Origin: Planctomycetota bacterium
Lineage (GTDB): Bacteria; Planctomycetota; UBA8108; UBA1146
Direction of reading: 5' to 3'
DNA: 64,000 nt
Assembly: GCA_015664425.1 (NCBI GenBank)
Contig: DQQH01000258.1
Coordinates: 9,359 to 73,358 of the forward strand
In this document: positions 1 through 64,000 of the stretch, in pieces
How the letters are laid out: every line of letters starts with the position of its first letter
Position numbering within the stretch: position 1 is the first letter of the stretch
Notes under the pieces: generated by a model
Database searches by the model: none
What the model was told of the DNA's origin: nothing
Seen by the model: only the letters and a program-made list of their open reading frames with translations
Position numbers and translations under genes: made by a program

Positions 1-2
1 GC

Positions 3-659
3 GGATTCGCCGCACGGGTACGGGCGATCGCCTTCTCGCCAGAGCGTACCGCACCGAAAGAATTACCAGGGTCCCTCGAGGAACTGGTCGATAGTCGCTG
101 GCGTGGCATGGTGGCGATCGCCGACCCACGTTTCGGGACCACCTCGAGTCACCTGGCAGCACTGCGATCGGTCTGGGGTGCTGACCGCTACCGCGACTGG
201 CTTCGCCAGCTCAGGGCAAACGATGTCCAGGTGGTCGCGTCCAATTCAGCGACACGCGATCGAGTGCTCTCGGGGGAGGCTTCCCTGGGGCTCACCGACA
301 CCGACGACATCGAGGTGGTCCGCCGACGGGGGGAGTCGATCTCCGCGAGTTTCTTTCCCGAGGGAGGCACCTTCCTGATGCCCAACACCGTCGCCGTCGT
401 CAGTGGCGCACCTCATCTCGAAAGAGCGAAAGTACTGGTCGACTATCTCCTCTCTGTCGAGGTCGAGGAACAACTCGCGGCCGGTCCTTCACGCCAGATC
501 CCTCTTCGTCGAGATGTTCGGGTTCCCCCAGGAGGTCTGTCACTCGACGCCCTGGTGCTCCTGGAAGTTTCCCTCGAGGAAGCGGCATCGGCCCTCCCCG
601 AGGCTGTCGATGAGGCGGAGAGGGCGCTGATCGATCCTCCCGACGGCGAGACTCGATGA
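3..659 (+). CDS. ABC transporter periplasmic substrate-binding protein, C-terminal part (iron(III)/thiamine-type family 1 SBP); 5' end lies outside the window
   Basis: Frame 0 is open from the window edge to the stop at 659. The translation resembles the C-lobe of FbpA/AfuA/TbpA-type SBPs. It is immediately followed (4-nt overlap) by the permease and ATPase genes. Confidence 0.6.
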   Translation, partial: GFAARVRAIAFSPERTAPKELPGSLEELVDSRWRGMVAIADPRFGTTSSHLAALRSVWGADRYRDWLRQLRANDVQVVASNSATRDRVLSGEASLGLTDTDDIEVVRRRGESISASFFPEGGTFLMPNTVAVVSGAPHLERAKVLVDYLLSVEVEEQLAAGPSRQIPLRRDVRVPPGGLSLDALVLLEVSLEEAASALPEAVDEAERALIDPPDGETR

Positions 660-2026
660 CAGCGATCGAGGTGGCCCTGCTCCTCGATACTCTTCTCCTG
701 GCGTGCCTTTCCGCGGCGCTGGCGACGATCGTGGGGGGCAGTTTTGCCCTTCTTCTCACCTCCTACAGGGTGCCCGCTCCTCGACTCCTGCAGCTGCTCC
801 TCTCCCTTCCCTTCCTGCTGCCTGCGGTGGTCCTGACCACGGAATTGCAGGCCCTGCTGGGAGCAACGGCCCTGCAGCCTCTCCTGCGCGGGATGACAGG
901 GGTGGTCTTCATCGAGGGAATGCGCTGGGCGCCACTGGTGATGTGGGGCGCCCTGGCGGCGATATCGGCGCTCCCCGCAGAGGAGGAGAGAGCGTTGCGC
1001 CTGCTTCCACCCGGGAGTGCTGCCCTGCGCACCCGGGCAGCCCGTGTTCGCGGGGTATTGCTCAGGATGGGAGCGCTGGTGGCGATCTTCTCGATGACGA
1101 TGACGGAGGTTGCCGGCTATGCCTCGGTGGAGACGATCGGCACCCGGATCGTCGCACGGATGACACTCGGCGAGGATCTCCAGGCGTGGTGGCTGGCGTG
1201 CGGGCTGGTGGTGGTGTCGCTGCCATTGTTGCTGGTGGTCGTAAGCAAGCTGCTGCAGCCGGGGGCTCTCGCCGTGCCGACGGTGGATGGCCGCGCTGGG
1301 CTCGCCACCGACAGCAGGGTGAACTTCTTGCTGTGGGTCTTCGGGAGTTTTCCCGCCCTGCTTCTCATCGCCATCGCAGTGACCGCAGTTCCGGAAGCGA
1401 GCACATCTCGTGAGGCGCTGGTCGAAATGGGTCGTTCCCTCGGTGGTGTCGCCATCGAATTTCCCAGAGTGCTCCTCGTCGGTGCCCTCGTCACCCTCAT
1501 CGGCTGGCGGCTGGCCGACGGCGGGCACTTGTGGTTCGCTGCTCTGTTGTTGATCCCCGCTCTCCTCCCTGCGAGTGTCGTTGGCATCGTCCTCGTCGAA
1601 CGGGTCCAGCCCCTCTTGCCCGCATCTCTCGACCGCTGGCCGATCCTGATGACCCTCGCCGGGATTCTCCGTTTCGCGGCGGTCGGAGTGGTGGTCGGCT
1701 TCATCGCCAGGGTGAGTCTTCCTGCCGCCGAGGAAAACGCTGCTCGGTTGCTGAAGCCGGCCGCTGGTCGCTGGTGTGTCCGGGGCCCGCGGGCGTTTAC
1801 TCTGCTGGCGGCTGGAGTGCTGATCGTCGCCCTGCTGGCCCTCGGTGAGGTGGAGAGTGGTTTGCTGTTGATCCCCGCCGGACACCCCTCACCCGCCCTC
1901 GAGTTGCACCAGCTGCTGCACTTCAGGCAGGATGAGCAGGCTGGGCGACTTTCTCTGGCCCTCGCCATCGGCGGTGGGGGGTTGGCGCTGGTCCTGGTGC
2001 CACTGGCATCGAGGAGGAAGAGATGA
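656..2026 (+). CDS. ABC transporter permease with two transmembrane domains, FbpB/ThiP-like
   Basis: 456 aa and very hydrophobic with many predicted TM helices. Start overlaps the SBP stop and stop overlaps the ATPase start, indicating translational coupling. Confidence 0.7.
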   Translation: MTAIEVALLLDTLLLACLSAALATIVGGSFALLLTSYRVPAPRLLQLLLSLPFLLPAVVLTTELQALLGATALQPLLRGMTGVVFIEGMRWAPLVMWGALAAISALPAEEERALRLLPPGSAALRTRAARVRGVLLRMGALVAIFSMTMTEVAGYASVETIGTRIVARMTLGEDLQAWWLACGLVVVSLPLLLVVVSKLLQPGALAVPTVDGRAGLATDSRVNFLLWVFGSFPALLLIAIAVTAVPEASTSREALVEMGRSLGGVAIEFPRVLLVGALVTLIGWRLADGGHLWFAALLLIPALLPASVVGIVLVERVQPLLPASLDRWPILMTLAGILRFAAVGVVVGFIARVSLPAAEENAARLLKPAAGRWCVRGPRAFTLLAAGVLIVALLALGEVESGLLLIPAGHPSPALELHQLLHFRQDEQAGRLSLALAIGGGGLALVLVPLASRRKR

Positions 2027-2679
2027 CAGCGGAGCGCCTGGCCGTGAAGGGGCTCATCGTCCGGCGCGGCAATTTCATCGTTGGCCCCGTCGATCTCCAT
2101 CTGACGGCGGGAACTGTCGGTGTGGTGGTCGGCGACAATGGCAGCGGCAAGTCGACGCTGCTGCTCGCCCTGGCGGGGCTCATCACCGTCGAGGAGGGGA
2201 TCGTTACCCTCGATGGCAGCATCGTCGAGGGCGCGGGGAGTCGCGTCGATCCCTGGCGCAGAGGGATCGCCATCCTGCAGCAGAGCAGTGGCCTGTGGCC
2301 GCACCTCTCCCTGCGTCAGCAGTGCCGACTGGTCGCCGGAAGTGACGGCTTCGACGGGGCTGGAATCACCGCCTGCGCCGACAGGCTGGCCCTCGTCGAT
2401 CTTCTCGATCGAAAGCCGACCGACCTCTCGGGAGGAGAAGCGCAGAGGGGGGAACTGCTGCGGACCCTCGCCTCGGGGGCGAGGTTGATCCTCGCTGATG
2501 AGCCTTTCAGTGGCCAGCACCCCGCTGGGGTCGAGAAGATGGAGGATGAGTTCCGTCGAGCCACTGCGGCAGGTCGCAGCGTGTTGATCGCTTCTCACCG
2601 GGATGATGGCGATCGGGTCCTGCTCCGCCTCGGAGGTCCTCGACGGCAGGATCGCGAGTTCAGTTCTCCTGGTCCTTGA
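2023..2679 (+). CDS. ABC transporter ATP-binding protein (short form, no C-terminal regulatory domain)
   Basis: Walker A GDNGSGKST, ABC signature LSGGEAQRG and Walker B ILADEP are all present. Confidence 0.8.
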   Translation: MTAERLAVKGLIVRRGNFIVGPVDLHLTAGTVGVVVGDNGSGKSTLLLALAGLITVEEGIVTLDGSIVEGAGSRVDPWRRGIAILQQSSGLWPHLSLRQQCRLVAGSDGFDGAGITACADRLALVDLLDRKPTDLSGGEAQRGELLRTLASGARLILADEPFSGQHPAGVEKMEDEFRRATAAGRSVLIASHRDDGDRVLLRLGGPRRQDREFSSPGP

Positions 2680-3385
2680 CGAAGCGGCCGTCGACCATCG
2701 TCAGCCGGCGGTCGGCGCGAGCGGCCAGGTAGGGATCATGGGTGACCGTCAGGATCGTTGTTCCGAGGGTCTTGCTGAGGGTTTTGAAGAGTCGATGAAT
2801 CTTCTCGCTCGTCACCGAGTCGAGGTTGCCGCTCGGTTCATCGCAGAGCAGCAATGCCGGGTCGTTCATCAGGCCCCGAGCGATGGCGACCCGCTGCCGC
2901 TCACCCCCGGAGAGTGTGTTGGGGGCCTGCTTCTCCCGGCCCGTGAGGCCGACATGTTCGATCAACTCCCTGGCCCGTGCCTCCAGCTGCCTTCGTTCCC
3001 TGCGGAAATCGGAGGAGGAGCGGGAGACCATCGCCGGAAGAAGAACATTTTCGAGCAGATCGAGATCGGGCAGGAGGTGGAAGAACTGGAAAACAAAACC
3101 GATGAATCGACTTCTGAGAGCCGCCCGTTCGTTTTCCGTCAGGGTGCTCGCCTCGATGACACGATCTTCTGTGTGGTAGAAGATCTTCCCCGCCGAAGGG
3201 GTGTCGAGGAGGCCGAGGAGATTCAGCAGGGTGCTCTTGCCGACACCCGAGAGGCCGAGAACGGCGACCATCTCGCCTTTCTCGACGTGCAGATCGATGC
3301 CCCGGAGGACCTTCAGCTCGACACCCTGGCTGCTGAAGTGGCGGTGCAGCCCGGTTGCCTCGATGACGGTGGGTTTCTCATTCAT
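2660..3385 (-). CDS. LolD/MacB-type ABC transporter ATP-binding protein
   Basis: Walker A GLSGVGKST, LSGGERQR signature and Walker B LLLCDEPSGNLD. The 3' end overlaps the 5' end of the permease gene upstream on the same strand. Confidence 0.8.
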   Translation of the reverse strand: MNEKPTVIEATGLHRHFSSQGVELKVLRGIDLHVEKGEMVAVLGLSGVGKSTLLNLLGLLDTPSAGKIFYHTEDRVIEASTLTENERAALRSRFIGFVFQFFHLLPDLDLLENVLLPAMVSRSSSDFRRERRQLEARARELIEHVGLTGREKQAPNTLSGGERQRVAIARGLMNDPALLLCDEPSGNLDSVTSEKIHRLFKTLSKTLGTTILTVTHDPYLAARADRRLTMVDGRFVKDQEN

Positions 3386-4799
3386 GGTGCAACGCCTCGA
3401 TCGGGTCTCGCTTTGCTGCCCACATCGCAGGAATTATGCTGCCGAGGAATCCAAAGGAGAGGGTCGGCACCAGCACCAGCAGGTAGTCCTGCCATGAGAG
3501 AACGGCGGGGATTTTGCTGAGATAGTAGACGTCGGGTGGGAAGAGCCGCCGGCCGGTCAAGTCGTAGATCCCGTCGTGGACGGCGTTGATGTTCTCGACC
3601 AGCAACCAGCCCAGGGTCGATCCGAGGAGGACGCCACTGACGCACAGCAGCAGCCCCTGCCCGAGAAAGAGCCGGATGACGCCGTTGCGTGTCGCCCCCA
3701 GCGATCGAAGAACGCCGATGTCACGGGTCTTCTCGATTCCCATCAGGGTCAGGATGAGGAAGATCATGCCGCTGGCAAAGGCGATCACCAGCATCATCAT
3801 CGTCGCGACGATGCGTTTCTCGATGTCGACCGCCTGCAGGAGCGTCGATCGTTGCTGCTCCCATGTCATGACGAGGATTGGCCGGTCGGGAAGTATCTCT
3901 GCCCCCGGGTTATCACGGTCATCGGCGATTCTCTTCCGGATCCTCTTGTCGATCAGATCACTGACCCCAGAGGCGTTGCGGTAGTCATCGATCTTGACCG
4001 CGATCCCCGAGATTCGAGAATCGCCCGTCTCGTCCTCCCACAGATCGAGGAACTCCTGGACCGCACGGATGTCGGCGTAGATCCAGCGCAGGTCCTGTTC
4101 GTAGGTGCCGCTCTGGAAGGCACCGGTGACGATGAAGTTCTGGACCACAGGCTCCAGGGTGACGGGGGAGTAGGAGGAGAGCTGAACCACCTCACCGAGT
4201 TGCAGTCGGTAGTGGCGTAGGGCTTCGATGCCAACGATCAGAGCCTGCGGGGGGGACTCGCCGGAGAATCCACTTTCGTCTGTCCCGTTGCCCAGTCGGC
4301 GGAGCATTTGCCGTCTGCGGTGGATGGAGAAGAACTCGCTGACCTCCGAGGAGAGCATCGGCTCGCGGTCGTCGGGCAACGAGGCGAAGGAATTGGCACG
4401 CAGATTCCTGATTTCGCTGTCGCGAAGAACGTAACGCTGGAATTCCCCCACCTCGCACTCCAGTTCCGGGACGATCCCGCGCAACTGGCAGTAGTCGAGG
4501 CCCTGGGACTTGTAGATGGCGAGGCTCTCGATGAAGGGCGCCGAGGCCTCGACGTGATCGACCGCTCCGATCTCATCGAGGAGCAGATCCTCGCCAACCA
4601 TTCCCTGTTGGGGACCACCGACCACCGTGATGTGGGAGAGGGAACCACGAATCCGTTCGCGCATCTCGTCCTTGAATCCTCCCATCACCGCCAGAACGGA
4701 GATCAGCGCGAAGACACCGAAAGCGACACCGAGTACCGCGGCGTATGGGATCACGCGCCTTAACAGGTACCTACGGGTGAGGAATGGGTGGTATCGCAC
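3378..4799 (-). CDS. LolC/LolE (FtsX-like) family ABC transporter permease
   Basis: 473 aa with an N-terminal TM helix, a large periplasmic domain and C-terminal FtsX-like TM helices. Operon partner of the LolD-like ATPase. Confidence 0.75.
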   Translation of the reverse strand: MRYHPFLTRRYLLRRVIPYAAVLGVAFGVFALISVLAVMGGFKDEMRERIRGSLSHITVVGGPQQGMVGEDLLLDEIGAVDHVEASAPFIESLAIYKSQGLDYCQLRGIVPELECEVGEFQRYVLRDSEIRNLRANSFASLPDDREPMLSSEVSEFFSIHRRRQMLRRLGNGTDESGFSGESPPQALIVGIEALRHYRLQLGEVVQLSSYSPVTLEPVVQNFIVTGAFQSGTYEQDLRWIYADIRAVQEFLDLWEDETGDSRISGIAVKIDDYRNASGVSDLIDKRIRKRIADDRDNPGAEILPDRPILVMTWEQQRSTLLQAVDIEKRIVATMMMLVIAFASGMIFLILTLMGIEKTRDIGVLRSLGATRNGVIRLFLGQGLLLCVSGVLLGSTLGWLLVENINAVHDGIYDLTGRRLFPPDVYYLSKIPAVLSWQDYLLVLVPTLSFGFLGSIIPAMWAAKRDPIEALHHE

Positions 4800-5198
4800 A
4801 ATCGTTCCGATCTGGGTGGACGTGGATCCGACTGGAGAGTGTACCTATCCTCAATGGTGTGAGGATGCAAGGATTGACAACTCCCCCTTCGGGGTCGCGG
4901 TATTCTCACAACCCATTTATTCTCACGAACTTGGGGGAGTGCTTATTTTCCTGTCATTCCGTTGAGAGGTTGCGCCTGAGTTACGGAATCGCTGTCGAAA
5001 GTAGGGATCCCTCGATAAAATAGGGGCGCCGGGTCGAGAGAACTGGCCAGCGAGTCCACGGTCCCAGAAGTTTTTGATCCCGATCGAAAGATCCGGCCTT
5101 CCAGGCCCTTGAAGCCTCTTCAGAACAAGGGCTTTCGAGTCGATGCCTGCCTGGACTGAACCCCTTTTTAGACCCGAATCACGGGAGAGGGAGTGCCG

Positions 5199-6287
5199 AT
5201 GCAAATCCGAGAGATTTCCGTCGAAGACTACGAGAAGGTTGTCGTCGCAGAGGACAAACCCTCCGGCCTGCACGCCATCATCGCGATTCACGACACCACT
5301 CTCGGCCCTGCTCTCGGGGGTCTGAGGATGTGGAATTACGCCGATGAGGAAGAGGCGCTCAACGACGTCCTGCGCCTGGCCAAGGGGATGACCTACAAGA
5401 GCGCCTGTGCGAACACCGGCCTGGGCGGCGGCAAGGCGGTGATCATCGGGGATCCCAACAACGACAAAACAGAGGAGAGATTTCGCGCCATGGGGCGCTT
5501 TGTCGAGAGCCTTGGCGGCAAGTACATCACTGCAGAGGATGTGGGGGTTCGAATCGAGGAACTCGAGTGGATCCGCTCCGAGACGCGCTACGTGACCGGA
5601 CTCTCTCGCAAGTCCGGATCGAGCGGGAATCCGTCTCCCTTCACCGCCAGAGGCGTCATGAGGGGGTTGCGGGCCTGCGTCGAGGAGGCGTTCGGAACCA
5701 GCCGCCTCGACAACTTCCACTACGCGGTCCAGGGTCTCGGCCAGGTGGGCGGCGACGTCGCCCGGGGGCTCTCGATGCTCGGTGCCTGGGTCACCGTCAC
5801 CGACATCGATGAGAATAAACTCGAGGAGTACACCGCCCTGCCAGGGATCGAGAGTGTCCCTCTCGATGAGATCTACGATGTCGATTGCGATGTTTTCATG
5901 CCCTGCGCCCTCGGGGGTATTCTCGATGGGGAGACGATCCCCCGCCTGAAAGCCAAGGTCGTCGCCGGTTGTGCCAACAACCAGCTCCTCGGGTCCGAGG
6001 ATGGGGATCATCTCCATAAACGGGGCATCCTCTACGCCCCTGATTTCGTGATCAACGCCGGTGGAATTATCAACGTCTCGATGGAAATCCGTCCGAACGG
6101 GTACGACGAGCGACTGGCAGTGGCCCAGATCGAGAACATCTACACCGCGCTCAAGGTGATTTTCGAAACCTCCCGTCGCGATGAAGTGACGCCGACGATT
6201 GCTGCTGAGAGAGTTGCCGAAAAACGCCTGAGGGAAGCACGCGAGCGCAACGGCAAACCGGTGGCAGATTCGGCCCCGACGCCGTGA
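5199..6287 (+). CDS. ldh: Leucine dehydrogenase (Glu/Leu/Phe/Val dehydrogenase family)
   Basis: N-terminus MQIREISVEDYEKVVV...GLHAIIAIHDTTLGPALGG closely matches Bacillus LeuDH. GGGK catalytic motif and Rossmann fold GLGQVG are present. RBS GGGAGAGGGA lies upstream of the ATG at 5199; the listed ORF starts 6 nt earlier at a GTG. Confidence 0.85.
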   Translation: MQIREISVEDYEKVVVAEDKPSGLHAIIAIHDTTLGPALGGLRMWNYADEEEALNDVLRLAKGMTYKSACANTGLGGGKAVIIGDPNNDKTEERFRAMGRFVESLGGKYITAEDVGVRIEELEWIRSETRYVTGLSRKSGSSGNPSPFTARGVMRGLRACVEEAFGTSRLDNFHYAVQGLGQVGGDVARGLSMLGAWVTVTDIDENKLEEYTALPGIESVPLDEIYDVDCDVFMPCALGGILDGETIPRLKAKVVAGCANNQLLGSEDGDHLHKRGILYAPDFVINAGGIINVSMEIRPNGYDERLAVAQIENIYTALKVIFETSRRDEVTPTIAAERVAEKRLREARERNGKPVADSAPTP

Positions 6288-6682
6288 ACCCGCCGGCGTC
6301 TCCAGCGGGGGAGTCCCTGCCACGTGGGGCCCGGCTGCTCAACAGAAACGACTTCCGGCATGTCTTCCGCGGCGGTCGGAGGTGTCGATCCTCCCACCTT
6401 CATCTGGTTCTTCTGGAGAACTCCCTGGGGTATTCCCGCATCGGGCTGGCGGTCAGCCGCAAGGTCGGCGGGTCGGTCGTTCGAAATCTCATCAAGCGTC
6501 GCCTTCGAGAGCTGTTCAGGAGGAACCGCGAGCTGCTGAAGAAGGGCACCGATGTCGTCGTGATTCCCCAGCCGGGGGTCGATGGTCTGACCTTCCAGCA
6601 ACTCGCCGATGATTTTCTCGGACTGCTCTCGAGGACGTTTGCGGCGGAATCTTCCCACCCCCGGGGGGAGCCCACCCGGTGA
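6284..6682 (+). CDS. rnpA: Ribonuclease P protein component
   Basis: RnpA hallmarks [12 protein letters not shown]...[25 protein letters not shown]. The ATG overlaps the ldh stop (ATGA). Confidence 0.8.
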
Positions 6683-6930
6683 CCGGGGTTCCGCCGTCGG
6701 TTTCTCTCGCCGCCCGGGCTCTGATCGCCCTTGTCAGCGTCTATCGTCGCTTGATCTCGCCCCTCCTTCCGCCCCTCTGCCGCTTCCAGCCGAGTTGTTC
6801 CGAGTATGCTCTCGAGGCTCTGCGCCTCAGAGGAGCGGGTAAGGGGCTGATCCTGACGATCTGGCGCCTTCTCCGCTGCCACCCTTTCAGCCGCGGCGGC
6901 CACGACCCGGTTCCTCCCCCTCAGCACTGA
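6679..6930 (+). CDS. yidD: Membrane protein insertion efficiency factor YidD
   Basis: Signature [46 protein letters not shown]. Start overlaps the rnpA stop. Confidence 0.85.
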
Positions 6931-7082
6931 ATTTCGTCGCCTTCGGGGAACACGCCATTGCCTGGCTCCGTTATGCTATGTAAAGTATAAAGTACATCAG
7001 CGGAGACGCCCGCACGAGAGGTCGGAAAGTGAGAAGGAAAGCATTTTCAGGAGCCCTGCTGGGGGCTGCGCCGGGGGGAGAG

Positions 7083-7355
7083 ATGGCGATGGTTCCGGAG
7101 AAAGAGGTCGACCGCTCCTCCCCCGTCCCGCGCAAGCTCTACAAGACCGGGGAGATCATGGCTCACACCGGGATTTCCCGGCAGACCCTCCACAACTACA
7201 CCCTCTTTGGCCTGATCAGGGAAGAGGAGCGGACCCCTTCGGGGCATCGTCTCTACGCTGAGGAGGTCTTCATCCGTCTGGCGAAGATCAACGACCTGAA
7301 GGAAAAACTCAGCCTCAGGGAGATCAAAGAGATGGTCGAGAAGGGGAGAATCTGA
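7083..7355 (+). CDS. Small MerR-family helix-turn-helix DNA-binding protein
   Basis: MerR-type HTH YKTGEIMAHTGISRQTLHNYTLFGLI...PSGHRLY with a short C-terminal helix. The start is uncertain; the ORF opens at a GTG at 7029, and the internal ATGs at 7083 or 7089 are more likely. Confidence 0.55.
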   Translation: MAMVPEKEVDRSSPVPRKLYKTGEIMAHTGISRQTLHNYTLFGLIREEERTPSGHRLYAEEVFIRLAKINDLKEKLSLREIKEMVEKGRI

Positions 7356-7518
7356 TGGAAATACTCGACTCAGGCTTGACCACGCTTCTTCTCATCCTCG
7401 CCCTTCTGTGCTTCCTGATCCCGCAACGCAATCGCAGAAAAAGCCCCGTCCAGGGGGTCTCCACCCCTCGTTCTCCTGGCTTCGGAGTCAGACGAGACAG
7501 CGAATCGAGGGGGAGTTG
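7354..7518 (+). CDS. Possible 54-aa single-pass membrane micro-protein; falls below the ORF-track cutoff
   Basis: ATG overlaps the MerR-like stop (TGATG). Translation MEILDSGLTTLLLILALLCFLIPQRNRRK... has one clear TM helix followed by a basic patch. Coordinates are +/-1. Confidence 0.3.
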
Positions 7519-7580
7519 ACCCTCACCACTTCTTCCCCTCGCAAGCCGTGGGGGTTTTCAGCAATTGAAGGAGACGGACG

Positions 7581-8030
7581 ATGACGACAATCGACCCGCG
7601 TGATGATGCGAGAAGGCTCCGCGACGGATTGCGGCGCCAGAGAGAGATCTACAGCGAACTCTACAACCTCTTCGAACAGACGCTCCTGGAGGGCGCCGAT
7701 GACCTCTTGAACTGGGTGTTCGCCAGCGAGGACGTGGTCAATCGGGCAGCAGTCGTCGACGCAGAGATCGACGAGGTCAAGGAGCGCTGGGAGACCCAGA
7801 GGAAAGATGTTCCCGACGCCCTCATCGCCGAGGTCCGTCTCGAGCGCGACCTTCTCCACCAGAACCTCCAGGACCTCCAGCGGATGCAAGAAAAGCAGTT
7901 GCAGCGCATATCGATGGGTTTCGAGGAGAAGAGCGAGAGGGTCAGAAAGGCCGAGGGACAGCGTCGGATCCAGGAGGTCTACGGTGCCTCTCCGGCGGTT
8001 TCAAACCGGTTCAGCGGCCACCTCGACTGA
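7581..8030 (+). CDS. Hypothetical coiled-coil protein (FlgN-like in size and charge)
   Basis: Good RBS AAGGAG 8 nt upstream of the ATG. 149 aa, helical and charged, with no recognisable catalytic motif. Confidence 0.5.
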   Translation: MTTIDPRDDARRLRDGLRRQREIYSELYNLFEQTLLEGADDLLNWVFASEDVVNRAAVVDAEIDEVKERWETQRKDVPDALIAEVRLERDLLHQNLQDLQRMQEKQLQRISMGFEEKSERVRKAEGQRRIQEVYGASPAVSNRFSGHLD

Positions 8031-8171
8031 GTCCGTGGGAACCAGGGTGTGGCTGCCAACCCCGGAGTATCTTGCAAATGCCAGTGTGCTACCCTTCCCA
8101 GCCTGACTGACTCGCATGGCTCGACCTGGCACTGGACCTGCCAGAGGTTTCGCGGGAAGGAAGTTCTCGAA

Positions 8172-11054
8172 ATGAGCGTTGAACCCAATCCCGGAGATAA
8201 CCTCTGGGAATCGATGGGCAAGGTCGGGTTCAGGAGCGGTCCCGACGCGGCTTCTTCCGGGCCAGATCTCGAGATTCTCCCCGACGGCGGGTCCCTCGAG
8301 GGCCATCCCTACCGCAGTTTTCTCCATCGCCTTGAACGGCCGGCGAGATACACGGGGGGAGAGCTCGGAGCGGTCGAGAAGGACCGCGCCGATCTCTCGT
8401 TCCTGCTGGCGTTCCCGGACGTCTACGAGATTGGCATGAGCCACCTCGGGTTCAAGATCCTCTATAGCCATCTCAACCAGGCCGAGGGGGTTCGGGCAGA
8501 ACGGATGTATGCTCCCTGGCTCGATCTCGAGCAGGAACTCCGTTCGCGCCAATTGCCCCTCGTCAGCCTCGAGAGCTGGAGCCCGATGACAGCCTTCGAT
8601 GTGGTCGGTTTTTCCCTCCAGTACGAGCTCACCTTCACCAACGTGCTGACGATGCTTGACCTCGGCGGAGTCCCCCTCAGGAGCGCTGACCGCGATGAAG
8701 ATGCCCCGCTTGTGATGGCTGGCGGGCCATCAGCATTCCAGCCGGAGCCGATCGCTCCCTTCATCGACGCCTTCCTCATCGGCGATGGAGAGGGGTATTT
8801 CCTGGAGACGGTCCGGGAGTGGAAGCGCCTCGAGAATGAAGGTCTGTCACGTCGGGAACGCCTCATCGCCATCAGCCAGCTCGATGGTATTTACGTCCCG
8901 GCTCTCTACAGTCTGCGCCTCGAAGAGCTCACCGGCGTGCAGGTGGTCGACCGTCCCGTCGATGAGAGAGTGCCGGAGAGGATCGCGAGAGCTCATGTTG
9001 CCGACATCAACGATTTCCCTTTCCCCACCGATGGTCCCGTCCCCAACACCGAAGTCGTCTTCGACCGCTCCTCGATAGAGATTGCACGGGGTTGCACCGA
9101 GGGCTGCCGCTTCTGTCAGGCGGGAATGATCTATCGGCCGGTCCGGGAACGGAATCCCGAGGATATCAAGACGGCAGTGCGCGACTCGCTCAAGTGCGGA
9201 GGCTTCGATGAGGTCTCATTGACCAGCCTCTCGACAGCAGACTACTCGGCGATCCAGCCGCTGGTGAGCGACATCATGCCGGAATTGAGGGACCAGCGCG
9301 TGGCGCTATCGGTCTCTTCTCTCCGGGCCTACGGTCTCACCGATAAGATGCTCGATGAGATGGCTTCGGTCAGGAACACGTCTCTCACCTTCGCACCGGA
9401 GGCGGGAACTCAGCGGATGAGAGACGTCGTCAACAAGAACATCTCGGAGGAGGATATCGCCAAGAGCGCCCACCGCATCTTCTCGCGCGGTTGGCGGAAG
9501 ATGAAACTCTACTTCATGATCGGTCTGCCGTCAGAAACGGATGAAGATGTCATCGGAATTGCCGATCTCGGCAAGCGGATGCTCGACATCGCTCTCGAAT
9601 ACCTTCCCCGCGGCAGAGCGAAGGTGACCATCTCCGTTTCCAGCCACGTCCCCAAACCATTCACGCCCTTCCAGTGGGCAGCTCAGGACAACAGCGAGGA
9701 GATCGAACGCAAGCACGACATCCTCCGCCGCACGACGCGAGTCAAGGGGTTGGAACTGCGCTGGCACGATCCGAACACCTCCTTCCTCGAAGGGGTTCTC
9801 GGGCGAGGTGACAGGGTCCTCGCCGATGTGATCGAACTGGCCTGGAGAAAAGGGTGTCGATTCGATGGGTGGTCCGATCGCCTTCGTTTCGAACTCTGGC
9901 TCGAGGCGCTCGAGGAGTGCGGTATCGAGTACGAAAAATACCTTGGAACCATCCCGGTCGATGCGAGGCTTCCATGGGACCACATCGACTGCGGAGTGGA
10001 GATGGGTTTCCTTCTCAAGGAGTACCGCAGGTCACTCAAGGATCGCACCAGCCCTCCCTGCGGAAAGCCGTTCAGAAAACTGACCCACCACACCACGCTG
10101 GAGGACGCTCTCGAGGAGAAGAAGCGTCTCGTATGCTTCGACTGCGGAATCTCTTGCGACATGACCCGGATGAAAGAGGAACGCATCGGTTTCCTCGAAA
10201 AACTCGGGTCCCATCGCTCGGGGGATCGATCCAGGACGATTACCGAGGATACCCTCGACGATGTCCGCGCGGCTGGCCACAACCGCCGGAACGAGAGAGG
10301 GACCGGAGGCAAAGCGGTTCCCTCCCACGTGGACTTCCAGGATCGTCCCTACTTCAGGTACCGCCTGAGGTTCGCAAAGTTCGGGCAGGGGCGATTCATC
10401 AGCCATCTCGACCTCAACCGGATGGTGCCTCGAGCCCTCAGGCGAGCGGGGTTCGCCCCCGCATACTCCCAGGGGTTTCATCCGATTCCCAAGCTCTCCT
10501 TCGGTCCTCCCTTAAAACTTGGGCTGGCCGGATTCTCCGAAATGGTCGAGGTCAGAATCCACGATCAGGTCGATCCATCCCAGCTGGTCGAGGCGCTCAA
10601 CAGAAATCTACCCGAAGGAATCCTGATCCGTGGAGCGCACTCTGTCGGTGAGGCGGCGCCGAAACTCTCCCGCATCACCTCGTGGGCGGACTACCTCGCC
10701 TTCATTCCCGCAGACCTCGCTTCACGGATCGGCGACGATGCTCTCGGGGAGTTGCTTGCTCTCGGGGAGATCTTGATCGAGAGAACCGACAAGAAGGGAC
10801 GACTGAAAAAGGTCGATTTACGTCCAGGTATTTCGGAAATTCGCTGGCTCGACGGTATGCCTGCAGATCTCGAAGACCTCGCCGAACTGGGGAAAGATCG
10901 AAGGTTGTTGCAACTTCGCCTGGCCCTGGAGGGAATGCTGCTGGCGCGACCACAAGAGGTGCTGGCTCTTTTCCTCGACGCCCCCCTCTGCGAGGGGATA
11001 GAAATCGTAAGGCGAAGGCTGATGCCCGCTCCTGCTGCTATCGAGGTGACCTAG
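8172..11054 (+). CDS. Radical SAM protein, TIGR03960-type N-terminal part fused to a TIGR03936/DUF2344-type C-terminal part (about 960 aa)
   Basis: CTEGCRFC is a CxxxCxxC radical-SAM cluster motif inside a B12-binding-like plus radical SAM core. The C-terminal third resembles DUF2344. The ORF opens earlier at 8049, but the ATG at 8172 (MSVEPNPG) fits better. Confidence 0.7.
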   Translation: MSVEPNPGDNLWESMGKVGFRSGPDAASSGPDLEILPDGGSLEGHPYRSFLHRLERPARYTGGELGAVEKDRADLSFLLAFPDVYEIGMSHLGFKILYSHLNQAEGVRAERMYAPWLDLEQELRSRQLPLVSLESWSPMTAFDVVGFSLQYELTFTNVLTMLDLGGVPLRSADRDEDAPLVMAGGPSAFQPEPIAPFIDAFLIGDGEGYFLETVREWKRLENEGLSRRERLIAISQLDGIYVPALYSLRLEELTGVQVVDRPVDERVPERIARAHVADINDFPFPTDGPVPNTEVVFDRSSIEIARGCTEGCRFCQAGMIYRPVRERNPEDIKTAVRDSLKCGGFDEVSLTSLSTADYSAIQPLVSDIMPELRDQRVALSVSSLRAYGLTDKMLDEMASVRNTSLTFAPEAGTQRMRDVVNKNISEEDIAKSAHRIFSRGWRKMKLYFMIGLPSETDEDVIGIADLGKRMLDIALEYLPRGRAKVTISVSSHVPKPFTPFQWAAQDNSEEIERKHDILRRTTRVKGLELRWHDPNTSFLEGVLGRGDRVLADVIELAWRKGCRFDGWSDRLRFELWLEALEECGIEYEKYLGTIPVDARLPWDHIDCGVEMGFLLKEYRRSLKDRTSPPCGKPFRKLTHHTTLEDALEEKKRLVCFDCGISCDMTRMKEERIGFLEKLGSHRSGDRSRTITEDTLDDVRAAGHNRRNERGTGGKAVPSHVDFQDRPYFRYRLRFAKFGQGRFISHLDLNRMVPRALRRAGFAPAYSQGFHPIPKLSFGPPLKLGLAGFSEMVEVRIHDQVDPSQLVEALNRNLPEGILIRGAHSVGEAAPKLSRITSWADYLAFIPADLASRIGDDALGELLALGEILIERTDKKGRLKKVDLRPGISEIRWLDGMPADLEDLAELGKDRRLLQLRLALEGMLLARPQEVLALFLDAPLCEGIEIVRRRLMPAPAAIEVT

Positions 11055-11077
11055 AGGCCCGAATCTACAGGAGGATA

Positions 11078-11314
11078 TTACCCGCAATCATTTCCGATCG
11101 CTTCGACGGGACATTCCTCCATCGCCTGTTCGCAGAGCTCTTCTTCCTCAGGATTTTTGGGCTGCTTGAAAACGTATGAATAACCCTCGTCCTCGTTCGC
11201 TCGGAAATTGTCGGGCGCGGTCGTGCGACAGAGGTCGCAATCGATGCATTCATGGTCCACGTACCATTTACCCTCGACATTTGATTCGACCTTGTTTTCA
11301 GGATCAGCCATCAT
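11078..11314 (-). CDS. Small 4Fe-4S ferredoxin
   Basis: MMADPENKVESNVEGKWYVDHECIDCDLCRTTAPDNF...CEQAMEECPVEAI carries CxxCxxC...CP. Only the C-terminal 79 aa of the 205-aa ORF look like protein. Confidence 0.75.
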   Translation of the reverse strand: MMADPENKVESNVEGKWYVDHECIDCDLCRTTAPDNFRANEDEGYSYVFKQPKNPEEEELCEQAMEECPVEAIGNDCG

Positions 11315-11567
11315 GATTCTCCCGGAGTTGTCGACAGTCCGTGGCCCTCTCTGCAGCGATCTCTCCTCGCGGGCGATTGCCAGGAGGTCCGAGATAGAGA
11401 ACCAGGTGGTCGAGAGTATAGAGGGGGATGACCATCTGGCAAGGGCTGCAAGGAAGGGAATCGGTTCCCATCGGTTGGTCTCGGTGGCGGACAGTTCCTC
11501 CCTTGGGTATCTTCGCACCTCGCGCTCGAATTGGGACCGGTTCAAAGGTCGATAGAGAAGGACTCCG

Positions 11568-12398
11568 ATGAAGGTCACCATCGCACATAGCCCCGATTCC
11601 GATGACGCGTTCATGCACTTCGCCATCGGCGAGGGAAAAATCGATACCGGCGAATACCAGTTCGAACATCTGCTGAAGGACATCGAATCCCTCAACCTCG
11701 CGGCTCGGGAGGGAATCTACGAGGTCACTGCGATCTCGATTCATGCTTATGCCCATCTTGCCGACCGTTACGCGCTTCTCAACCACGGAGCGAGTATGGG
11801 TGAGGGGTACGGCCCCGTGGTGGTGGCGTCTCGACCCTTGACTCGCGATGATCTCGAGGGGCGAACGATTGCCATCCCCGGGGAGTGGACCAGCGCTGCC
11901 CTGTGCCTGAAGTTGTGGCTTCCGGAGGCGAAGACGATTCCTGTTGCCTTCGATGAGATCATTCCGACGATTCAGCGGGGGGACGTCGATGCTGGGGTGA
12001 TCATCCACGAGAGCCAGCTCACCTACGGAGATGAGGGCATGCACGCGATCGTTGACCTGGGAGTCTGGTGGGCAGAGGGGAACGAGGGCCTACCTCTCCC
12101 CCTGGGAGGAAATGCGATCCGTCGCGATCTCGGGGAGCACCACATCGGTAACATCTCGAGGATTTTGCGCGAGTCGATCGTCTATGCCCTCGAGCATCGG
12201 GATGAAGCCCTCGAGTACGCAGAGTGTTTCAACCGTGGGCTCACCCGGGAGCAGACGGATCGTTTCGTTGGCATGTATGTGAACCGACGGACCCTCGACT
12301 ATCGGGAAGACGGTCGCGAGGCTGTGCGTCGTTTCCTTCGCCTAGGTGTTGCCCAGGGACTGGTCCCGGAAGTGGCGGCACCGGAGTTCATCGACTAG
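11568..12398 (+). CDS. MqnA/MqnD-family menaquinone (futalosine pathway) biosynthesis protein, most like 1,4-dihydroxy-6-naphthoate synthase MqnD
   Basis: 276 aa. N-terminal MKVTIAHSPDSDDAFMHFAI resembles the MqnD SPCPNDTF motif, and the length fits PF02621. Confidence 0.65.
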   Translation: MKVTIAHSPDSDDAFMHFAIGEGKIDTGEYQFEHLLKDIESLNLAAREGIYEVTAISIHAYAHLADRYALLNHGASMGEGYGPVVVASRPLTRDDLEGRTIAIPGEWTSAALCLKLWLPEAKTIPVAFDEIIPTIQRGDVDAGVIIHESQLTYGDEGMHAIVDLGVWWAEGNEGLPLPLGGNAIRRDLGEHHIGNISRILRESIVYALEHRDEALEYAECFNRGLTREQTDRFVGMYVNRRTLDYREDGREAVRRFLRLGVAQGLVPEVAAPEFID

Positions 12399-12424
12399 CA
12401 CGTCCCTTGTGCTGGAGAGGCCCG

Positions 12425-13792
12425 ATGGCTGAGAGTGAGCCTCCCCCGACCGGCTGCACGACCACCTTCTGGGGGTGGGGTGGAGTCTCCCGTGGGGAGA
12501 GTTTCTTTCATGACCAGCTGGCAGCGGAAGTCCTCTGCCAGCTGGTGAGGGAAGTGCCCACTGCCAGTTGGTTGCCGCGAGGCGCAGGGTGTAGTTACGG
12601 CGATGCAGCCCTCAACAGTTCCGGCACCCTCCTTCGTCTCCTGGGCAGCGAGAGAATCGAACTCGACAGCGATGCCGGGCAGGTTCGCGTCGGGGCGGGA
12701 ATGCGCCTCGGAGATCTCCTTTCCCGGTTGGTCCCCCTCGGCTGGTGGGTCGGAGGGGTTCCCGGGTTTCTCGACGTCACAGTCGGCGGGATCGCTGCCG
12801 CCGACGCCCACGGCAAGGATCATCTCGGTTCCGGTTCCTTCGGTGACCAGATCGAGGAGATCGATCTGGTCACCGCCGATGGCTCCCGGAGTCGAATCAG
12901 TCGAAATCGCGATGGCGAGCTCTTCGCTGCGACGATCGGCGGGATGGGGCTCACTGGCCAGATCACCCGGCTTCTCCTGCGCCTCCAGAAGTTGCCTTCT
13001 GCCTGGATGGTGCAGACGAAGAGGAGGACGGAGACCCTGACGGAGACCTTCGACAGGCTCGAAGAGATGCTCGCTGAACACAGCCATGTCGCCGCGTGGA
13101 TCGATGGGATGGAGAGGGGTAAAAATCTCGGAAGGGGGGTCGTCTCCGGGGCCAATTTTGCAGAACGGTCGCTGCTCTCCTCGATCGGTTCAGCACGCCA
13201 TTTCAGGTGGCAGCCGACTCGACCGTTCCCGCTGGTCCCCGCCCTCTCGAGTGTGTTCACGGCACGAACGGTCCGCTGTTTCAATTCCCTCAGATGGAGT
13301 TTCTCTCCATCCGAAAAGAGAGAGGGTCTCCGCCCCATCGCCCAGGCTCTCTTCCCTCTCGAGTCCCTCAAGAGATGGAACCGACTCTACGGAGAGGCGG
13401 GCTTGTTCCAGCACCAGTGTGTTTTACCGAGGGAGGTCGCCCCAGAGGGGGTCGAGGAGATCCTGCGCACCCTTCATGAGAGCAAAAACCCGCCTTTCCT
13501 GGTGGTTCTGAAGCGTCTTGGTACCGGCACCTTCCCCCTCTCCTTCCCCCTCGATGGCTGGACTCTCAGCTGTGATCTTGCCGCCTCTCCTTCGAGCGAG
13601 GCAGTGCTCCGAGTTCTCGATGAAAGGGTTGCCGCCCTGGGAGGAAGGGTCTATCTCGCCAAGGACTCGACACTGACTCCCGCACTTCTGGAGAGGATGT
13701 ACCCTCGCCTCGGAGAGTTGCGTGAGGTCAGGAGAAGGGTCGATCCCGAGGGGAGGCTCGCCAGCGACCTCTCCCGCAGGCTGCGAATCTGA
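12425..13792 (+). CDS. DprE1-like FAD-dependent oxidase (decaprenylphosphoryl-beta-D-ribose 2'-oxidase family)
   Basis: Block-by-block similarity to M. tuberculosis DprE1: GWGGVSR, GCSYGDAA, VTVGGIAAADAHGKDH..GSFGD, ELFAATIGGMGLTG, WNRLYGEAGLFQHQCVLP, GRVYLAKDS...VRRRVDP. The equivalent of DprE1 Cys387 is conserved (GWTLSCDL). Start is the ATG at 12425 inside the longer ORF. Confidence 0.75.
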   Translation: MAESEPPPTGCTTTFWGWGGVSRGESFFHDQLAAEVLCQLVREVPTASWLPRGAGCSYGDAALNSSGTLLRLLGSERIELDSDAGQVRVGAGMRLGDLLSRLVPLGWWVGGVPGFLDVTVGGIAAADAHGKDHLGSGSFGDQIEEIDLVTADGSRSRISRNRDGELFAATIGGMGLTGQITRLLLRLQKLPSAWMVQTKRRTETLTETFDRLEEMLAEHSHVAAWIDGMERGKNLGRGVVSGANFAERSLLSSIGSARHFRWQPTRPFPLVPALSSVFTARTVRCFNSLRWSFSPSEKREGLRPIAQALFPLESLKRWNRLYGEAGLFQHQCVLPREVAPEGVEEILRTLHESKNPPFLVVLKRLGTGTFPLSFPLDGWTLSCDLAASPSSEAVLRVLDERVAALGGRVYLAKDSTLTPALLERMYPRLGELREVRRRVDPEGRLASDLSRRLRI

Positions 13793-13817
13793 GGTCGAAA
13801 CAGCCGAACCCCCGGGG

Positions 13818-14621
13818 TCAGAAAGTCACCGAGACTCCGAAGAAATGACCGTCGAGGTCGAGGTCGACCCTTGCCGGGGAGTTTTCGACCACCCCATCGA
13901 AGAACAGACCGATGCGCCGCGTGCCGATGATGAGTTCGCTGTTTTCGTTGATGCTCCATTGGGCGGTGAGTTCCACGTCGACCAAGCCGATCTCGTAGTC
14001 GGTCACGCTGTCGAGAACGGGAATGGAGACCTCTGCCCCGACTCGGGTTCCCAGCGGCAGATCGATGTCTCCCCTGGCTCCGATGACAGGAACGGGCAGC
14101 AACTCATCAAGTTCACGAAACGCATCGGATCCGGTGGTGTCATCGACGCGCAGATTGACGAGGAAGGTGTTCAACCCAACGACGACCGCAACGCGGACAT
14201 GTTCGCTGCTGAGGAGATCGAAGCCGAGTGTTCCCCGGATGCTTCTGAGGTCGAGATCCGAAGCGATATCCCCGGTGAACTCTGTTCCCAGGAAATTTCC
14301 GGTGAAGGAGCCCGGGGAACTGGTGTTGTAGTCGAAGGCGGTCAGGCGCAATTCGAGTGGCGCGATTCCAGCGGAGAATTTCAGGTAGGGGAGGTTCTTG
14401 TTGCCCGTAATCCCACCTTCATTTCCGAAGTGGAAAACACTGCTGATGGGCAAAGTGGAAGTGGCCTCGGTGTCGGCAGTTCCCTCGAAGTTGAAGTGGG
14501 AGTGGACAACGGCTGCCTCGGCGTGGAGCCCGATCCAGGGGGAGTCGCCAGGTAGGCTGCAGGAGCAACAGAGGAACGGCAGGAAGATGATCGCCAGCAG
14601 CGGAAAACGCCTGGTTTTCAT
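13818..14621 (-). CDS. Outer-membrane beta-barrel protein with signal peptide
   Basis: MKTRRFPLLAIIFLPFLCCSCS signal follows RBS GGGAGG. Alternating beta-strand pattern and a C-terminal ...VSVTF aromatic terminus. The internal ATG at 14621 was chosen. Confidence 0.5.
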   Translation of the reverse strand: MKTRRFPLLAIIFLPFLCCSCSLPGDSPWIGLHAEAAVVHSHFNFEGTADTEATSTLPISSVFHFGNEGGITGNKNLPYLKFSAGIAPLELRLTAFDYNTSSPGSFTGNFLGTEFTGDIASDLDLRSIRGTLGFDLLSSEHVRVAVVVGLNTFLVNLRVDDTTGSDAFRELDELLPVPVIGARGDIDLPLGTRVGAEVSIPVLDSVTDYEIGLVDVELTAQWSINENSELIIGTRRIGLFFDGVVENSPARVDLDLDGHFFGVSVTF

Positions 14622-14770
14622 CGAACCTCCCGGGTGTTGGATCGCGAATCGAGGGAGCGCTCCTTCTAACCCAGGGAAGCGCCAAACGCCACCTCCCAGG
14701 GTGCTGGGCGGTGGCCTCGAGAACGCCAAGGGGCTAGGATGAGTGGATACCAAGGGGAGGATCGCCGTCG

Positions 14771-17700
14771 ATGATTCAACAGGCTGAATTCGGGCCCGCC
14801 AGCCTGTGGGCAGGCCTCCTTATCCTCAACTTCCTGGTCACGCCGAACTCGATCGATGCTGGCGAGGAACAATACGAACAATTCGAGCGCGAAGTGCGCC
14901 CCCTCTTCGTCGAGCATTGTTACCGCTGTCACAGCCTCAGCTCCGGAAAGCAGAAGGGGGGATTGCTCCTCGATTCCCGCGATTCCCTCCGCAACGGAGG
15001 AGACAGCGGTTCTGCCATCGTCGAAGGAGACCCCGCCGCCAGTCTGCTGATCAAGGCGGTCAAGCAGTTGGACCCGGACCTGTCGATGCCTCCTGAAGCC
15101 AAACTTGCCCCATCTGAAATCGTCGCGCTGGAACGCTGGATTCTCTCCGGTGCTCCTGATCCGCGGGACGAGTCAGCGGCAGTGGTGGTGAAGAAGGAGA
15201 TCGACTGGCAAAAGGCTCGCGAGCACTGGGCTTTCCAGAAGATGGCAGACCCCCAGCCGCCGTCCCTCGCCGCCGACGAATGGTCCCGTGACGCTATCGA
15301 TCAGTTCGTTCTCGCACGGCTGAGAGAAAAGGGACTTGCTCCTGCTCCGGGTGCCAATCGGCGGACCTTGATCCGCAGGGCGACCTTTGATCTGGCGGGG
15401 CTGCCTCCAACTCCCGAGGAGATCGATCATTTCCTCGCAGATGACCAGCCTGGAGCGTTCGAGCGCATCGTCGACCGCCTGCTCGCTTCTCCCCGCTACG
15501 GCGAGCGCTGGGCGCGCCTCTGGCTCGATGTAGTCCGCTACGCAGATTCCAACGGCCTCGACGAGAACCTCGCTTATGGCAACGCCTGGAGGTACCGGGA
15601 CTACGTCATCAACGCCTTCTCCAGCGATATTCCCTTCGACCGATTGGTGCTGGAGCAACTCGCAGGAGACCTTCTGCCGGTTCCCGATGACATCGAACGC
15701 TGGAAGGGTCAGCTGATTGCGACCGGGTTTCTCGCCATGGGCCCGAAAATGCTCGCAGAACAGGACAAGGAAAAGTTAGCCATCGACATCGTCGATGAGC
15801 AACTCGACGTGACGGCGACAGCATTCCTCGGCATGACTGTCGGATGCGCTCGTTGCCATGATCACAAATATGATCCGATTCCGACCCGTGACTACTACGC
15901 TCTCGCCGGTATCTTTCGCTCTACCAGCACGATGGAGAACTTCAACCACGTCTCGCGCTGGCGGGAACTCTCCCTGGCGACGGCGGATGAGGTCGAGGTG
16001 CGCAAGAAGTGGCAAGTCGAGATCGATGTCGCCCGCAAGAGAGCCAAGGAAATCGAAGCGGACCTGGCGGCAGGACAGCTGGGGCGCTGGCGCAAGCATG
16101 CCGCTCAGGACCTGCTCGCTGCCTCGAAGGGACGCAAGAGCGCGGTTTACTTCGAGGCGGAGAGTGCAGAGAAGACAAACCTTCACATCGATTCGAGCCA
16201 CTGGGGTTCACCGGAAGTCACCATTCTTCACACCACCAAGGGGGGTGAGCAGTTTGCCCGCTGGTCGGTGGAGATCCCCCACTCGCGGCGCTGGCGCCTC
16301 GATATTCGCTATGCATCCAAGGAGAGTCGCCCGATGCGCCTGTTCATCGATGGCGAGCAGATTGGTGATCCGGTTCTGGGGTCGAAGACAGGAGATTTCT
16401 TTCCCAAGGGTCAGCGCTGGGAGCAGGTCGCGACACTCGACCTCAGCAGCGGTATCCACCAGCTGGAATTGAAGGGAACAGGGGCTTCGATACCCCATCT
16501 CGATCGCCTCCGGTTCGTCCCCGCCGGCGAGAAGGACGCCACGACCTGGCTCCCTTCTGACACCGGCTCCAGCCCGCCGGCGGTTGTGGCGGGCTGGATC
16601 GATTTCCTCGATCGATCCTCACGCCAGAAGGACCCGCTCTTTGGCACCTGGTTGCGCTTCCTGCAGCTGGAAGAGGGTGGATTCGTCGATGGGGCTCGGG
16701 AAATCTGTGACGATGTCTCCGCCGAGCTGGCGGCTGGCAGCGATGGGGTCTCTCCCCTTCTTCGGCTGGTCGTCGATGGCCTGCCTCCCGAGAGCCTGCG
16801 AGAGGCCGCGGGGCGCTTTCAGGGGGTCCTCTCTGCCCTCGACCTGGCCTCGGAGAAGCGGCCAGTTGGCAAGGATGGAAAGAAGGCAGCAACCCTTCAG
16901 GACCCCGAACTGGAACGACTGAACGGCCAATTAATCGCGCCAGGGGGTCCCTTCGGGGAACCTCTCGCCCTCGGAGAGAAGGCGATCCCGGCTGAGATGA
17001 GGCAACCGCTCGAAGAGGTGCGTGGGGAGATCACTCTTCTGGAAGAATCGGAGCCCGATCCCATCTCGACGGCGCTCGGGGTTGCCGACGGTAAGGTTGG
17101 CGACCTGCCGGTGCACATTCGTGGGAACCACTTGAACCTGGCGAAGGAAGTGACGCCGCGGGGTGTGCTCGAGATTATCTCCCACTGCGTCCCCACACCG
17201 GTCTTCGGAGGGGAGGAGAGCGGTCGACTGGAACTTGCTAGATGGATAGTTCACGAGGAGAACCCCCTGACCGCCAGAGTCATCGTCAACCGGATCTGGC
17301 AGGGCCATTTCGGCACCGGAATCGTCGAGACTCCATCGAACTTCGGATTCCGTGGTGGGACCCCCAGCCACCCGCTCCTTCTCGATCGCCTCGCTCGCGA
17401 TTTCATCTCCGATGGTTGGTCCCTCAAGAGACTGCACAGGAGGATCTTGCTCTCTGCCACGTGGCAGCAGGAGACTCGGGTGAACGAGCGCGCCAGAGAA
17501 ATCGACCCCGGGAACCGTCTCCTCTGGAGCCAGAATCGTCGTCGACTCGAGGCGGAACTGGTTCGTGACGCGCTGCTCGCCATCACTGGTGACCTCGATC
17601 TGGCGATGGGCGGCACTCTCCTGCCAACAGCCAATCGTGGCTACGTCACAAACGATCAGTCGGGAAACCAGGCCAGGTACGACGCCCCCCGAAGGGCGAT

Positions 17701-18103
17701 CTACTTGCCGATCATTCGCAACGCCATGTTCGACCTCTTCAGTTCCTTCGATTTCAATGACCCATCCGCGCCGATGGCACGTCGCCCCTCCACCATCATC
17801 GCCCACCAGGCGCTCTTCTTCCTCAACAGTCCTCTGGTCCTCAGTACCAGCGAACGTCTCGCGAAGGAATTGCTCGGCCTGGAAATTTTGGACGCAGCCG
17901 AGCGCATCGATTGGCTCTCGGAAAGATTGCTCGGGAGGCGAGCGACGGCAGAAGAAAAGCAACGGGCCGAACTGTATCTCGCGGCTGCGAGAGCGGCCCT
18001 TCTCGGTGAGGCAGGCGAAGAGGAGGAGAAAGTGGATCTCTCTCTCTGGCAGAGTTACTGCCAGGCGGTCCTCGCTTCCAATGAGTTCATCTACTTCGAC
18101 TGA
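14771..18103 (+). CDS. Planctomycete-type PSCyt1 / PSCyt2 (DUF1549) / PSD1 (DUF1553) multidomain protein with an inserted beta-sandwich domain
   Basis: N-terminal haem-binding-like CYRCHSLSSGKQKGG, central GCARCHDHKYDPI and C-terminal PSD1-like segments. 1110 aa. Confidence 0.8.
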   Translation: MIQQAEFGPASLWAGLLILNFLVTPNSIDAGEEQYEQFEREVRPLFVEHCYRCHSLSSGKQKGGLLLDSRDSLRNGGDSGSAIVEGDPAASLLIKAVKQLDPDLSMPPEAKLAPSEIVALERWILSGAPDPRDESAAVVVKKEIDWQKAREHWAFQKMADPQPPSLAADEWSRDAIDQFVLARLREKGLAPAPGANRRTLIRRATFDLAGLPPTPEEIDHFLADDQPGAFERIVDRLLASPRYGERWARLWLDVVRYADSNGLDENLAYGNAWRYRDYVINAFSSDIPFDRLVLEQLAGDLLPVPDDIERWKGQLIATGFLAMGPKMLAEQDKEKLAIDIVDEQLDVTATAFLGMTVGCARCHDHKYDPIPTRDYYALAGIFRSTSTMENFNHVSRWRELSLATADEVEVRKKWQVEIDVARKRAKEIEADLAAGQLGRWRKHAAQDLLAASKGRKSAVYFEAESAEKTNLHIDSSHWGSPEVTILHTTKGGEQFARWSVEIPHSRRWRLDIRYASKESRPMRLFIDGEQIGDPVLGSKTGDFFPKGQRWEQVATLDLSSGIHQLELKGTGASIPHLDRLRFVPAGEKDATTWLPSDTGSSPPAVVAGWIDFLDRSSRQKDPLFGTWLRFLQLEEGGFVDGAREICDDVSAELAAGSDGVSPLLRLVVDGLPPESLREAAGRFQGVLSALDLASEKRPVGKDGKKAATLQDPELERLNGQLIAPGGPFGEPLALGEKAIPAEMRQPLEEVRGEITLLEESEPDPISTALGVADGKVGDLPVHIRGNHLNLAKEVTPRGVLEIISHCVPTPVFGGEESGRLELARWIVHEENPLTARVIVNRIWQGHFGTGIVETPSNFGFRGGTPSHPLLLDRLARDFISDGWSLKRLHRRILLSATWQQETRVNERAREIDPGNRLLWSQNRRRLEAELVRDALLAITGDLDLAMGGTLLPTANRGYVTNDQSGNQARYDAPRRAIYLPIIRNAMFDLFSSFDFNDPSAPMARRPSTIIAHQALFFLNSPLVLSTSERLAKELLGLEILDAAERIDWLSERLLGRRATAEEKQRAELYLAAARAALLGEAGEEEEKVDLSLWQSYCQAVLASNEFIYFD

Positions 18104-18107
18104 TTGG

Positions 18108-19517
18108 ATGTGTTCAGTGCCAGGACAGTCCTGCGGGTGTGAAATCAGCCGAAGAGAACTTCTCCGCAGGGGGAGCGCGGGCTTCGGGATGCTCGCTCTC
18201 TCTGGCCTCATCGGGGAAAGCATGCTCGCCGATGAGGGACTGATCTCTCCCCCCCATCACCCGGCGAGGGCGAAGAGGGTGATCTTCCTCTTCATGCATG
18301 GCGGGCCGTCCCAGGTCGATACCTTCGACTACAAACCCCTCCTCGAGCGGGACAACGGCAAGCCCCTGCCATTCTCCAAGCCGCGGGTCACCTTTGCCAA
18401 GACCGGAAACCTGCTGAAATCTCCTTGGGAATTCCGTCAGTACGGTGAATCGGGAATGTGGGTGAGCGACCTCTTCCCCAACGTCGCCACCTGTGTCGAT
18501 GACATTTGTTTCCTCAAGAGTCTTCATGGCACCAACGATGCCCACGGTGGAGCTTTGCTCGCCCTGCACACCGGTTCGGATACCTTCGTTCGCCCAAGCA
18601 TGGGGTCCTGGGCCATCTACGGTCTCGGAAGCGAGAATGAAAACCTCCCCGGTTTCATCACCATCTGCCCGACTCTGGGGCATGGCGGGGTCAACAACTG
18701 GTCTTCCGCCTTCCTCCCCGCGAGTTTCCAGGGGACGCCGATCGGGCATGCTGGTATTCCCGCAAGGAACGCAACCATCAACCATCTGAGCAACAAGCAC
18801 TGGCATCCGGATGTCCAGAAACTCCAGCTGGGCCTGATGCAGGACATCAATCTGGAACACCTCGGGAGCAAGGGGACAGATGACGCCCTCGAGGCTCGCA
18901 TCCGTTCCTTCGAGATGGCTTTCCGGATGCAGGCAGAGGCTCCGATGGTGATGGATCTGTCTGGCGAGACGAAGGAAACACTGGAACTCTACGGAATCGA
19001 TGATTCGAAGACCGAGAATTTCGGGCGGCAGTGCTTGATGGCCCGTCGCTTCGCCGAATCAGGGGTGCGTTTTATTCAATGCACTCACAGTTACAAGTGG
19101 GACCAGCACTCCAACCTCAAGAGCGGACATCAGAACAACGCTCTCGAAGTGGACAGGCCGATCGCGGGCCTGCTCAAGGATCTCAAGTCCCGTGGCCTCC
19201 TCGAAGACACCCTCGTTCTGTGGGGAGGGGAGTTTGGTCGAACTCCGACCGCTCAGGACGGCAACGGACGTGATCACAACCCCCATGGGTTCACGATGTG
19301 GATGGCTGGAGGCGGGGTTCGTGGAGGTAATAGTTACGGAGAGACCGACGACTACGGTTATTATGCTTCGAGAGACAAGGTGCACGTCAACGACCTCCAC
19401 GCGACTCTTCTGCATCTGCTTGGAATCGATCATGAGAAACTGACCTTCCGTCACGCTGGCCGGGATTTCCGGCTTACCGACGTTGCCGGGGAAGTTGTTC
19501 ACGACATCATCGCTTGA
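18108..19517 (+). CDS. DUF1501 (sulfatase-like) protein with twin-arginine signal
   Basis: Tat motif SRRELLRRGSAGFGMLALSGL. FLFMHGGPSQVDTFDYKP is typical of DUF1501. Starts 5 nt after the PSCyt gene stop. Confidence 0.8.
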   Translation: MCSVPGQSCGCEISRRELLRRGSAGFGMLALSGLIGESMLADEGLISPPHHPARAKRVIFLFMHGGPSQVDTFDYKPLLERDNGKPLPFSKPRVTFAKTGNLLKSPWEFRQYGESGMWVSDLFPNVATCVDDICFLKSLHGTNDAHGGALLALHTGSDTFVRPSMGSWAIYGLGSENENLPGFITICPTLGHGGVNNWSSAFLPASFQGTPIGHAGIPARNATINHLSNKHWHPDVQKLQLGLMQDINLEHLGSKGTDDALEARIRSFEMAFRMQAEAPMVMDLSGETKETLELYGIDDSKTENFGRQCLMARRFAESGVRFIQCTHSYKWDQHSNLKSGHQNNALEVDRPIAGLLKDLKSRGLLEDTLVLWGGEFGRTPTAQDGNGRDHNPHGFTMWMAGGGVRGGNSYGETDDYGYYASRDKVHVNDLHATLLHLLGIDHEKLTFRHAGRDFRLTDVAGEVVHDIIA

Positions 19518-19548
19518 TCGTGGAGATCAAGGGTATGAAACGGAATCG

Positions 19549-22017
19549 ATGAGAACACAGGAGGCGAAAAACGAGTGCGGGAGAGTCCAGGCATTCTCTT
19601 GTGCCCTGCTGGTAGCCATGGCGATGAGCGGAAGTGCTCAGGCCGGGCAACCCGAGGTAGATGGTCCCAATCTCCAGCCTGGTCTCATCTACGAGGGCTA
19701 CAACATCGGTGAGGAGCTGACTCGTCTTCCCCGCCTCATCCCGGGGCAGAAACCCAATACCGCCAGGATCGTTTCCACCGTCAACTTCCTCGGAGCGGAA
19801 GATGGCAATAACTTCAAACCTCTCATCGACAAGTTGTTCAACCGGGTGTACGGATTCATGAAAATCCGCCGCACTGGGAATGTCATCTTTCGTCTGAAGT
19901 GCGATGACGGCGGGATCCTGTTCGTCGATGGGGAGATGATTGTCAACAACGATGGTAAGCACGACTCCCAGGGCGTCGATGGGGTGCTTTCCCTGCGTCG
20001 TGGAGTTCACGAAATTCGAATCGAGCACTTCGATGGGGAGGGCGAGGATTCCCTGATCCTGGAGTGGCAACCTCCCGGTGCGAAGGCGTTTCAGATCGCT
20101 CCTGCGGGGCTGTTCTTCCACGACGGGGACGTGGACCTGAGCACCGAAGTGGGACTGAAGAAGGTCGAGAAGATAAACCCGACCGAGGGGTTCTCGAGGG
20201 AAGAGGCGGTCGAGTACGCCATCGAATTGGGGGTCCAGTACCTCCTCTCCGAAGAGGCCCGCTCCATCGGCCCCGCCGAGGGACGTCATCGCCTCGGCCA
20301 CCCCGCCGTCGAGACCTACGCTCTGATCGTTTCCGGGGTGTCTGCGGGCCACCCACAGATCCTGGCGAATTTCGCCTACCTCGACCGGTTTCTGAAGAGT
20401 GACCCCCACACCTATGCCCTCGCCTGCACCATCATGGCCTATGACGCAGCGATCGCTCAGCTGGAGCAGGACCGGATTCTGATGAATCCCCAGGGGGATC
20501 CAGCGGATTGGCTGGGGAACGTCAATCTCGCCCGGTCTCATTACAAGCAGATCGGGGATATCGGCAAGCTCCTCCTCAACAACCAGAACCCCGGAGGGGG
20601 CTGGCGTTACGCTCCCAGGGAGGGTGGAGGTGACATCTCCTGCACTCAATTCGCAGTTCTCGGCCTCGCCGCCGCCTCCAAACGAGGATTCAAGGTCCCC
20701 TTCAAGACCTGGGAAGAGGTCGCGGGTTTCATTTCGAGAATGCAGATCGACAGCGGCCCCGCCACCAGCAAAAGGGTCAGACTGGAGAAGATCGCCGAGC
20801 GAGCAGACTCGAAGAAAGCCGGAGCCCCCGGGTCGCGAAAGGCTGGCCGCAGAGGCGGGACAACCATCGCGCCTGAAGAGGTTCCCTCCCAGGTTCCCAT
20901 CGCGGGTGTCGGCGAGGTGCTGTCGCGGCGTTACGGCTACACCGGGCCTCAGAAGACAAACGATGGTGTGCGGAGCTGGAACCGGACATGTGCGGGTGTT
21001 TCCAGCCTTGCTATCATCGACCATCTCGTCGGCGCTCGATTCGACATCGAAGTGAGGAAGAAGCTCGCCAAAGCCTCTCGTGATGGTTGTGGCTGGATGA
21101 TGGAGAACTGGGCTCCTTTTGGTTGCTACTACGGGATCTACAGCCTCGAGAAGGTCGGCGACACTGGCGGAATCAGGCTCTTCAACGGAATCGATTGGTA
21201 CCACGAAGCGGTCGACTGGCTCCTCGAGAAACAGGAACCCCGGGGTAACTGGACCTCGACATCGATGTGGGGTGAGAACGAGAGAACCACCACGGCTCTG
21301 GCGCTTCTGGTACTCAATCGCGCCACCTCCTATCTGACCCGCAATCCCGCCGACAGAATTATCGCGACAGGTCAGCAGCGCAGAGAGGGTTCAGCGGACC
21401 GCCTGTGGGTCTACATGGAGGAGTTCGACCGGAGCATCTTTGTTCCACAGCTTCTCCGTACCCTCCGTTACCGCCCGCAGAAGAAGATCATGGAGTTCTT
21501 CGCTCGGGTTTGCTCCAGTTATCCGGAGTATTGGCGCCCTGAACTGGTCGAGCCCCTGCTCAGGTTGCGCGTCTCCTGCGATGACAAGCAGATGGCCGCG
21601 ATCATCCAGGACCTTCTCGACTTCGTTTGCGGGGTCGATCTCGGCTCCGACAAGAACTATCGCGAGTGGCTCAGGATGTGGGTGCGGGCGAAGGAGATCG
21701 GGGATATGGAGGATCTCTACGCTCACGCCGAACTCCTCGACATCTATTCTGCCGCTGCTGACTCCGGGCCGTTGAAAGCTGCAACGGTTCGTTCTGCACT
21801 GAGAGTCAATTCCCGCGAGATTCTTCCCCTGCTGCTCGAGGATCTGCTCTCCCCTGTGGCTGAGATTCGCGTGGTTGCTGCCAGGGGAGTGGATGGCCTC
21901 TTTGTAGATCCCGCTCCCTTTTTTGACTGGGCCCTCGAAGTTTCCGAGTTGCAGGAGGCCGCAGCGATGCTGAAACGCTGGGCACTCGAGCAGTCGAAAA
22001 AGGTTTCGAGCGAGTGA
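19549..22017 (+). CDS. Secreted PA14-domain protein with prenyltransferase/terpene-cyclase-like alpha-alpha toroid repeats and a C-terminal HEAT-like region
   Basis: Signal peptide ...AMAMSGSAQA. PA14-like block GLIYEGYNIGEEL...FRLKCDDGGILFVDGE. Repeats such as NPGGGWRY...CTQFAVLGL. Confidence 0.6.
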   Translation: MRTQEAKNECGRVQAFSCALLVAMAMSGSAQAGQPEVDGPNLQPGLIYEGYNIGEELTRLPRLIPGQKPNTARIVSTVNFLGAEDGNNFKPLIDKLFNRVYGFMKIRRTGNVIFRLKCDDGGILFVDGEMIVNNDGKHDSQGVDGVLSLRRGVHEIRIEHFDGEGEDSLILEWQPPGAKAFQIAPAGLFFHDGDVDLSTEVGLKKVEKINPTEGFSREEAVEYAIELGVQYLLSEEARSIGPAEGRHRLGHPAVETYALIVSGVSAGHPQILANFAYLDRFLKSDPHTYALACTIMAYDAAIAQLEQDRILMNPQGDPADWLGNVNLARSHYKQIGDIGKLLLNNQNPGGGWRYAPREGGGDISCTQFAVLGLAAASKRGFKVPFKTWEEVAGFISRMQIDSGPATSKRVRLEKIAERADSKKAGAPGSRKAGRRGGTTIAPEEVPSQVPIAGVGEVLSRRYGYTGPQKTNDGVRSWNRTCAGVSSLAIIDHLVGARFDIEVRKKLAKASRDGCGWMMENWAPFGCYYGIYSLEKVGDTGGIRLFNGIDWYHEAVDWLLEKQEPRGNWTSTSMWGENERTTTALALLVLNRATSYLTRNPADRIIATGQQRREGSADRLWVYMEEFDRSIFVPQLLRTLRYRPQKKIMEFFARVCSSYPEYWRPELVEPLLRLRVSCDDKQMAAIIQDLLDFVCGVDLGSDKNYREWLRMWVRAKEIGDMEDLYAHAELLDIYSAAADSGPLKAATVRSALRVNSREILPLLLEDLLSPVAEIRVVAARGVDGLFVDPAPFFDWALEVSELQEAAAMLKRWALEQSKKVSSE

Positions 22018-22045
22018 GCCCAGCGGCAAGGAATGGTAGTTGCTG

Positions 22046-24145
22046 ATGTCCCCCGTCTTCCTGTGTGTGGTGCTGCTCTTCCCTCCAGTTGCTGTCGATC
22101 CCCCGGAACCGATCGAGCCGTTGCCGTCTGCAAATCAACTGGCCTGGCAAGCGATGGATTACAACGCTTTCGTCCACTTCAACATCAACACCTTTACCGA
22201 TCTGGAGTGGGGGCACGGAACCGAGGACCCCGACACATTTGCTCCACAATCACTCGACTGCCGGCAGTGGTGTCGCATCTTCAAGGAGGCGGGGATGAAA
22301 GGGGTGATCATCACGGCGAAGCACCACGATGGTTTCTGCCTGTGGCCCTCTGAATATTCCGAGCACACCGTGGCCAGGAGTCCCTGGCGAGATGGCAAGG
22401 GGGATCTCCTCCAGGAACTCTCCGATGCCTGCAGTGAGTTCGGTCTGAAGTTTGGGGTCTACCTCTCCCCATGGGATCGTAATCACCCGGCATACGGCGA
22501 TTCTCCCCGGTACAACGAGGTGTTCCGGAACCAGTTGGAAGAGGTCCTCAGCCGCTACGGGGAGGTCTTCGAGGTGTGGTTCGACGGCGCCTGTGGTGAA
22601 GGCCCCAATGGCAAGAGGCAGGTTTACGACTGGCCGTCGTTTCACGAGGTGGTCAAGAGGCTCCAGCCGGGGGCTGTGATCTTCAGCGATGCCGGGCCCG
22701 GGTGCCGATGGGTGGGGAACGAACGCGGCTTCGCTGGTGAGACGAACTGGTCGATGCTGAGGAGAGATGAGTTCTTCCCCGGAACACCGCGCTACCGGGA
22801 GTTGACAGAGGGGCACAGGGACGGCACCCACTGGCTCCCCGCTGAGTGCGATGTTTCGATTCGACCGGGATGGTATTACCACCAGGAGCAGGATGAAAAG
22901 GTCAAGAGTCTCGAGGAACTGATCGAGATCTGGTTCGGGTCGGTCGGTCGTAATGGGTTGTTGCTGCTCAACATTCCCGTCGATCGTCGCGGCCTCGTCC
23001 ACGAGAACGATGCGGTACGGCTTCAGGAATTTCGAGACGCCAGGGAGGCCATATTCGAAAACCGGGCCGCTGGCGCCTCGGTCAGGGCAAGCAATGTGCG
23101 GGGAAAGTCTCCACGCTTCTCAGAAAAAATGATGATAGATGGCGATCCCGAGACTTACTGGGCGACCGATGATGATCTGGAGCGAGCCCAGGTGATGGTG
23201 GAGCTTCCTGCTCCTTCTCTGGTCAGCATGGTCACCATCCGTGAGCCGATCGCCCTCGGACAGAGGATTGCAAGCTTCCTGATCGACGTTCGTGAATCAG
23301 GCACCCTCGTCCGAGTGGCGAGTGGGACGACGGTGGGGAACAGGCGGATCATCCGCTTTCCTCCACGGGTAACGGATGCGATCCGGCTCACCATCGTCGA
23401 GTCCCGGGGGTGCCCTGCGATCTCCGAGATAGAGGTGGGAGCCCTACCGCCACGGGTCGAGATCGTGACCGGGGCCACCCATCTTTCCTCGCCCACCGAG
23501 GTGACCCTGCGATCGGAGACTCCTGGAGCCCGGATTCGCTATACCGTGGATGGCAGCGAGCCGGGAACCGCCTCCCCCCTCTACGAGAGCCCGCTGGTCA
23601 TCGATGGTGATCTGGAGCTGAGAGCGGTCGCTTTCCATCAAGGCCGCCGGGGCATCTTCGAGGCGAGGCAGCGCTTCGAATTTTACAACCAGGATGAATT
23701 TCTTCCGGCGATCCGGTTCATCCGGGCTCCCGAGAGAGGCCTCAACTGGCAGGCCTTCGAAGGAGAGTTCCGCAGCGTTTCGGAACTGGCAGATCGGGAA
23801 CCAGTTGCCACCGGAGAGTGCGAGAAGCCGGAACTCTCGGTGGCCCCACGGTCCGAGCACTTCGGGCTCGTCTTCGGTGGTTTCCTTGAGGTGCCACGGG
23901 ATGGTATCTATGCCTTCGAACTTTCGAGTGACGATGGGAGTCGACTCTGGCTCCACGATCGGCTGCTGGTCGATGGAGATGGATTGCACGGACCCGAGGT
24001 CAGGGGGGGCGCAGTCGGTCTTCGTGCCGGCTGGCACCCGCTACGCATCGCTTATTTCAATGCAACGGGCGAAGCGACCCTCGAACTGAGGTGGAACGGT
24101 CCAGGCCTCAGAGGCAAGGTCCCTTCGCGTTTCTTCGGGCGTTGA
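22046..24145 (+). CDS. GH29 alpha-L-fucosidase with discoidin-like and C-terminal PA14 domains
   Basis: GH29 core AKHHDGFCLWPS ... WFDGA. A signal peptide is present. The C-terminus is PA14-like (FGGFLEVPRDGIYAFELSSDDGSRLWLHDRLLVDGDG). Confidence 0.8.
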   Translation: MSPVFLCVVLLFPPVAVDPPEPIEPLPSANQLAWQAMDYNAFVHFNINTFTDLEWGHGTEDPDTFAPQSLDCRQWCRIFKEAGMKGVIITAKHHDGFCLWPSEYSEHTVARSPWRDGKGDLLQELSDACSEFGLKFGVYLSPWDRNHPAYGDSPRYNEVFRNQLEEVLSRYGEVFEVWFDGACGEGPNGKRQVYDWPSFHEVVKRLQPGAVIFSDAGPGCRWVGNERGFAGETNWSMLRRDEFFPGTPRYRELTEGHRDGTHWLPAECDVSIRPGWYYHQEQDEKVKSLEELIEIWFGSVGRNGLLLLNIPVDRRGLVHENDAVRLQEFRDAREAIFENRAAGASVRASNVRGKSPRFSEKMMIDGDPETYWATDDDLERAQVMVELPAPSLVSMVTIREPIALGQRIASFLIDVRESGTLVRVASGTTVGNRRIIRFPPRVTDAIRLTIVESRGCPAISEIEVGALPPRVEIVTGATHLSSPTEVTLRSETPGARIRYTVDGSEPGTASPLYESPLVIDGDLELRAVAFHQGRRGIFEARQRFEFYNQDEFLPAIRFIRAPERGLNWQAFEGEFRSVSELADREPVATGECEKPELSVAPRSEHFGLVFGGFLEVPRDGIYAFELSSDDGSRLWLHDRLLVDGDGLHGPEVRGGAVGLRAGWHPLRIAYFNATGEATLELRWNGPGLRGKVPSRFFGR

Positions 24146-24179
24146 ATCCCTGATCCACCCCGGGGGGTCGGTGCATCGC

Positions 24180-25601
24180 TCAGACGAAGATAAATGCCAG
24201 GATTTTGTAGAAGAACATCGCAAGGAATGCCCCCGCGGGAACGGTGATGACCCATGAGACGCCGATGTCCCTGACGGTGTGGAGGTTGAGGGCCCCCATT
24301 CCACGGGCGAGACCGACCCCGACAACCGCCCCGACCAGGGTGTGAGTGGTCGAGATCGGCAGGCCGAGTTTCGTTGCCAGGACGATGGTTGCTGCCGCCG
24401 AGAATTCTGCGGTAAACCCCCTTGATGGCGTCAACTCGGTGATCTTGCGGCCGATCGTTTCCATGACACGCCAGCCCCAGGTCGCCAGCCCGGCGACGAT
24501 TCCCAGCCCGCCGAGGGCGAGAGCCCACAGCGGCACCGCCGACTGCATATCGACCGTACCCTCTCTCACTGTCTGGACGACGGCGGAGAGAGGGCCGATG
24601 GCGTTGGCCACATCGTTGGATCCGTGGGCGAAGGCGACGAAACAAGCGCTCAGGATCTGCAGGTAAACGAAGATGCGTTCCACCTTGTTGAGGGCTGGAC
24701 TGTCGGTCGGTCCCTTCTCGGCGGCGAGCTGGGCGCCGAGATTCTCGGTGTGCTTCAAGAGCTCGGAGACCTCGGCCTGGACCTCGCCATCGGAGACCGC
24801 TTGTACCCGTCTCAGGTGCTTTTTGGCCCTGGCAAGGGAAGACGCCAGGTACTGGCTCCTCATCGCGTTTCCAGTCGGTGTGTCATCGTCGACCTGGATC
24901 CTTCGGACCAGGAACCGGGTAACGATGGCGGCAACGAGCCCGACAGGAATGGCTATGGCGAGAGCATTGAAGAAAGAGAGGTCCAGATGCCAGTTCTTCA
25001 GTCCCTTGAAAACCATCGTCAGCGTCAAGATGGTCAAGACGATGAAGGCGAGCACAGGCGCCAGCTGCTTGGTTGCCTTGAGCGGATTGGGTTGGTAAAA
25101 GATTTTTCTGAGGAGCAGACGGAACGTGAAGTAGGCGATGGTTGCGCTCAAGAGCGGGGAGATCAGCCAGCTCGACAGAATCTCACCTACCTTGGGCCAG
25201 TGGACCGCATCGAGGCCGCCGTAGAGGACTCCGAATCCGATGATGGCACCGACGATGGAGTGGGTGGTCGATACCGGCCAGCCGAAGTAGGAGGCGATCT
25301 GGAGCCATGCGCCGGCGGCGAGAAGGGCAGCGAGCATGCCACAGACAAAGGCGGTCGGATCCCCGGCGAAGAGGCTGGAATCGACGATCCCCTTGCGAAC
25401 CGTCTCGGAGACGGGCGAGCCGGCCATGAATGCCCCGCCAAATTCGAGGACAGCGGCGACCAGGACCGCTCTTCTGAGGGTCAGAGCGCCCGATCCCACC
25501 GAGGTTCCCATGGCGTTGGCGACGTCGTTGGCACCGATGTTCCAGGCCATGTAGAAGCCGAAGATACCCGCGAGTGTTAATAGAATGGTTCCGTCGGCCA
25601 T
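24180..25601 (-). CDS. pit: Inorganic phosphate transporter, PiT family
   Basis: Duplicated PHO4 motifs GANDVANAMGTSVGSGAL and GSNDVANAIGPL. The internal ATG at 25601 sits 2 nt after the DUF47 stop. Confidence 0.85.
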   Translation of the reverse strand: MADGTILLTLAGIFGFYMAWNIGANDVANAMGTSVGSGALTLRRAVLVAAVLEFGGAFMAGSPVSETVRKGIVDSSLFAGDPTAFVCGMLAALLAAGAWLQIASYFGWPVSTTHSIVGAIIGFGVLYGGLDAVHWPKVGEILSSWLISPLLSATIAYFTFRLLLRKIFYQPNPLKATKQLAPVLAFIVLTILTLTMVFKGLKNWHLDLSFFNALAIAIPVGLVAAIVTRFLVRRIQVDDDTPTGNAMRSQYLASSLARAKKHLRRVQAVSDGEVQAEVSELLKHTENLGAQLAAEKGPTDSPALNKVERIFVYLQILSACFVAFAHGSNDVANAIGPLSAVVQTVREGTVDMQSAVPLWALALGGLGIVAGLATWGWRVMETIGRKITELTPSRGFTAEFSAAATIVLATKLGLPISTTHTLVGAVVGVGLARGMGALNLHTVRDIGVSWVITVPAGAFLAMFFYKILAFIFV

Positions 25602-25603
25602 GA

Positions 25604-26281
25604 TTATTTCAACTCGAGAGTTGTGCGAACCTTGTCTGCCAGGTTCTCGCTGAGATCGGAGATCTGGGCTATCTCGGCAAGGATTCCGAGCCACAGGTGG
25701 AACTCGCTATACGGCAATTGGTCCTCGAGATTGAAAATGACGCGCAGCAAGCTGCGCTGGCAAAGGTCGACCTCATGTTCCTTGACGGCGACCTCGTGGA
25801 CGATCTCCCGGACTCTTTCTGCTTCTGCGCCTCCAAAGCCGCTCTCCAGAAGTTCATCGAGTTCCTCGATGATTCTGGAGGTGAGCTGGAAACAATCTGT
25901 GCTCTTGGCGCAAAATTCGTTGAACAAGTCCTTCATCGGTTCGGGGACGGTGAGGTTTTTCAGAGTGCAGAGAACCGCCACGTTTTCGGCGGTGTCTGCA
26001 ATTTCATCCTGGGTGGAGAGAATCTCGAGAATCTTCCCGCGGTCTACGGCAAGGAAGAGTCCTCTCGGCAGATGGTTTCTGATGTCGTTTTTGACCAGAT
26101 CTGCTTCGTGTTCGGACTTGGAAATTTTTCGGGCGAGTTCGGCGATCATCGGATGGTCGCCTGCGAGGAACGCCTTGAACAATCCACCCAGTTCATCTAC
26201 GCATTCTCCCACTTTCCGCATGTGGGACTGAAGCGGCACGAAAGGTGATTTTCCGAACAGGCTTGCAAAGGTGCGCATCAA
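25604..26281 (-). CDS. DUF47 / TIGR00153 PhoU-like phosphate transport regulator
   Basis: 225-aa helical protein of the family that always pairs with PiT; translationally coupled to pit. Confidence 0.8.
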   Translation of the reverse strand: MMRTFASLFGKSPFVPLQSHMRKVGECVDELGGLFKAFLAGDHPMIAELARKISKSEHEADLVKNDIRNHLPRGLFLAVDRGKILEILSTQDEIADTAENVAVLCTLKNLTVPEPMKDLFNEFCAKSTDCFQLTSRIIEELDELLESGFGGAEAERVREIVHEVAVKEHEVDLCQRSLLRVIFNLEDQLPYSEFHLWLGILAEIAQISDLSENLADKVRTTLELK

Positions 26282-26480
26282 TTTTCCTCTGGTTCTTCTC
26301 GAGATTCATTCCCGGGCCTGGATCAATTCGGCTACTCACCATTCGCCGGGAAGGATGGCAATTTATCAAAATATGTGAAGGTATTTCTTTTTCCCTGAAT
26401 CCCTCGAGGGCAGCGAATGCGAATAGGGGGCTAGAAAGGCATTTCAGGGGGGGCGCCCCGGAGAATCGACATCCGGAAAA

Positions 26481-26519
26481 TTAAAAGAGCGCCCCGCGGG
26501 ATTCCCGCAGGGCGCTCTT
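26481..26519 (-). terminator. Rho-independent terminator of the downstream OMP gene
   Basis: AAGAGCGCC...GGCGCUCUU stem with an inner CCGCGGG/CCCGC stem, followed on the minus strand by UUUUAAUUUU. Confidence 0.5.
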
Positions 26520-26544
26520 CTGGGGGGCGAAAAAACCGCTGCTT

Positions 26545-27120
26545 CTACCAGTTCCAGCCTAGAGAGATTCCGACCGACTGGCGGTCGAAAGCCTTGTCGT
26601 CGTAAATACAGCTGCGGTAATCGAAACCGATGTGAGCATTGTCCCCGAGATGGATGTAGCCGCCACCGTGGAAATAGAAACCCGTTTCCGATGCATCGAC
26701 TCCGTTGTTGGTCGAGTCGAGCAGAGCGATTCCACCACCGCCAAAAGCTGAGAAGGGAGTGAAGGGGAAGTTGGCGGTGACCCGTCCACCCGCGACGAAC
26801 TCAGCGAAGCGTAGTTCGATCGGCCCATCCTTTTCCCCGACCACGTTCACTCCCACCTCAGGGGCGAGGTACCATTCGCTCTTGCGAGCGCTGACCATCA
26901 CGCCACCACCATCGACCGACTTGTAAATGTTCAGATCCGAATTGGTGCCATAGTCATAGACTGCGCTGTGGAAACTCACTGTCCCGCTGTAGGGGGACAG
27001 GTTCGGCTGTTCGACGCCGGAGAAGGGCGATTTTGCTTCCGGGCGGAAGCGCACGAAATCTTCGTCAACGGCACAACCCGCGCAGAGGAGCAACAGGCAG
27101 AGCATCAATGGGACTCGCAT
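26545..27120 (-). CDS. Outer-membrane beta-barrel lipoprotein (OmpA-like N-terminal barrel type)
   Basis: Lipobox LLLLCAGCAV. The beta-strand periodicity and ...SLGWNW C-terminus fit a small OMP barrel. The internal ATG was chosen (MRVPLM). Confidence 0.5.
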   Translation of the reverse strand: MRVPLMLCLLLLCAGCAVDEDFVRFRPEAKSPFSGVEQPNLSPYSGTVSFHSAVYDYGTNSDLNIYKSVDGGGVMVSARKSEWYLAPEVGVNVVGEKDGPIELRFAEFVAGGRVTANFPFTPFSAFGGGGIALLDSTNNGVDASETGFYFHGGGYIHLGDNAHIGFDYRSCIYDDKAFDRQSVGISLGWNW

Positions 27121-27159
27121 CGTCCGCTGGCCTTTCTCAGGGTTCACCTTCCGATGAAC

Positions 27160-27200
27160 CGTTGGAATGGGGGAAGCGGGAGAATCGAACTCCCGCTGGC
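27160..27200 (-). other. tRNA-like 3' element (T-arm plus acceptor-like strand) without a foldable cloverleaf
   Basis: The minus strand reads GCGGGAG-UUCGAUU-CUCCCGC-UUCCCCCA, a near-consensus T-stem-loop followed by an acceptor-like strand. No D arm, anticodon arm or matching 5' acceptor strand was found. Confidence 0.3.
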
Positions 27201-27795
27201 CGGTGGTGCCGATCCCACCCTCGACAGCAGTGTCGGGAGGGAAGAAACGGGTGCACCCCAGGCACGCTTCATTCTTTCACCGAGTCGGGATTCTAGTCAG
27301 GACAGCCCGCCGCGGCAAGGTAGCCGCTGAGGTCCGCGGGGGACCCGGTTCCACTCCGACCCGCCCTCTTCCCGGTCCCAAGCCTCGGTTCGGGGGCTTC
27401 CTCGGATCGAGCACTGGGTTCCCTTGAGAGGGGATCGGCGAATTCGAGCTCGAGTTGCGGCCCTCGAGGAGGGTCTGGCCAGCGGACGGTCCCAAGGGAG
27501 AGCGAGCCCCTTCCCGGGTGAATTCCCACCATCCTCGCCGACTGAGTTCGCAGAATGATTCAGTTTCTTCCGGTTGAAGCCTGATCTTCACCCCGATGAT
27601 GGGGACCACGGCGGTGGTTGTCCTCCTCTACTGGCGGTCCCACGGGGGCGGCCAATGCCACCGGGGGGATCCTGGCAAATGGGGCCACCCGAGGGGGCCG
27701 AAGGGGCGGACGGCTGATCCTGAAGCGCTGTCGCAAGCGTCACTCCCTGGTGGACTTCCGCTGACAAAAGGGGGCAAATGAGGGCTGCCCATCCC

Positions 27796-27823
27796 TTGAC
27801 ACCGATGGGGTATCGCGTAGGAT
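27796..27823 (+). promoter_or_regulatory. Sigma70-like promoter candidate for the pilB operon (TTGACA-16-TAGGAT)
   Basis: cccTTGACAccgatggggtatcgcgTAGGATttc in a 1.2-kb non-coding stretch, about 510 nt upstream of the first pilB start. Confidence 0.35.
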
Positions 27824-28334
27824 TTCATCGTCCTCTTCCTTCAAGGAGAGGGTGAAGCAAGAGTCTGTATTCACGGCTCCCTGGGTCGGTTCAGCTGTCG
27901 GGAGTCGTGGTGTCGGGGAGAATCGCAGGTCGCCCCCATTTCCAGTTCTCCTGATCGTCTCCTGCGTCCGATACAGCAGATCGGGGTCCGGAAAGAGACA
28001 TTCTGCGAGCGCTCCTCCTGTTAGGTCGGGTGTTCAGGGGAAGTCTGAAGAAAAGACTGTCGAGCGCCTGGGAATTCGTGTTCCCGGGGGTTCGTGCTTT
28101 TCCGGGAACTCATGTTTCCGGGGAACCAAATTCGGGGATCAGATTCATGGAATTCGGCAGGCACCTGTCGCGGGGAGTTCCGGCCCAGCCAGCGCCCGAC
28201 GTTCATTCAGTACCTGCTCACCCCGAGAGGTCAGTTACGCGTGCCGGGGTTTTGCCCAGATCTCGAAGTGCAATGTCTCGAGATTGTGTCCCGGAACTGT
28301 CCTGGTACAGACAGCCGGATCGGAGGTACAGGGC

Positions 28335-30026
28335 GTGAGCAAGTCGATCGGCCAAATCCTGAAGGAAAAGGGTTGGGTCACCGAAGAGGGGATCCAGAAG
28401 GGCCTCGAGTATCAGAACGCGAACTCCTGCAAACTCGGTGACGCCCTGGTGAGACTCGGCATCTGCAGCCAGGAGCAGGTGACTCGATCGCTGGCGCTCC
28501 ATTTTCAGATGCCGTTCGCCAACCTGTCGAAACACGCAATCCCTCAGGAATTGATCGACATGGTGCCGAAGGATGTCGCCCTCGAGCACAAGATTGTTCC
28601 TGTCGCCAAGAAGGGTCGAAGCCTGGTGATCGCTCTCAGCGATCCCCTCGATTTCTTCACGATGGACAACCTCAGATTCATCCTCTCGACCGAGGTGGAG
28701 CCCGCCCTGGCGACACCAGCGGCGGTGGACGAGGCCCTCGACGAGTACTACCGTCTCACCGGCGGCTACGACTCCGTTCTGGGCGGTGATGCGGCCGAGG
28801 CCGACGTCGAGTTCGGCCGCGGAGATTACTCCGGAGATGACGCTGAGGCCAACGATGCGCCGGTGATCAAACTGGTGCACATGCTCATCGCCAACGCCCT
28901 CAAGGAGCGCGCCTCCGATATCCACATCGAACCGATGGAGAAGGAACTCCAGGTCCGGTACCGGGTCGACGGCATCTTGCACATCAAGGACTCGCCGCCG
29001 AAGAAACTCCAGGGCCCGGTGATCTCGAGGATCAAGATCATGTCCCAGATGGACATGGCAGAGAAACGTCGCCCGCAGGATGGCCGCATCAAGTTGCGCC
29101 TGCACGGCAGGGAGATCGACCTCCGTGTTTCGATCCTGCCATCGGTGCATGGCGAGAGCGTCGTAATGAGGATTCTCGACAAGGAGAAGGGGCTCGTCGA
29201 TCTGGAGGTCCTCGGCTTCCATGAATCCGACCTCGATCGGTTCAACCGAATCATCAAGCGGCCCAACGGAATCTTCCTCGTCACCGGCCCAACCGGTAGC
29301 GGAAAGACGACCACCCTCTACGCCGCTCTCAAGACGTTGAACCAGCCGAACGTGAAAATCATCACCGCCGAGAACCCCATCGAATACAACATCACCGGAA
29401 TCAACCAGTCGGAAGTGAGACACGGGATCGGTCTCGACTTCTCGCGGATTTTGCGTGCGATGATGCGTCAGGCACCCAACATCATCCTGGTTGGAGAAAT
29501 TCGTGACCGTGAAACAGCGGACATCGCCGTTCAAGCGGCGCTTACGGGGCACCTCGTCTTCTCCACCCTTCACACCAACGATGCACCATCTGCACTGACG
29601 CGTTTGATCGACATGGGCGTCAAGCCGTTCCTGGTTGCTTCGGCTGTGATGGCGATCATGGGCCAGCGCCTGCTGAGAACCCTGTGCTCGAATTGCAAGG
29701 AACCATACGATCCGACAGACACCGAACTCCGCCAGATTGGCCTGACGCGGGGAGATCTGGGAGAATCGAACGTCTGCCGTCCAGTCGGCTGCAACCAGTG
29801 CAGCGAAGGATACTTCGGTCGACGCGGAATCTACGAACTCCTGGAAATGTCCGGCGATCTCCGGGAACTGACTTTCAATAAGACCCCGACGAAGGACATC
29901 CGAACTAAGGCGATCAACGAGGGTATGGTCACGCTACAACAGGACGCGGTTCGAAAGCTCCTGGCTGGCCAGACCACGATCGAAGAAATCCTGCGGGTGA
30001 CCCACTCGTCCGAATTCGCAAATTAG
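28335..30026 (+). CDS. GspE/PilB-family type IV pilus / type II secretion ATPase, paralog 1
   Basis: N-terminal T2SSE_N-like domain. Walker A GPTGSGKTTT, Asp box, His box and tetracysteine CSNC...CNQC. A GTG start at 28335 was chosen; the upstream part of the ORF is not protein-like. Confidence 0.8.
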   Translation: MSKSIGQILKEKGWVTEEGIQKGLEYQNANSCKLGDALVRLGICSQEQVTRSLALHFQMPFANLSKHAIPQELIDMVPKDVALEHKIVPVAKKGRSLVIALSDPLDFFTMDNLRFILSTEVEPALATPAAVDEALDEYYRLTGGYDSVLGGDAAEADVEFGRGDYSGDDAEANDAPVIKLVHMLIANALKERASDIHIEPMEKELQVRYRVDGILHIKDSPPKKLQGPVISRIKIMSQMDMAEKRRPQDGRIKLRLHGREIDLRVSILPSVHGESVVMRILDKEKGLVDLEVLGFHESDLDRFNRIIKRPNGIFLVTGPTGSGKTTTLYAALKTLNQPNVKIITAENPIEYNITGINQSEVRHGIGLDFSRILRAMMRQAPNIILVGEIRDRETADIAVQAALTGHLVFSTLHTNDAPSALTRLIDMGVKPFLVASAVMAIMGQRLLRTLCSNCKEPYDPTDTELRQIGLTRGDLGESNVCRPVGCNQCSEGYFGRRGIYELLEMSGDLRELTFNKTPTKDIRTKAINEGMVTLQQDAVRKLLAGQTTIEEILRVTHSSEFAN

Positions 30027-30072
30027 ACGACCATTTCTCCGGGTGCAGGCCCGGATCAAGGTGAGGTGAACG

Positions 30073-31782
30073 ATGATCCTGACCGGCCAACCACTCGGTC
30101 AGATCCTGAAGGAGATGGAACTGGTGTCGGAGTTCGACATCCAGGAGGCTCTTCAGGTACAGAAGGAAAAAGGCGGAGCGATCGGCCGGATCCTCGTCGA
30201 AAAAGGACTGATCAGCGAGAAAGATCTCACCTCGGCGATTGGTCGCCAGGCCGGCATGGATTCTGTGGATCTCGAGACCGCCACAATCACATCGGAACTG
30301 ATCGATATGGTCCCGGTGAACATCGCCGAGACCTACCAGGTGGTTCCTGTCGAGTTCGACGGAAGCACGCTAACTCTGGCTCTGTCCGACCCCCAGAACA
30401 TCAGCGTCCTCGACGATCTGAAGTTCATGCTAAACCTCGAGGTCAAGGGTGCTCTCGCCGACCGTGATCAGCTCGAGAAGACCCTGGAGGCACACTACGC
30501 CGGCAAGTCTGAGTCGATGGAGTCGATCATCGGGTCGATGAAGGGCGATGACTTCGAAATCGTCGATGATGGCCGTGAGAAGATGATGGACATGGAGCAG
30601 CTGGAGAAGGATGTGAACGCAGCTCCGGTGGTGAAGCTGCTGAACATGGTCCTGCTGACCGCCATCAAAGACAGAGGCTCCGACATTCACCTCGAGCCGT
30701 TCGAGAACGAGTTCAAGATCCGATACCGGGTTGACGGCGTCCTCTACGAGATGATGCCGCCCCCCATCCAGCTCGCCCGAGCCGTCATCTCCAGGGTGAA
30801 AGTGATGGCGAACCTCGACATCGCCGAGACAAGGCTTCCGCAGGACGGTCGTATCGAGCTGAACATCGGCGGTCGCCCCGTCGATCTTCGCGTCTCGACC
30901 CTTCCGACGATGTACGGCGAGTCTGTTGTGATGAGGGTGCTCGATCGCGCCAACGTCTCCCTCGATCTGGAGCAGGTGGGGTTGAGAGCAAATGACCTCG
31001 AAATTGTCCGCGCCATGATCGCCAAGCCCAACGGCATCGTCCTGGTCACCGGGCCGACGGGCTCGGGAAAAACCACCACCCTTTACTCGTGCCTCAACGA
31101 GGCGAACAACCCCGAGATCAAGATCATCACCACAGAGGATCCGGTCGAATACAACCTCCACGGCATCGTCCAGGTGCCGATCAGCGAGGAAATCGGGGTC
31201 ACCTTTGCGGCTTGCCTCAGGAGCATCCTCCGTCAGGACCCCGACAAGATTCTGGTCGGGGAAATCCGTGACCTCGAGACGGCGCAGATCGCAGTGGAAG
31301 CGAGTCTCACCGGCCACGTCGTCTTCACCACCCTTCACACCAACGACGCGCCCTCTTCAGTCATCCGTTTGGTCGACCTGGGCCTCGAGCCCTTCCTGAT
31401 CACCGCCACCCTCGAAGCGGTCATCGCCCAGCGACTGGTGCGCAGGATTTGCCTCGACTGCAAGGTCGAGTACGAACCGACCGATGAGATGTTGATGGAA
31501 CTGGAACTCTCTAGGTCCGAGGTTGCGGGGCGGGTCTTTTACTACGGCAAGGGCTGCAAGAAGTGCAACGGATCGGGGTACAAGGGGCGAATAGCCCTCT
31601 TCGAAATCATGGTGCTGAGCGACCGAATGAGGGACAAGATCATGACCGGGTCTTCCACCCAGGAGCTGAGGGCCGGCGCCAGGGAGGATGGAATGCGAAC
31701 ATTGCGGGATTCTGGCCTCTTGCACATTTTCGATGGTGTTACCACCATCGAGGAAGTCGTCAAAGAGACGATCGTTTCCTGA
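30073..31782 (+). CDS. pilB: GspE/PilB-family ATPase, paralog 2
   Basis: Same architecture: GPTGSGKTTT, CLDC...CKKC. Roughly 45-50% identical to paralog 1 by eye. Confidence 0.85.
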   Translation: MILTGQPLGQILKEMELVSEFDIQEALQVQKEKGGAIGRILVEKGLISEKDLTSAIGRQAGMDSVDLETATITSELIDMVPVNIAETYQVVPVEFDGSTLTLALSDPQNISVLDDLKFMLNLEVKGALADRDQLEKTLEAHYAGKSESMESIIGSMKGDDFEIVDDGREKMMDMEQLEKDVNAAPVVKLLNMVLLTAIKDRGSDIHLEPFENEFKIRYRVDGVLYEMMPPPIQLARAVISRVKVMANLDIAETRLPQDGRIELNIGGRPVDLRVSTLPTMYGESVVMRVLDRANVSLDLEQVGLRANDLEIVRAMIAKPNGIVLVTGPTGSGKTTTLYSCLNEANNPEIKIITTEDPVEYNLHGIVQVPISEEIGVTFAACLRSILRQDPDKILVGEIRDLETAQIAVEASLTGHVVFTTLHTNDAPSSVIRLVDLGLEPFLITATLEAVIAQRLVRRICLDCKVEYEPTDEMLMELELSRSEVAGRVFYYGKGCKKCNGSGYKGRIALFEIMVLSDRMRDKIMTGSSTQELRAGAREDGMRTLRDSGLLHIFDGVTTIEEVVKETIVS

Positions 31783-31871
31783 CGAAACGAACCGGGGGGA
31801 ACTCCCGGTAACGAGCGACAGCTAGCCACACTAATGAGAGGTGTGGGTTAGCGAGGACCGAAGGAGCCGAG

Positions 31872-33113
31872 ATGGCTGTTTTCGAGTATGAAGCGATCAC
31901 TCCGAGCGGCAGCAAGGTTCGCCGTTCTGTCGAAGCTGATAATCAGCAGGATGCCCTCAAGAAGATTCGTGGTCAGGGGATGCGTCCCACGAAGATGAAA
32001 GAGAAGAAGGGTGCCGCTGGGATCGCTGGCGCCGGTGGAGACATCGAGAAGAAGAAATTCCGGATTGGGGCAATCTTCGACCGCATCAAACAACAGGACA
32101 TTGTTCAATTCACCCAACAGATGGCGACACTCCAGGATGCAGGACTCCCCATCGTCCGGTCATTGAAGATCCTCTCCGGTCAGATGAGGCAAGGCAGGTT
32201 CCGCTCCCAACTCGAAAAGGTCACCGATGACGTCGAAAGTGGTAGCACCTTTTCCGAGGCGCTCGCGAAGTTCCCGAGGACTTTCAACAACCTCTTTGTC
32301 GCCATGATCAAAGCCGGGGAAGCCGGCGGTGTCCTTGATCTGATTCTGCAGCGGCTCTCTGATTTCCAGGAGAAATCGATGAAGTTGAGGAAGAAGGTCA
32401 AGGGCGCGATGGTGTACCCGATTGCGGTCATCTGCGTCGCTGCCGGAATCCTGGGCTTCATCATGACCACGGTCATCCCCCAGTTTCAGAAGATGTTCGA
32501 CGACATGGGAACGACCCTTCCTGCGCCGACCCAGGCACTGCTCGCATTCTCCAATGCCATCTCCACTTACTGGTATCTTGCACCTCTGGTCGTCTTCGGG
32601 GTGGTTGGTTTGATCAAGGCGCTGGCTAGAACCGAGAAGGGGGGGCTTGCTCTCGATCGGTTCAAGTTGACCGCACCCATCTTCGGGCAGATCGTCAAGA
32701 AATCGACGATTTCGCGCTTCTGCCGGACTCTGGGGACCCTGATCTCTTCTGGCGTACCGATCCTCGAGGCGCTGGACATCGTCCGGCAGGCCGTCGGAAA
32801 CAAGGTGATCGCCAACGCCATCTCCGATGTTCACGGGTCGATACGAGAAGGGGAGACGATCGCTGAACCTCTCGGCCAGTCGGGGGTCTTCGACCCGCTG
32901 CTGGTGAACATGATCGACGTCGGCGAGGAAACGGGCGAACTGGACAAGATGCTCTCGAAGATCGCAGACAACTACGATCTCGATGTCGACGTTCTGGTCG
33001 ATTCGCTGTCGAGCCTGCTCGAGCCTGTTCTGATCGTGGGTATGGGAATCGCGGTCGGCTTCATCGTCATCGCGCTCTTCATGCCGCTACTCTCGATCAT
33101 TACCAGCATCTAG
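31872..33113 (+). CDS. pilC: Type II secretion system F / PilC-family inner-membrane platform protein
   Basis: Duplicated GspF domains (LSEALAKFPRTF..., ...ADNYD) with three TM regions. 413 aa. Confidence 0.85.
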   Translation: MAVFEYEAITPSGSKVRRSVEADNQQDALKKIRGQGMRPTKMKEKKGAAGIAGAGGDIEKKKFRIGAIFDRIKQQDIVQFTQQMATLQDAGLPIVRSLKILSGQMRQGRFRSQLEKVTDDVESGSTFSEALAKFPRTFNNLFVAMIKAGEAGGVLDLILQRLSDFQEKSMKLRKKVKGAMVYPIAVICVAAGILGFIMTTVIPQFQKMFDDMGTTLPAPTQALLAFSNAISTYWYLAPLVVFGVVGLIKALARTEKGGLALDRFKLTAPIFGQIVKKSTISRFCRTLGTLISSGVPILEALDIVRQAVGNKVIANAISDVHGSIREGETIAEPLGQSGVFDPLLVNMIDVGEETGELDKMLSKIADNYDLDVDVLVDSLSSLLEPVLIVGMGIAVGFIVIALFMPLLSIITSI

Positions 33114-33244
33114 GCGGACCACAATCGGCCGAACCAGGGAAGAGTCAATACGCACTCAGAGAAGAGATCGGCAGCAGGGGACGCCCCCGAACTTCCGGTC
33201 TCTTTTCGTTGCCGCCCTGCCGTCAGACTTTGAGAGGCTATTTT

Positions 33245-35554
33245 TTGCAATCCGATCGTAGTTACGAGCTGGAAAAACAACTTCGCACCTTCTTCAGTGG
33301 GAGAGATTACCGCCCAGTTCAGATTCCAGAGTTACTTGAGGTCATCGGCGCCAAGGAGAAGGAGCGCTCCGATCTCGAGGCGATCCTCGATCGTCTCGAA
33401 GAGCAGGGGGTTGTGGTCCCTCTCGAGGGGCGTGGTTGGTTCAGTACGAAGGGTGAGGGTTGGGCGGTGGGCACCCTCACCATCGCCCGTGGAGGATTCG
33501 GATTCGTCCGGTCGCTGGTGGAGGATCCTCTCGGCGATGTCTTTGTCCCCGAGAGGAAGATCAGCGATGGCCACCACGGTGACCGTGTCGTCGTCAAGCT
33601 GATGAAGCCAAGGAGCGGAGCTCCGCGCAGTGCCCGCGAGGGGCGCCATGGGCGGATTGTCACGGTTCTCCAGAGGAGCCCCCGGGTTTTCCTCGGGATT
33701 CTTCGCGACGGCCATGGCAACTTCTCGACCGTCGAGCCCCTGCTCCACGAGAGTGTCCGGGAGGTTCACATCTCTACCGATCAGCGAGCGGGTGCTGTAG
33801 ACGGTGATCGGGTCCTGGCACAGCTCCTCGAGGGCCCCACCGTCGGTGGCCTCCCCCCTGGAAGGGTGATCGAGGTCGCCGAGGAGGAGGGATCCTGGAA
33901 GGGCGATCTGCAGCGAGTAGCAGCGGAGCACGGACTTCCACGGAATTTTTCCGAAGCTGCCCAGGAGCAGGCGGTCGCCTTTTCCCGCGAGATCTCCGAG
34001 AAGGAGATCTCACGCCGTAGCGATCTGCGCGACCTGCCCTTTTTCACCATCGATCCGGCAGATGCCAAGGACTTCGACGATGCGGTGATGCTCGAGGGGA
34101 AGGGTGATGGGAGCTGGCGTGTTGCTGTTGCGATTGCCGACGTCAGCCATTTCGTCGCCGAGGGGAGCGAGATCGATCTCGAGGCCCACCGTCGTGGGAC
34201 CTCGGTTTATCTGCCGGGGCTGACGATCCCGATGCTTCCCGAGAGGCTTTCCTGTGACCTCTGTTCGTTGAGGCCCGGGGAGGATCGGCTGGCGATGGTG
34301 GTCTGGATGGATATCGACGAGGCAGGTGAACTCACCTCCTGGAAGGTGGAGAAGGCGGTGATCCGAAGCGTCCGGCGCTTCCAGTACTCGGAAGTCCAGG
34401 CGATTCTCGATGGTGAGGGAGAAGTGGCGGAGGAAGATCCTCTCGCCTCGACTCTCGATGGGCTGAATGAGTTGCGCGACCGTCTCAGGAGGATGCGGAT
34501 CCGCCGGGGATCTCTCGACCTCGACCTCGAGGAGATGCAACTGATCCTCGACGATCACGGCGAAGTCCTCGACGTCCGTGGTCGCTCCCGTGACGTCGCC
34601 CACAACCTGATCGAGGAGTTGATGCTGATCGCCAACGAAGCGGTTGCGCGAACCGCCAGCGAGGCGTCGATCGCTGTGCTCCGGCGGATCCACGATCAGC
34701 CTGCGACCGAGGACATCGACCGTTTCATCCGCTTCTGTCGCGTCATCGCTCCCTGGGCGCAGGTGGGCGGCGTCGACCACCTCCAGGGCGTGGTCGAGGC
34801 GGTCAAGGGCTCACCGGTGGAAGCGGTGATCAACTACGCGCTGCTTCGCACTTTGACCCAGGCGCGATACCAGGTTGGAAAATCACTCCATTTCGCCCTC
34901 GCCACCGACGAGTACTGCCACTTCACGTCGCCGATCAGGCGCTATCCCGATCTCCAGGTCCACCGCGCTCTCGATCGGTTCCTCTTCGCTGACGCCAGAG
35001 ATCTCCCCGAGTCGATGGAGGTACGGTCCGCCAGTCTCCAGGAACTGGCCGAGCACTGCTCCACGAAGGAGCGGGAGGCTGAGGACGCCGAGCGCGAGAT
35101 GAAAAAGTTGCGGGCAATCTCGTGGCTCTGCCAGCGGGTCGGGGAACGCTTCACCGGGCTGATCAGTTCAGTCAGCGATCATGGTTTCTTCGTTCGCCTC
35201 GACGGTTGTCTCATCGAAGGAATGGTCCATGTCCGGAGCCTCAGGGATGACCTCTACATCCACAACGAGGAGCAATTTGCCCTCAGAGGGCGAAACAAGG
35301 GCAGGACCTTCCGGCTCGGAGACCCTGTCGAAGTCCTCCTCGAGGGAGCAGATTCCCTCCACCGTCATATCGATCTGCGATACCTTCACCATCGTCAGGG
35401 AGGGGAAGCCCCACTCGGTGGTGGCAGCGGCCCTCTCAGGAGGGTCTTGCAGAAGAAACCTCGCAAGAAGGTCAGCACATCGGCCGGATCCCCCGGAAAG
35501 AGGTCGAAAGGACGCCGCCGGGGCAAGGGGCCTCGTCGGGGCAGGAGGAGATGA
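33245..35554 (+). CDS. rnr: Ribonuclease R
   Basis: HTH, cold-shock, RNB and S1 domains, with a basic C-terminal tail KKPRKK...[14 protein letters not shown]. The start is uncertain; a TTG at 33245 after GAGAGG was chosen, and the ORF opens at a TTG at 33209. Confidence 0.8.
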   Translation: MQSDRSYELEKQLRTFFSGRDYRPVQIPELLEVIGAKEKERSDLEAILDRLEEQGVVVPLEGRGWFSTKGEGWAVGTLTIARGGFGFVRSLVEDPLGDVFVPERKISDGHHGDRVVVKLMKPRSGAPRSAREGRHGRIVTVLQRSPRVFLGILRDGHGNFSTVEPLLHESVREVHISTDQRAGAVDGDRVLAQLLEGPTVGGLPPGRVIEVAEEEGSWKGDLQRVAAEHGLPRNFSEAAQEQAVAFSREISEKEISRRSDLRDLPFFTIDPADAKDFDDAVMLEGKGDGSWRVAVAIADVSHFVAEGSEIDLEAHRRGTSVYLPGLTIPMLPERLSCDLCSLRPGEDRLAMVVWMDIDEAGELTSWKVEKAVIRSVRRFQYSEVQAILDGEGEVAEEDPLASTLDGLNELRDRLRRMRIRRGSLDLDLEEMQLILDDHGEVLDVRGRSRDVAHNLIEELMLIANEAVARTASEASIAVLRRIHDQPATEDIDRFIRFCRVIAPWAQVGGVDHLQGVVEAVKGSPVEAVINYALLRTLTQARYQVGKSLHFALATDEYCHFTSPIRRYPDLQVHRALDRFLFADARDLPESMEVRSASLQELAEHCSTKEREAEDAEREMKKLRAISWLCQRVGERFTGLISSVSDHGFFVRLDGCLIEGMVHVRSLRDDLYIHNEEQFALRGRNKGRTFRLGDPVEVLLEGADSLHRHIDLRYLHHRQGGEAPLGGGSGPLRRVLQKKPRKKVSTSAGSPGKRSKGRRRGKGPRRGRRR

Positions 35555-36000
35555 TGATCGAGGTCTACACCGATGGGGCCTGCCGGGGCAATCCTGGACC
35601 GGGAGGCTGGGCAGCAGTCGTTCGTGACGCAGATGGGTCCCGCGAGTTGACGGGCTTCGATCCCTCGACCACCAACAACCGGATGGAACTGACTGCGGCG
35701 ATCGAGGCTCTCGCCACCTTGCCGCCTGACTCCCAAGTCCGTGTGCTCTCCGATTCGAAGTATGTCATCGATGGAATCACCAACTGGTGCTCAGCCTGGA
35801 TTCGAAGGGGCTGGCGAAAGTCCGATGGCAAGCCGGTCCTGAACCGTGAGTTGTGGCAGCGGCTGATCGAAGAAACGAGCCGCATGAAGGTGGATTGGCG
35901 CTGGGTTGAAGGTCACTCCGGCCAGGAGGAGAATGAGCGCTGCGATCTCCTGGCCAACATGGCGATCGATCACGCCGGGCCGGTCCCGGGTAACAACTGA
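35551..36000 (+). CDS. rnhA: Ribonuclease HI
   Basis: [16 protein letters not shown]...TNNRMELTA...[15 protein letters not shown] has the DEDD catalytic residues. Start overlaps the rnr stop (ATGA). Confidence 0.85.
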
Positions 36001-36043
36001 TCACGGGCCCTGTCGGGGGCCCGGGCGAGAGAGAGGATGGACG

Positions 36044-36739
36044 ATGTCCAGCTGGAATCGAGGGTTCTCGGCGACGATTTGCGCCTGTTGTCTTGTTGGA
36101 GGGATGGCACTGGGAGCTTCGGCACTCCAGGACTACTCCAGCCTTCCTCCCGAGCCGGCCGTTGTCCACGCGCGGCTCAACTCTTCAGCAGTGACCCTTC
36201 TCGATGCGATCAAGGTCGCCGAGGAAACCACGGGAGGCCTCAGTGCCATGGCGTCAGCCTCTTCCGGTGGCGATCTCGCCTACGAGGTGGTCTGCTACAA
36301 CAAGGTCCGGGGAACGAAGGTGATCATCGACAAGGAAGGACTCGTCGTGAGCATGGAAGAGATGGTGCGATTCCCGGGAGACCCCTTCACTAGTGAGATT
36401 CAGACGACCGAAAGCGGATTGCAGTACGCCGAGATCGTCGAGGGAACCGGCGAATCGCCGGAGCCGACCCAAACCGTCATGGTTCATTACAGCGGCTGGC
36501 TGGTCGACGGCACTCAGTTCGACAGTTCCGTGAAGCGCGGAAACCCTACGACCTTCCCTCTCGACCAGGTGATTCCTGGCTGGACCGAAGGTGTTGGGGG
36601 GATGAAGGTGGGAGGCAAACGCAAGCTGATCATCCCGTACCAGCTGGCATACGGCGAAAGAGGGAGACCACCGTCGATCCCCGCCAAGGCGACCCTGATC
36701 TTCGATGTGGAACTGCTCGAGGTCGTCCCCAAGAACTGA
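36044..36739 (+). CDS. FKBP-type peptidyl-prolyl cis-trans isomerase with signal peptide
   Basis: The C-terminal FKBP domain (...[16 protein letters not shown]...[31 protein letters not shown]...) is typical FkpA/FklB. RBS GAGAGGA precedes the ATG at 36044. Confidence 0.8.
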
Positions 36740-36989
36740 CGGGGAGGCCAGTTCCTGGGTGGAATCGCTGCTGATGGGGTTCCTGACCGGCCCATTGGGG
36801 TCGTCGGCTCTCTTCCTGGCATCGTATCCTCAAGGGAGAGCCCGGTTTCTCCCCCCCAGGCTGTGATCGCCTGGCTGGGGGAAGGTTGCCCCGGAGGGGC
36901 GCCCTGCCTAGAATCCCGGGACCGTCAGGAAATGCCCCTGACAGAAGGGGTTGCGCTAAAACAAGAGACCTTTTCCGGGGAGACGAGAG

Positions 36990-38852
36990 ATGGCAAAAGG
37001 GTTTTTCAAAGACAATGAAAAAGTGCTGATGACGCTGCTCTTGCTGTTCATCGCTCCGACCTTTGCGCTCACCGGGCTGACGACCTGGTGGCTCGGCTAC
37101 GCAGGGGGTGACGCCGCCTACGAGATCTTCGGGGAGAGCGTCAGTTACGCCCAGGTTCTCGAGAAGCGCACCGAACTTGCCAACACCCTCTGGCTTCAGG
37201 GAGTGCTGCAGTACGGTTGGTACGGCGCGAGGCAGCCTCGGCGGGCAAGCGATGAGGATGTCCTGCAGGCGTTCATGTTCGAACATGAACTCGAGGAGCT
37301 CGATCTCGAACTGAGTGACGGTGAGTATCAAGAAGCCTTGCGCCAGGCGGCGCTCTCGATGATCGCCTGGCATCAGGTGCTGGAAAATACAGGGGGGTTC
37401 GGGGCATTCCAGGATAACTTCACCCTGTACAACAGCATTCGACCGTCGGTGACATTCAATGGTGATCGATACCTCCGGGCCATCCAGGATCCCGACATGG
37501 GATTGGGACTCAGCATTCAGGAGTTCGAAGCGGGGGTGATCAAGGCCAACCGCACCGCCAAGCTGATCGAATCTGTCACATCCGCTGCAATTGTCACCGA
37601 GAAGGAAATTTACGACGAATTCCTCCTGGGCCAGCAGAAGCGAGTCTTCGAGATCGTCAGTATTGGCGATCAGCAATTTTCAGCGGAGGCGCTCGAACAA
37701 CTGGATCAGGACTACTTCCGGCAGGTTTACGACAACTCACCCGAGGACTACAAATCGCCGACTCGAATCCAGCTCGAGGTTGCCCGTGTGGTGCTGGCAA
37801 ACCTGAGAGATGATGACTACCAGCCGGCTACTGAAGAGATCGAGGCTTTCTACGAGGCGAACAAGGACCCCGCATGGAGAATCAAGCGCCCGGTGAACTA
37901 TGTTCCTCCCGAAAACGCCCAGCCTGAAGACGACTTCCGTCCGATCACCGATGTCTTCGAGGGGATCATCTCCAGGATTCGCCAGGAGAGAGCCAAGGCA
38001 AGGGAGGGCGAGATTCTCGAGGCGGCCCTCGCCGAAGGCCAGGCGAAGAGTGCTGCCGGTGGAAACTTCGAGATGCCAGATCTCTTCGGGGATGCCAAGG
38101 AGTTCGTCGAGGTCCACACTACCGAGCCCTTCGGCAACACCGAGTACTCCAGGATCGAGCCATGGATGCGGAATGCTGCTCACCTGTCGCCCCTCTTCGT
38201 TGACCTTCGCCTCGATCCAGAGTTGTTCAAGCCCGGAACGATGTCCAAGGCGATCGTTCCGGGGACCCAGGGAAGTTACATCTACCGCCTGGTGGAAGTA
38301 TTCCCCGAGTCGACGATGACCTTCGAGGAGGCACTCGACAAGGTGATGGAAAAGGCAGAGAAGGAGAAGGCGAAAGAACTCGCCTCCAAATTCATCAGCG
38401 ACTGGATCACGAGCGCTACAGAGGAGGAGCCCGTCTCTCTGGAGTCATTTGCCTCGGAGCAGAACCTCACTGTCCACACCAGTGATGCTGTCGGTCGGAA
38501 CGAGGCCTGGAGGCTGCGCCTCGATACCAGAGCTCCACTTGCAAACCTGGAAATTCTTAGCGAAGGATTCGCATTGCTCGAGGAAGGGCAGGTCGGCGGC
38601 CCGGTGACCAACGACAGGGATACCAACGTCTACGCCCTCAGCCTCAAGACGATCGAATCTCCGGAAATAATCCTCTTCAACATCTACCGCAATTCGATCG
38701 ACGCGCAGATTCGACGGAACAAGCAGCAGGCCATCCTCGAACAGTACAGGGCAGATCTCAGCCGCAAGGCGGATGTCCGGGTCTACACCAGCCGATCTTC
38801 CGATCCGTCGCCGCTTCCGGAGTTTGGAGCGACGAGTCAGCCGGCGAGTTAG
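36990..38852 (+). CDS. PpiD/SurA-like periplasmic chaperone (N-terminal TM anchor, no obvious parvulin domain)
   Basis: 620 aa with an N-terminal TM helix and SurA_N-like helical regions. Size and topology match PpiD. The assignment is weak. Confidence 0.45.
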   Translation: MAKGFFKDNEKVLMTLLLLFIAPTFALTGLTTWWLGYAGGDAAYEIFGESVSYAQVLEKRTELANTLWLQGVLQYGWYGARQPRRASDEDVLQAFMFEHELEELDLELSDGEYQEALRQAALSMIAWHQVLENTGGFGAFQDNFTLYNSIRPSVTFNGDRYLRAIQDPDMGLGLSIQEFEAGVIKANRTAKLIESVTSAAIVTEKEIYDEFLLGQQKRVFEIVSIGDQQFSAEALEQLDQDYFRQVYDNSPEDYKSPTRIQLEVARVVLANLRDDDYQPATEEIEAFYEANKDPAWRIKRPVNYVPPENAQPEDDFRPITDVFEGIISRIRQERAKAREGEILEAALAEGQAKSAAGGNFEMPDLFGDAKEFVEVHTTEPFGNTEYSRIEPWMRNAAHLSPLFVDLRLDPELFKPGTMSKAIVPGTQGSYIYRLVEVFPESTMTFEEALDKVMEKAEKEKAKELASKFISDWITSATEEEPVSLESFASEQNLTVHTSDAVGRNEAWRLRLDTRAPLANLEILSEGFALLEEGQVGGPVTNDRDTNVYALSLKTIESPEIILFNIYRNSIDAQIRRNKQQAILEQYRADLSRKADVRVYTSRSSDPSPLPEFGATSQPAS

Positions 38853-38879
38853 AGACGGCTCGGGATCAGAGGTTGAAAT

Positions 38880-38917
38880 CAGCGGGGCCGGGGTCGATCA
38901 GACCCCGGCCCCGCTGT
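38880..38917. terminator. Bidirectional stem-loop terminator between convergent genes
   Basis: Perfect inverted repeat CAGCGGGGCCGGGGTC-gatcag-GACCCCGGCCCCGCTG between the ppiD-like gene (+) and rpiB (-). Confidence 0.55.
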
Positions 38918-38941
38918 GAATTTGGCTGCCAGGGAGAGTGA

Positions 38942-39409
38942 TCACCCCTCGCTCGGAGTCCGATCGATTTTTTCTACTCGTCGACGGTGGCGGCCGCCCT
39001 CGAACTCGGTATCGAGGAAAACTCCCAGCAATTCGATCGCTTTTTCGGTGCCGATCACTCTCTCTCCGAAGCAGGCGAGGTTGGCGTCGTTGTGGGCACG
39101 GGCCATCTTGCAGGTGAACTCGTCGGTGACAACCGCAGCCCTGATGCCGAGGTGACGATTGGCGGCCATCGCCATCCCCTGGCCGGTCCCACAGATCAGC
39201 ACTCCAACACTTGCCGCACCTGAAGCCACGTCGGCGGCTACTCGGTGGGAGATATCGGGATAGTCTACAGATTCCGCATCTGCCGGGCCGTGTTCCTCGA
39301 CCTCGAATCCCCGTTCGCGAAGCAGCGACGCGGCAGCGGCCCGTGTCTCGACTCCGGCATGGTCCGATCCGATAGTTGCCCTCATCGGTTCAAGATCCTT
39401 TCCAGCCAT
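38942..39409 (-). CDS. rpiB: Ribose-5-phosphate isomerase B
   Basis: RpiB/LacAB motifs GSDHAG, ICGTGQGMAMAANRH. 155 aa. Confidence 0.85.
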   Translation of the reverse strand: MAGKDLEPMRATIGSDHAGVETRAAAASLLRERGFEVEEHGPADAESVDYPDISHRVAADVASGAASVGVLICGTGQGMAMAANRHLGIRAAVVTDEFTCKMARAHNDANLACFGERVIGTEKAIELLGVFLDTEFEGGRHRRRVEKIDRTPSEG

Positions 39410-40452
39410 TGCTCGACGACTGCGCTCTCGATTTCATCAGCACAGCGACGATACGTATCCATGTCCCCTCCTATGGGATCGCTGATCCCGGTATCATTGA
39501 TCAGGAAGACTCTGCCCTCCAGGGTTCCGTTCCATTCCAGGATCTGCGAACGATGGCTCTCACTCATGGCGATGATCAGATCAGAAATCCCGGATACCTC
39601 CTGGCTGATCGGATTTGACTGGTGTTCCGCCAGTGATCCGCCGAGTTCCTCGATCGTCAGCCTTGCGTTTTCGCTGGCGAATCCACCACAGAAGGCAGCA
39701 ATTCCGGCGGAGCGAACGACGTAGCCGCGCTCGGGGAGTTCGTCGACTTCACACTGAAGTCGCTGGGCGAGATGCCGTTTCAACAGCGCCTCTGCCATCG
39801 GGCTGCGACAGGAGTTCCCTGTGCAGACGAAAAGAATCTGTTTTTTTCCGAGGGCAATCGAGATCATCTCCTCGCTGATCGATCCTTCCCGTAGAATTTC
39901 CAGGTTGTCGCCCTCACCGAGTCTGACGATCGTCGATGCCTGCCCCCCGACCGCCATTCCGCTATCGATGACCCCATCGATCCTGTCCTGAAAAGAGGAG
40001 AGAACTTCACCGGCGTCGATGGCCGGTGCTTCGCCACTGATGTTGGCGCTCGAAGCGAAGACGGGAGCCCCACTCCTGGCGATCAATTCCCTGGCGACCG
40101 GATGGGAAGGGAATCGGACTCCCGTTGGAGCACCGTCTCCGGGAAAGATGATCGTCAATGGTCCGGGCCAGAATGATGAGATCAATTTCTGGGCGGAGGG
40201 TGGCACCTCGGTCACCCACTCCTGGAACTGGGCCAGCGAAGCGACGTGCAGGGTGAATGGTTTTCCCTCGGGCCTGCCCTTCAATTCCCCGAGGCGGGCG
40301 ATCGCCTCCGGTTTGCTGACGCTGGCTGCGATCCCGTAGACGGTTTCTGTGGGGAACGCGACCAGCCCTCCTTCGGCGATCATCTGGGCCGCATCGGCGA
40401 CCTCTTCAGGTTGAAAGGAGCCAGCGTCGATGGGGAAGACGCGAGTCTTCAA
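39382..40452 (-). CDS. Fusion of a YrdC/Sua5/TsaC-family threonylcarbamoyl-AMP synthase domain with a low-molecular-weight protein (Tyr/Arg) phosphatase domain
   Basis: N-terminal YrdC fold (FPTETVYGIAAS...LHVAS...FWPGPLTII) and C-terminal LMW-PTP P-loop CTGNSCRSPMAE with DPIG. Confidence 0.8.
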   Translation of the reverse strand: MKTRVFPIDAGSFQPEEVADAAQMIAEGGLVAFPTETVYGIAASVSKPEAIARLGELKGRPEGKPFTLHVASLAQFQEWVTEVPPSAQKLISSFWPGPLTIIFPGDGAPTGVRFPSHPVARELIARSGAPVFASSANISGEAPAIDAGEVLSSFQDRIDGVIDSGMAVGGQASTIVRLGEGDNLEILREGSISEEMISIALGKKQILFVCTGNSCRSPMAEALLKRHLAQRLQCEVDELPERGYVVRSAGIAAFCGGFASENARLTIEELGGSLAEHQSNPISQEVSGISDLIIAMSESHRSQILEWNGTLEGRVFLINDTGISDPIGGDMDTYRRCADEIESAVVEQWLERILNR

Positions 40453-40607
40453 GGTTCCTCCTGAAACTGTCTTTCAGATGATGCTGTCGAAGCGGGACGA
40501 CCCCGGTTGAGGAGGGATCACTTCACGCGAGGTTGCGATAGTTTTCCCTTCCACGGCGGTCATGATGCCTCCCTCTTCTGGACGGGTCAAACCGTGGATC
40601 GGGCCTG

Positions 40608-41513
40608 TCAAACGGAGGCATGGTAGGAGGATCGAACCAGAGGTCCTGATTCCACCTTTTCGAAGCCCAGTTCCCTGGCAAATGCCCCGAGAGCATCGAA
40701 TTCCCGGGGAGGGTAGTACTTCTTCACCGGGATGTGCTTCTCGCTGGGAGCGAGGTACTGGCCGAGGTTCAGCCTTCTGACCCCGATGCGGTACAGATCC
40801 GCGATCGCCACCTCGAGTTCCTCCTTCCTCTCACCGAGCCCGAGGATGAGGCTACTCTTGACCCGTGATCCGCCAATTTGGACCACAGCTCCTTCCAGCA
40901 GGGAGAGGGAGAGGTCGTAGTCGGAGCCGGGTCTGGCGGCAGGGTAGAGGCGTCTGACTGTTTCCAGATTGTGGGAGAAGATGGTTGGATCGGCGGCGAG
41001 GACAATCCCGAGGGCAGTGTCGGGGTCTGGCCTGAAGTCGGGAACAAGGACTTCAGTGGTGGTCTCAGGAACCAAGGATCGCAGAGCCTCGATACAGCGG
41101 GAGAATTGCCGGGCACCTCCATCGCTGAGGTCATCTCTGTCGACCGAAGTGATCACGACATGCTGCAATCCCAGTTCGGAAACCGTGCTGGCGAGTTGCT
41201 GTGGCTCATCGGGGTCAACGGGGGTCGGGATCCCCTTGCTGACGGCGCAGAAGCCACACTTCCGGGTGCAGATTTCACCGAGAATCAGAAAGGTGGCGGT
41301 CCCCATCGCCCAGCATTCGTGGATGTTGGGGCAATGGGCCTCCTGGCACACGGTGTGCAGTCCACCGCGGTCCATCAACTGGGTGACCTTTTGCAGCGCG
41401 TCCCCGGAGGGAACCCTGATGCGCAGCCACTGGGGTCTGGGGAGTGGCTCCTTACCCCTGGTCCCTCCTCGTGCTCCGCCGTTGACGGGCTGTTTCTGTG
41501 CTTTGATGGTCAT
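40608..41513 (-). CDS. lipA: Lipoyl synthase
   Basis: CQEAHCPNIHEC and radical-SAM CTRKCGFC clusters. The internal ATG at 41513 overlaps the lipB stop. Confidence 0.9.
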   Translation of the reverse strand: MTIKAQKQPVNGGARGGTRGKEPLPRPQWLRIRVPSGDALQKVTQLMDRGGLHTVCQEAHCPNIHECWAMGTATFLILGEICTRKCGFCAVSKGIPTPVDPDEPQQLASTVSELGLQHVVITSVDRDDLSDGGARQFSRCIEALRSLVPETTTEVLVPDFRPDPDTALGIVLAADPTIFSHNLETVRRLYPAARPGSDYDLSLSLLEGAVVQIGGSRVKSSLILGLGERKEELEVAIADLYRIGVRRLNLGQYLAPSEKHIPVKKYYPPREFDALGAFARELGFEKVESGPLVRSSYHASV

Positions 41514-42232
41514 CGTTTCAACTCTCTGGAGAATCGCCTCGCCAACTCCCGAGCGATCTCCTCCTCGATCCACTCGCGGTCAGGGACCTCCGCCAGTTCC
41601 CTTTCGATGGAGGTCACCGGGCATCCCCGGATTCCGCACGGGATGATCCACTCAAAGGGGGTCAGGTCACCCTCGACGATGAGTGCAAAACCATGGCCGC
41701 TGACCCAGCGTCTGACCGAGATTCCGATCGATGCGATCTTCCGATCTTCCACCCAGACTCCGGTGCGCCCCTTTTCCCGGTGTCCGTCGATGCCGAGCTG
41801 GGAGAGGACCTCGATCAGACTCTCCTCTATCGCCCTGGGGAGCAGGTGGAGGTCTCTCTCCTCCTCGCCGAGGCGAAGGAGCAGGTAGCCGACCACTTGC
41901 CCAGGACCGTGATAGGTGGCCTCTCCGCCGCGGTCGACCTTACGGACAGAAACATCTCGCTTCTCCAGTTCCCGGCGGGAAAGGAGCAGCGCTGCCTCCT
42001 GGCTGGCACTGCCAAGAGTGACCGTTTTATCGGGTTCGAAGAGGATCAGATGTTCGAGGGATTCTGTCGGTTCCGAGGCGAGCCGCTTCTGCAGATCGAG
42101 CATTCTCCGGTGGGCGTTACCGAAGGACGTCCGGCCGAGACGTTCGAGGAGCAACACACCCTCACAGGTGCCGGGGCCCTCTACCTCGGGCAGTGGTGCG
42201 GCTTTCTCGAGCCTAGGAAAGGGTGGTGTCAT
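41510..42232 (-). CDS. lipB: Octanoyltransferase (lipoyl(octanoyl) transferase)
   Basis: LipB-like, with conserved ...RGGEATYHGPGQVVGY... and the catalytic Cys region IPCGI. Confidence 0.8.
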   Translation of the reverse strand: MTPPFPRLEKAAPLPEVEGPGTCEGVLLLERLGRTSFGNAHRRMLDLQKRLASEPTESLEHLILFEPDKTVTLGSASQEAALLLSRRELEKRDVSVRKVDRGGEATYHGPGQVVGYLLLRLGEEERDLHLLPRAIEESLIEVLSQLGIDGHREKGRTGVWVEDRKIASIGISVRRWVSGHGFALIVEGDLTPFEWIIPCGIRGCPVTSIERELAEVPDREWIEEEIARELARRFSRELKR

Positions 42233-43505
42233 CCCACTTCTCGAGGTTTAGTTTCACCTGGGCCATGAACTGATCGGCGAGAGCTCCATCGACGAGTCGA
42301 TGGTCGTAAGAGAGGCACATGTAGACCATGTCGCGAATGGCGATGGAATCGCCATTGACGACCACCGGTCGTTTCTCTATTCCGCCGATTCCAAGGATTG
42401 CCACCTGAGGCTGATTGATGATGGGAATTCCGAAGAGGCCTCCGAACTGTCCCGGGTTTGTGATGGTGAAGGTGCCACCGGCAACCTCGTCGGGAAGCAA
42501 GCCCTTGCTCCGGGAGCGATTGGCGAGATCAGTGACCGATTTCTGTAGGCCGAGAAGGTTCTTTTCCTCGGCGTTTCTCACCACAGGGACGATCAGACCA
42601 TTTTCAAGGGCAACTGCGATTCCGATGTTTACGGACCGATGGAGGATGATCTGGTCGCCGTCGAGTGAGGCGTTGACGTAGGGGAATTTGCGCAGGGCAT
42701 CGACGCAAGCCTTGATGAAGAAAGGCATGAAGGTGAGTTTCAGCCCGTTCTGTTCCTCGAAGTCCTTCTTATTGCTCTCGCGAATTTCAACAATCCGCGA
42801 CATGTCAACCTCGAAGACCGAGTTGACATGAGCCGATGTATTCCGCGAGTGGATCATGTGTTCGGCGATCTTCTTGCGCATCACCGACATCTGCTCGACG
42901 TCGACTCCCTCCCGAGAGATCCCAATGGTCGGGAGAGCATCGACAGCTCCGCTGGCGGGACTCGGGACAGCGGGAGGGCCGCTCTTGCCCTCGATGTAGG
43001 CGACGATGTCTCTCTTGGTGACGCGACCTCCTGCCCCGCTACCGGCGATCACAGAGAGGTCGGTGATCCCGTTTTCGCGGGCGATTCTGCGGACGAGGGG
43101 GGAAGACCGGACCTTGCTGGCGTCCTCTACGGGAGGGGCGGCGGCGACGATCGGCTCTGGCGAGGCAGGTGTCGGCGCAGGATCGGAGGGGGCACTTGAA
43201 GGAGCGGCGGGGGCTTCTGGCTCCTCTGTTTCCTTCGCCTTCTTTTCTGGGGGAGGAGCGGCGTCCTGGGAGCTGGCGAGGAGAGCGACGACGGTGTTCA
43301 CCTCGACGGTCATCCCTTCTTCGATGAGGATCTCCTGAAGCACACCGTCAGCAGGTGCAGGGATCTCGGCGTCGACCTTGTCGGTAGAGATTTCGAAGAG
43401 GGGCTCGTCTCGCTCGACAGTATCCCCCGGTTTCTTGAACCAGCGAGTCAGGGTGCCTTCTGCAATTGACTCGCCCATCTGAGGCATCTTGACCTCGGTC
43501 GGCAT
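42213..43505 (-). CDS. 2-oxo acid dehydrogenase E2 dihydrolipoamide acyltransferase (single lipoyl domain)
   Basis: Lipoyl-lysine motif EISTDKVDAEIPAP, an Ala/Pro-rich linker, a peripheral subunit-binding domain, and the catalytic DHRLVDGA. Confidence 0.85.
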   Translation of the reverse strand: MPTEVKMPQMGESIAEGTLTRWFKKPGDTVERDEPLFEISTDKVDAEIPAPADGVLQEILIEEGMTVEVNTVVALLASSQDAAPPPEKKAKETEEPEAPAAPSSAPSDPAPTPASPEPIVAAAPPVEDASKVRSSPLVRRIARENGITDLSVIAGSGAGGRVTKRDIVAYIEGKSGPPAVPSPASGAVDALPTIGISREGVDVEQMSVMRKKIAEHMIHSRNTSAHVNSVFEVDMSRIVEIRESNKKDFEEQNGLKLTFMPFFIKACVDALRKFPYVNASLDGDQIILHRSVNIGIAVALENGLIVPVVRNAEEKNLLGLQKSVTDLANRSRSKGLLPDEVAGGTFTITNPGQFGGLFGIPIINQPQVAILGIGGIEKRPVVVNGDSIAIRDMVYMCLSYDHRLVDGALADQFMAQVKLNLEKWDDTTLS

Positions 43506-43620
43506 CGTTCCTGCTCCTTCAGCGATCTATTCAAAGGGGGCTCTCGACAGGACTTGCCCTCCAGAGCGACATCGAGTCTACCCCAGCGTTGATGAGGGGG
43601 GAAGCAAACCTGCAATGGCC

Positions 43621-44604
43621 CTACCAGGCGGCCAGTTGGTGCGCTGCTTCGGTGATGTCCTGGACCTGGGGAAGTGCGGCATTCTCCAGGATCCCCGAGT
43701 ATGGAATGGGAACATCAAGTGCTGCAAGGCGCCGGACTGGCGCGTCGAGGTCCTCGAAACCGTGCTCGGCGATGAAGGCGGCGATCTCGCCGCCGGCTCC
43801 ACCCGTCAGGTTGTCCTCGTGGATGACCAGGATCTTGCCGGTCTTTCTTGTGGTTTCGAGGATGGCACTGCGGTCGAGTGGATTGAGTGACCGCAAGTCG
43901 AGCACATCGCATTCGACACCTTCTCCGGAGAGGACTTCCGCCGCTTCGAGGACTCGATGGACCATCGCACCGTAGCTGATCATCGAGACGTTCTGACCTT
44001 CACGTCGCAACGCTGCAATACCCGGTGGAAGGGAAGAGACACTCTCGTCGAGCGGGGCTTTGAGGGTGCGGTAGAGGCTCTTCTGTTCGAAAAAGAGAAC
44101 GGGGTCGGGATCCTCGATGGCTCCGAGGATCATCCGGTAGACATCTTCCACGGTCGCCGGGATGACGATCTTGAGGCCGGGTGTGTTGAGGAAGTGTGAT
44201 TCGACGTTCTGGGAGTGGAAGGGGCCTGCATGGACGCCTCCGCCCGATGGCCCTCGAACCACGATCGGCACCCCGGCACCCCAGCGGAAGTGGCAGGTTG
44301 CAGCGAAGTTGGTCAACTGATTGAAAGCACAGGAGATGAAGTCGATGAACTGAATCTCGACGACAGGGCGCATCCCGGCCATCGCCGCGCCGATTGCGGC
44401 GCCGATGAGACCGGTTTCGACGATGGGGGTGTCGATGATCCGCTCCTCGCCGAACTCCCCGGCGAATCCCTCGGTCAGTTTGAAGGCGCCGCCGTAACGG
44501 CCGATGTCCTGTCCGAGGAGGAAAACTCGCTCATTTTCGCCCAGGGCCCGGGAAAGACCCCTGCGCAGAGCTTCCAGATAGGTGATCGTCTCGGCCATGT
44601 GCAA
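43621..44604 (-). CDS. 2-oxo acid dehydrogenase E1 component beta subunit (stand-alone)
   Basis: Transketolase-like pyrimidine-binding and C-terminal domains. 327 aa, typical PdhB/BkdA2 size. Confidence 0.85.
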   Translation of the reverse strand: MHMAETITYLEALRRGLSRALGENERVFLLGQDIGRYGGAFKLTEGFAGEFGEERIIDTPIVETGLIGAAIGAAMAGMRPVVEIQFIDFISCAFNQLTNFAATCHFRWGAGVPIVVRGPSGGGVHAGPFHSQNVESHFLNTPGLKIVIPATVEDVYRMILGAIEDPDPVLFFEQKSLYRTLKAPLDESVSSLPPGIAALRREGQNVSMISYGAMVHRVLEAAEVLSGEGVECDVLDLRSLNPLDRSAILETTRKTGKILVIHEDNLTGGAGGEIAAFIAEHGFEDLDAPVRRLAALDVPIPYSGILENAALPQVQDITEAAHQLAAW

Positions 44605-44613
44605 CTCCTCCAG

Positions 44614-46089
44614 TCACATGTGGATGGGGCTGCCGACCAGACCGTGGGCTGCTTCCATCATTCCCTCTCCCAGGCTCGGGTGGGGGTGGATGATGTGGGC
44701 GAGGTCAGCAGCGGTTCCCTCGAGACCGAGGATGGCACAGCCCTCGCTGATTAGGTCTGTCGCGTGGGGACCGATGATATGGACGCCGAGGATCTCACCG
44801 TACTTCTCGTCGGCGATGATCTTGAAGAACCCGGGGACCGCCTTGCCGATGATGCCAGATTTCCCGAGAGCCGAGAGAGGGAACTTCGAGACCTTCACAT
44901 CGAGCCCCTCCTCCTTCGCGGCCTCTTCGGTGAGGCCAACGGAGGCGACCTCTGGATGGCAATAGGTCGCATTGGGGACCCTGTCGTTGCGGATCGGTTG
45001 GGGCGTCATGCCGGCTACCGCTTCGACGGCGATGATCCCCTCGGCACTGGCCACGTGAGCCAGCTGGGGGCTGCTTGCGACGATGTCCCCGATGGCGAAG
45101 ACGTTGGGTCTGACGGTGCTCTGGTCGGGATTGACGGCCACGAATCCATTTTCTGTGTGGATCCCGACCTTCTCGAGGCCGAGCCCATCGGTGACCGGTT
45201 TGCGGCCGACGGCACAGAGAAGAATGTCGGTCTGGACCTTTTCAGCCGCTCCTTTCTCGGTGGCGAGGAGGACCTCGATGCCATCCTTGCCAGGTTCGGC
45301 TTTCTCCAACTTGGTCGAGATGCGCGACTCGATGCCGCGTTTCTTGAATGAACGGAACAGTTCGGCGGAGCAATCCCCATCTTCGACGGGAAGGAGGCGG
45401 TCGAGGAGTTCGACGAGAAGAACTTCCGATCCGAAGGAGCGAAAGATCGACGCGAACTCGCAGCCGACTGCTCCAGCTCCCAGGATGGTTACATGACGGG
45501 GGATCTCGTCGAGGCGCAGTGCCTCATCGCTGGTGATGATTCGAGAATCCTTGAAATCGAGGAACCCTGGCCTGGCGGGAACGGAACCGGTCGCCAGAAC
45601 GATGTTGTCAGCGTCGACCACCACCTCGGTCTCTTCGGGAGTGATCACCCGCACCTGTGTCGGTCCATCGAGCCGGCCGGTCCCCTCGACCATCTCGACC
45701 TTGTTCTTCTTGAGGAGGAGCTGGACTCCCTTTGCGTTCCTGTCGACCACCTTCTTCTGGAAACTGAGCACGCCGTCGAGGTCGACCTGGGGATTCTCGA
45801 TCTGGATCCCGAAATAGGAACTCTCCCTGGCGAGATCGATCACGTGAGCGCTCTGAAGCAGCGCCTTTGTCGGGATGCAGCCCCGGTGCAAGCAGGTGCC
45901 CCCTGGCGCCGGGTCCTTCTCGATGAGTACCGTCTTCAACCCGAGTTGGGAGGCGCGGATCGCCGCGACATAGCCCCCGGGTCCACCACCGATTATTGCG
46001 ACATCGAATTTGCCGATCTTCTCTACCACTGAGGGGTCCTTCCCTGTCCAGGCCTTCAACTGGGAACTGGCCCGAGGGTCCGGGTGCAA
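44614..46089 (-). CDS. lpdA: Dihydrolipoyl dehydrogenase (E3)
   Basis: GGGPGGY FAD motif and redox disulfide [13 protein letters not shown]. The N-terminal roughly 20 aa of the ORF are uncertain. Confidence 0.9.
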
Positions 46090-46408
46090 GGGGACGAAGC
46101 ACGGAAACCGCCGCGCGAAGCGGCGCCCGGGTCAGGCTTCTGCGGAGGAAAGGAGGGCCCCCTCGCGACGCTTCTCCGCTGCGGACGATACCCCGCCCAT
46201 GGCGCCAAATCCAGCGAAGCAGGGCCCTACCCGGCTACAGAAGTTGCGCACTCCCTCGGCCCTCCATTACAATGCCCCTCCGCAGCGACGCCCCTCCCTC
46301 GAGGGAAGCGTCGCGGTCTCGGTGCGGATCAGGAGGAACCGCCCCAGTGGCCCAGACGCACGCACTTCGAGACCTCACCCGACGACCAAACCATGGCAGG
46401 ATTCCGAG

Positions 46409-48664
46409 ATGACGACGCGCAGCCGCAAGCCTTCCAGAAACACCTCCAAGGGGAGTGAGAAGAGAAAAACCAGCAAGAAGCCGGTGGCCACGGGGAAGCG
46501 CAAGGGATCGGCGAGCCGCAGCAAATCTGCTTACCCTTCGAAAGCGAGCGGCAAGAAAACCAGCGCTGCTTCCAAGGCTGGTCTCGACCGGGATCAACTC
46601 CTGGCCATCTACCGCAACATGTTTCTCAGCAGGGAGATCGATGAGGAGGAGATCCGCCTCAAGGCGAAGGGGCAGATCTTCTTCCAGATCAACGGCTGCG
46701 GTCACGAGGCGGTGTGCACTGCAGCGGCGATGGCGTTACGGCCAGGCTACGACTGGTTCTTTCCCTACTATCGAGACCGGGCACTGGTTCTTCAGCTTGG
46801 CCTCACGCCGACCGAGATGTTCAAGACTGGGACTGCTGCCGCTGATGAACCTGCAGGGGCTGGTCGCCAGATGCCGAGCCACTGGGGGAGTGTAGCGCTC
46901 AACATCGTCAATCAATCGAGCTGTACCGGTAGTCAGGTCCTCCATGCAGTCGGTTGCGCAGAAGCCTGGAGCAAGGGGCACCAGATCCCCGAACTGCAGG
47001 AGAAGATCCGGGGCTGGAGGAAGGATGAGATCGCCTACGTTTCCATCGGAGATGGGGGTACCAGCGAGGGGGAGGTGTGGGAGGCGTTGAGTTCCGCCTG
47101 CATCTTGCGCTTGCCGGTTCTCTTCCTGGTCGAGGACAACGACTACGCCATCAGCGTACCCGTCGAGGTGAACACCCCTGGTGGGTCGATTTCGAACCTG
47201 CTCGAGGGGTACCACGGTCTCACCGTTCACGAGGTGGACGGCTGTGACCCGGTCGCCAGTTACCAGTTATTCAGTGAGGTGGTCGAGGGGCTTCGCTCCG
47301 GGGGTGGTCCGGTCCTCGTCCATGCCCATGTTGTCAGACCATACTCCCATTCCCTCTCCGATGATGAGCGCGCCTACCGAACCGAGAAGGAACGTCAGGA
47401 AGAATTCCGGAGGGATCCTCTCGCCTCCTTCCCGAAACGTCTCATCGAGGAAAAATACGCCACAGAGGAGGAACTCGAAGCGATCCGGGGGGAGGTTCGT
47501 GCGCAAGTGAGGGAGGCGAGCGAAGTGGCAGTGGTTGCCATCCAGCCCGATCCCAGCACAGTCCTGGAGAACATCTACTCCCCTGATTTCGACCCCACCG
47601 ATCGGTCCCTCGAGTCGGTGGCTGAACCTCGCGGGGAGGCTCAGCAGGCAACCATGGTGGACCTGATCAACTCCTGTCTGCGCGAGGAGATGCGGCGCGA
47701 TCCAGAGATCGTCATCTTCGGTGAGGATGTCGCTGATGCCAGCCGCGAAGACGCACTCGAAGAGTGCAAGGGCAAGGGGGGTGTCTTCAAGGTTACCCAT
47801 GGATTGCAAAGGGAGTTCGGCAACCACCGTGTTTACAACTCGCCGCTGGCGGAAGCCAATATCGTCGGTCGGGCGATAGGGATGGCATTGCGTGGAATGA
47901 AACCGGTGGTCGAGGTGCAGTTTCTCGATTACATCTGGCCCGCCTACCATCAGATTCGTTCGGAACTGGCCCTGATGAGGTGGCGATCGAATGGGGCTAA
48001 CAGTTGCCCGACGGTGATTCGAGTCGCATGTGGTGGGTACCTCAGAGGTGGCTCGATTTACCACAGCCAGTCTGCAGAGAGTCTCTTCACTCACATTCCC
48101 GGACTTCGAGTGGTGATGCCGTCGAATGCCGTCGATGCCAATGGGCTGTTGCGTACGGCGATCCGCTGCGACGATCCCGTCATATTCATGGAGCACAAGC
48201 ACCTCTACAGGCAGACCTACAACAAGGGGACAGACCCGGGTCCTGAATTCACCGTGCCCTTCGGCAAGGCGGCCACGGTCCGGCAAGGAGATGCCCTCAC
48301 CATCATCACCTATGGGGCCCTCGTCCAGCGTTCTCTCATCGCCGCCAAGGCGCTTGCAAAGGAGGGGATCGAGGTGGAGATTCTCGATCTCCGGTCCCTG
48401 TCTCCCTACGACTGGGAATCGATCGAGGAGAGTGTCTTGAGGACCAGCAAGGCGATCGTCGTCCATGAAGACTCGGTCTCGTGGGGATACGGTGCCGAAA
48501 TTGCTGCAAGAATTTCCGATGAACTCTTCGCACATTTGGACGCGCCCGTTCGCCGCCTGGGAGCACTCGATTGCTTCGTCGCATACGCCCCTGATCTCGA
48601 GGAGGCGATCCTCCCGCAATCACAGCAGGTACAGGAGGCTGTCAGGCAACTTGCCAGCTATTGA
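46409..48664 (+). CDS. Fused 2-oxo acid dehydrogenase E1 alpha-beta subunit, with a roughly 60-aa Lys/Ser-rich N-terminal tail
   Basis: The alpha half carries the TPP motif GDGGTSEG...NDYAIS. The beta half follows (..EDVA..GGVFKVT..NSPLAE..). N-terminus [40 protein letters not shown]... The ATG at 46409 was chosen inside the longer TTG-initiated ORF. Confidence 0.8.
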
Positions 48665-48787
48665 GGTGGCAGATCTTCCTCCGGGAACCGTTCTTCCTGC
48701 TGCTTCGTTCGTGTACTCTGGGGGAGGACCGCCGCTTACGGTCACCTCCCTGCGAGGCCCTGAAGCCGTTGAAAGTACAAGGAGAAG

Positions 48788-50845
48788 ATGGAAGAGAGAC
48801 CGAAAGACCACCACGACGGGGACAGCGAAGGCCCTCCTGAAGCACCCCGCTGGACCCAGCGCCCCTGGTTCTGGTTCATGGTTCTGTTGCTGCTCGTCAT
48901 GACAGTGATGAACTACATCGGCAGCGATATCGAGAGGTCCTCTTCTGAGGGAAATTTCACCCTCCTGGTCGAGCAGATCCGTAACGGAAACGTCGAGCAG
49001 ATCAAGGAACTGGAGTCGAGCTACTTCCTGGCGAAGTTGCGTCAGGAGATACAGATTCCCGTTCAGGGTGATTTCGACGGGGAGGAACTCATTTCAGCGA
49101 GTTCGATTCGGGTGGTGATCAAGGGAGACGCCCTGCTCGAGAAGATCTCGAATGCCTGCGATGAGAAGAATACCCCTCTCGAATTACGGAGCACTGCCAG
49201 CGAATTCTGGGCGGTGATCTTTGGCAGTCTCCTGCCGATCCTTATCCTTGTTCTCTTCTTCTGGTTCATTAGCAGCCGGGTCCGCAGGCAGATGGGGCCG
49301 GGGATCTTCGGGAAGTTCTCAGGGAACCGAGCGAAGAGATTCGACGCCGACGGGGATCTGGTCACCTTTGAAGAGGTTGCTGGATTGCGCAACGTCAAGA
49401 AGGAACTCCAGGAGATTGTTGACTTCCTCCGGACCCCGGAAAAATACACCCGATTGGGGGCGAAGATTCCCAAGGGGGTGTTGCTGATCGGACCACCGGG
49501 GACTGGGAAGACACTTCTCGCCCGGGCCGTTGCAGGAGAAGCGGGGGTTCCCTTCTTTTCCATATCGGGATCGGAGTTCATCGAACTGTTCGTTGGCGTC
49601 GGTGCCTCTCGAGTCAGAGAACTCTTCGAGGAGGCGAAGAAGAACGCTCCCTGCATTATCTTCATCGATGAGATCGATGCTGTTGGAAGGTCGAGAGGTG
49701 CGGGTCTCGGTGGCGGTCACGACGAACGTGAGCAGACTCTCAACCAGATACTTTCGGAGATGGATGGTTTCGAGACCCATCAGGCGGTGATCGTACTGGC
49801 GGCGACCAATCGCCCCGATGTCCTCGATGCTGCTCTTGTCAGACCTGGCCGATTCGACCGTCAAGTGGTTGTCGAACGCCCGCAAAAAGAGGGCCGCCGT
49901 GCGATTCTGAAGGTCCACACCCGCCAGATTCCTCTCCATGATGACGTCGACCTGGAAGCGGTTGCCAGGGGGACGATTGGATTCTCGGGGGCAGACCTCG
50001 AGAACCTTGCCAATGAAGCGGCGCTGAATGCAGCCCGAGAAAACAAGAACATCATCACCAAGGAAGATTTCGACACGGCGAAGGACAAGATTCTCCTCGG
50101 GACCCTTCGCGATGAGACTCTCAGCGAGAAGGAACGCAAACTCACCGCCTTCCACGAGGCGGGGCATGCGCTCCTCGCCATGCTTCTGCCAGGCGCTGAC
50201 CCTGTTCATTCAGTCACCATCGTCCCACGAGGGCGGGCGCTCGGGGTAACTCAGCAACTTCCAGCCGAGGAGATCCACAGTTATTCGCGGACCTATCTGA
50301 TGAATCGGATCGTAATTCTCCTCGGAGGCCGTGCTGCGGAGGAGATCGTCTTCAATGAGTCGACCACCGGTGCCGAGAACGATCTCGAGCAAGCAACGAA
50401 GCTGATCGAGCGGATGATCTGCCGCTGGGGCATGAGTGAGAAGGTCGGTCCCATCTCCTATCGCCGTGGGGAGGAGCAGGTCTTCCTCGGCCGGGAGATC
50501 GGCGAGGGGCGGCATCTCAGCGAGCAAACATCGAACCTGATCGATGAGGAGATTCGCGCTTTCATGGAGAAAGGGCACCAGGAGGCGCTGAAATTGCTGC
50601 GAGGGGAACGAGAGCGCCTCGACAAGCTGGCGAACGAGCTCCTCGAAAAAGAGGTCCTCACCGACAGGGAGATCTACCAACTCCTCGAGATCGAGTTGCC
50701 TCCATCTCTGGCAGAGGAAGAGGGGGAAGGGTCTCCATCAACAGAGGGTGGCAAATCCACGGAATCCTCGGCTGAAAAGGAGGTTGACCCCTCCGCTGCC
50801 GACGAGGGGCTCGATCCGGGCATGCTGGGCCTCGAGGGGGCATAG
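48788..50845 (+). CDS. ftsH: ATP-dependent zinc metalloprotease FtsH
   Basis: Two TM helices. AAA module GPPGTGKT with the second region of homology, and HEAGH zinc motif. Confidence 0.9.
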
Positions 50846-51092
50846 AGGGGAGACCCCCTTTTCATATGGGCGCTCCTGTTGTCACAATGGCGGCGGGAGA
50901 GGCAGGGCCGTGGCGACGGTTGTTGCGGATCCGCCTCGGGGTGACATGATCGGCCGATTCTCACCTCTACCGGATGGCGAGCGACCACGATCTCACGTGG
51001 CCCCAAGCCGCCGAACCGGCTCGTTTTCCGAAGACGATCCGCCTTCACCGTCTCAACAACGAGATTCAGATTGCAGGCGTCGTTGCCTCGGG

Positions 51093-52718
51093 ATGATGAA
51101 ACTCGATGGACTCCTCCAACAAAGGGCCCTGGGAGAAGTCAACCCGACCGAGAGCATTTCTCTGCTCAGATGCCTCGACCGCCTCGGCACGGAGCCTGTC
51201 GATGGGTGGTCCTTGCTCCTCCCGGGAGGGGTTCATTCCCTGTTGCGTGGATTCGTTCGCCTGACCCATCTGCTCTCGAGCCTCCACGCAGGTGGGGTAC
51301 CGGTGGTCGCACTTCTCCCGCGAGCGGTCAGGGTTCGTTCGGGAGGTGAACTCGATCTTGACGCCGAACAGCTGGAGAGGGTGATTCCGAGGGACCTCGA
51401 TCAGGCGGCACCCTCCCTCGCGCCGGAGGTCCTTCTCGATCCTCGGGGGGGACATCTCGGAGAACCCCAGGCGGTCTATGCCGTCGCTGCGTTGCTCCAC
51501 CGTTGTCTCGCAGGAACTCCACCCTGGGGGGGACGGAATGCGGCGGAAGTCGCCGATCGAATTCTCACCGGGTCTCCACCCAGCGATTCCTTTTCCGCAG
51601 GCAATCTCCCCCCGGGCCTGGGCCCATTGCTCAGGGATGCGTTGCACCTCGACCCTGCTGCCCGACCGGCAACCCTGCGCGGCTTTGCATCGATGCTCGA
51701 ATCGGTGACGATGGGAGGTCGACCACGGGCGGAGGTCGCCCGTCGCCTGACGAACCAGCGCCAGCCCCACGCTCCCTGGGGTCCGATCCTGCTCGTGGCG
51801 GCGATCCTCATCTTCGCTCTGGCAGCCTTTCGCCGCTCATCTGTCGAGGATGAGATCCACCGGGTTGCCGACCGGCTGTGGTCGGTGATGGCTGTCCGGC
51901 CCCTGCCGATGCTGGGAGAAGATCCTCCGACCCATGCCCTGGCCGGAGTGGTTCTGCGCTCCGAAGAACACCATATCGGGGCTCTCGGCGATGATCCCCG
52001 CCTGCTCCTCTCTCTCGCCTGGGCGCAGATCAGGGCTGGGCACTACGAGAGCGCCGTCAGGAGCGCCCGACGTGTTCTCCTCTACGGCCCACGGGCTGCC
52101 GGAGCCTGGGTGACCATCGGAATCGCTCGCCTGGAGATGGGGGATGAGGGTGGGTTGATGGAGTTGAGGCGAGGTCTGGGCATGACCGCAGAGGGCGAGG
52201 AGCAGCGCTGGTTGCAGGTCGCGGGGCACTTCTACCTTCTCGAGTTCGATGCTGCTGCAGCGGGCTTCGAGCGCTGGACCCGCGACCACCCGAGGGACTT
52301 TTCCGGCTGGCTCCACCTTGCACTCTCGACCTATCGAGCGGGGAGGGTGGAGAGCGCCAGCAAGGCTCTGACCCAAGCGCAGCGCCTGCGTCCCCATGAC
52401 CCCTGGGTTGAGTGGTTGAGGGCGGAGATCCTCCTGGCCACCGGCGATGCGCCAGGGGCCATCCTGGTGGTCGATCGCAGCAAGACAGCCTGGGTCCGGC
52501 AACCCGCGCTTCTCCTGCGAGGTGGGGACCTCCTTCGCCGTCTCGGGGAGGAGGAGGGGGGAGAGGACTGGATTCAGCGTGCTATCGAGGAGTACGGAGA
52601 TCCCGAAGCAAGCCACTGGTTGGAGGAAAAAGCCTCGAAACCGCCGTTTTCTGCGCCCTCTCCCCCTCTCGAAGAAGTTCCTGAACATCCGGCGAATAGA
52701 AGCGTCTCGGATCCGTAG
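51093..52718 (+). CDS. Membrane protein with a degenerate (C-lobe-only) protein-kinase-like domain, one TM helix and C-terminal TPR repeats
   Basis: Kinase C-lobe remnants LHAGGV (in place of HRD), DLD (in place of DFG), SLAPEVLL and GTPPW. TM helix ILLVAAILIFALAAF followed by TPR-like repeats. An alternative ATG start lies at 50946; the ORF opens at 50748 inside ftsH. Confidence 0.5.
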   Translation: MMKLDGLLQQRALGEVNPTESISLLRCLDRLGTEPVDGWSLLLPGGVHSLLRGFVRLTHLLSSLHAGGVPVVALLPRAVRVRSGGELDLDAEQLERVIPRDLDQAAPSLAPEVLLDPRGGHLGEPQAVYAVAALLHRCLAGTPPWGGRNAAEVADRILTGSPPSDSFSAGNLPPGLGPLLRDALHLDPAARPATLRGFASMLESVTMGGRPRAEVARRLTNQRQPHAPWGPILLVAAILIFALAAFRRSSVEDEIHRVADRLWSVMAVRPLPMLGEDPPTHALAGVVLRSEEHHIGALGDDPRLLLSLAWAQIRAGHYESAVRSARRVLLYGPRAAGAWVTIGIARLEMGDEGGLMELRRGLGMTAEGEEQRWLQVAGHFYLLEFDAAAAGFERWTRDHPRDFSGWLHLALSTYRAGRVESASKALTQAQRLRPHDPWVEWLRAEILLATGDAPGAILVVDRSKTAWVRQPALLLRGGDLLRRLGEEEGGEDWIQRAIEEYGDPEASHWLEEKASKPPFSAPSPPLEEVPEHPANRSVSDP

Positions 52719-52788
52719 GTTGAGTTGAGGGACGGGGACGACCGCGCGGCGTCCTGGACTGTCCCTCCTCGACAGAAAGGAAACCGAG

Positions 52789-53412
52789 ATGAAATTCCTG
52801 AGAACCCTGTTCCTTCTCGTTTCTGGTGGCCTGCTGGTCACCGCCCCGGGCACCGTCGAAGGCGCTCCTGGGAACTCGGCGGGGCGAGACAAAAAGGCCG
52901 CTGTGGAAAAGGTGTCCCTGTTGCGGAGCGTCAGGGGGGTGACTCCTCTGCGCACGACCGCTGTGACCCGGAACAAGCGGGCGGTGACCCCCCGGCGCGT
53001 GGTGACGAAGACGCGCTCCAAGAGGACCGTTGTTCCGCTCTCGACGAGGCATTTCCGAGGCAGTATCGATCGTGTTGGCACGGTTCGCTGCAGGCGTAAC
53101 AATCACGTACATGAGTTCCTGCAGGGTGTCAGATTCTTCAATCGTGGCCTCCAGTGCTTCCGAAGGCTCTCCTGCGGGCGGGTGGAGTTTTATCTGCCCG
53201 GCCACTACGAGATGGTTTCGCGGGAAATCATCGAGCCTGGTCGCTGGAAGTACCTGAATACCCGGGTTGCTTTGCCGGTATTCGGCTGTTTCCCGGGCCT
53301 TCTGCGGACACAGCGAAATAGGGTCTGGATCGCGCCGAGAATCCGTGTGGTGACCGAACGCTGCTGGGTTCCGGGAGCCTGGGTCGAAACCCACTCCCTC
53401 CATGTTTCCTGA
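52789..53412 (+). CDS. Hypothetical secreted basic protein
   Basis: RBS AAAGGAAA. Signal peptide MKFLRTLFLLVSGGLLVTAPG. Arg/Lys- and Cys-rich. Followed by a terminator. Confidence 0.5.
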   Translation: MKFLRTLFLLVSGGLLVTAPGTVEGAPGNSAGRDKKAAVEKVSLLRSVRGVTPLRTTAVTRNKRAVTPRRVVTKTRSKRTVVPLSTRHFRGSIDRVGTVRCRRNNHVHEFLQGVRFFNRGLQCFRRLSCGRVEFYLPGHYEMVSREIIEPGRWKYLNTRVALPVFGCFPGLLRTQRNRVWIAPRIRVVTERCWVPGAWVETHSLHVS

Positions 53413-53418
53413 GAAGCT

Positions 53419-53455
53419 GGGGCCGTGTCTCCTGTGCGCGCGGCCCCAGCCCTTT
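53419..53455 (+). terminator. Rho-independent terminator after the secreted-protein gene
   Basis: GGGGCCG...CGGCCCC stem followed by AGCCCUUUUG. Confidence 0.5.
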
Positions 53456-53825
53456 TGCAGAAGCCCTTGATCCAGATCATGGGATCTCATAGGCTGCCGA
53501 CGCAACGCGGGGCGCCAGGCCGAAGTACGCCGCCTGTCTGGGGTCTCGAAAGGGGAATGGGTCTCGGGTTCTCCGCACCTTGTTGTTCCACCTCGCCTCT
53601 CGTGGATCCGAAATCACCGAAAATCTGAATTCAGGCAGCGCCTCAGTTTTGCGTGTTGCCTCAAGTGGTGCATCCTGGCCAGGGGGGAATGGGGATGGCA
53701 GGAGACCCGATCTGGACCGCTCCCACCCCGTCCACAATTGAAATCAAGGAGCCAATGGCCTGTCCGTCCCTACGCTTTCCATGGGCAGGTTCCTCCATTT
53801 CCTCGTTTATTTCAGACCCAAACTC

Positions 53826-53860
53826 CTCCTCACCGAGTAGGGACGGTGAGGAGATTTTCG
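53826..53860 (+). terminator. Second intrinsic terminator inside the intergenic leader, with a competing upstream antiterminator-like pairing
   Basis: CTCCTCACCG-agtaggga-CGGTGAGGAG followed by AUUUUCG. Upstream, 53764-53773 (ccgtccctac) is complementary to 53837-53846 (gtagggacgg), which overlaps the terminator loop and right arm. Confidence 0.45.
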
Positions 53861-53985
53861 TAGGCAATAGGGGCCGTTCGGCAGTCAGCTGGGGAGACCG
53901 TCCAGGCGCCCTCGGCGGCGTTACAACGCTCCCTCGCCTCAGGACAGCGCCTCTTCCGTAACCTCTCCCCTTCCCGCAACTTTTC

Positions 53986-54014
53986 TTTACACCCCCAATT
54001 GGCCGCGCTAGTAT
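53986..54014 (+). promoter_or_regulatory. Sigma70-like promoter candidate for the large regulator gene (TTTACA-17-TAGTAT)
   Basis: ctTTTACAcccccaattggccgcgcTAGTATtacc, about 50 nt upstream of RBS GAGGAGG and the start at 54065. Confidence 0.4.
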
Positions 54015-54064
54015 TACCGTCACGAATCAATACGGTTTATTGGAAGTGAGGAGGTTTCGTGGGG

Positions 54065-57000
54065 ATGACCCGTGAGGAACCGATCGACATGACACCGCAG
54101 GATGCTGAGGATCGGGGCCTCTCACCCGACCGGAACGAGATCCTCGATGAACTCGAGGATCTGATCCGCTGCGCTCTCCTCGCCGAGAGAGGCCAGGGAA
54201 GCGGCGTTGCCCTTGTCCTGGTTCGTGGTGCCAGTGGCCAGGGGAAAAGCCGCCTCGTCGAGGACCTCCTCGAACGCCTCGGAGATGAACGTCCTCTCTT
54301 CCAGGAGGTGGAGTGTCACGAGCGCCAGGGGATTCCCTTCCTGCCGGTGCTCCGTTTGATCAAGAACCTCATCGTATCCAGTCTCGCCCCGCGGGAGTTG
54401 TGGAGAAAATACGCTCACGTTCTGACCCGGGTATTCCCTGAACTGGTGGAGCAACTCGGAGGAGCCATGCCCCCCGATCCTCTGCCCGGGGAGGATGGTC
54501 GGATCCAGTTCCATCAGGCTCTCACCAGTATCCTCCTCGAGTTGGCTGCGGAGAGACCGCTTCTACTGGCGATCCACGACATCCATCGCTGTGATCGGGG
54601 GACGATCGAGTTCATCACATTTCTCGCTCGCAACGTGTTCCTCTCGACCGGCGGCCAACGCTCCGAGGTCGATGCGTCCGCTGGTTCAGAGGAGGGTTCC
54701 CGGGAGTGGAAGCAAATTCACACCCGTGAAGGTCGCGATGGGAAATCGGTCTCGGAGTTCCTCGAATCGGATGAGGGCTCCACCTCCGAGGGGTCTCCGG
54801 GTGCCAGGATCCAGATCGTCGTCAATTACACCTCAAAGGACAGCGCTGCTCGCCTCGCCGGGGAAACGGACGAGGTCCTCGCCTCCCTCGGGCGCCTGGC
54901 AAAGGAGCCCTTCTCGCGGCATTTTGATCTGCCTCCCCTGATGCCTGGCGATCTGGCACAGATGGTCGAGACGGAGGTCGAAGCCCGCTGCGAGCCGGGA
55001 CAGATCGAGAGGGTGTACGAGGCCACCGGAGGCAACCCGCTGCGCGCCCTCGACCTCTGTCGTCTGGTGTCGGAGAGTGGCGGGAACTGGCGGCTTCTCG
55101 ACGACATCTTGCCGGCGATACTCCCGAAAGGAGCGAGTTCTGCTCAGGAGCAGCTGGGGCGTGGCGTCTTCATGAGGCGTCTTGCCTCCTTGCCTGCCCT
55201 ACAGGTGATGGTGCTTCGTTACCTGGCGCTTCTCCGTCGCCCCGCCGATGCCGTCTTCATCGGTGAGGCCTGTCAAAGTGACCCCCAGATCCTCGATGAA
55301 GCCTTGCTGGAACTGACCGATCGAGGGTTCATCCGCTCGCGTCAGGTTCGCAACCTGTCTCGCTTTCACATCGGACATGAGGACCATCTGCGCTGGATTC
55401 GCAGAGGGATCGAGCCCTCCGAAGCCCGACGCTTACAGGGAGATCTGGGACGGATTCTGGCGGAAGATCCACGCGCGAGTGAGCCGGTCAGATCGTTCGA
55501 GATCTACGAGCAGTTGCGGGCTGCAGGTCAACTCGAGGAGTGTAGGGGCCATGGGTTTTCGGCGTTCCGCTTCTTCTCCAGCGCTTACGCCGAGCACCTC
55601 GCAATCCGGGTTGGCCGTGAACTGATCGACTCCCTCGGGGCCGACGGTGATCCGGAGATGCGTCACGACGTGCTGATGGAACTCATCGAGCTGGAGATGG
55701 GGACCGGCCAGCAGGAACTTGCCAAGGCCCACGCCAAGTCCCTCATCGAGGATCCAGAACTGCCGGCTGGCCCGCGTCTCGAGGGGCTGCTCCTCCTCGC
55801 CGAGATTTACTGCCAGCTGGGTGAACCCCTCAAGGGGATCAAGGCCCTCAACCGAGTGCCACGGGAGACGGTGGCGACGGTGGGGGGGCTCTCCGAGGCG
55901 CGCATCACAACAAAGCGCGCACGTCTCCGCCTCGAGCGCCGGGATTTCAAGCGTGCGATCAGCCTCTGCCTGCGGGGCCTCAAGGAACTCGAAGGCACCG
56001 CTGAAGAGCCAGTTCATCTCTCATTGCGTGCCGATCTTCTCGAGTTCCTTTCCGAGGCGCACCTTCGTCGAGGAGAGACCGTCTCGGCCCTGAACCACTA
56101 CCAGTCCCTGCTCGAACTGGTCGAGGGGCTCGGAGATGATGTCCGCCTCTCCTCGGTGCTGAGGACCCTGAGCCGGGTCTACTACGATCGAGGAAATCAT
56201 TTCCGCTCCGCTCGATACCTCTTCCGTGCACTCGAGGTGATCGAGCGCACACGCGATTTCCGCGCTCTGGCCTCCACCTACGAACTCCTCGGCAAGGTCT
56301 ACCGGAATTCAGGCGATTTCCCTCGCAGCCTGGAACACTTCCGACTCAGCTTGCGCCTCCGGGAAAAGATTGGTGATGCGAAACTTCTGTCACCGACGCT
56401 CAATTCCATCGGCAGTCTGCATTCCCACAACGGTGATTACGCTCGTGCCATCCGCTATTTCAAGCGCAGCGTGACCAACAGCGAACGGTTCGGCAGCACC
56501 GATGGAATCGTCCGCTCCTTCCTCCATCTTGGCTGGGTCTTTCACGAGTTGGGCGAACGCAAGCAACTGGAGAGTCTTTGCCGACAGGTGCTGATTCTCT
56601 CCCAGGAGTTCGATCTCCTCGATCTGGAAGCAGAAGGCCACCGGCTCGCAGGAAGCCTCGCCTTCCTCAGGGGGGACTTGAAGAACTCCGAGAAGGAATT
56701 CCGGCGCTCCCTGGAAATCGCCCAGAAGAGAGGAATGACCAAACTCGCAGCTGCCAGCCACCTCGACCTGGCTGCCCTCGAGCAGAAGCGCGAGCGATAC
56801 GAAGCTGCCCTCAAACTGGTCAGCCGGGGAATACTCCAGGCTGAAGAGATCCAGTCGATCCCGTTCCAGGTCAGGGGATTGCTTCTCAAGGGAGAGATTT
56901 CCCGCCATCTCCGCGGTGGCAGCCCAGAACGGACCCGGGAGTGCTACGAGAAGGCGGTCACCCTGGTCTCCGGGGAGACGCTGATGCCGTTGCAGTGGTC

Positions 57001-58429
57001 CCTCTTCTATGCCATGGCTCGCCTCCACCAGACGACGATGGAGGTTGCCGAAGCGCGGCGCTCTTATGACCGTGCGGATCAGATCATCGAACGCATCTCT
57101 TCTCGTCTTCCCGAGGATATGCGGGTCGTCTTCAGAGACGATCGCCGCAGGAAGAACTTCTTCACCGACCTCCAGAGGTTCCGCAAGGAGTCGAGCGAAC
57201 TGGTCACGGTGGAGACCATTTCTCAGGAAGGAAAGGAGGTGACCGGAGAGCGGCCACTCTCTGACTCCGCCGCTGGGCCGGATGGCGATGGCCTCCTCGT
57301 TCGGTTCTTGCCGGTGATCGACCGCCTGGCGATCGCTGAGGATCTGGCGACCTTCTTCCACAGTCTTCTCGAAGAAGCGCGTCGGCTGGTTCCCTCTCCT
57401 CGGGGTTTCATCCTCGAGAGGATCGGTTCGCGCTGGAAGGTGTTTTCCGAGATCGACATGGGTCAGAAGGAGTCGTGGGCGGTCGATGACAGCTTGCCCG
57501 GGGCAATCTCTCTCCTCACCATCGACCGGGATCAGGTGCTTCGTTCCGGTGGCGAGGAGTGGATGAAACTGGTCGAGGACTCCCAGGAAGGGTCCAGTTA
57601 CAAGGGCCGCTCGATGATGGCGATCCCGGTTAAGTTGCCCGACAGGTTTTCAGGGGTTCTTGTTCTGGAGCGTCCCACCGCTGGCAACCCCTTCCAGGAA
57701 GAGGACGGAGATCACCTTCTACAGCTGCTCCGGGTGCTCGGAGGGCAGTTTCGTGCCCTCGTAGCCGGTGACAGTCTCGCTCGCTTCGAGCGGACCTCCA
57801 TCCTCACTCCGAGTGGCTTCGAGGCGAACCTCGGTTACCTCCTCGAGAAGCAGAAGCGCGACAAGGTCCCCCTGGGAGCGATCGAGATGGTGATCCCGGG
57901 GTTGGATCATTTGATACGCCAGCGCACCGGAGAAGAAATCGTCGACAGGTTCAGCGATCTGGCCGGACCTGGTGTCGTTCATTGCCTCCGTCCAGCGGGA
58001 GACCGATACGTCTTCCTTTATCTGGGGCGAAGCCTCGAAGACCTCCAGCAGAAATCCCGGGATCTGGGCCACAGGATCTCCGAACTTCGGGAAGGTGTGG
58101 GTCTGGCCGATCGTTGCGAGATCGACATTTTTGTACACCACATGCCCCTGGACGACAGCGGTCTCGATGGGCTCCGCCGGGCCGGTGCGGGGTATTTCTG
58201 TTCGGGCGAGGTCCCACAGATCGAGAGCGAAGTCGCGACCCTCACCGGCGGGGGTATCTCATTGAAAGAAGCGAAAAGGGCCCTGGAGAAGCGTTACATC
58301 GTCTCCGCCCTGCACAAGAGCGAAGGTAACGTCACCCATGCTGCCGAGGCGTTGGGGATGCACCGCCCGCAGCTTTCCAACCTGTTGAAACGCCATGGCA
58401 TTCGCAGGGAAGACTTCGAGCGCTCCTGA
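54065..58429 (+). CDS. Very large cytoplasmic signal-transduction regulator: STAND/AAA_16 NTPase, TPR array, GAF, degenerate GGDEF-like domain and C-terminal Fis-type HTH
   Basis: Walker A GASGQGKS, Walker B LLLAIHDIH and a GGNP sensor motif. A long TPR region. GAF-like ...SMMAIPVKL...GVLVLER. A GGDEF-like fold with GDRYV in place of GG(D/E)EF. Terminal HTH_8 ...ALEKRYIVSALHKSEGNVTHAAEALGMHRPQLSNLLKRHGI. No sigma54 GAFTGA motif. Confidence 0.75.
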   Translation: MTREEPIDMTPQDAEDRGLSPDRNEILDELEDLIRCALLAERGQGSGVALVLVRGASGQGKSRLVEDLLERLGDERPLFQEVECHERQGIPFLPVLRLIKNLIVSSLAPRELWRKYAHVLTRVFPELVEQLGGAMPPDPLPGEDGRIQFHQALTSILLELAAERPLLLAIHDIHRCDRGTIEFITFLARNVFLSTGGQRSEVDASAGSEEGSREWKQIHTREGRDGKSVSEFLESDEGSTSEGSPGARIQIVVNYTSKDSAARLAGETDEVLASLGRLAKEPFSRHFDLPPLMPGDLAQMVETEVEARCEPGQIERVYEATGGNPLRALDLCRLVSESGGNWRLLDDILPAILPKGASSAQEQLGRGVFMRRLASLPALQVMVLRYLALLRRPADAVFIGEACQSDPQILDEALLELTDRGFIRSRQVRNLSRFHIGHEDHLRWIRRGIEPSEARRLQGDLGRILAEDPRASEPVRSFEIYEQLRAAGQLEECRGHGFSAFRFFSSAYAEHLAIRVGRELIDSLGADGDPEMRHDVLMELIELEMGTGQQELAKAHAKSLIEDPELPAGPRLEGLLLLAEIYCQLGEPLKGIKALNRVPRETVATVGGLSEARITTKRARLRLERRDFKRAISLCLRGLKELEGTAEEPVHLSLRADLLEFLSEAHLRRGETVSALNHYQSLLELVEGLGDDVRLSSVLRTLSRVYYDRGNHFRSARYLFRALEVIERTRDFRALASTYELLGKVYRNSGDFPRSLEHFRLSLRLREKIGDAKLLSPTLNSIGSLHSHNGDYARAIRYFKRSVTNSERFGSTDGIVRSFLHLGWVFHELGERKQLESLCRQVLILSQEFDLLDLEAEGHRLAGSLAFLRGDLKNSEKEFRRSLEIAQKRGMTKLAAASHLDLAALEQKRERYEAALKLVSRGILQAEEIQSIPFQVRGLLLKGEISRHLRGGSPERTRECYEKAVTLVSGETLMPLQWSLFYAMARLHQTTMEVAEARRSYDRADQIIERISSRLPEDMRVVFRDDRRRKNFFTDLQRFRKESSELVTVETISQEGKEVTGERPLSDSAAGPDGDGLLVRFLPVIDRLAIAEDLATFFHSLLEEARRLVPSPRGFILERIGSRWKVFSEIDMGQKESWAVDDSLPGAISLLTIDRDQVLRSGGEEWMKLVEDSQEGSSYKGRSMMAIPVKLPDRFSGVLVLERPTAGNPFQEEDGDHLLQLLRVLGGQFRALVAGDSLARFERTSILTPSGFEANLGYLLEKQKRDKVPLGAIEMVIPGLDHLIRQRTGEEIVDRFSDLAGPGVVHCLRPAGDRYVFLYLGRSLEDLQQKSRDLGHRISELREGVGLADRCEIDIFVHHMPLDDSGLDGLRRAGAGYFCSGEVPQIESEVATLTGGGISLKEAKRALEKRYIVSALHKSEGNVTHAAEALGMHRPQLSNLLKRHGIRREDFERS

Positions 58430-58528
58430 GGAACTTCCCAAGAAACCAGGGTGCCCCGAGATGGCCAGAGGGCCCGGGTGCGCGCAAGCGCCCGGACCCT
58501 TCAGCCCTGGTCTCAATTTGCCGTCGAG

Positions 58529-58726
58529 TCAGTTGCAGTTGAAATCGTGTGCGCGGACGGTCTTGCGACCGTTGGCGCCGGCACGGCTTGCAGCCTGCTG
58601 GATGTACCAGTGGATGACTTCGTTGAGACCGTCAAGGGCGTCACCACCCACGTTGACCCCGTGACCCTTGAGGGCAGCCTTGGCCTTGCTGCCGACCAGG
58701 AGCATCTCCTTCGTCTGAGTGTTCAT
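58529..58726 (-). CDS. Small bacterial histone-fold protein (DUF1931-like)
   Basis: MNTQTKEMLLVGSKAKAALKGHGVNVGGDALDGLNEVIHWYIQQAASRAGANGRKTVRAHDF fits helix1-loop-long helix2-loop with an RKT motif. The internal ATG was chosen. Confidence 0.45.
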   Translation of the reverse strand: MNTQTKEMLLVGSKAKAALKGHGVNVGGDALDGLNEVIHWYIQQAASRAGANGRKTVRAHDFNCN

Positions 58727-59110
58727 AAGGACAGAATCCTTCCGAAAATCGACTCCCGGACCCAACTCGAGTCCGGCGGAGCGCCCCGTAGCCCTCCAGT
58801 CCTTCGTACCTCGAGGCTGCCTGGCATGGTGCCGCGGTACCTCGGCCCATTACGGGTTCGGGCCAGGAAACGCAGCAGGCGGCCTCTCGGGCTCATGACG
58901 CGTCCGATTGTGACAGTATTACCTCCCAGGGAAAGATCAATTTTGCCCCAGACTGCCCACAGGAGCCCATCAGAGGTGAAACCGTACTCGGTCGGGGAGG
59001 CCTCGGGGTCAGTTTCGAGCAGCCAAGAATGCCTTCTTTATTAGGCCTAAGCCTTTTTGAAGAAATGAGTTAAGGCTATCTCTCCTGGGTTTCTCCCGGT
59101 CCACCTGGGC

Positions 59111-61141
59111 TCAGGAGTGAATGAAGGGAGCAGGATGGCGAGGTCCCTTCTCGAGGAAGTTCTGGATTCCGATATTCATATCTCGAGTGGCGCAGACTTC
59201 GCCGAACATCCGGGCCTCGAATGCGATCCCTTCCTTCAGAGGTAGGCGGCACCCCTCGAGGATCGCCCTCGAGAGGATCCCATCGACCATTCGACTGAGG
59301 TGTCCCAGGTCGACCTCCGGAAGCATCTCGGGAACCTGGATCGGGCCCTTCTGGATCTCTGGAAGCGGAGTTTCTCCCGCCACGGCCGCTCTGACCATGT
59401 CGATCCCGGTCGAGAGCAACTGCTCCTTGCTGCCCGGGACCTCCCGTTCGATCAGGCCGATTCGGAGCGCTTCTGAGCTGGAAACGGGTCGTCCGGTGCG
59501 CATCAACTCGGAAGCCTTCTCGATGCCGACCCAGCGCGGGAGGCGCTGTGTTCCGCCTCCACCTGGGATGATACCGAGGTTTACCTCGGGTTGGCCGGCG
59601 AGGACCTTCAATCCCTCCCGGGCAATCCGGGCATTGCACGCCAGTGCGATCTCGTTCCCACCTCCGAGAGCGAGGCCGTTGAAGGCGCAGACGACAGGTT
59701 TGGGACAGTCCTCGATTGCCTGGATCGAGAGTTGGGAACCGGATGAAGTTTTCTCCCCCATCTCCTTGCTGTCGATTTTTGCAAGGAACCCGACATCTGC
59801 CCCGGAGGCGAAAGCCTTCACCCCGTAGCCGGTCAGGACCGCGCCGATGACGCTGTCATCGGCAGCGATGTCGAGGAAATGCTGCTTAATCTCCTCGAAG
59901 GTGGCTTCATTGAGAGCGTTGAGGGCTCGCGGGCGCCGAATGCAGACGATGGCCACCTCTTCCCGATCCCACCTGAAAACGGTTGCGATGGGAAACGGTT
60001 CACCGAGCCCTGCCTGCTCCACGAGGCAAAGTGGGACCGAGAACCCCGGGTTTTTCGCTGCGTAGTTTTCGACCAGTCCCAGAGATTTCTCGAGGCCGAT
60101 GCGATTCATCAGGCGGAAAGGGGCGTGCATGTCGAGGGCAATCTCAACCGCCATGTCGAGGTCTGCCACGCTGGAGATGCCGCTGTCGACGATTTCACCG
60201 ACGATGCCGAAGTAAGCTCCCAGGAGTGATTCCGAGATCAGTGCGGATCTCTCCGGCTCCACCTCGACCCCTTCTCCCCGAGCCGGGACCTCCCATCGGC
60301 TCTGATTCTTGACGGCATCCTTGAGAATCTGTGGCGAGCGGTACCAGGGCATGATCCTCGATGTGTAGTTCCCAAGCCCGACGTCGGTGATCGGATTTCC
60401 TCCGGTGAGATTCATCGCTGTGAAGGGGCCGACGGTGTATCCGAGAGTCTTGCAGGCGACCGCGTCGACCTCCTTCGATGTACCTTTGCCCTCCTCTACG
60501 AGGAGCGCCGAAGCGAGGAAGAGTCCCTCGAAGATGGGGTCGATCGCGTATCCGTAACGACTTCCCACCTCGATGGGGAACTTGCCGATCTCCTCGTAGA
60601 AACCCATCACCGCCCTCCCCAGGCCCGGGTCGCTTCCCGCCCCAGATACCACCTCAACCACGGGATTGCGCTCCGCCGGGAAGAAGTAGTGCACTACCAG
60701 CGATCGGGAGGGGTCCTCGAGGCCACCGAAGATCACTTCCGGCTCGAGGTGAGAGGAATTCGAGCACAGGATTGCTCCGTCGGAGACGATCGCTGTCAAC
60801 TGATTGAAGATTTTCCCCTTGAGGTTGCTGTCCTCGGTGGCCGCCTCGACCACGAGATCTGTGCCGGCGAGTTGCTGGTAGTCGTCGGTGAAAGTGACGT
60901 TCCCCTTCATCGCCTCGCCGGCATCGACGGTGAACGCACCAGATTCCACACCCTTGTCGACCTTTCTGTCGAGCTTCTTCCTGCCATTCTCGAGCGCCTC
61001 TCGGCTGACGTCGACGACGATGACAGGCACTCCCTGGGGCGTGAAGACCTTGCTGAAATGGAGAGCGATGTCAGGGCCGATCTGGCCTGACCCGATGACC
61101 CCGATCTTGGTGATCGGCCGATCGAGAATTTGCAGCGTCAT
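59111..61141 (-). CDS. fadN: FadN-type bifunctional 3-hydroxyacyl-CoA dehydrogenase (N-terminal) / enoyl-CoA hydratase (C-terminal)
   Basis: N-terminal Rossmann motif IGVIGSGQIGPDIA. C-terminal crotonase fold (..AFASGADV.. GLALGGGNEIALAC). RBS GGAGAAAAGAAA precedes the ATG at 61141. Confidence 0.85.
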   Translation of the reverse strand: MTLQILDRPITKIGVIGSGQIGPDIALHFSKVFTPQGVPVIVVDVSREALENGRKKLDRKVDKGVESGAFTVDAGEAMKGNVTFTDDYQQLAGTDLVVEAATEDSNLKGKIFNQLTAIVSDGAILCSNSSHLEPEVIFGGLEDPSRSLVVHYFFPAERNPVVEVVSGAGSDPGLGRAVMGFYEEIGKFPIEVGSRYGYAIDPIFEGLFLASALLVEEGKGTSKEVDAVACKTLGYTVGPFTAMNLTGGNPITDVGLGNYTSRIMPWYRSPQILKDAVKNQSRWEVPARGEGVEVEPERSALISESLLGAYFGIVGEIVDSGISSVADLDMAVEIALDMHAPFRLMNRIGLEKSLGLVENYAAKNPGFSVPLCLVEQAGLGEPFPIATVFRWDREEVAIVCIRRPRALNALNEATFEEIKQHFLDIAADDSVIGAVLTGYGVKAFASGADVGFLAKIDSKEMGEKTSSGSQLSIQAIEDCPKPVVCAFNGLALGGGNEIALACNARIAREGLKVLAGQPEVNLGIIPGGGGTQRLPRWVGIEKASELMRTGRPVSSSEALRIGLIEREVPGSKEQLLSTGIDMVRAAVAGETPLPEIQKGPIQVPEMLPEVDLGHLSRMVDGILSRAILEGCRLPLKEGIAFEARMFGEVCATRDMNIGIQNFLEKGPRHPAPFIHS

Positions 61142-61217
61142 TTCTTTTCTCCACGAGTACTTTCGGTTCCCTGAGACTGGGATTGTAATGGAGCCATTCC
61201 GTGCGGGAAGTCTGCCT

Positions 61218-61958
61218 TCAGGATTTCTCGGCGATGACGAAGAGAATGCGTCCGAAGAGTGCGGCCCCCGACAGGGTCCAGCGACAGTGTTGGCGGTATA
61301 CCTCCCCCTGTTTTCTCGCTTTCTTTCCAATCCCTCGCAGTTTCATCGCCAGCACCAGGAAGGGAAATACAGGCGCTAGCAGGAGTGAGGACAGACGGAG
61401 GTGATTTGTGGCAACTTCTTTGATCTGGCCGCCGTGGCGGCAGACGTAGTACTGAAAGTGCTGGATCCCCAGGCAGTTGAGATGCTGCTCACCGCTTTCC
61501 CTCTGGGGGTCGAATGGGCGCCGTGCGCCGTCGGTCGTCCCGTGGAGGAGATAGTGGGCCCTGGAGGCGAGCCCCTGGATGTTGGGGGTGGTGAAGAGTG
61601 CCCGACCGCCCGGTCTCAGCACCCGGAAGATTTCCTCGAAATATCGGTTGTGATTCTCAATGTGTTCGGCGACTTCGATAGAGACCGTGCAGTCGAAGCT
61701 TGCATCGGGGAAAGGCAATCCCTGGTTCAGGTCACAGCCGTGGAAGGGGACCGTGTCGACCTGGAAGACCTGCTCAGGAAGGTCGCATGCGTTGATGTCG
61801 CGATAGCCTTCATTCAGCATCTTGCGGCAGAAGAAGCCCGAGCCCGCTCCGACGTCGAGAATCCTGGAATCAGGATCGGTCGGCAGGAAAGGCAGGAGCC
61901 TGTTGTAGATGTCGGGTTGAAAGGTATTCCCTTTCAAAACCGCGCTGGTGGTGTTCAA
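61218..61958 (-). CDS. Class I SAM-dependent methyltransferase
   Basis: Motif I ILDVGAGSGFF and post-I acidic residue. Motif II/III region FDCTVSIEVAEHI...LRPGGRALFTTPN. Confidence 0.75.
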   Translation of the reverse strand: MNTTSAVLKGNTFQPDIYNRLLPFLPTDPDSRILDVGAGSGFFCRKMLNEGYRDINACDLPEQVFQVDTVPFHGCDLNQGLPFPDASFDCTVSIEVAEHIENHNRYFEEIFRVLRPGGRALFTTPNIQGLASRAHYLLHGTTDGARRPFDPQRESGEQHLNCLGIQHFQYYVCRHGGQIKEVATNHLRLSSLLLAPVFPFLVLAMKLRGIGKKARKQGEVYRQHCRWTLSGAALFGRILFVIAEKS

Positions 61959-62680
61959 GCCTCGCCTCTCATCGCACTCAACTCCCTGTCAGTGGCCCAC
62001 CGAGCTTCCCCGGATGTGAGACTCCCCAGTTCGATGGCTCCGATCCGAACGCGGACCAGCCACTCTACCTCACTGCCGAGGGACTTCGCCATTCTACGCA
62101 CCTGCCGGTTTCTCCCCTCGCTGATGATGATTCGGATTACTCCACTGCGTCTGGAAATTTTTTCCAGTTCGACCCTCGCCGGGGCGGTCCGGGATTTATC
62201 CCCGATGTCGACCCCAGCGCGCAACTGCTCGATCTGGTCTTCGCTGGGGCAGGGGCGGAACTTTGCCCGGTATTCCTTTTCGACGTGTCGCTCGGGAGAG
62301 AGGATCTGATCGGAGAGATCGTTGTCATCGGTGAGGAGGAGCAAGCCTGCGCTCGCTCGATCGAGTCTTCCGACGGCACGCAATGACGGATCGGTGCGGA
62401 ATTCCTCCGGTAACTGGTCTCCGAGGCAAGGCCTTCCCTCGGGGTCCCTCACGGTGGTAATGACACCGCGTGGTTTGTTGTAGATCAGCAAGCGCGAGTC
62501 GCAACGGGTTACCACTCGATTTCCATCGAGAGTGACCCTGTCGACCTCCGGGTCGATCCATTGCTCTGCGTTTGAGATCACCTCGCCGTTGACGCGGACC
62601 CGTCCCTCCAGGACGAGGCGACGTGCTCCCGTCCGGCTGGCGACCCCGCAACGCGAGAGATAGCGATCGATGGTTCTCAT
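61955..62680 (-). CDS. RsuA/RluB-family rRNA pseudouridine synthase (S4 domain plus PseudoU_synth_2)
   Basis: S4 motif MRTIDRYLSRCGVASRTGARRLVLEGRVRVNG. Catalytic AVGRLDRASAGLLLLTDD. The internal ATG at 62680 was chosen; the upstream ORF portion is Arg-rich junk. Confidence 0.8.
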   Translation of the reverse strand: MRTIDRYLSRCGVASRTGARRLVLEGRVRVNGEVISNAEQWIDPEVDRVTLDGNRVVTRCDSRLLIYNKPRGVITTVRDPEGRPCLGDQLPEEFRTDPSLRAVGRLDRASAGLLLLTDDNDLSDQILSPERHVEKEYRAKFRPCPSEDQIEQLRAGVDIGDKSRTAPARVELEKISRRSGVIRIIISEGRNRQVRRMAKSLGSEVEWLVRVRIGAIELGSLTSGEARWATDRELSAMRGEA

Positions 62681-62694
62681 GGGAATGCCAGAGC

Positions 62695-63381
62695 TCAGTG
62701 GGCTTCCTTTCGAAGCCGGGCGGTGAGCCAGCGGCCGATATCGGTGATCTCCTCGGGGTGGACGGAATGGGGGCAGGGGTAACTGTGCCACTGGACCTCG
62801 TGTCCCAGCTCCCTCAATCGGTTTGCCGACGATTCGCCAAGAGCTCGAGGGACGACCGGATCCCAGTCGCCATGGCAGGCGAGTATCGGGGTCTCCCGAT
62901 TGGCATCTGAAGCTTCGGCTTCGATTTTTTCGGGGAGAGGCAGGTAGGCGGAAAGAACGATGATGCCGGCGAGAGGCCGGGGGTACCTGAGCCCGACATG
63001 GCATGCCATTGCGCCACCCTGGGAAAAACCAGCGAGCACGATCGCGTCTTCGGAAATCCCCCCCTTGTGAACCTGATCTTCGATGAGAGTTACGATCATC
63101 TCGGCGCTCGCCAGGATCCCCTTCTCGTCGACGCGGCGGTCGTTGCTGACCTCGAGGATGTCGTACCATGCGGGCATCACCATGCCGTTGTTGATGGTGA
63201 CGGCTCTGGAGGGAGCATGTGGAAATACGAACCTCACCGCCAGATCTTCAGGAAGCCCGAGGTGGGGTACTATCGGCTCGAAGTCGTGGCCATCAGCACC
63301 GAGGCCGTGGAGCCAGATCACAGCACAATCGGGTTCTGCTGCCGTTTCGATCACCACCGCTGGTAGGGGCTGCTGGGTCAT
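62695..63381 (-). CDS. Alpha/beta-hydrolase carboxylesterase / phospholipase (esterase YpfH / carboxylesterase 2 type)
   Basis: WLHGLGADGHDF, nucleophile elbow GFSQGGAM, and a C-terminal His (HGDWDPVVP). Confidence 0.75.
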   Translation of the reverse strand: MTQQPLPAVVIETAAEPDCAVIWLHGLGADGHDFEPIVPHLGLPEDLAVRFVFPHAPSRAVTINNGMVMPAWYDILEVSNDRRVDEKGILASAEMIVTLIEDQVHKGGISEDAIVLAGFSQGGAMACHVGLRYPRPLAGIIVLSAYLPLPEKIEAEASDANRETPILACHGDWDPVVPRALGESSANRLRELGHEVQWHSYPCPHSVHPEEITDIGRWLTARLRKEAH

Positions 63382-63385
63382 CGGG

Positions 63386-63997
63386 TCATTTTCTCGACAG
63401 GATCTGGTCGAGTACCAGGAGCAGTTCCCCCAGGTGAGTGATGGTGTGGTCTCCTTCAGGAACGAAGCGCTCCTGCCAGTGCTGTTCCTCGCCATTGTCG
63501 AACCAGACGGTGGTCATCCCTTGTTGCTTTGCCCCGGGGAGTTCTTCGGAGTTGCCATCTCCGACATAAACGCAACTGGATCCGTCGATCTGGAGTTTTT
63601 CCAGGGCGTGTTGATACATCTTCGGATGGGGTTTTCGCACCCCCAGATGCGCGGAGCATGACCGGACAGGAAAGTATTTTCCGAGGGGTGTTTCGTCGAG
63701 GATCGTTGGGGCGAGAGTCGAGCAGTCGGTTATCAGGGCGAGCTGGAACCCTCGCGCCAGAAGTTGATCGAGGAGTTCAGTTGTTCCTGGTCTCGGGATA
63801 ATGGCAGAGCGCAGCAACTCGCGGTGGACCCCGGCTGCGCTGACCGTCGATCCAGAAGGAGGGGTGTGCTGGAGTGCCTCCAGCACCGCTTCGAATTGAC
63901 CTTCCCCGTCGGGGATCTCCCCCTCCATCCGTTGGCGGAAGAAATGTCCCCAGGCGTTGGAAAAACTGACCGGGTCGAGATCGAGATGGCGGGCCAT
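63386..63997 (-). CDS. HAD-IA family hydrolase; the N-terminus may extend beyond the window edge
   Basis: Motif I LDLD near the N-terminus. Motif III/IV ...RKPHPKMY... VYVGDGNSE. The ORF reaches the last ATG 4 nt before the window end. Confidence 0.65.
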   Translation of the reverse strand: MARHLDLDPVSFSNAWGHFFRQRMEGEIPDGEGQFEAVLEALQHTPPSGSTVSAAGVHRELLRSAIIPRPGTTELLDQLLARGFQLALITDCSTLAPTILDETPLGKYFPVRSCSAHLGVRKPHPKMYQHALEKLQIDGSSCVYVGDGNSEELPGAKQQGMTTVWFDNGEEQHWQERFVPEGDHTITHLGELLLVLDQILSRK

Positions 63998-64000
63998 CTC

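What the first reader, a model, noticed from the sequence alone, without database searches (positions are those of the whole stretch)
11568..13792. DprE1-like FAD oxidase with the conserved active-site cysteine, directly downstream of an MqnA/MqnD-family menaquinone gene
The 455-aa protein aligns block by block with mycobacterial DprE1, including the position of Cys387 (GWNICVDF in M. tuberculosis, GWTLSCDL here). DprE1 normally works with DprE2 to epimerise decaprenyl-phospho-ribose to arabinose for arabinan, a pathway not expected in this lineage. No DprE2-like SDR is nearby. The gene starts 26 nt after a futalosine-pathway MqnA/D-family gene. It may therefore oxidise a different polyprenyl-linked or naphthoate-related substrate.
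Basis: partly seen in the sequence, partly recalled or inferred. Interest (0 to 1): 0.5.

Follow-up and report, generated by a model that had tools for sequence, protein, structure and literature searches.

The report
Orphan DprE1-like flavoenzyme beside MqnD
A marine planctomycete carries a fast-evolving relative of the tuberculosis drug target DprE1 that has lost the partner gene (DprE2) it is normally paired with and has a partly rebuilt active site; its position after a vitamin-K2 (menaquinone) gene is inherited gene order, and the "conserved cysteine" is one residue out of place.

Summary
Both genes are real. 11568-12398 encodes an MqnD-type protein. After a 26-nt spacer, 12425-13792 encodes a 455-aa, full-length DprE1 homologue (PDB E~1e-66; model TM 0.81-0.88 to Mtb DprE1).

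The cysteine claim is wrong. Mtb Cys387 aligns with Ser382. Cys383 sits in the Val388 column and occurs only in the three closest sequences.

DprE1/DprE2/UbiA clusters are common outside Actinobacteria, including in other Planctomycetota, so the pathway is not unexpected in this phylum.

What is unusual is the clade. About 20 protein clusters, all from marine Planctomycetota MAGs where named, form a long-branch group (bootstrap 100%). They score 276-343 bits on NCBI's DprE1 model (cut-off 500; canonical homologues 433-615). They keep the catalytic residues (K418, H132, K134, Q334, Q336, Y60) but replace residues invariant elsewhere (R58C, D318E, Y335H, R421T, Y314L). No DprE2, UbiA or GT-C gene lies nearby.

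A sister lineage has MqnD-DprE1-DprE2 with canonical residues. The MqnD adjacency therefore predates the loss of DprE2 and is most simply inherited synteny, not evidence for naphthoate chemistry.

Most likely this is a functional, DprE2-uncoupled DprE1 derivative with altered substrate or partner. The substrate is unknown. Moderate interest.

The parts
11568..12398 (+). MqnD-type gene (276 aa; 1,4-dihydroxy-6-naphthoate synthase family, PF02621)
   Evidence: Pfam E 3e-68. Best solved relatives are AF1704 (E 2e-73) and T. thermophilus MqnD (E 4e-56). It is 70-87% identical across the lineage, with only 5 lineage-specific positions.
12399..12424 (+). 26-nt spacer with an RBS-like GGAGAGG (12414-12420); no terminator
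   Evidence: Read directly from the sequence. No terminator-like site lies between the genes. The spacer is 20-54 nt in other lineage loci.
12425..13792 (+). DprE1-like FAD oxidoreductase (455 aa), a divergent DprE2-uncoupled clade ('DprE1L')
12590..12592 (+). Codon for Cys56, the clade signature replacing Arg58, which is invariant in canonical DprE1 (GxGRSYGD becomes GAGCSYGD)
   Evidence: Lineage: Cys in 10 of 11 and in 21 of the 23 sequences with a residue there, otherwise Phe. Others: Arg in 81/81 and 110/113. The position matches the covalent-flavin His of AldO and 6HDNO, as inferred from the alignment coordinates.
13568..13573 (+). Codons for Ser382 (the Mtb Cys387 position) and Cys383 (the Mtb Val388 position)
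   Evidence: Both lie in predicted strand 378-386.
13661..13663 (+). Codon for Lys413, equivalent to the Mtb catalytic Lys418 (YLAKDS)
   Evidence: conserved in 8/8 clade sequences and 113/113 others.
11078..11311 (-). Single-cluster ferredoxin (77 aa, Fer4_13), divergent from MqnD and syntenic throughout the lineage and its sister
8172..11054 (+). TIGR03960/TIGR03936 radical-SAM fusion (960 aa), part of the conserved synteny block
13818..14621 (-). Convergent 267-aa lipoprotein / beta-barrel-like gene that closes the MqnD-DprE1L unit; it sits where the sister lineage has the DprE2-like SDR
   Evidence: Called gene. No Pfam or NCBIfam hit. Sister loci have an SDR overlapping the DprE1 stop by 4 nt.

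Best explanation
The gene encodes a functional FAD-dependent DprE1-family dehydrogenase. It descends from a canonical DprE1 that worked with an adjacent DprE2.

In the ancestor of one marine planctomycete lineage the adjacent DprE2 gene disappeared from the locus. The oxidase then evolved rapidly. It kept the catalytic core that oxidises a ribofuranosyl-type secondary alcohol at the flavin (Lys418, His132, Lys134, Gln334, Gln336, Tyr60, Trp230 equivalents). It replaced pocket residues that are invariant in every DprE2-coupled homologue (R58C, R119L, Y314L, H315F, D318E, Y335H, F369M, R421T).

It therefore most likely still performs a DprE1-type 2'-OH to 2'-keto oxidation on a membrane-associated pentofuranosyl (polyprenyl-phosphate-linked or similar) substrate. 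The difference is an altered substrate or downstream partner, not the canonical DPR to DPX to DPA epimerisation with a dedicated DprE2.

Its position 26 nt after MqnD is probably co-transcription. That position is inherited gene order, not a biochemical link to naphthoate synthesis.

Shown: homology, fold, residue pattern, clade, synteny history and purifying selection. Inferred: the chemistry, the loss of the DprE2 partnership genome-wide, and co-transcription.
For: - Homology and fold: full-length homology to solved DprE1. AF2 model pLDDT 94, with Mtb DprE1 as top Foldseek hits at TM 0.81-0.88 against 0.70 for alditol oxidase.
- Catalytic and pocket residues: Y60, H132, K134, W230, L317, Q334, Q336, L363, V365, K367, Y415 and K418 are all conserved.
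- Separate clade: NJ bootstrap 200/200 and 100/100. The profile search is bimodal, 554-733 bits for about 20 Planctomycetota clusters against 418 bits or less for all others.
- NCBIfam DprE1 model: 276-343 bits for the clade against 433-615 for canonical homologues from six other groups.
- Signature substitutions at positions invariant elsewhere: R58 81/81 and D318 81/81 and 113/113. Several of these positions (R58, Y314, H315, F369, C387) are listed as ligand-contact residues in a docking study (PMC9525719).
- Sister loci L133 and L134 have MqnD-DprE1-SDR. The DprE1 there has canonical residues and the SDR is DprE2-type (PRK07102 or DprE2 as top NCBIfam hits, as for L028).
- P0146 is the NJ sister of the clade.
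- No SDR, UbiA or AftD hit in the window or in 224 kb of lineage loci.
- Among homologues of the sister-lineage SDR, nothing falls between 52 and 69% identity, the range expected for an ordinarily evolving lineage orthologue. Both lower-identity hits examined (P0265, P0231) sit in UbiA-DprE1-SDR clusters.
- dN/dS is 0.11-0.20 in close pairs, so the gene is under purifying selection, yet dN is 4-10 times that of MqnD. It is the least conserved enzyme in the neighbourhood.
Against: - Only 64 kb of this genome, and 20 kb or less around each relative, could be inspected. A DprE2-type reductase, UbiA-type phosphoribosyltransferase and GT-C could lie elsewhere.
- Neither the lineage nor its sister has UbiA near the locus, so unlinked pathway genes are normal in this group.
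- Five actinobacterial DprE1 loci also lack an adjacent DprE2, so adjacency is not obligatory.
- A lineage DprE2 that had evolved as fast as DprE1L would be hidden among the 40-48% hits.
- No substrate-bound DprE1 structure was consulted. Assigning the substituted residues to substrate recognition rests on inhibitor and docking contacts.
- Sisterhood of P0146 has only 56% NJ bootstrap.
Confidence: 0.5

Rival explanations
1. It is an ordinary DprE1. It oxidises polyprenyl-phospho-ribofuranose as the first half of the epimerisation to the arabinofuranose donor. DprE2, the UbiA-type phosphoribosyltransferase and the GT-C arabinosyltransferase are simply encoded elsewhere in the genome.
For: All catalytic residues are intact. 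The fold is DprE1. The gene descends from a DprE1-DprE2 pair. UbiA is unlinked even in the sister lineage. Lone DprE1 genes that score as canonical exist in Actinomycetota, for example L015 at 615 bits. DprE1/E2 systems are widespread in Gram-negative glycan synthesis.
Against: Residues invariant in every DprE2-linked homologue examined (R58, D318; also R421 and Y335) are replaced and then fixed in the clade. Model scores fall 100-300 bits below canonical homologues of any phylum. The branch is long and evolution is fast. No candidate orthologue of the sister-lineage SDR appears at the expected identity.
Confidence: 0.3
2. It is functionally tied to menaquinone. One version is that it oxidises a ribose-derived hydroxyl of a futalosine-pathway intermediate, supplying the 2'-keto group that MqnD's retro-aldol step needs. 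Another is that it is co-expressed with MqnD because menaquinone re-oxidises its flavin.
For: The gene follows MqnD on the same strand after a 20-54-nt spacer with no terminator in every lineage locus. The clade has lost conserved arginines, which might reflect loss of a phosphate-binding site (inference). From my own knowledge, Mtb DprE1 can pass electrons to menaquinone.
Against: The adjacency already exists in the sister lineage with a canonical DprE1 translationally coupled to DprE2. All 28 MqnD loci outside these lineages lack it. MqnD here is canonical and highly conserved, with 5 lineage-specific positions. DprE1L evolves 4-10 times faster, which is unlike a core cofactor-pathway enzyme. 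No paper links the two.
Confidence: 0.08
3. It is a relic under relaxed constraint after loss of its partner, on the way to pseudogenisation and with no specific function.
For: It is the fastest-evolving enzyme in the neighbourhood. Canonical invariant residues are lost. One locus (L131) has a shortened gene call of 389 aa.
Against: The reading frame is intact and full length in about 20 divergent clusters. dN/dS is 0.11-0.20. The catalytic residues and about 100 positions are invariant within the clade. The new residues are themselves conserved: H330 24/24, L116 24/24, E313 23/24.
Confidence: 0.05

Closest known systems
Mycobacterial DprE1 (decaprenylphosphoryl-beta-D-ribose 2'-oxidase, Rv3790; PDB 4FDN, 4AUT and others)
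   Same: Two-domain VAO-type fold (TM 0.81-0.88). About 31-37% identity over the full length. Same catalytic residues (Lys418, His132, Lys134, Gln334/336, Tyr60, Trp230, Tyr415). No signal peptide (read from the N-terminal sequence, not predicted).
   Different: Cys387 is Ser, so covalent benzothiazinone inhibition is not expected. Asn385 is Thr, as in most non-mycobacterial homologues. R58C, R119L, Y314L, H315F, D318E, Y335H, F369L/M and R421T. No adjacent dprE2. Below NCBI's equivalog cut-off (343 against 500 bits).
Non-actinobacterial DprE1/DprE2 pairs of polyprenyl-phospho-pentofuranose (three-component) glycosylation systems (PMC11127046); examples here are L008, L013, L028, L135 and L136
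   Same: Same protein family. The Cys387 column is Ala, Thr or Ser in these too. This includes Planctomycetota members. The direct ancestor of the window gene was of this kind (sister loci L133 and L134).
   Different: Those genes are followed directly by a DprE2-type SDR and usually flanked by UbiA (about 73 of 80 loci). They keep R58, D318, R421 and Y335 and score 433-615 bits. The window clade has none of these properties.
Alditol oxidase, sugar-1,4-lactone oxidases and 6-hydroxy-D-nicotine oxidase (VAO family with an 8-alpha-histidyl flavin)
   Same: Same superfamily (PF01565 and PF04030). The G-x-G-[H/R/C]-S motif aligns. The clade's Cys56 occupies the position of their covalent histidine (inference coordinates).
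   Different: Far weaker similarity (E 1e-14 to 1e-20; TM 0.70). TIGR01678 and TIGR01679 scores of 55-72 bits fall well short of cut-offs near 300-400. There is no histidine at the flavinylation site.

Membership tests
DprE1 (NCBIfam NF053785 equivalog; EC 1.1.98.3) | Full-length homology and a VAO-type two-domain fold matching solved DprE1 | tested here: met
   PDB phmmer E 8e-67 over residues 13-455. AF2 pLDDT 94.2. Foldseek TM 0.81-0.88 to Mtb DprE1.
DprE1 (NCBIfam NF053785 equivalog; EC 1.1.98.3) | Score at or above the curated equivalog cut-off (500 bits) | tested here: not met
   343 bits. Clade members score 276-333 bits. DprE2-linked homologues from other phyla score 433-570, some being truncated queries, and the lone actinobacterial L015 scores 615.
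DprE1 (NCBIfam NF053785 equivalog; EC 1.1.98.3) | Catalytic and flavin-proximal residues (Lys418, His132, Lys134, Gln334, Gln336, Tyr60, Trp230, Tyr415) | tested here: met
   All are conserved in 8/8 clade sequences and 113/113 others.
DprE1 (NCBIfam NF053785 equivalog; EC 1.1.98.3) | Residues invariant across canonical DprE1 (Arg58, Asp318; nearly invariant Arg421, Tyr335, Phe/Tyr314) | tested here: not met
   Here they are C56, E313, T416, H330 and L309. These are fixed in the clade, whereas R58 and D318 are 81/81 in the others.
DprE1 (NCBIfam NF053785 equivalog; EC 1.1.98.3) | Cys387, the benzothiazinone-reactive cysteine. This is a mycobacterial feature and does not define the family. | tested here: not met
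   Ser382 aligns with Cys387, and Cys383 aligns with Val388. The column is Ala, Thr or Ser in 120/120 homologues.
DprE1 (NCBIfam NF053785 equivalog; EC 1.1.98.3) | Genomic pairing with a DprE2-type SDR (and usually a UbiA-type phosphoribosyltransferase) | tested here: not met
   None in the 64-kb window or in 224 kb of lineage loci. Present in about 73 of 80 other loci. The rest of the genome was not available.
DprE1 (NCBIfam NF053785 equivalog; EC 1.1.98.3) | Oxidation of decaprenyl- or polyprenyl-phospho-ribose to the 2'-keto product | not testable with these tools
   Needs an enzyme assay with FPR, GGPR or DPR.
MqnD (1,4-dihydroxy-6-naphthoate synthase, PF02621) - the upstream gene | Pfam VitK2_biosynth match, with closest solved relatives being MqnD rather than MqnA | tested here: met
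   E 3e-68. AF1704 at 2e-73 and T. thermophilus MqnD at 4e-56; no MqnA chain at E 0.01 or better. 64 columns are invariant with MqnD homologues from other lineages.
MqnD (1,4-dihydroxy-6-naphthoate synthase, PF02621) - the upstream gene | Presence of the rest of the futalosine pathway (MqnA, MqnB or MTAN, MqnC, MqnE) in the genome | not testable with these tools
   None in the window.
Sugar-1,4-lactone / alditol oxidases (TIGR01678, TIGR01679) | Score above the subfamily cut-off and a covalent-flavin histidine in GxGHS | tested here: not met
   55-72 bits against cut-offs of 292-397. The motif is GAGCS.

The most novel reading that the evidence does not exclude
After losing DprE2, this planctomycete clade turned DprE1 into a stand-alone flavoenzyme with new chemistry. 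One form would be a VAO-fold enzyme that tethers FAD through Cys56, which sits exactly where relatives carry the covalent histidine; as far as I know, an 8-alpha-S-cysteinyl link is unknown in this fold. Another would be a 2'-oxidase acting on a non-phosphorylated ribofuranosyl substrate. That substrate could even be a futalosine-pathway intermediate, with the 2'-keto product feeding the co-transcribed MqnD.
Probability: 0.1. Interest if true: 0.7.

Novelty: new variant of a known kind. Interest (0 to 1): 0.35.

Why it matters
DprE1 is a leading tuberculosis drug target and has almost always been studied as half of the DprE1/DprE2 epimerase.

This clade is a natural, well-sampled example that lost the adjacent reductase, kept the catalytic core and re-tuned about ten pocket residues. 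It offers a ready-made experiment on which residues encode DPR recognition or DprE2 coupling. It may also reveal a new lipid-linked keto-sugar or pentofuranose route in planctomycete envelopes.

For annotation, proteins of this clade should not be named "decaprenylphospho-beta-D-ribofuranose 2-oxidase" automatically. Adjacency to mqnD should not be read as a menaquinone function.

Tried and rejected
- Conserved Cys387: rejected. The alignment is off by one.
- DprE2, UbiA or AftD in the window: nothing found. I used phmmer with two DprE2, two UbiA and one AftD query, then three more SDR queries at E up to 10. Pfam scans covered 26 window proteins.
- MqnD-DprE1 adjacency as a widespread operon: rejected. 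It is confined to MqnD sequences at least 68% identical to the window's, and is absent from 28 more distant MqnD loci.
- Literature link between DprE1 and futalosine or Planctomycetes: none.
- Covalent Cys-FAD as a universal clade feature: weakened. Two members have Phe at that position.
- Hunt for a relocated DprE2 using the sister-lineage SDR as query: only two close relatives appeared (70-72%), and the one checked (P0226) has the MqnD-DprE1-SDR arrangement. Both lower hits checked (P0265, P0231) were in canonical UbiA-DprE1-SDR clusters. This is inconclusive for a fast-evolving orthologue.
- Terminator or promoter between the genes: none above shuffle expectation.
Whole-genome content could not be examined.
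- A first look-up with the ORF started one codon early (12422) failed. The true start is 12425.
Full report
**What is there**

The window is a ~60% G+C segment of a marine or hydrothermal-plume Planctomycetota MAG. The 455-aa product is identical to P0001, [quoted passage not shown], accessions HIA27267.1 and HIN81015.1. The same contig appears in the Kilo Moana and other vent or plume metagenomes.

Two co-oriented genes occupy the reported interval.
- 11568-12398 encodes 276 aa and matches PF02621 at E 3e-68.
- 12425-13792 encodes 455 aa and matches PF01565 and PF04030.
- They are separated by 26 nt containing GGAGAGG four bases before the ATG.
- No terminator-like site lies between them.

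The upstream protein is MqnD-like rather than MqnA-like. Its only solved relatives at E 0.01 or better are AF1704 (2e-73) and Thermus thermophilus MqnD (4e-56).

**Is it DprE1-like?**

Yes.
- phmmer against the PDB gives E 8e-67 to 2e-66 against M. smegmatis and M. tuberculosis DprE1 over residues 13-455. The next family, alditol oxidase, is at 5e-20.
- An AlphaFold2 model built on 53 homologues has pLDDT 94.2 and pTM 0.92.
- Its 49 best Foldseek hits in the PDB are all DprE1, with the near-full-length chains at TM 0.80-0.88. An alditol oxidase follows at 0.70.
- NCBI's DprE1 equivalog model aligns end to end but scores 343 bits, below its 500-bit cut-off.

**The cysteine**

The printed alignment pairs Mtb P-G-W-N-I-C387-V-D-F with D-G-W-T-L-S382-C383-D-L without gaps.
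- I checked the numbering by counting back from the row ends. It also places Mtb Lys418 on Lys413 and His132/Lys134 on His129/Lys131.
- The Cys387 position is therefore Ser. The window's Cys occupies the Val388 column.
- In 120 homologues the Cys387 column is Ala 102, Thr 11, Ser 7.
- The neighbouring Cys exists only in the three closest sequences. Other clade members have Met, Leu or Ile there.
- Both residues lie in predicted strand 378-386, so they should face opposite sides (inference).
- From my own knowledge, natural Ser or Ala at 387 gives benzothiazinone resistance without loss of activity. The residue is not catalytic.

**Is the pathway unexpected here?**

No. A scan of one genome per GTDB species returned 80 loci. 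They came from Actinomycetota, Alpha-, Beta-, Gamma- and Deltaproteobacteria, Bacteroidia, Chlamydiae, Acidobacteria, Dehalococcoidia, Fimbriimonadia and Planctomycetota.
- In about 73 of them the DprE1 homologue is directly followed by a DprE2-like SDR and usually flanked by UbiA. This includes Planctomycetaceae L028.
- Two further examples are L135 (Planctomycetota) and L136.
- This agrees with the description of DprE1/E2 as auxiliary epimerases of widespread polyprenyl-phospho-pentofuranose glycosylation systems (PMC11127046).

**What is unusual**

The window protein belongs to a discrete clade.
- NJ bootstrap support is 200/200 with 97 sequences and 100/100 with 127.
- A profile of seven members gives a bimodal result across 5.8 billion proteins. 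About 20 clusters score 554-733 bits, one truncated sequence scores 469, and all others score 418 or less. Every named member of the high-scoring group is a Planctomycetes or Planctomycetota MAG.
- Clade members score 276-343 bits on NCBI's DprE1 model. DprE2-linked homologues from other phyla score 433-570, and a lone actinobacterial one scores 615.
- The mean corrected distance from the clade to all others (1.41) far exceeds the distance among the others, which span many phyla (0.87). Distances within the clade (0.83) are as large as those between phyla.

Catalytic and flavin-proximal residues are intact: Y60, H132, K134, W230, L317, Q334, Q336, L363, V365, K367, Y415 and K418.

Positions that are invariant or nearly so in canonical homologues are replaced, and the replacements are then fixed in the clade.

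| Mtb position | Canonical homologues | Clade |
|---|---|---|
| R58 | R in 81/81 | C (F in two members) |
| R119 | R or K in 72/81 | L |
| Y226 | Y | H |
| Y/F314 | F or Y | L |
| H315 | H | F |
| D318 | D in 81/81 and 113/113 | E |
| Y335 | Y | H |
| F369 | F | M or L |
| R421 | R in 76/81 | T |

Several of these positions (R58, Y314, H315, F369, C387) appear among ligand-contact residues in a docking study of Mtb DprE1 (PMC9525719).

Cys56 falls where alditol oxidase (His46) and 6-hydroxy-D-nicotine oxidase (His72) attach FAD covalently. This follows from the alignment coordinates (query 52 to chain 45 for 2vfr; query 54 to chain 69 for 2bvf) combined with my recollection of those residue numbers. 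It is a lead, not a result, and two clade members carry Phe there.

**Gene neighbourhood and its history**

Every clade locus recovered shows Fer4(-) / MqnD / DprE1L. These are the window, L005, L006, L070, L089-L097, L107, L127, L131 and L132. Most also have the TIGR03960 radical-SAM gene upstream and PSCyt-DUF1553/DUF1501 downstream.

A metagenome scan with MqnD as bait split cleanly.
- All 12 loci with MqnD at least 70% identical belong to this synteny block. Eleven have DprE1L downstream, and the twelfth (L128) ends inside MqnD.
- All 28 loci with MqnD at most 60% identical (or only a truncated match) lack DprE1L within 6 kb. In the 11 longer ones inspected, MqnD is often followed by a convergent gene.

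The decisive observation is the sister lineage.
- L133 (Planctomycetota GCA_039028735.1; MqnD 69% identical to the window's) and L134 (68%) carry Fer4(-), a GT4 gene, MqnD, DprE1 and then an SDR.
- The SDR start overlaps the DprE1 stop by 4 nt.
- That SDR is DprE2-type. Its best NCBIfam hits are PRK07102 and then the DprE2 model, the same pattern as the SDR of the canonical planctomycete cluster L028.
- The sister DprE1 keeps R58, F314, D318, Y335, Ala at the 387 column, and R421.
- It is the NJ sister of the clade, with 56% bootstrap.

The simplest history is as follows. A DprE1-DprE2 pair already lay downstream of MqnD. In the ancestor of the window's lineage the SDR left the locus. The oxidase then accumulated its signature substitutions and evolved fast.

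**Selection**

Nei-Gojobori estimates for close pairs give dN/dS of 0.11-0.20 for DprE1L, against 0.01-0.05 in most pairs for MqnD (0.29 in one nearly identical pair). The dN of DprE1L is 4-10 times higher in most pairs.

Compared with the window, DprE1L is 38-43% identical in lineage members where the neighbouring genes are much better conserved.

| Protein | Identity to the window's copy (across the more distant lineage loci) |
|---|---|
| DprE1L | 38-43% |
| MqnD | 70-75% |
| Radical-SAM protein | 65-66% |
| Glutamate dehydrogenase | 71-75% |
| DUF1501 | 75-78% |
| PSCyt | 45-47% |
| Beta-barrel lipoprotein | 24% |

The gene is therefore functional but weakly constrained. This pattern resembles envelope-associated proteins more than a core cofactor-pathway enzyme.

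**Search for the missing partners**

- phmmer with DprE2, UbiA and AftD queries from several phyla found nothing in the window or in 224 kb of lineage loci.
- Pfam scans of the rest of the window show housekeeping genes only.
- Using the sister-lineage SDR as query, the database holds two close relatives (70-72%). The one checked (P0226/L134) has the same MqnD-DprE1-SDR arrangement.
- Identity then drops to 51% or less. Both hits examined below that level sit in UbiA-DprE1-SDR clusters.
- No orthologue appears at the 52-69% identity expected for an ordinarily evolving lineage copy. A fast-evolving copy could be hidden, so genome-wide loss is inferred, not shown.

**Interpretation**

Best supported (about 0.5): a functional DprE1-type flavin dehydrogenase that has been uncoupled from DprE2 and has a remodelled pocket. 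It would still carry out a 2'-OH oxidation on a pentofuranosyl, probably lipid-linked, substrate, but not as part of the canonical DprE1/DprE2 epimerase.

Main rival (about 0.3): canonical function, with the partner genes encoded elsewhere.

Menaquinone-linked function (about 0.08): weakened by three points. The adjacency predates the divergence and includes a canonical, DprE2-coupled DprE1. It is absent from all other MqnD lineages. The two genes evolve at very different rates.

Decay (about 0.05): contradicted by purifying selection and by conservation of the new residues.

**Verdict**

The genes, the homology and the absence of DprE2 are right. The cysteine claim is wrong.

A changed role is plausible, but the reasons given do not hold: neither the cysteine, nor an "unexpected" pathway, nor the Mqn neighbourhood.

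I rate this a new variant of a known kind and of moderate interest.

Noticed in passing
L006:6891-10577 vs L094:1-3705: Two lineage contigs are 93.6% identical in DNA through the MqnD gene. Detectable nucleotide similarity ends at the MqnD stop codon. DprE1L is only 51% identical in protein, and similarity resumes at 71% in the downstream histidine-kinase gene. This suggests a recombination breakpoint or allelic replacement at the MqnD/DprE1L junction, or a chimeric assembly.
   Followed up: partly
L015, L035, L049, L051, L083 (Actinomycetota, mostly Streptosporangiaceae): These DprE1 homologues have no DprE2-like SDR or UbiA within 10 kb. L015 scores 615 bits, which is fully canonical, and has an AftD-like GT-C 5 kb away. 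Unlinked DprE1 genes therefore also exist in actinobacteria.
   Followed up: partly
window 8172-11054 (+) and 11078-11311 (-): A 960-aa fusion of TIGR03960 (B12-binding radical SAM) with TIGR03936 (DUF2344) is convergent with a 77-aa single-cluster ferredoxin. The pairing is conserved across the lineage and its sister. The function of this radical-SAM family is unknown.
   Followed up: no
window 13818-14621 (-): A 267-aa protein has a lipoprotein-like signal (…LCCSCS…) and a C-terminal aromatic residue, and looks like a beta-barrel. It has no Pfam or NCBIfam match. It is extremely divergent between lineage members (24% identity where MqnD is 74%).
   Followed up: partly
window 14771-18103 (+) and 18189-19517 (+): A planctomycete-typical PSCyt1/PSCyt2/PSD1 (DUF1549/DUF1553) cytochrome-c-domain protein is paired with a DUF1501 sulfatase-like protein. 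It is followed by a PA14-domain protein and an alpha-L-fucosidase with CBM domains.
   Followed up: no
window 27852-33113 (+): Two consecutive MshEN-T2SSE ATPases (724 and 569 aa) are followed by a T2SSF platform protein. This is a type IV pilus / type II secretion-like module with a duplicated ATPase.
   Followed up: no
window 39382-40452 (-): A Sua5/YciO/YrdC (TsaC-type) domain is fused to a low-molecular-weight phosphotyrosine phosphatase domain in one 356-aa protein.
   Followed up: no
window 42213-48664: A 2-oxoacid dehydrogenase gene set: E2 (430 aa), an E1-beta-like protein (327 aa) and E3 (491 aa) on the minus strand, facing a fused E1 alpha-beta protein (884 aa ORF) on the plus strand.
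   Followed up: no
L131:7719-8001: In one lineage contig the DprE1L gene call is only 389 aa and starts 281 nt after MqnD. This is either a mis-called start or an N-terminally truncated copy.
   Followed up: no

Follow-up and report, generated by a model that had tools for sequence, protein, structure and literature searches.

A conserved structured RNA with mutually complementary hairpin loops in marine Planctomycetota and Patescibacteria

RsaE and RoxS of the Bacillota are trans-acting small RNAs (sRNAs) that end at a terminator and use C/U-rich unpaired seeds to target Shine-Dalgarno regions. Guanidine-II (mini-ykkC) carries two short ACGR loops with only 2 bp of pairing and sequesters a ribosome-binding site, and in the ColE1 RNA I/RNA II and CopA/CopT systems the kissing is intermolecular and involves transcripts of opposite plasmid strands. 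Apart from housekeeping RNAs, the Planctomycetota and the reduced Patescibacteria genomes have, to our knowledge, yielded hardly any non-coding RNA. Here we analysed a 64-kb stretch of planctomycetal DNA (the window, by which we mean the whole stretch) and describe a motif which comparative sequence evidence shows to be a conserved, structured, plus-strand RNA, formed by two hairpins with pairing between their loops, present in two phyla and absent from Rfam 15. A preliminary description had read the same region as a leader of about 640 bp belonging to the downstream regulator gene, with two terminators and an antiterminator that excludes the second of them. All the sequence features that it listed were recovered in our analysis, while the leader interpretation was not sustained.

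The motif lies in the 652-bp gap between a gene for a hypothetical protein and the regulator gene, which are laid out as follows.

52789-53412, plus strand: upstream gene, coding for a 207-aa hypothetical protein
53419-53460, plus strand: intrinsic-terminator-like hairpin of the 207-aa gene (hairpin 53419-53452 plus the tail CCCTTTTG)
54046-54054: ribosome-binding site of the regulator gene, GUGAGGAGG
54059-58429, plus strand: regulator gene, with Pfam matches to AAA_16, TPR, GAF and a Fis-type HTH_8

The regulator has a length of 1454/1456 aa, and gene callers put its start at the ATG at 54065. Identical or near-identical copies of the locus are present in deep-sea and hydrothermal-plume metagenomes, among them the contigs Abe_10000349, KiloMoana_1000802 and Lau_10088776 of Lau Basin plume sites, and relatives of the regulator come in all cases from marine Planctomycetota MAGs, with orthologues that are 39-78% identical. 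Gene order is kept in these relatives and comprises FtsH, a TPR protein, a hypothetical protein of about 200 aa, a long gap, the regulator, a small minus-strand ORF and FadB. One relative, L011, has a regulator that is 78% identical and a hypothetical protein that is 41% identical to those of the window. The terminator that had been assigned to the upstream gene, described at the time as coding for a secreted protein, was confirmed; the hairpin with its tail reaches -31.2 kcal/mol (z = -3.7) and is kept in L011 with a compensatory change from U-A to C-G.

The gap itself does not appear to code for protein. The ORFs that overlap it are not conserved and their reading frames are not kept in L011, where the frame of the 41-aa ORF at 53738-53863 changes, and the four longest intergenic ORFs gave no Pfam match. 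A hidden protein gene in the gap was ruled out on these two grounds, in agreement with the earlier statement that no protein gene ends at the second terminator. What is conserved in the gap is a block of about 110 nt with the following parts.

53753-53862, plus strand: conserved RNA motif of about 110 nt, comprising H1, linker, H2 and tail
53757-53791, plus strand: hairpin H1, with arms 53757-53767 and 53781-53791 and a 13-nt loop, CCCUACGCUUUCC
53767-53773, plus strand: UCCCUAC, in the H1 loop plus the weak closing U, 5' strand of the kissing pairing
53792-53825, plus strand: linker CCUCCAUUUCCUCGUUUAUUUCAGACCCAAACUC, unpaired, conserved, CU-rich and anti-Shine-Dalgarno-like
53826-53860, plus strand: hairpin H2 followed by AUUUUCG, with arms 53826-53835 and 53844-53853 and the loop AGUAGGGA, an intrinsic-terminator-like 3' end
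53837-53843, plus strand: GUAGGGA, filling the H2 loop, 3' strand of the kissing pairing

The edges of this block are sharp. The window and L011 are 96-100% identical over the motif and essentially 100% identical from about 53737 to 53861, after which identity drops to 24-56% just 3' of the T-tract and stays low as far as the promoter of the regulator. When identity was profiled in 13 genome pairs (window/L011 and 12 others), a sharp-edged conserved block of about 105-110 nt was seen, and the motif occurs in three different downstream contexts; both observations indicate that it is conserved as a unit independently of its neighbours. A search with nhmmer recovered the same block of about 110 nt in more distant loci. 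The end of conservation with L011 at the T-tract gives indirect support to a putative RNA 3' end at H2. The H2 stem (CTCCTCACCG/CGGTGAGGAG) has 10 bp, 7 of them G-C, with an 8-nt loop and -17.9 kcal/mol, is followed by ATTTTCG, and is the sole terminator-like site reported by a scan of 52500-55000. The second terminator of the preliminary description, with its 10-bp stem and U-tract, thus corresponds to a site found by scan whose stem covaries and whose U-run in the window reaches only 4. Across the family the U-run is at least 4 in 15 of 35 members, at least 3 in 26 and at most 2 in 9. The tract is therefore weak or absent in these 9/35, an observation that counts against a stand-alone sRNA and also against a leader that gates read-through.

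We built a first covariance model (R1) from five sequences, followed by a later one (R2). R1 gave exactly one strong plus-strand match (62-127 bits) in 29 of the 32 syntenic Planctomycetota loci with upstream DNA, and the motif was absent from 18 chance loci taken as negative controls; the matchless loci L033, L039 and L042, which are of a type with a BrkB gene, are uninformative, as their contigs stop short of the expected position of the motif. The window motif scored 126.7 bits with R1 and 118.2 bits with R2 (filters off), and with R2, again with filters off, it is the only real match in the 64-kb window, so that the motif is single-copy there. The final alignment contains 35 sequences, 34 of them distinct, with 10 counted pairs in H1, 10 in H2 and 7 between the loops. 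Over the 34 distinct sequences, 97.8% of the pair cells form standard pairs and 15 of the 27 pairs have changed on both sides; none of 500 shuffles did as well as the observed structure, and pairing fell to 42-48% when the 3' partners were slid. Changes on both sides affect 6 of the 10 counted pairs of H1, in which 97.6% of the cells are paired, and 8 of the 10 pairs of H2. The helices hold 110 G-U pairs vs 2 A-C, an asymmetry which indicates an RNA of the plus strand and not a DNA palindrome.

The two-hairpin fold is also the minimum-free-energy structure of the window motif (-43.7 kcal/mol), and a scan of column pairs revealed no extra covarying helix. An enclosing helix GAAAU/AUUUC, suggested by single-sequence folding, was discarded, given that its register is not conserved in relatives and that the column-pair scan detected no covarying helix.

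The relation between the two hairpins is the point on which the earlier reading and ours diverge. That reading rested on a 10-nt complementarity, which is exact: 53764-53773 (CCGTCCCTAC) is the reverse complement of 53837-53846 (GTAGGGACGG), and when the 100 nt upstream were dinucleotide-shuffled 5000 times, a complement of this kind turned up in only 2 cases. The conserved part of it, though, is the 7 bp formed by UCCCUAC of the H1 loop with GUAGGGA of the H2 loop, both near-invariant. These loop-loop pairs are pairable in 99.6% of the cells (34 sequences) and show compensatory changes from C-G to G-C in L080 (UGCCUAC with GUAGGCA) and from C-G to U-A in L043/L020 (CCCUAU with AUAGGG), so that the helix is backed by just two independent compensatory events, the other loop positions being invariant. 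The nucleotides behind the three extra pairs of the window (CCG with CGG) are under constraint from H1 and H2 in any case. At the three positions of this extension, which reaches into the terminator arm, pairing fails in 7, 1 and 4 of 28 sequences and covariation was never seen; where H1 position 14 has become U or C, the nucleotide that it should pair with is still C. Of the 4 Patescibacteria members, 3 do not have the extension.

Folding points in the same direction, as the best structure with the 10-bp helix reaches -29.5 kcal/mol against -43.7, about 14 kcal/mol worse. Since 7 of the 10 nt pair loop to loop, the extension does not covary and the alternative fold is costly, we interpret the complementarity as a kissing contact that is compatible with both hairpins, rather than as one arm of a mutually exclusive switch. 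Comparative evidence thus shows that the 7-nt contact between the H1 and H2 loops can form while both hairpins stand, and the earlier claim that the two structures cannot coexist does not hold. The terminator-excluding helix has not been maintained in evolution. Of the covariation that the preliminary description had proposed to look for, the part that concerns the hairpins and the 7-bp loop pairing is present, and the part that concerns the 3 nt invading the terminator is not.

A pattern scan of metagenomes, filtered with the model, added a divergent AT-rich member (L058/L071), which we assign to Patescibacteria because its TyrRS places it there. The motif occupies the same site in three more Patescibacteria species, in the order ValRS-TyrRS-[motif]-SAM methyltransferase-phosphoglucomutase; in all four species its neighbours are TyrRS (or a small ORF) on one side and a UbiE-like SAM methyltransferase on the other, and no such regulator accompanies it. 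Their H2 stems have wholly different, compensating sequences, while their loops and linker (CCUCCUUUUUCCUCGUUUAUUUCAGACCCAAAC) hardly differ from those of the window, and the linker is near-identical between Planctomycetota clade A and the Patescibacteria members. Near-identity of unpaired nucleotides in two phyla is less typical of base-pairing sRNAs than of riboswitches, ribozymes or protein-binding RNAs. A promoter of the form TTGACA-17-TAnnAT ends 19-34 nt before the model start in the four species, and their tails are U-rich, with a U-run of 7 in one member and of 3-4, within T-rich tails, in the other three. In three of the loci the U-tract stops 1-8 nt before the start codon of the methyltransferase gene, whose expression would thus probably depend on read-through, an arrangement resembling a cis-acting leader. 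The TyrRS loci of more distant Patescibacteria (Buchananbacteria-like and Parcubacteria-like) have no motif within 4 kb, which is uninformative as synteny is lost there. The phylogenetic range given here is a lower bound, as collections were scanned by protein anchor or exact pattern. An origin in a mobile element or phage was rejected, as no match confirmed by covariance model was found in IMG/VR and none in phage or plasmid collections.

Upstream of the motif, two features of the window bear on where such an RNA could start.

53467-53495, plus strand: candidate sigma-70-like promoter TTGATC-N17-TAGGCT, weak, read from the sequence
53674-53752, plus strand: 5' flank of the motif, conserved with L011 only, at 68-88% pairwise identity

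The boxes of the candidate promoter recur in L011 as TTGATC-N17-TAGTCT; they were not reported by the consensus promoter scan and were not found in other clades. From there a longer RNA form of about 360 nt could start, a weak suggestion drawn from the boxes. In the 5' flank, the two-sequence consensus fold indicates that the G-run GGGGGGAATGGGG may pair with CCGCTCCCACCCC; conservation of the flank was not found family-wide, its identity with L011 contrasts with 24-40% just 3' of the motif, and it may be a clade-specific 5' domain or the promoter region of the RNA. Candidate starts in the window would be near 53737-53745, the point from which the match to L011 is perfect, or near 53502. Pattern searches and alignment revealed no convincing sigma-70 promoter immediately before the motif in the Planctomycetota loci, and in the window the weak candidate at 53467-53495 is the only one for the motif, a circumstance that does not favour a stand-alone sRNA.

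The promoter of the regulator gene itself lies on the other side of the motif.

53986-54014, plus strand: regulator promoter TTTACA-17-TAGTAT, found by promoter scan, downstream of the motif
54017-54035, plus strand: inverted repeat CCGTCACGAATCAATACGG, directly after the -10 box; relatives carry CCGTCAGGATTCATTACGG-like sequence

This promoter, already noted in the preliminary description, is well conserved: TTTAC[GA]-N17-TANNNT is kept between motif and regulator in 25 of 29 aligned loci, the window included, and begins 32-56 nt past the motif in 23 loci and 103-124 nt past it in L011 and the window. The repeat that follows may serve as an operator or fold into a hairpin at the 5' end of the mRNA of the regulator. 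A BrkB/YihY gene separates motif and regulator in four loci (L031, L037, L038 and L044), and in three more BrkB loci, the matchless ones mentioned above, the contigs end ahead of the expected position of the motif; the regulator promoter was found after BrkB in 3 of these 7 loci and so stays with the regulator. With the promoter placed beyond the motif in 25 loci, the motif is not an obligate 5' UTR of the regulator, although a second promoter farther upstream may exist. Wherever the motif was seen, it has the orientation of the gene that follows, which is not what a stand-alone sRNA would lead one to expect.

Known RNA families were sought and none was found. Rfam 15 gave zero matches at the gathering threshold over the whole window, so that the Rfam comparison suggested at the outset returned no riboswitch or sRNA family, and at E <= 10 (the region, L071 and L014) the matches differed, were implausible, lay mostly on the wrong strand and included nothing consistent. 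A search for tRNA and tmRNA returned none, and our literature searches found no description of an RNA of this kind. The preliminary description had also pointed to a faint TPP-like stretch. Its letters (GATCTGGA) are present, but they are a chance resemblance: the TPP model (RF00059), which needs both helical arms with the CUGAGA and ACCUGAUCUGGAUAAUGCCAGCG cores, has no match in 53300-54200 even at E <= 10, and GATCTGGA is not kept in L011, for which reasons a TPP riboswitch was rejected. A CsrB-like sponge based on the upstream GGA/GGGGGAA repeats was likewise set aside, as these repeats are confined to particular clades, with several members and the Patescibacteria lacking them, and the GGA of the H2 loop is paired.

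Our leading explanation is that 53753-53862 (+) encodes a small RNA that stands alone, ends at a terminator and belongs to a family not catalogued before, an explanation to which we give about an even chance. A separate RNA is supported by the sharp boundaries, the covariation, the promoter and terminator of the Patescibacteria members and the unrelated neighbour genes. Of the two options that the preliminary description had offered, a riboswitch or attenuator on the one hand and a terminated sRNA on the other, the one that persists is a separate structured RNA ending at the hairpin, and the mutually exclusive attenuator is the one that is not supported. Such an RNA would be its own transcription unit of roughly 115-140 nt, possibly longer in the window if started near 53500, and would end at H2 and the U-tract, an intrinsic terminator that would work with partial efficiency a short way before the regulator promoter. 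The kissing contact would compact the RNA and expose the linker (CCUCC...UUCCUCGUUUAUUUCAGACCCAAAC) as a putative partner-binding surface, for which our leading guess is the Shine-Dalgarno regions of mRNAs and otherwise a conserved protein.

The strongest rival, which we regard as rather unlikely, is a cis-acting leader, that is, a riboswitch or a protein- or ligand-controlled attenuator in which H1, the linker and the loop contact form the sensor and H2 is the terminator that gates read-through. In Planctomycetota the gene under its control would be that of the regulator or BrkB; in Patescibacteria it would be the methyltransferase operon. This proposal draws on the position of the motif, which without exception shares the strand of the gene that follows and precedes that gene, or its promoter, by 1-200 nt, and on the order of strong promoter, motif, U-tract and start codon in Patescibacteria, where 3 of the 4 species have no room for a second promoter. 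Covarying stems with loops and linker near-invariant across phyla are also the usual pattern of an aptamer, and the 10-nt helix is possible in this window. It is opposed by the conserved sigma-70-type promoter placed between motif and regulator gene in 25 loci, which stays in place when BrkB intervenes, and by the lack of any evident functional link among the downstream genes, which code for a STAND-type regulator, for a BrkB/YihY membrane protein and for a UbiE-like methyltransferase. Covariation is missing from the 3 nt with which the alternative helix would break up the terminator, the alternative fold is the less stable one by the 14 kcal/mol given above, the U-tract fails in the same 9/35 members and no Rfam riboswitch matched. 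For the same reasons (a promoter downstream, an extension that does not covary and a costly alternative fold) we do not retain the leader of about 640 bp with its mutually exclusive antiterminator.

Another role for the RNA, as a self-cleaving ribozyme, a protein-sequestering RNA or a multimer assembled through contacts between the H1 loop of one molecule and the H2 loop of another, seems to us distinctly unlikely. The patchy, cross-phylum distribution with vertical inheritance inside each lineage would be compatible with it, as would the near-invariant unpaired nucleotides, a 7-bp loop complementarity that could equally form in trans, and the strong consensus promoters of the Patescibacteria members, as for abundant RNAs. 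Against it, no ribozyme or known protein-binding RNA family of Rfam matched, the fold consists of two plain hairpins with neither internal loops nor a multi-stem junction, and the GGA of the H2 loop is held in the covarying loop pairing and is not free for a CsrA-type protein. Stated more broadly, the idea of a new functional RNA class common to Patescibacteria (CPR) and marine Planctomycetota, be it a ribozyme, a ligand or protein switch, or an RNA whose assembly, within or between molecules, relies on its loop contact, is unlikely; if true, the near-invariant linker would recognise a partner universal enough to explain conservation across phyla. That there is no RNA function at all, the motif being a chance pair of hairpins or a DNA-level element (a transcription-factor site or an insulator) upstream of the regulator promoter, is highly improbable: in 23 loci the motif precedes the regulator -35 box by 32-56 nt, as one might expect of an upstream activating site, but compensatory changes preserve RNA pairing, the G-U/A-C asymmetry assigns the structure to the plus strand and led us to reject a DNA-level element as well as a minus-strand RNA, the motif occurs without the regulator in Patescibacteria, and chance produced the 10-nt complement in just those 2/5000 shuffles.

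Returning to the stand-alone RNA, what makes it a clean experimental candidate is its compact size of about 110 nt, its strong covariation, a 7-bp kissing contact made through the terminator loop and a linker shared across phyla. In Planctomycetota it has stayed beside a giant STAND-type regulator (AAA_16-TPR-GAF-HTH) over long evolutionary distances, which hints at a module of regulator and sRNA. For annotation, a plausible but wrong attenuator call is corrected, and the covariance model R2 can be used on whole databases.

Among described RNAs, the motif resembles RsaE and RoxS in its length of about 100-140 nt, in having its own promoter (in the Patescibacteria members), in its terminator-like 3' hairpin with U-tract and in an unpaired CU-rich stretch (CCUCC, UUCCUC) that complements GGAGG-type ribosome-binding sites. 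It differs from them in showing no similarity of sequence or model in Rfam, in a linker that is near-identical across two phyla and in a conserved pairing between two loops of one molecule, one of them the terminator loop. With attenuators and the expression platforms of riboswitches it has in common a hairpin with U-tract upstream of a co-oriented gene and a partly complementary upstream segment; unlike in attenuators, the conserved complementarity is confined to the loop and does not include the terminator arm, the alternative fold is strongly disfavoured, the regulator promoter lies downstream of the motif and the gene contexts are inconsistent.

As in Guanidine-II and in the L2-L3 contact of purine riboswitches, two hairpins have mutually pairing loops, with stems that covary and loops that are conserved, whereas, unlike in Guanidine-II, the 7 Watson-Crick pairs join two dissimilar loops, one of 13 and one of 8 nt, the hairpins are set apart by a long conserved linker and Rfam gives no match. 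ColE1 RNA I/RNA II and CopA/CopT likewise form six to seven loop-loop bp through loops of 7-8 nt that can be almost fully paired, but both loops of the motif belong to one chromosomal transcript. The raiA motif RNA, an orphan non-coding RNA, offers a parallel in being defined by comparative genomics alone, with strong covariation and its own promoter and terminator (for our motif, in the Patescibacteria members); the present motif is distinct from it in sequence and fold, is much smaller and has its range in Planctomycetota and Patescibacteria. As judged from these comparisons, the motif is a new family of small structured bacterial RNA, unusual in using the loop of its putative terminator for pairing.

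Conservation at the promoter of the regulator gene (TTTACA-17-TAGTAT, window 53986-54014) extends well past both hexamers, covering 53975-54040 in the window and about 30-130 nt after the RNA motif in the relatives' loci L012-L046. Two elements flank the hexamers:

Immediately 5' of the -35: a CACCGTTC-like box, conserved among relatives.
54017-54035, directly 3' of the -10: the inverted repeat CCGTCAGGATTCATTACGG, in the window form CCGTCACGAATCAATACGG.

The recurring ACCGT/ACGGT half-sites suggest a candidate operator, possibly serving autoregulation mediated by the HTH_8 domain of the regulator, or else a hairpin at the 5' end of the mRNA.

The ribosome-binding region of the same gene (GUGAGGAGG, 54046-54054) has a perfect 9-nt complement, CCUCCUCAC, within the 5' arm of H2, the second hairpin of the RNA motif, and the bases preceding it (CUCCUCCUCACCG, window 53821-53833). 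This complementarity is not a family feature, since the H2 arms differ in Patescibacteria, the second phylum carrying the motif, and it may be a mere reflection of Shine-Dalgarno-like composition.

Upstream of the motif, in the 320 nt considered for most Planctomycetota loci, GGGG(G/A)A was found about 60 times on the plus strand versus 3 times on the minus strand. Sites and repeats 5' of the motif include:

53553-53565 and 53683-53700 (window): GGGG(G/A)A or G-run sites.
L030 about 2574-2623 and L036 about 2706-2755, just 5' of the motif: tandem repeats of TTTTGCCACAG.

In the pair formed by the window and L011, a relative with a 78% identical regulator, the G-run is able to pair with CCGCTCCCACCCC, and in clade B an upstream block CTGCTGCAGGCAG...GGGATGGGGGAATCC is conserved. 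The G-rich region may constitute a clade-specific 5' domain within a longer RNA; the feature is missing from several members of the motif family and from Patescibacteria. Clade E carries 3-4 tandem copies of TTTTGCCACAG adjoining the 5' edge of the motif, the final copy, TTGCCACC, being kept throughout the clade, and the array could be a promoter element or a protein-binding site present in several copies. Elsewhere in the window, the covariance model of the motif (R2), run with filters off, gave a weak match at 16491-16605 on the plus strand (13.5 bits, E = 0.067), which is most likely noise.

In one genome group the regulator is separated from the RNA motif by an inserted gene for a BrkB/YihY-family membrane protein (PF03631). 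The group comprises L031, L037, L038 and L044, together with L033, L039 and L042, whose contigs stop a few hundred bases or less from the expected place of the motif. The MAG record of L031 (JAFMMO010000114.1) is labelled 'Proteobacteria bacterium' and that of L029 (QNYK01000090.1) 'Bacillota bacterium'; both share the regulator and the RNA motif with the Planctomycetota loci, as L029 does the gene order, and it is likely that the bins are mislabelled or the contigs contaminating.

Right after the regulator, a small minus-strand ORF of 62-66 aa is called in all syntenic relatives:

Window about 58529-58726, minus strand: small ORF.
L011 8938-9132: small ORF.
L012 9460-9648: small ORF.
L014 9471-9659: small ORF.

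Its position is conserved, and it is unannotated, with no Pfam match. The 207-aa hypothetical protein (window 52789-53412), in which the Pfam search found no domain, evolves far faster than its neighbours: between the window and L011 its identity is 41%, whereas the TPR protein reaches 73% and the regulator 78%.

Follow-up and report, generated by a model that had tools for sequence, protein, structure and literature searches.

A Planctomycetota-specific STAND/TPR/GAF/degenerate-GGDEF/Fis-HTH protein as a candidate sigma54-independent transcription regulator

A gene on the + strand of the window, by which we mean the whole analysed stretch of 64,000 nucleotides, is genuine, and its so far uncharacterised product is most likely a signalling regulator of transcription that is specific to Planctomycetota. 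Its domain order was established by Pfam mapping and by Foldseek searches with predicted structures of aa 1-570 and aa 1060-1454. A STAND NTPase is followed by a TPR arm, a GAF domain, a degenerate GGDEF fold and a Fis-type HTH, as had been proposed in an earlier note on this DNA. With a rough probability of 0.6 we consider the protein to be a STAND-class regulator that resides in the cytoplasm, controls transcription independently of sigma54 and represents a family specific to Planctomycetota. We infer that it is most likely switched by a ligand together with a nucleotide, and we infer likewise its DNA binding, its ligand, its oligomeric state and its targets.

Reading frame, NTPase module and TPR arm

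The coding sequence starts at 54059 (GTG) or 54065 (ATG) and ends at 58429 with the stop codon at 58427-58429, which results in 1456 or 1454 aa. The gene call of the 1454-aa protein P0001, which matches 100% (rounded) along 100% of the query, begins at the ATG; the ATG of the orthologue with 78% identity aligns with GTG 54059. Homologues with 44-78% identity were full-length and collinear at 1436-1491 aa. A second, distant branch of at least 46 clusters kept the architecture at 1489-1779 aa. Because collinear orthologues of the regulator were present in dozens of independent assemblies, we concluded that the reading frame is intact. Thus a fusion of two genes by a frameshift, which had been named as a possible refutation, is excluded.

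The AAA_16 P-loop NTPase core was located at 54170-54634 (+; aa 36-190; Pfam E 2e-16), and the full NOD with its NBD, helical and winged-helix parts reaches to about aa 470 (nt ~55474). The AlphaFold2 model of aa 1-570 had a pLDDT of 79, and its top Foldseek matches were PH0952 (6mfv), Apaf-1 (TM 0.5) and MalT (8bob). When judged by the definition of STAND NTPases of Leipe et al. 2004, the protein shows the NOD architecture of NBD, helical domain and winged helix, with a sensor arm of repeats behind it. The predicted Walker A motif GASGQGKS was found at 54227-54250 (+; aa 55-62). It fits the pattern GxxxxGK[ST] of that definition and is kept across the family, with G60 invariant and K61 nearly invariant (at least 90%) in an alignment that includes P0020 (GMGRS). 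The GGNP motif that had also been predicted lies in the helical domain at 55028-55039 (+; aa 322-325), where G323 and N324 do not vary. In more than 60 clusters the intact P-loop, the GGNP motif and the HTH were all kept.

The Walker B region did not conform to expectation. Instead of the two acidic residues of the STAND pattern hhhhD[DE], the regulator has His at the first acidic position (H171-D172-I173-H174; 54575-54586, +). The earlier reading of this motif as hhhhDD was wrong, since the sequence LLLAIHDIH corresponds to hhhhHD across the family. HD was kept in both branches and DD occurred only in the outlier P0020. The exchange of Asp for His may mean that the NTPase binds nucleotide without hydrolysing it, or that there is no switch at all. 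The NTPase domain further contains an acidic low-complexity insertion at 54656-54796 (+; aa 198-244), which was predicted to be disordered with a pLDDT below 50.

The TPR arm covers 55772-57094 (+; aa ~570-1010; Pfam TPR_12 E 2e-26), and its PDB profile matches were TPR proteins. It also matched TPR_MalT with an E of 3e-11 and 43.7 bits, which is under the Pfam cutoff of 45 bits for this family. Avs-type defence proteins are likewise built from STAND and TPR parts, and Foldseek gave a weak match to Avs4 (8dgf, E 2e-3). Nevertheless, that the regulator is a STAND NTPase of an anti-phage or conflict system, in which the TPR arm would sense a foreign protein, is highly improbable. PADLOC returned generic TPR and HTH matches only and no anti-phage signature, a nuclease or other killing effector is missing from the protein, and throughout the phylum the gene holds a syntenic place among housekeeping genes, as opposed to mobile defence islands.

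GAF domain, degenerate GGDEF fold and Fis-type HTH

The GAF domain extends over 57341-57748 (+; aa 1093-1228) and has the invariant motifs VPxPRGF, DMG and LERPxAG. Its Pfam score was right at the threshold (PF01590; 22.8 bits, cutoff 22.4), and both the gathering score and the fold identify it as GAF. The predicted structure of aa 1060-1454 had a pLDDT of 83, and its top Foldseek matches were the GAF-GGDEF proteins DcsbIS (4zmu, E 4e-9), a phytochrome-diguanylate cyclase (5llw) and PelD (4etz). The domain that follows GAF (57797-58198, +; aa ~1245-1378) has the GGDEF/palm fold. Pfam GGDEF (PF00990) did not match the regulator, and only 2 of 17 family members were matched by PF00990 with a best E of 0.0045.

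At the GG(D/E)EF position the aligned residues are AGDRY (57995-58009, +; aa 1311-1315). Thus the claim of a degenerate active-site motif was correct insofar as GG(D/E)EF is replaced, although the replacing residues are not GDRYV as had been stated. Orthologues have GGDHL, GGDRY or GGDSY at this position, and the distant branch has WGNP(I/V/L) or WGAPI. The position of the metal-binding Asp in the DxD/DxFK strand is occupied by Val or Ser, the Lys is changed to Asp, and the Asn/His-Gly-Asp segment for guanine contact is deleted. An RxxD I-site was not present five residues upstream of the motif; the sequence at -9 to -6 is PGVV in the regulator and E-P-N-F in orthologues, and the I-site is missing from the distant branch, too. 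The absence of the metal-binding Asp, of GG(D/E)EF and of the RxxD I-site supports the earlier view that the domain is not a cyclase, in that the catalytic residues are all lost. In view of this loss and of the collinear full-length homologues from dozens of assemblies, and with nothing found in its favour, the chance that the domain is still an active cyclase, or that the reading frame is a frameshift fusion after all, is practically negligible.

The second part of the earlier proposal, a receptor for c-di-GMP or a nucleotide, fared differently and gained no positive support. According to this alternative, a ligand at the degenerate GGDEF domain and not at GAF would control DNA binding in the manner of PelD/LapD-type effectors. 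We regard it as unlikely because all members lack the RxxD I-site on which PelD and further GGDEF receptors rely, and because the metal Asp of the A-site, the Lys and the guanine-contact segment are replaced or deleted. Moreover, GGD is lost in the distant branch though the architecture is kept. With GG(D/E)EF, the metal-binding Asp and RxxD all absent, PelD-like binding and catalysis are both unexpected.

The Fis-type HTH_8 DNA-binding domain at 58280-58393 (+; aa 1406-1443; PF02954, E 2e-8) is the best-conserved stretch of the regulator family. Among PDB profiles it matched FleQ and a chain titled 'nitrogen assimilation regulatory protein' (5m7n), in both cases at the C-terminus; the NCBIfam matches were the C-termini of the PEP-CTERM response regulator, GlrR, AtoC and NorR. 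A LuxR-type HTH (GerE, PF00196) was not matched, the C-terminal HTH being HTH_8. Pfam did not detect Sigma54_activat (PF00158) in the regulator. Only about 150 aa separate GAF from the HTH, and this segment folds as GGDEF in the model; hence the predicted absence of a sigma54 AAA+ module was confirmed.

In the model GAF and the GGDEF-like domain are joined by a helical linker (H153-180). Helical linkers of this kind occur in dimeric GAF-GGDEF cyclases. We propose that a small molecule on GAF and/or a partner on the TPR arm would lift the autoinhibition of the NTPase switch, which would be followed by nucleotide-dependent oligomerisation in the style of MalT or Apaf-1. GAF, helical linker and dead GGDEF domain might serve as a dimerising coupler that is derived from a GAF-GGDEF cyclase ancestor and would determine how the two C-terminal HTH domains are arranged on DNA.

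Family and related proteins

The family was found in Planctomycetota from marine, soil and freshwater habitats. Its members are annotated only as 'tetratricopeptide repeat protein', and literature searches did not retrieve a characterised regulator with the STAND/TPR/GAF/degenerate-GGDEF/HTH architecture, in agreement with the earlier note. One locus per metagenome-assembled genome was present across 33 loci, with scan patterns that were specific to the marine clade. Two partial matches in one such genome look like one gene split over contigs. The regulator seems to be present once per genome.

The architecture is not isolated, because relatives have the (Pkinase-)AAA_16-TPR-GAF scaffold joined to a canonical GGDEF, to sigma54 AAA+/HTH_8, to the two together or to further kinds of output. 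P0163 combines it with a canonical GGDEF. P0186 and P0210 have GGDEF, sigma54 AAA+ and HTH_8, the order in P0186 being GGDEF-GAF-sigma54-HTH_8, and P0039, P0075 and P0102 have GAF-sigma54-HTH_8. In Leptospira lic12324 a SpoIIE output is located on a (Pkinase-)AAA_16-TPR-GAF scaffold (PMC5100919). The regulator shares with these uncharacterised proteins the scaffold order and sequence homology in AAA_16, TPR, GAF and HTH_8; it differs by the lack of a sigma54 AAA+ and of an N-terminal kinase, and by a degenerate GGDEF located directly before the HTH. Most likely the ancestor of the family was AAA_16-TPR-GAF-GGDEF(-GAF-sigma54 AAA+)-HTH_8, from which the sigma54 module was lost while the cyclase site decayed.

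With STAND activators of the MalT/LAL type the regulator has in common the AAA_16 NOD, a Walker A of the form GxxGxGKS, a GGNP-type motif, a C-terminal DNA-binding domain and the TPR arm, the latter with the weak TPR_MalT match below the Pfam cutoff. The logic of an oligomerisation that depends on inducer and nucleotide is likely shared as well. On the other hand, its HTH is of the Fis/NtrC type (HTH_8) and not LuxR, GAF and a dead GGDEF lie between TPR arm and HTH, Walker B has His-Asp and not Asp-Asp, and the NTPase carries the disordered acidic insert of about 47 aa. DcsbIS/PA2771 (4zmu) and PelD (4dn0/4etz) are the best structural matches of the C-terminal 395 aa with GAF preceding the GGDEF fold, and PelD also has a degenerate active site. 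In contrast to GAF-GGDEF cyclases and PelD, the regulator carries an HTH and a STAND/TPR module in the same chain and is soluble, not membrane-anchored. The C-terminal HTH_8 of the Fis type is shared with NtrC/NifA enhancer-binding proteins. Compared with the GAF enhancer-binding proteins NifA, FhlA, NorR and Aquifex Nlh1/Nlh2, the regulator lacks the AAA+ for sigma54 interaction and its GAFTGA loop.

Promoter, structured RNA and neighbouring genes

A promoter-like site of the regulator, TTTACA-17-TAGTAT, was found at 53986-54014 (+), the -35 and -10 blocks of which are kept across orthologous loci. Just 3' of the -10 block lies the dyad CCGTCACGAATCAATACGG (CCGT-N11-ACGG; 54017-54035, +), a candidate operator. 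In the majority of marine orthologues the dyad recurs at a distance of exactly 43 bp on the upstream side, over the -35 block, so that two copies bracket the promoter. In the window the upstream copy is degenerate (53974-53992) and the downstream copy intact. The dyad was not conserved in the distant branch. The regulator of the marine clade probably autoregulates via the dyad beside its own promoter, but another factor could bind there.

Further upstream the window contains a conserved structured RNA of about 100 nt at 53758-53859 (+) with strong covariation. It forms two hairpins with the complementary loops UCCCUAC and GUAGGGA, its CU-rich centre is single-stranded, and its 3' end resembles a terminator. 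Across the whole window no Rfam family reached its gathering score. When matches with E<=1 were admitted for 53350-54100, none overlapped the RNA, and the sole match was a chance-level snoRNA, sR36 (54040-54094; 13.6 bits, cutoff 55 bits). The RNA thus fits no described RNA family. The usual order is RNA, then in other lineages a BrkB gene, then regulator; in two lineages the RNA was situated in an unrelated locus. Because the RNA ends in a terminator-like hairpin that is followed by the conserved promoter, because BrkB may intervene and because of the unrelated loci, the RNA is probably an independent gene and no leader of the regulator. So the structured RNA that had been described upstream was confirmed, but its role as a leader is improbable.

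RNA, BrkB and regulator kept their order and strand in lineages ranging from marine to soil, even where protein identity fell to 25-30%. That the pseudoknotted RNA, the BrkB/YihY-family membrane protein and the regulator constitute one undescribed regulatory module across Planctomycetota is nonetheless a tentative reading that we consider rather doubtful. If true, the RNA would be a terminator-embedded riboswitch-like sensor in the pathway of the regulator or, alternatively, a regulatory sRNA with the anti-Shine-Dalgarno sequence CCUCC in the same pathway. With ECF sigma/anti-sigma and FtsH as neighbours, a role of this pathway in envelope or stress control is conceivable. With its strong covariation and no counterpart in Rfam the RNA is, independently of the regulator, a discovery for RNA biology that can be put to the test.

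Downstream, the predicted histone-fold neighbour was verified by phmmer against the PDB (9qt0, E 4e-10; Bd0055 8cmp, E 4e-4) as a bacterial alpha3-type protein of 65 aa at 58529-58726 (-). In nearly all loci of the marine clade its gene is convergent with that of the regulator and within about 100-1000 nt of it, despite changes in other neighbours. Fis is a nucleoid protein. The regulator could hence be a chromatin- or nucleoid-associated factor that partners the histone-fold protein, with an HTH acting like Fis. We consider this very unlikely, because the convergent genes are not co-transcribed, the distant branch has an oxidoreductase or methyltransferase gene and no histone downstream, and a STAND sensor of 1454 aa is dissimilar to abundant nucleoid proteins. 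The adjacency of the histone and secreted-protein genes, which had been noted before, is a synteny of the marine clade only.

Gene regulation in Planctomycetota is poorly understood, and the regulator family is conserved there in marine, freshwater and soil members and annotated only as 'TPR protein'. We favor the view of a sigma54-independent STAND regulator in which a GAF-GGDEF cyclase unit would have found a new, non-catalytic use in coupling a STAND switch to a Fis-type HTH, whereas related proteins have a sigma54 AAA+ engine in the equivalent position. The regulator promoter with its dyads, the motifs of the GAF pocket and the His-Asp Walker B offer entry points for its study.

The regulator gene and its domains

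The regulator is encoded by a single uninterrupted ORF on the + strand, which starts with GTG at 54059 or ATG at 54065, has its stop codon at 58427-58429 and yields 1456 or 1454 aa. When 5.8 billion proteins were searched, the matches comprised one homologue with 100% identity (rounded), one with 78% and sixteen further full-length homologues of 1436-1491 aa with 44-49% identity and 94-100% query coverage. Because these relatives are full-length and collinear and the alignments continue unbroken across 56400-57300, a fusion of two genes by a frameshift in this region, which the earlier note had considered, is excluded. The same architecture was found in other genomes: GTDB species representatives contained 33 loci, nearly all titled Planctomycetota and one per MAG, and a second, distant branch of at least 46 clusters (1489-1779 aa, about 25-30% identity by tblastn) had an identical domain order. 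The single MAG with two partial matches appears to carry one gene split between contigs. All named homologues of the protein search came from Planctomycetota MAGs; as far as records are named, the family is restricted to this phylum.

Pfam assigned AAA_16 to aa 36-190 (E 2e-16), many TPR families to an arm at aa ~570-1010 (TPR_12, E 2e-26), GAF to aa 1093-1228, narrowly over threshold (22.8 vs 22.4 bits), and HTH_8 to aa 1406-1443 (E 2e-8). These domains were as the earlier note had them, while its GGDEF fold emerged from a structure model. TPR_MalT matched the arm with E 3e-11 and 43.7 bits, slightly under the cutoff of 45 bits. The only NCBIfam matches were partial, each to the equivalent part of a larger family. 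The motifs of the GAF pocket, VPxPRGF, DMG and LERPxAG, are invariant in the family. No sigma54-interaction domain was matched by Pfam anywhere in the protein, in line with the absence of a sigma54-activating module remarked on before, and ~170 residues separating GAF from HTH remained without a Pfam assignment.

A model of aa 1-570 had a pLDDT of 79 with an acidic disordered insert at aa 198-244. Its best Foldseek matches were the STAND/TPR protein PH0952 (6mfv), Apaf-1 (TM about 0.5) and MalT (8bob); CED-4 and plant NLRs were matched as well. The fold predicted for the N-terminal module is that of a STAND NOD. A role in anti-phage defence was rejected as PADLOC found no defence-system signature. 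Re-translation of the window located Walker A (GASGQGKS, 54227-54250, +) and GGNP (55028-55039, +), both conserved in the family. The proposed hhhhDD Walker B was not borne out: the window protein reads LLLAIHDIH, with HDIH encoded at 54575-54586 (+), and His-Asp is conserved at the homologous positions of both branches, where Asp-Asp or Asp-Glu would be usual. The sole member keeping Asp-Asp is P0020, an outlier without HTH, in which the Walker A lysine is replaced by arginine. Judged from the alignments, the His-Asp pair in Walker B genuinely departs from the STAND consensus and suggests an altered nucleotide chemistry.

The degenerate GGDEF domain

GGDEF was matched neither by Pfam nor by NCBIfam on the full regulator protein. 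For aa 1060-1454, AlphaFold2 modelling on the family alignment gave a mean pLDDT of 83. Foldseek against the PDB ranked GAF-GGDEF proteins first, i.e. DcsbIS (4zmu, E 4e-9), with the phytochrome-linked cyclase 5llw and PelD (4etz/4dn0) among the other top matches; the alignments of 300-350 columns covered GAF and GGDEF domains. The family profile of aa 1236-1400 hit six GGDEF chains among 14 PDB matches at E 0.4-1, and in the alignment with 3ezu DGDEF falls under GGDhl. Pfam GGDEF was reached by 2 of 17 family members at E 0.005. An hhalign comparison with the canonical GGDEF of the homologue P0163 gave 131 columns in register, with LDHFK opposite LD..L and GGEEF opposite GGDh, but a probability of 14.6%. 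In the distant branch the domain opens with EP(L/I)TGFYTPSYF(I/V)ERL, which resembles the way true GGDEF domains begin, D-x-LTGL-x-NRR-x-F. The signal at the level of sequence is thus weak but consistent. Because sequence statistics alone gave no significant match, the identification rests on fold and register, and by the model the stretch between GAF and HTH is a degenerate GGDEF fold.

The catalytic features of canonical GGDEF domains are lost. The metal-binding aspartate is replaced by Val/Ser and the lysine by Asp, and a deletion has removed the guanine-contacting Asn/His-Gly-Asp segment. At the position of GG(D/E)EF the aligned motif of the window is AGDRY (57995-58009, +), which corrects the GDRYV read earlier; orthologues have GGDHL, GGDRY or GGDSY, and the distant branch WGNP(I/V/L) or WGAPI. 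The RxxD inhibitory site is absent from the alignments of both branches. With these losses the view that the domain is not a cyclase is well supported. The suggestion that it serves as a c-di-GMP receptor gained no positive evidence, as the domain lacks the binding site known from GGDEF proteins.

Promoter, neighbouring genes and a structured RNA

A promoter-like site, TTTACA-17-TAGTAT (53986-54014, +), is conserved in the marine clade of closer orthologues. Directly 3' of it lies a dyad, CCGT-N11-ACGG (54017-54035, +). Most orthologues of this clade have a second copy exactly 43 bp upstream that overlaps the -35 element, and the L001 promoter (9890-9970) is an example with both; in the window this upstream copy is degenerate. 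The dyad was not found in the distant branch. The arrangement in the marine clade is consistent with an oligomeric HTH protein that regulates its own gene, with the dyad as a candidate operator. As a regulon marker the dyad was rejected: other exact copies in the window and the loci either had no conserved position or were near-identical sequences recurring elsewhere, the latter probably being conserved coding sequence. Consequently, no regulon could be inferred from dyad copies in the window and orthologous loci.

Downstream of the regulator, a convergent gene (58529-58726, -) codes for a bacterial alpha3-type histone-fold protein of 65 aa. It is genuine by its matches to 9qt0 ('DUF1931 domain-containing protein', E 4e-10) and Bd0055/HBb (E 4e-4), with no Pfam match at E<=0.1. 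Histones of the alpha3-type have already been reported in Planctomycetota (PMC11390915). Within the marine clade the protein shows 70-86% identity and its gene adjoins the regulator in nearly all loci; this adjacency is absent from the distant branch. Thus, the neighbour pointed out earlier is real, but its position is clade-level synteny, and we downgraded the histone as a functional partner of the regulator.

The same limitation applies to two genes upstream. One codes for a TPR protein of ~520-650 aa (50748/51144-52718, +) that carries TPRs at its C-terminus and weakly matches a protein kinase C-lobe (Pkinase, E 0.038), possibly a pseudokinase. The other, coding for the Arg/Cys-rich secreted protein of the earlier note (207 aa; 52789-53412, +), is present; the N-terminus of this protein resembles a signal peptide, and it matches no Pfam family. 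The pair, which is preceded by an FtsH gene in orthologous loci, is restricted to the marine clade. In L038, the locus of the 78% orthologue, the first ~200 nt that follow the secreted-protein gene (53413-53610, +) are visibly overconserved for intergenic DNA; this conservation is undetectable in more distant loci. Candidates for its source are a small ORF, a second RNA and a 3' UTR.

Between these genes and the regulator lies a structured RNA of ~100 nt (53758-53859, +). It consists of two hairpins with loops that are fully complementary to each other (UCCCUAC and GUAGGGA) and probably form a kissing interaction. Single-stranded, CU-rich sequence that is invariant (CCUCC...UUCAGACCCAA) separates the hairpins, and most copies end in a U-tract. 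In alignment A7 (23 sequences) 99.3% of cells were paired and 11 pairs were changed on both sides, with 42-50% pairing in slid controls. A pattern scan of metagenomes returned 80 stretches, about half of them by chance; further analysis was confined to the 37 that the covariance model confirmed, which came from varied metagenome projects (loci L041-L118). Together with the window's copy they form alignment A8 (38 sequences), with 97.6% of cells paired, 8 pairs changed on both sides and 38-52% in slid controls. One loop-loop pair covaries, from C-G to U-A in L008/L009. The G-U pairs identify the + strand as the transcribed one. A small ORF (MACPSL...) was dismissed: its ATG is unconserved, indels would break the reading frame, and the substitutions are compensatory. 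No Rfam family matched the RNA, neither at the gathering score over the window nor at E<=1 in the RNA region; the 64-kb window contains no tRNA or tmRNA, and the literature yielded no match when searched for Planctomycetes RNA motifs or a BrkB/YihY riboswitch.

The covariance model also detected the RNA in additional genome loci. Besides the window and the metagenome loci, it lies at L001 9755-9860, L003 4237-4342, L004 7114-7221, L144 3628-3738 and L145 3455-3564, and the loci that carry it are of Planctomycetota type. Where the flank suffices, the order is almost always RNA, BrkB/YihY-family membrane protein (PF03631) and regulator homologue on the same strand, down to 25-30% regulator identity. 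The intervening gene (L003 8180-9565, L144 4076-5638, L145 4251-5699; also in L051, L058, L059, L108 and L116) occurs in most lineages beyond the window's subclade. Within that subclade it is missing from the locus, so that the RNA sits 200 nt from the regulator, and the 64-kb window has no BrkB homologue. A divergent pair of ECF sigma factor and zf-HC2 anti-sigma factor lies upstream in the two long-read genome contigs and the P0020 locus (L144, L145 and L004).

The covariation shows that the RNA leader of the earlier note is real as an RNA. A dedicated leader role is argued against by its own terminator-like end, the promoter between RNA and regulator, the extra genes inserted 3' of the RNA in L003, and its position between tyrS and a SAM methyltransferase in two lineages (L044 and L087) with no BrkB or regulator nearby. 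Most simply, it is a conserved small RNA gene that is deeply linked to BrkB and the regulator.

Relatives and standing of the regulator

Several homologous proteins share the scaffold. (Pkinase-)AAA_16-TPR-GAF-sigma54 AAA+-HTH_8 is found in P0039, P0075 and P0102, AAA_16-TPR-sigma54-HTH_8 in P0078 and P0081, Pkinase-AAA_16-TPR-GAF-GGDEF-GAF-sigma54-HTH_8 in P0186 and GAF-GGDEF-GAF-sigma54-HTH_8 in P0210. P0163 is Pkinase-AAA_16-TPR-GAF-GAF-GGDEF, and Leptospira lic12324 is PK-AAA_16-GAF-SpoIIE (PMC5100919). In contrast to those with a sigma54 output the window protein lacks the sigma54 AAA+ module, and its GGDEF is degenerate whereas that of P0163 is canonical. Because a common scaffold is joined to various outputs, the window protein is a new combination in a recurrent modular AAA_16-TPR-output class, which is itself uncharacterised. 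The simplest history would be that the sigma54 engine was lost and the cyclase site decayed, leaving GAF and the degenerate GGDEF as a structural coupler before the HTH.

We propose that the protein is a transcription regulator independent of sigma54. Signals would enter via the GAF pocket and/or the TPR arm and govern the nucleotide-dependent STAND switch; oligomerisation and a dimeric unit of GAF, linker and degenerate GGDEF may then place the HTH_8 domains on DNA.

In the literature, no characterised homologue turned up for degenerate GGDEF combined with HTH and GAF or for AAA_16 combined with HTH_8 and GAF, as the earlier note had presumed; CdeR of Dickeya was irrelevant. Of the undescribed regulatory system suggested there, the uncharacterised protein family stands, while the recurrence of the scaffold speaks against a new kind of system. 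Thus the regulator is an uncharacterised new form within the class of STAND-type one-component regulators. It is of interest for domain evolution and the biology of Planctomycetota, and the unannotated RNA motif adjoining it is the more surprising item.
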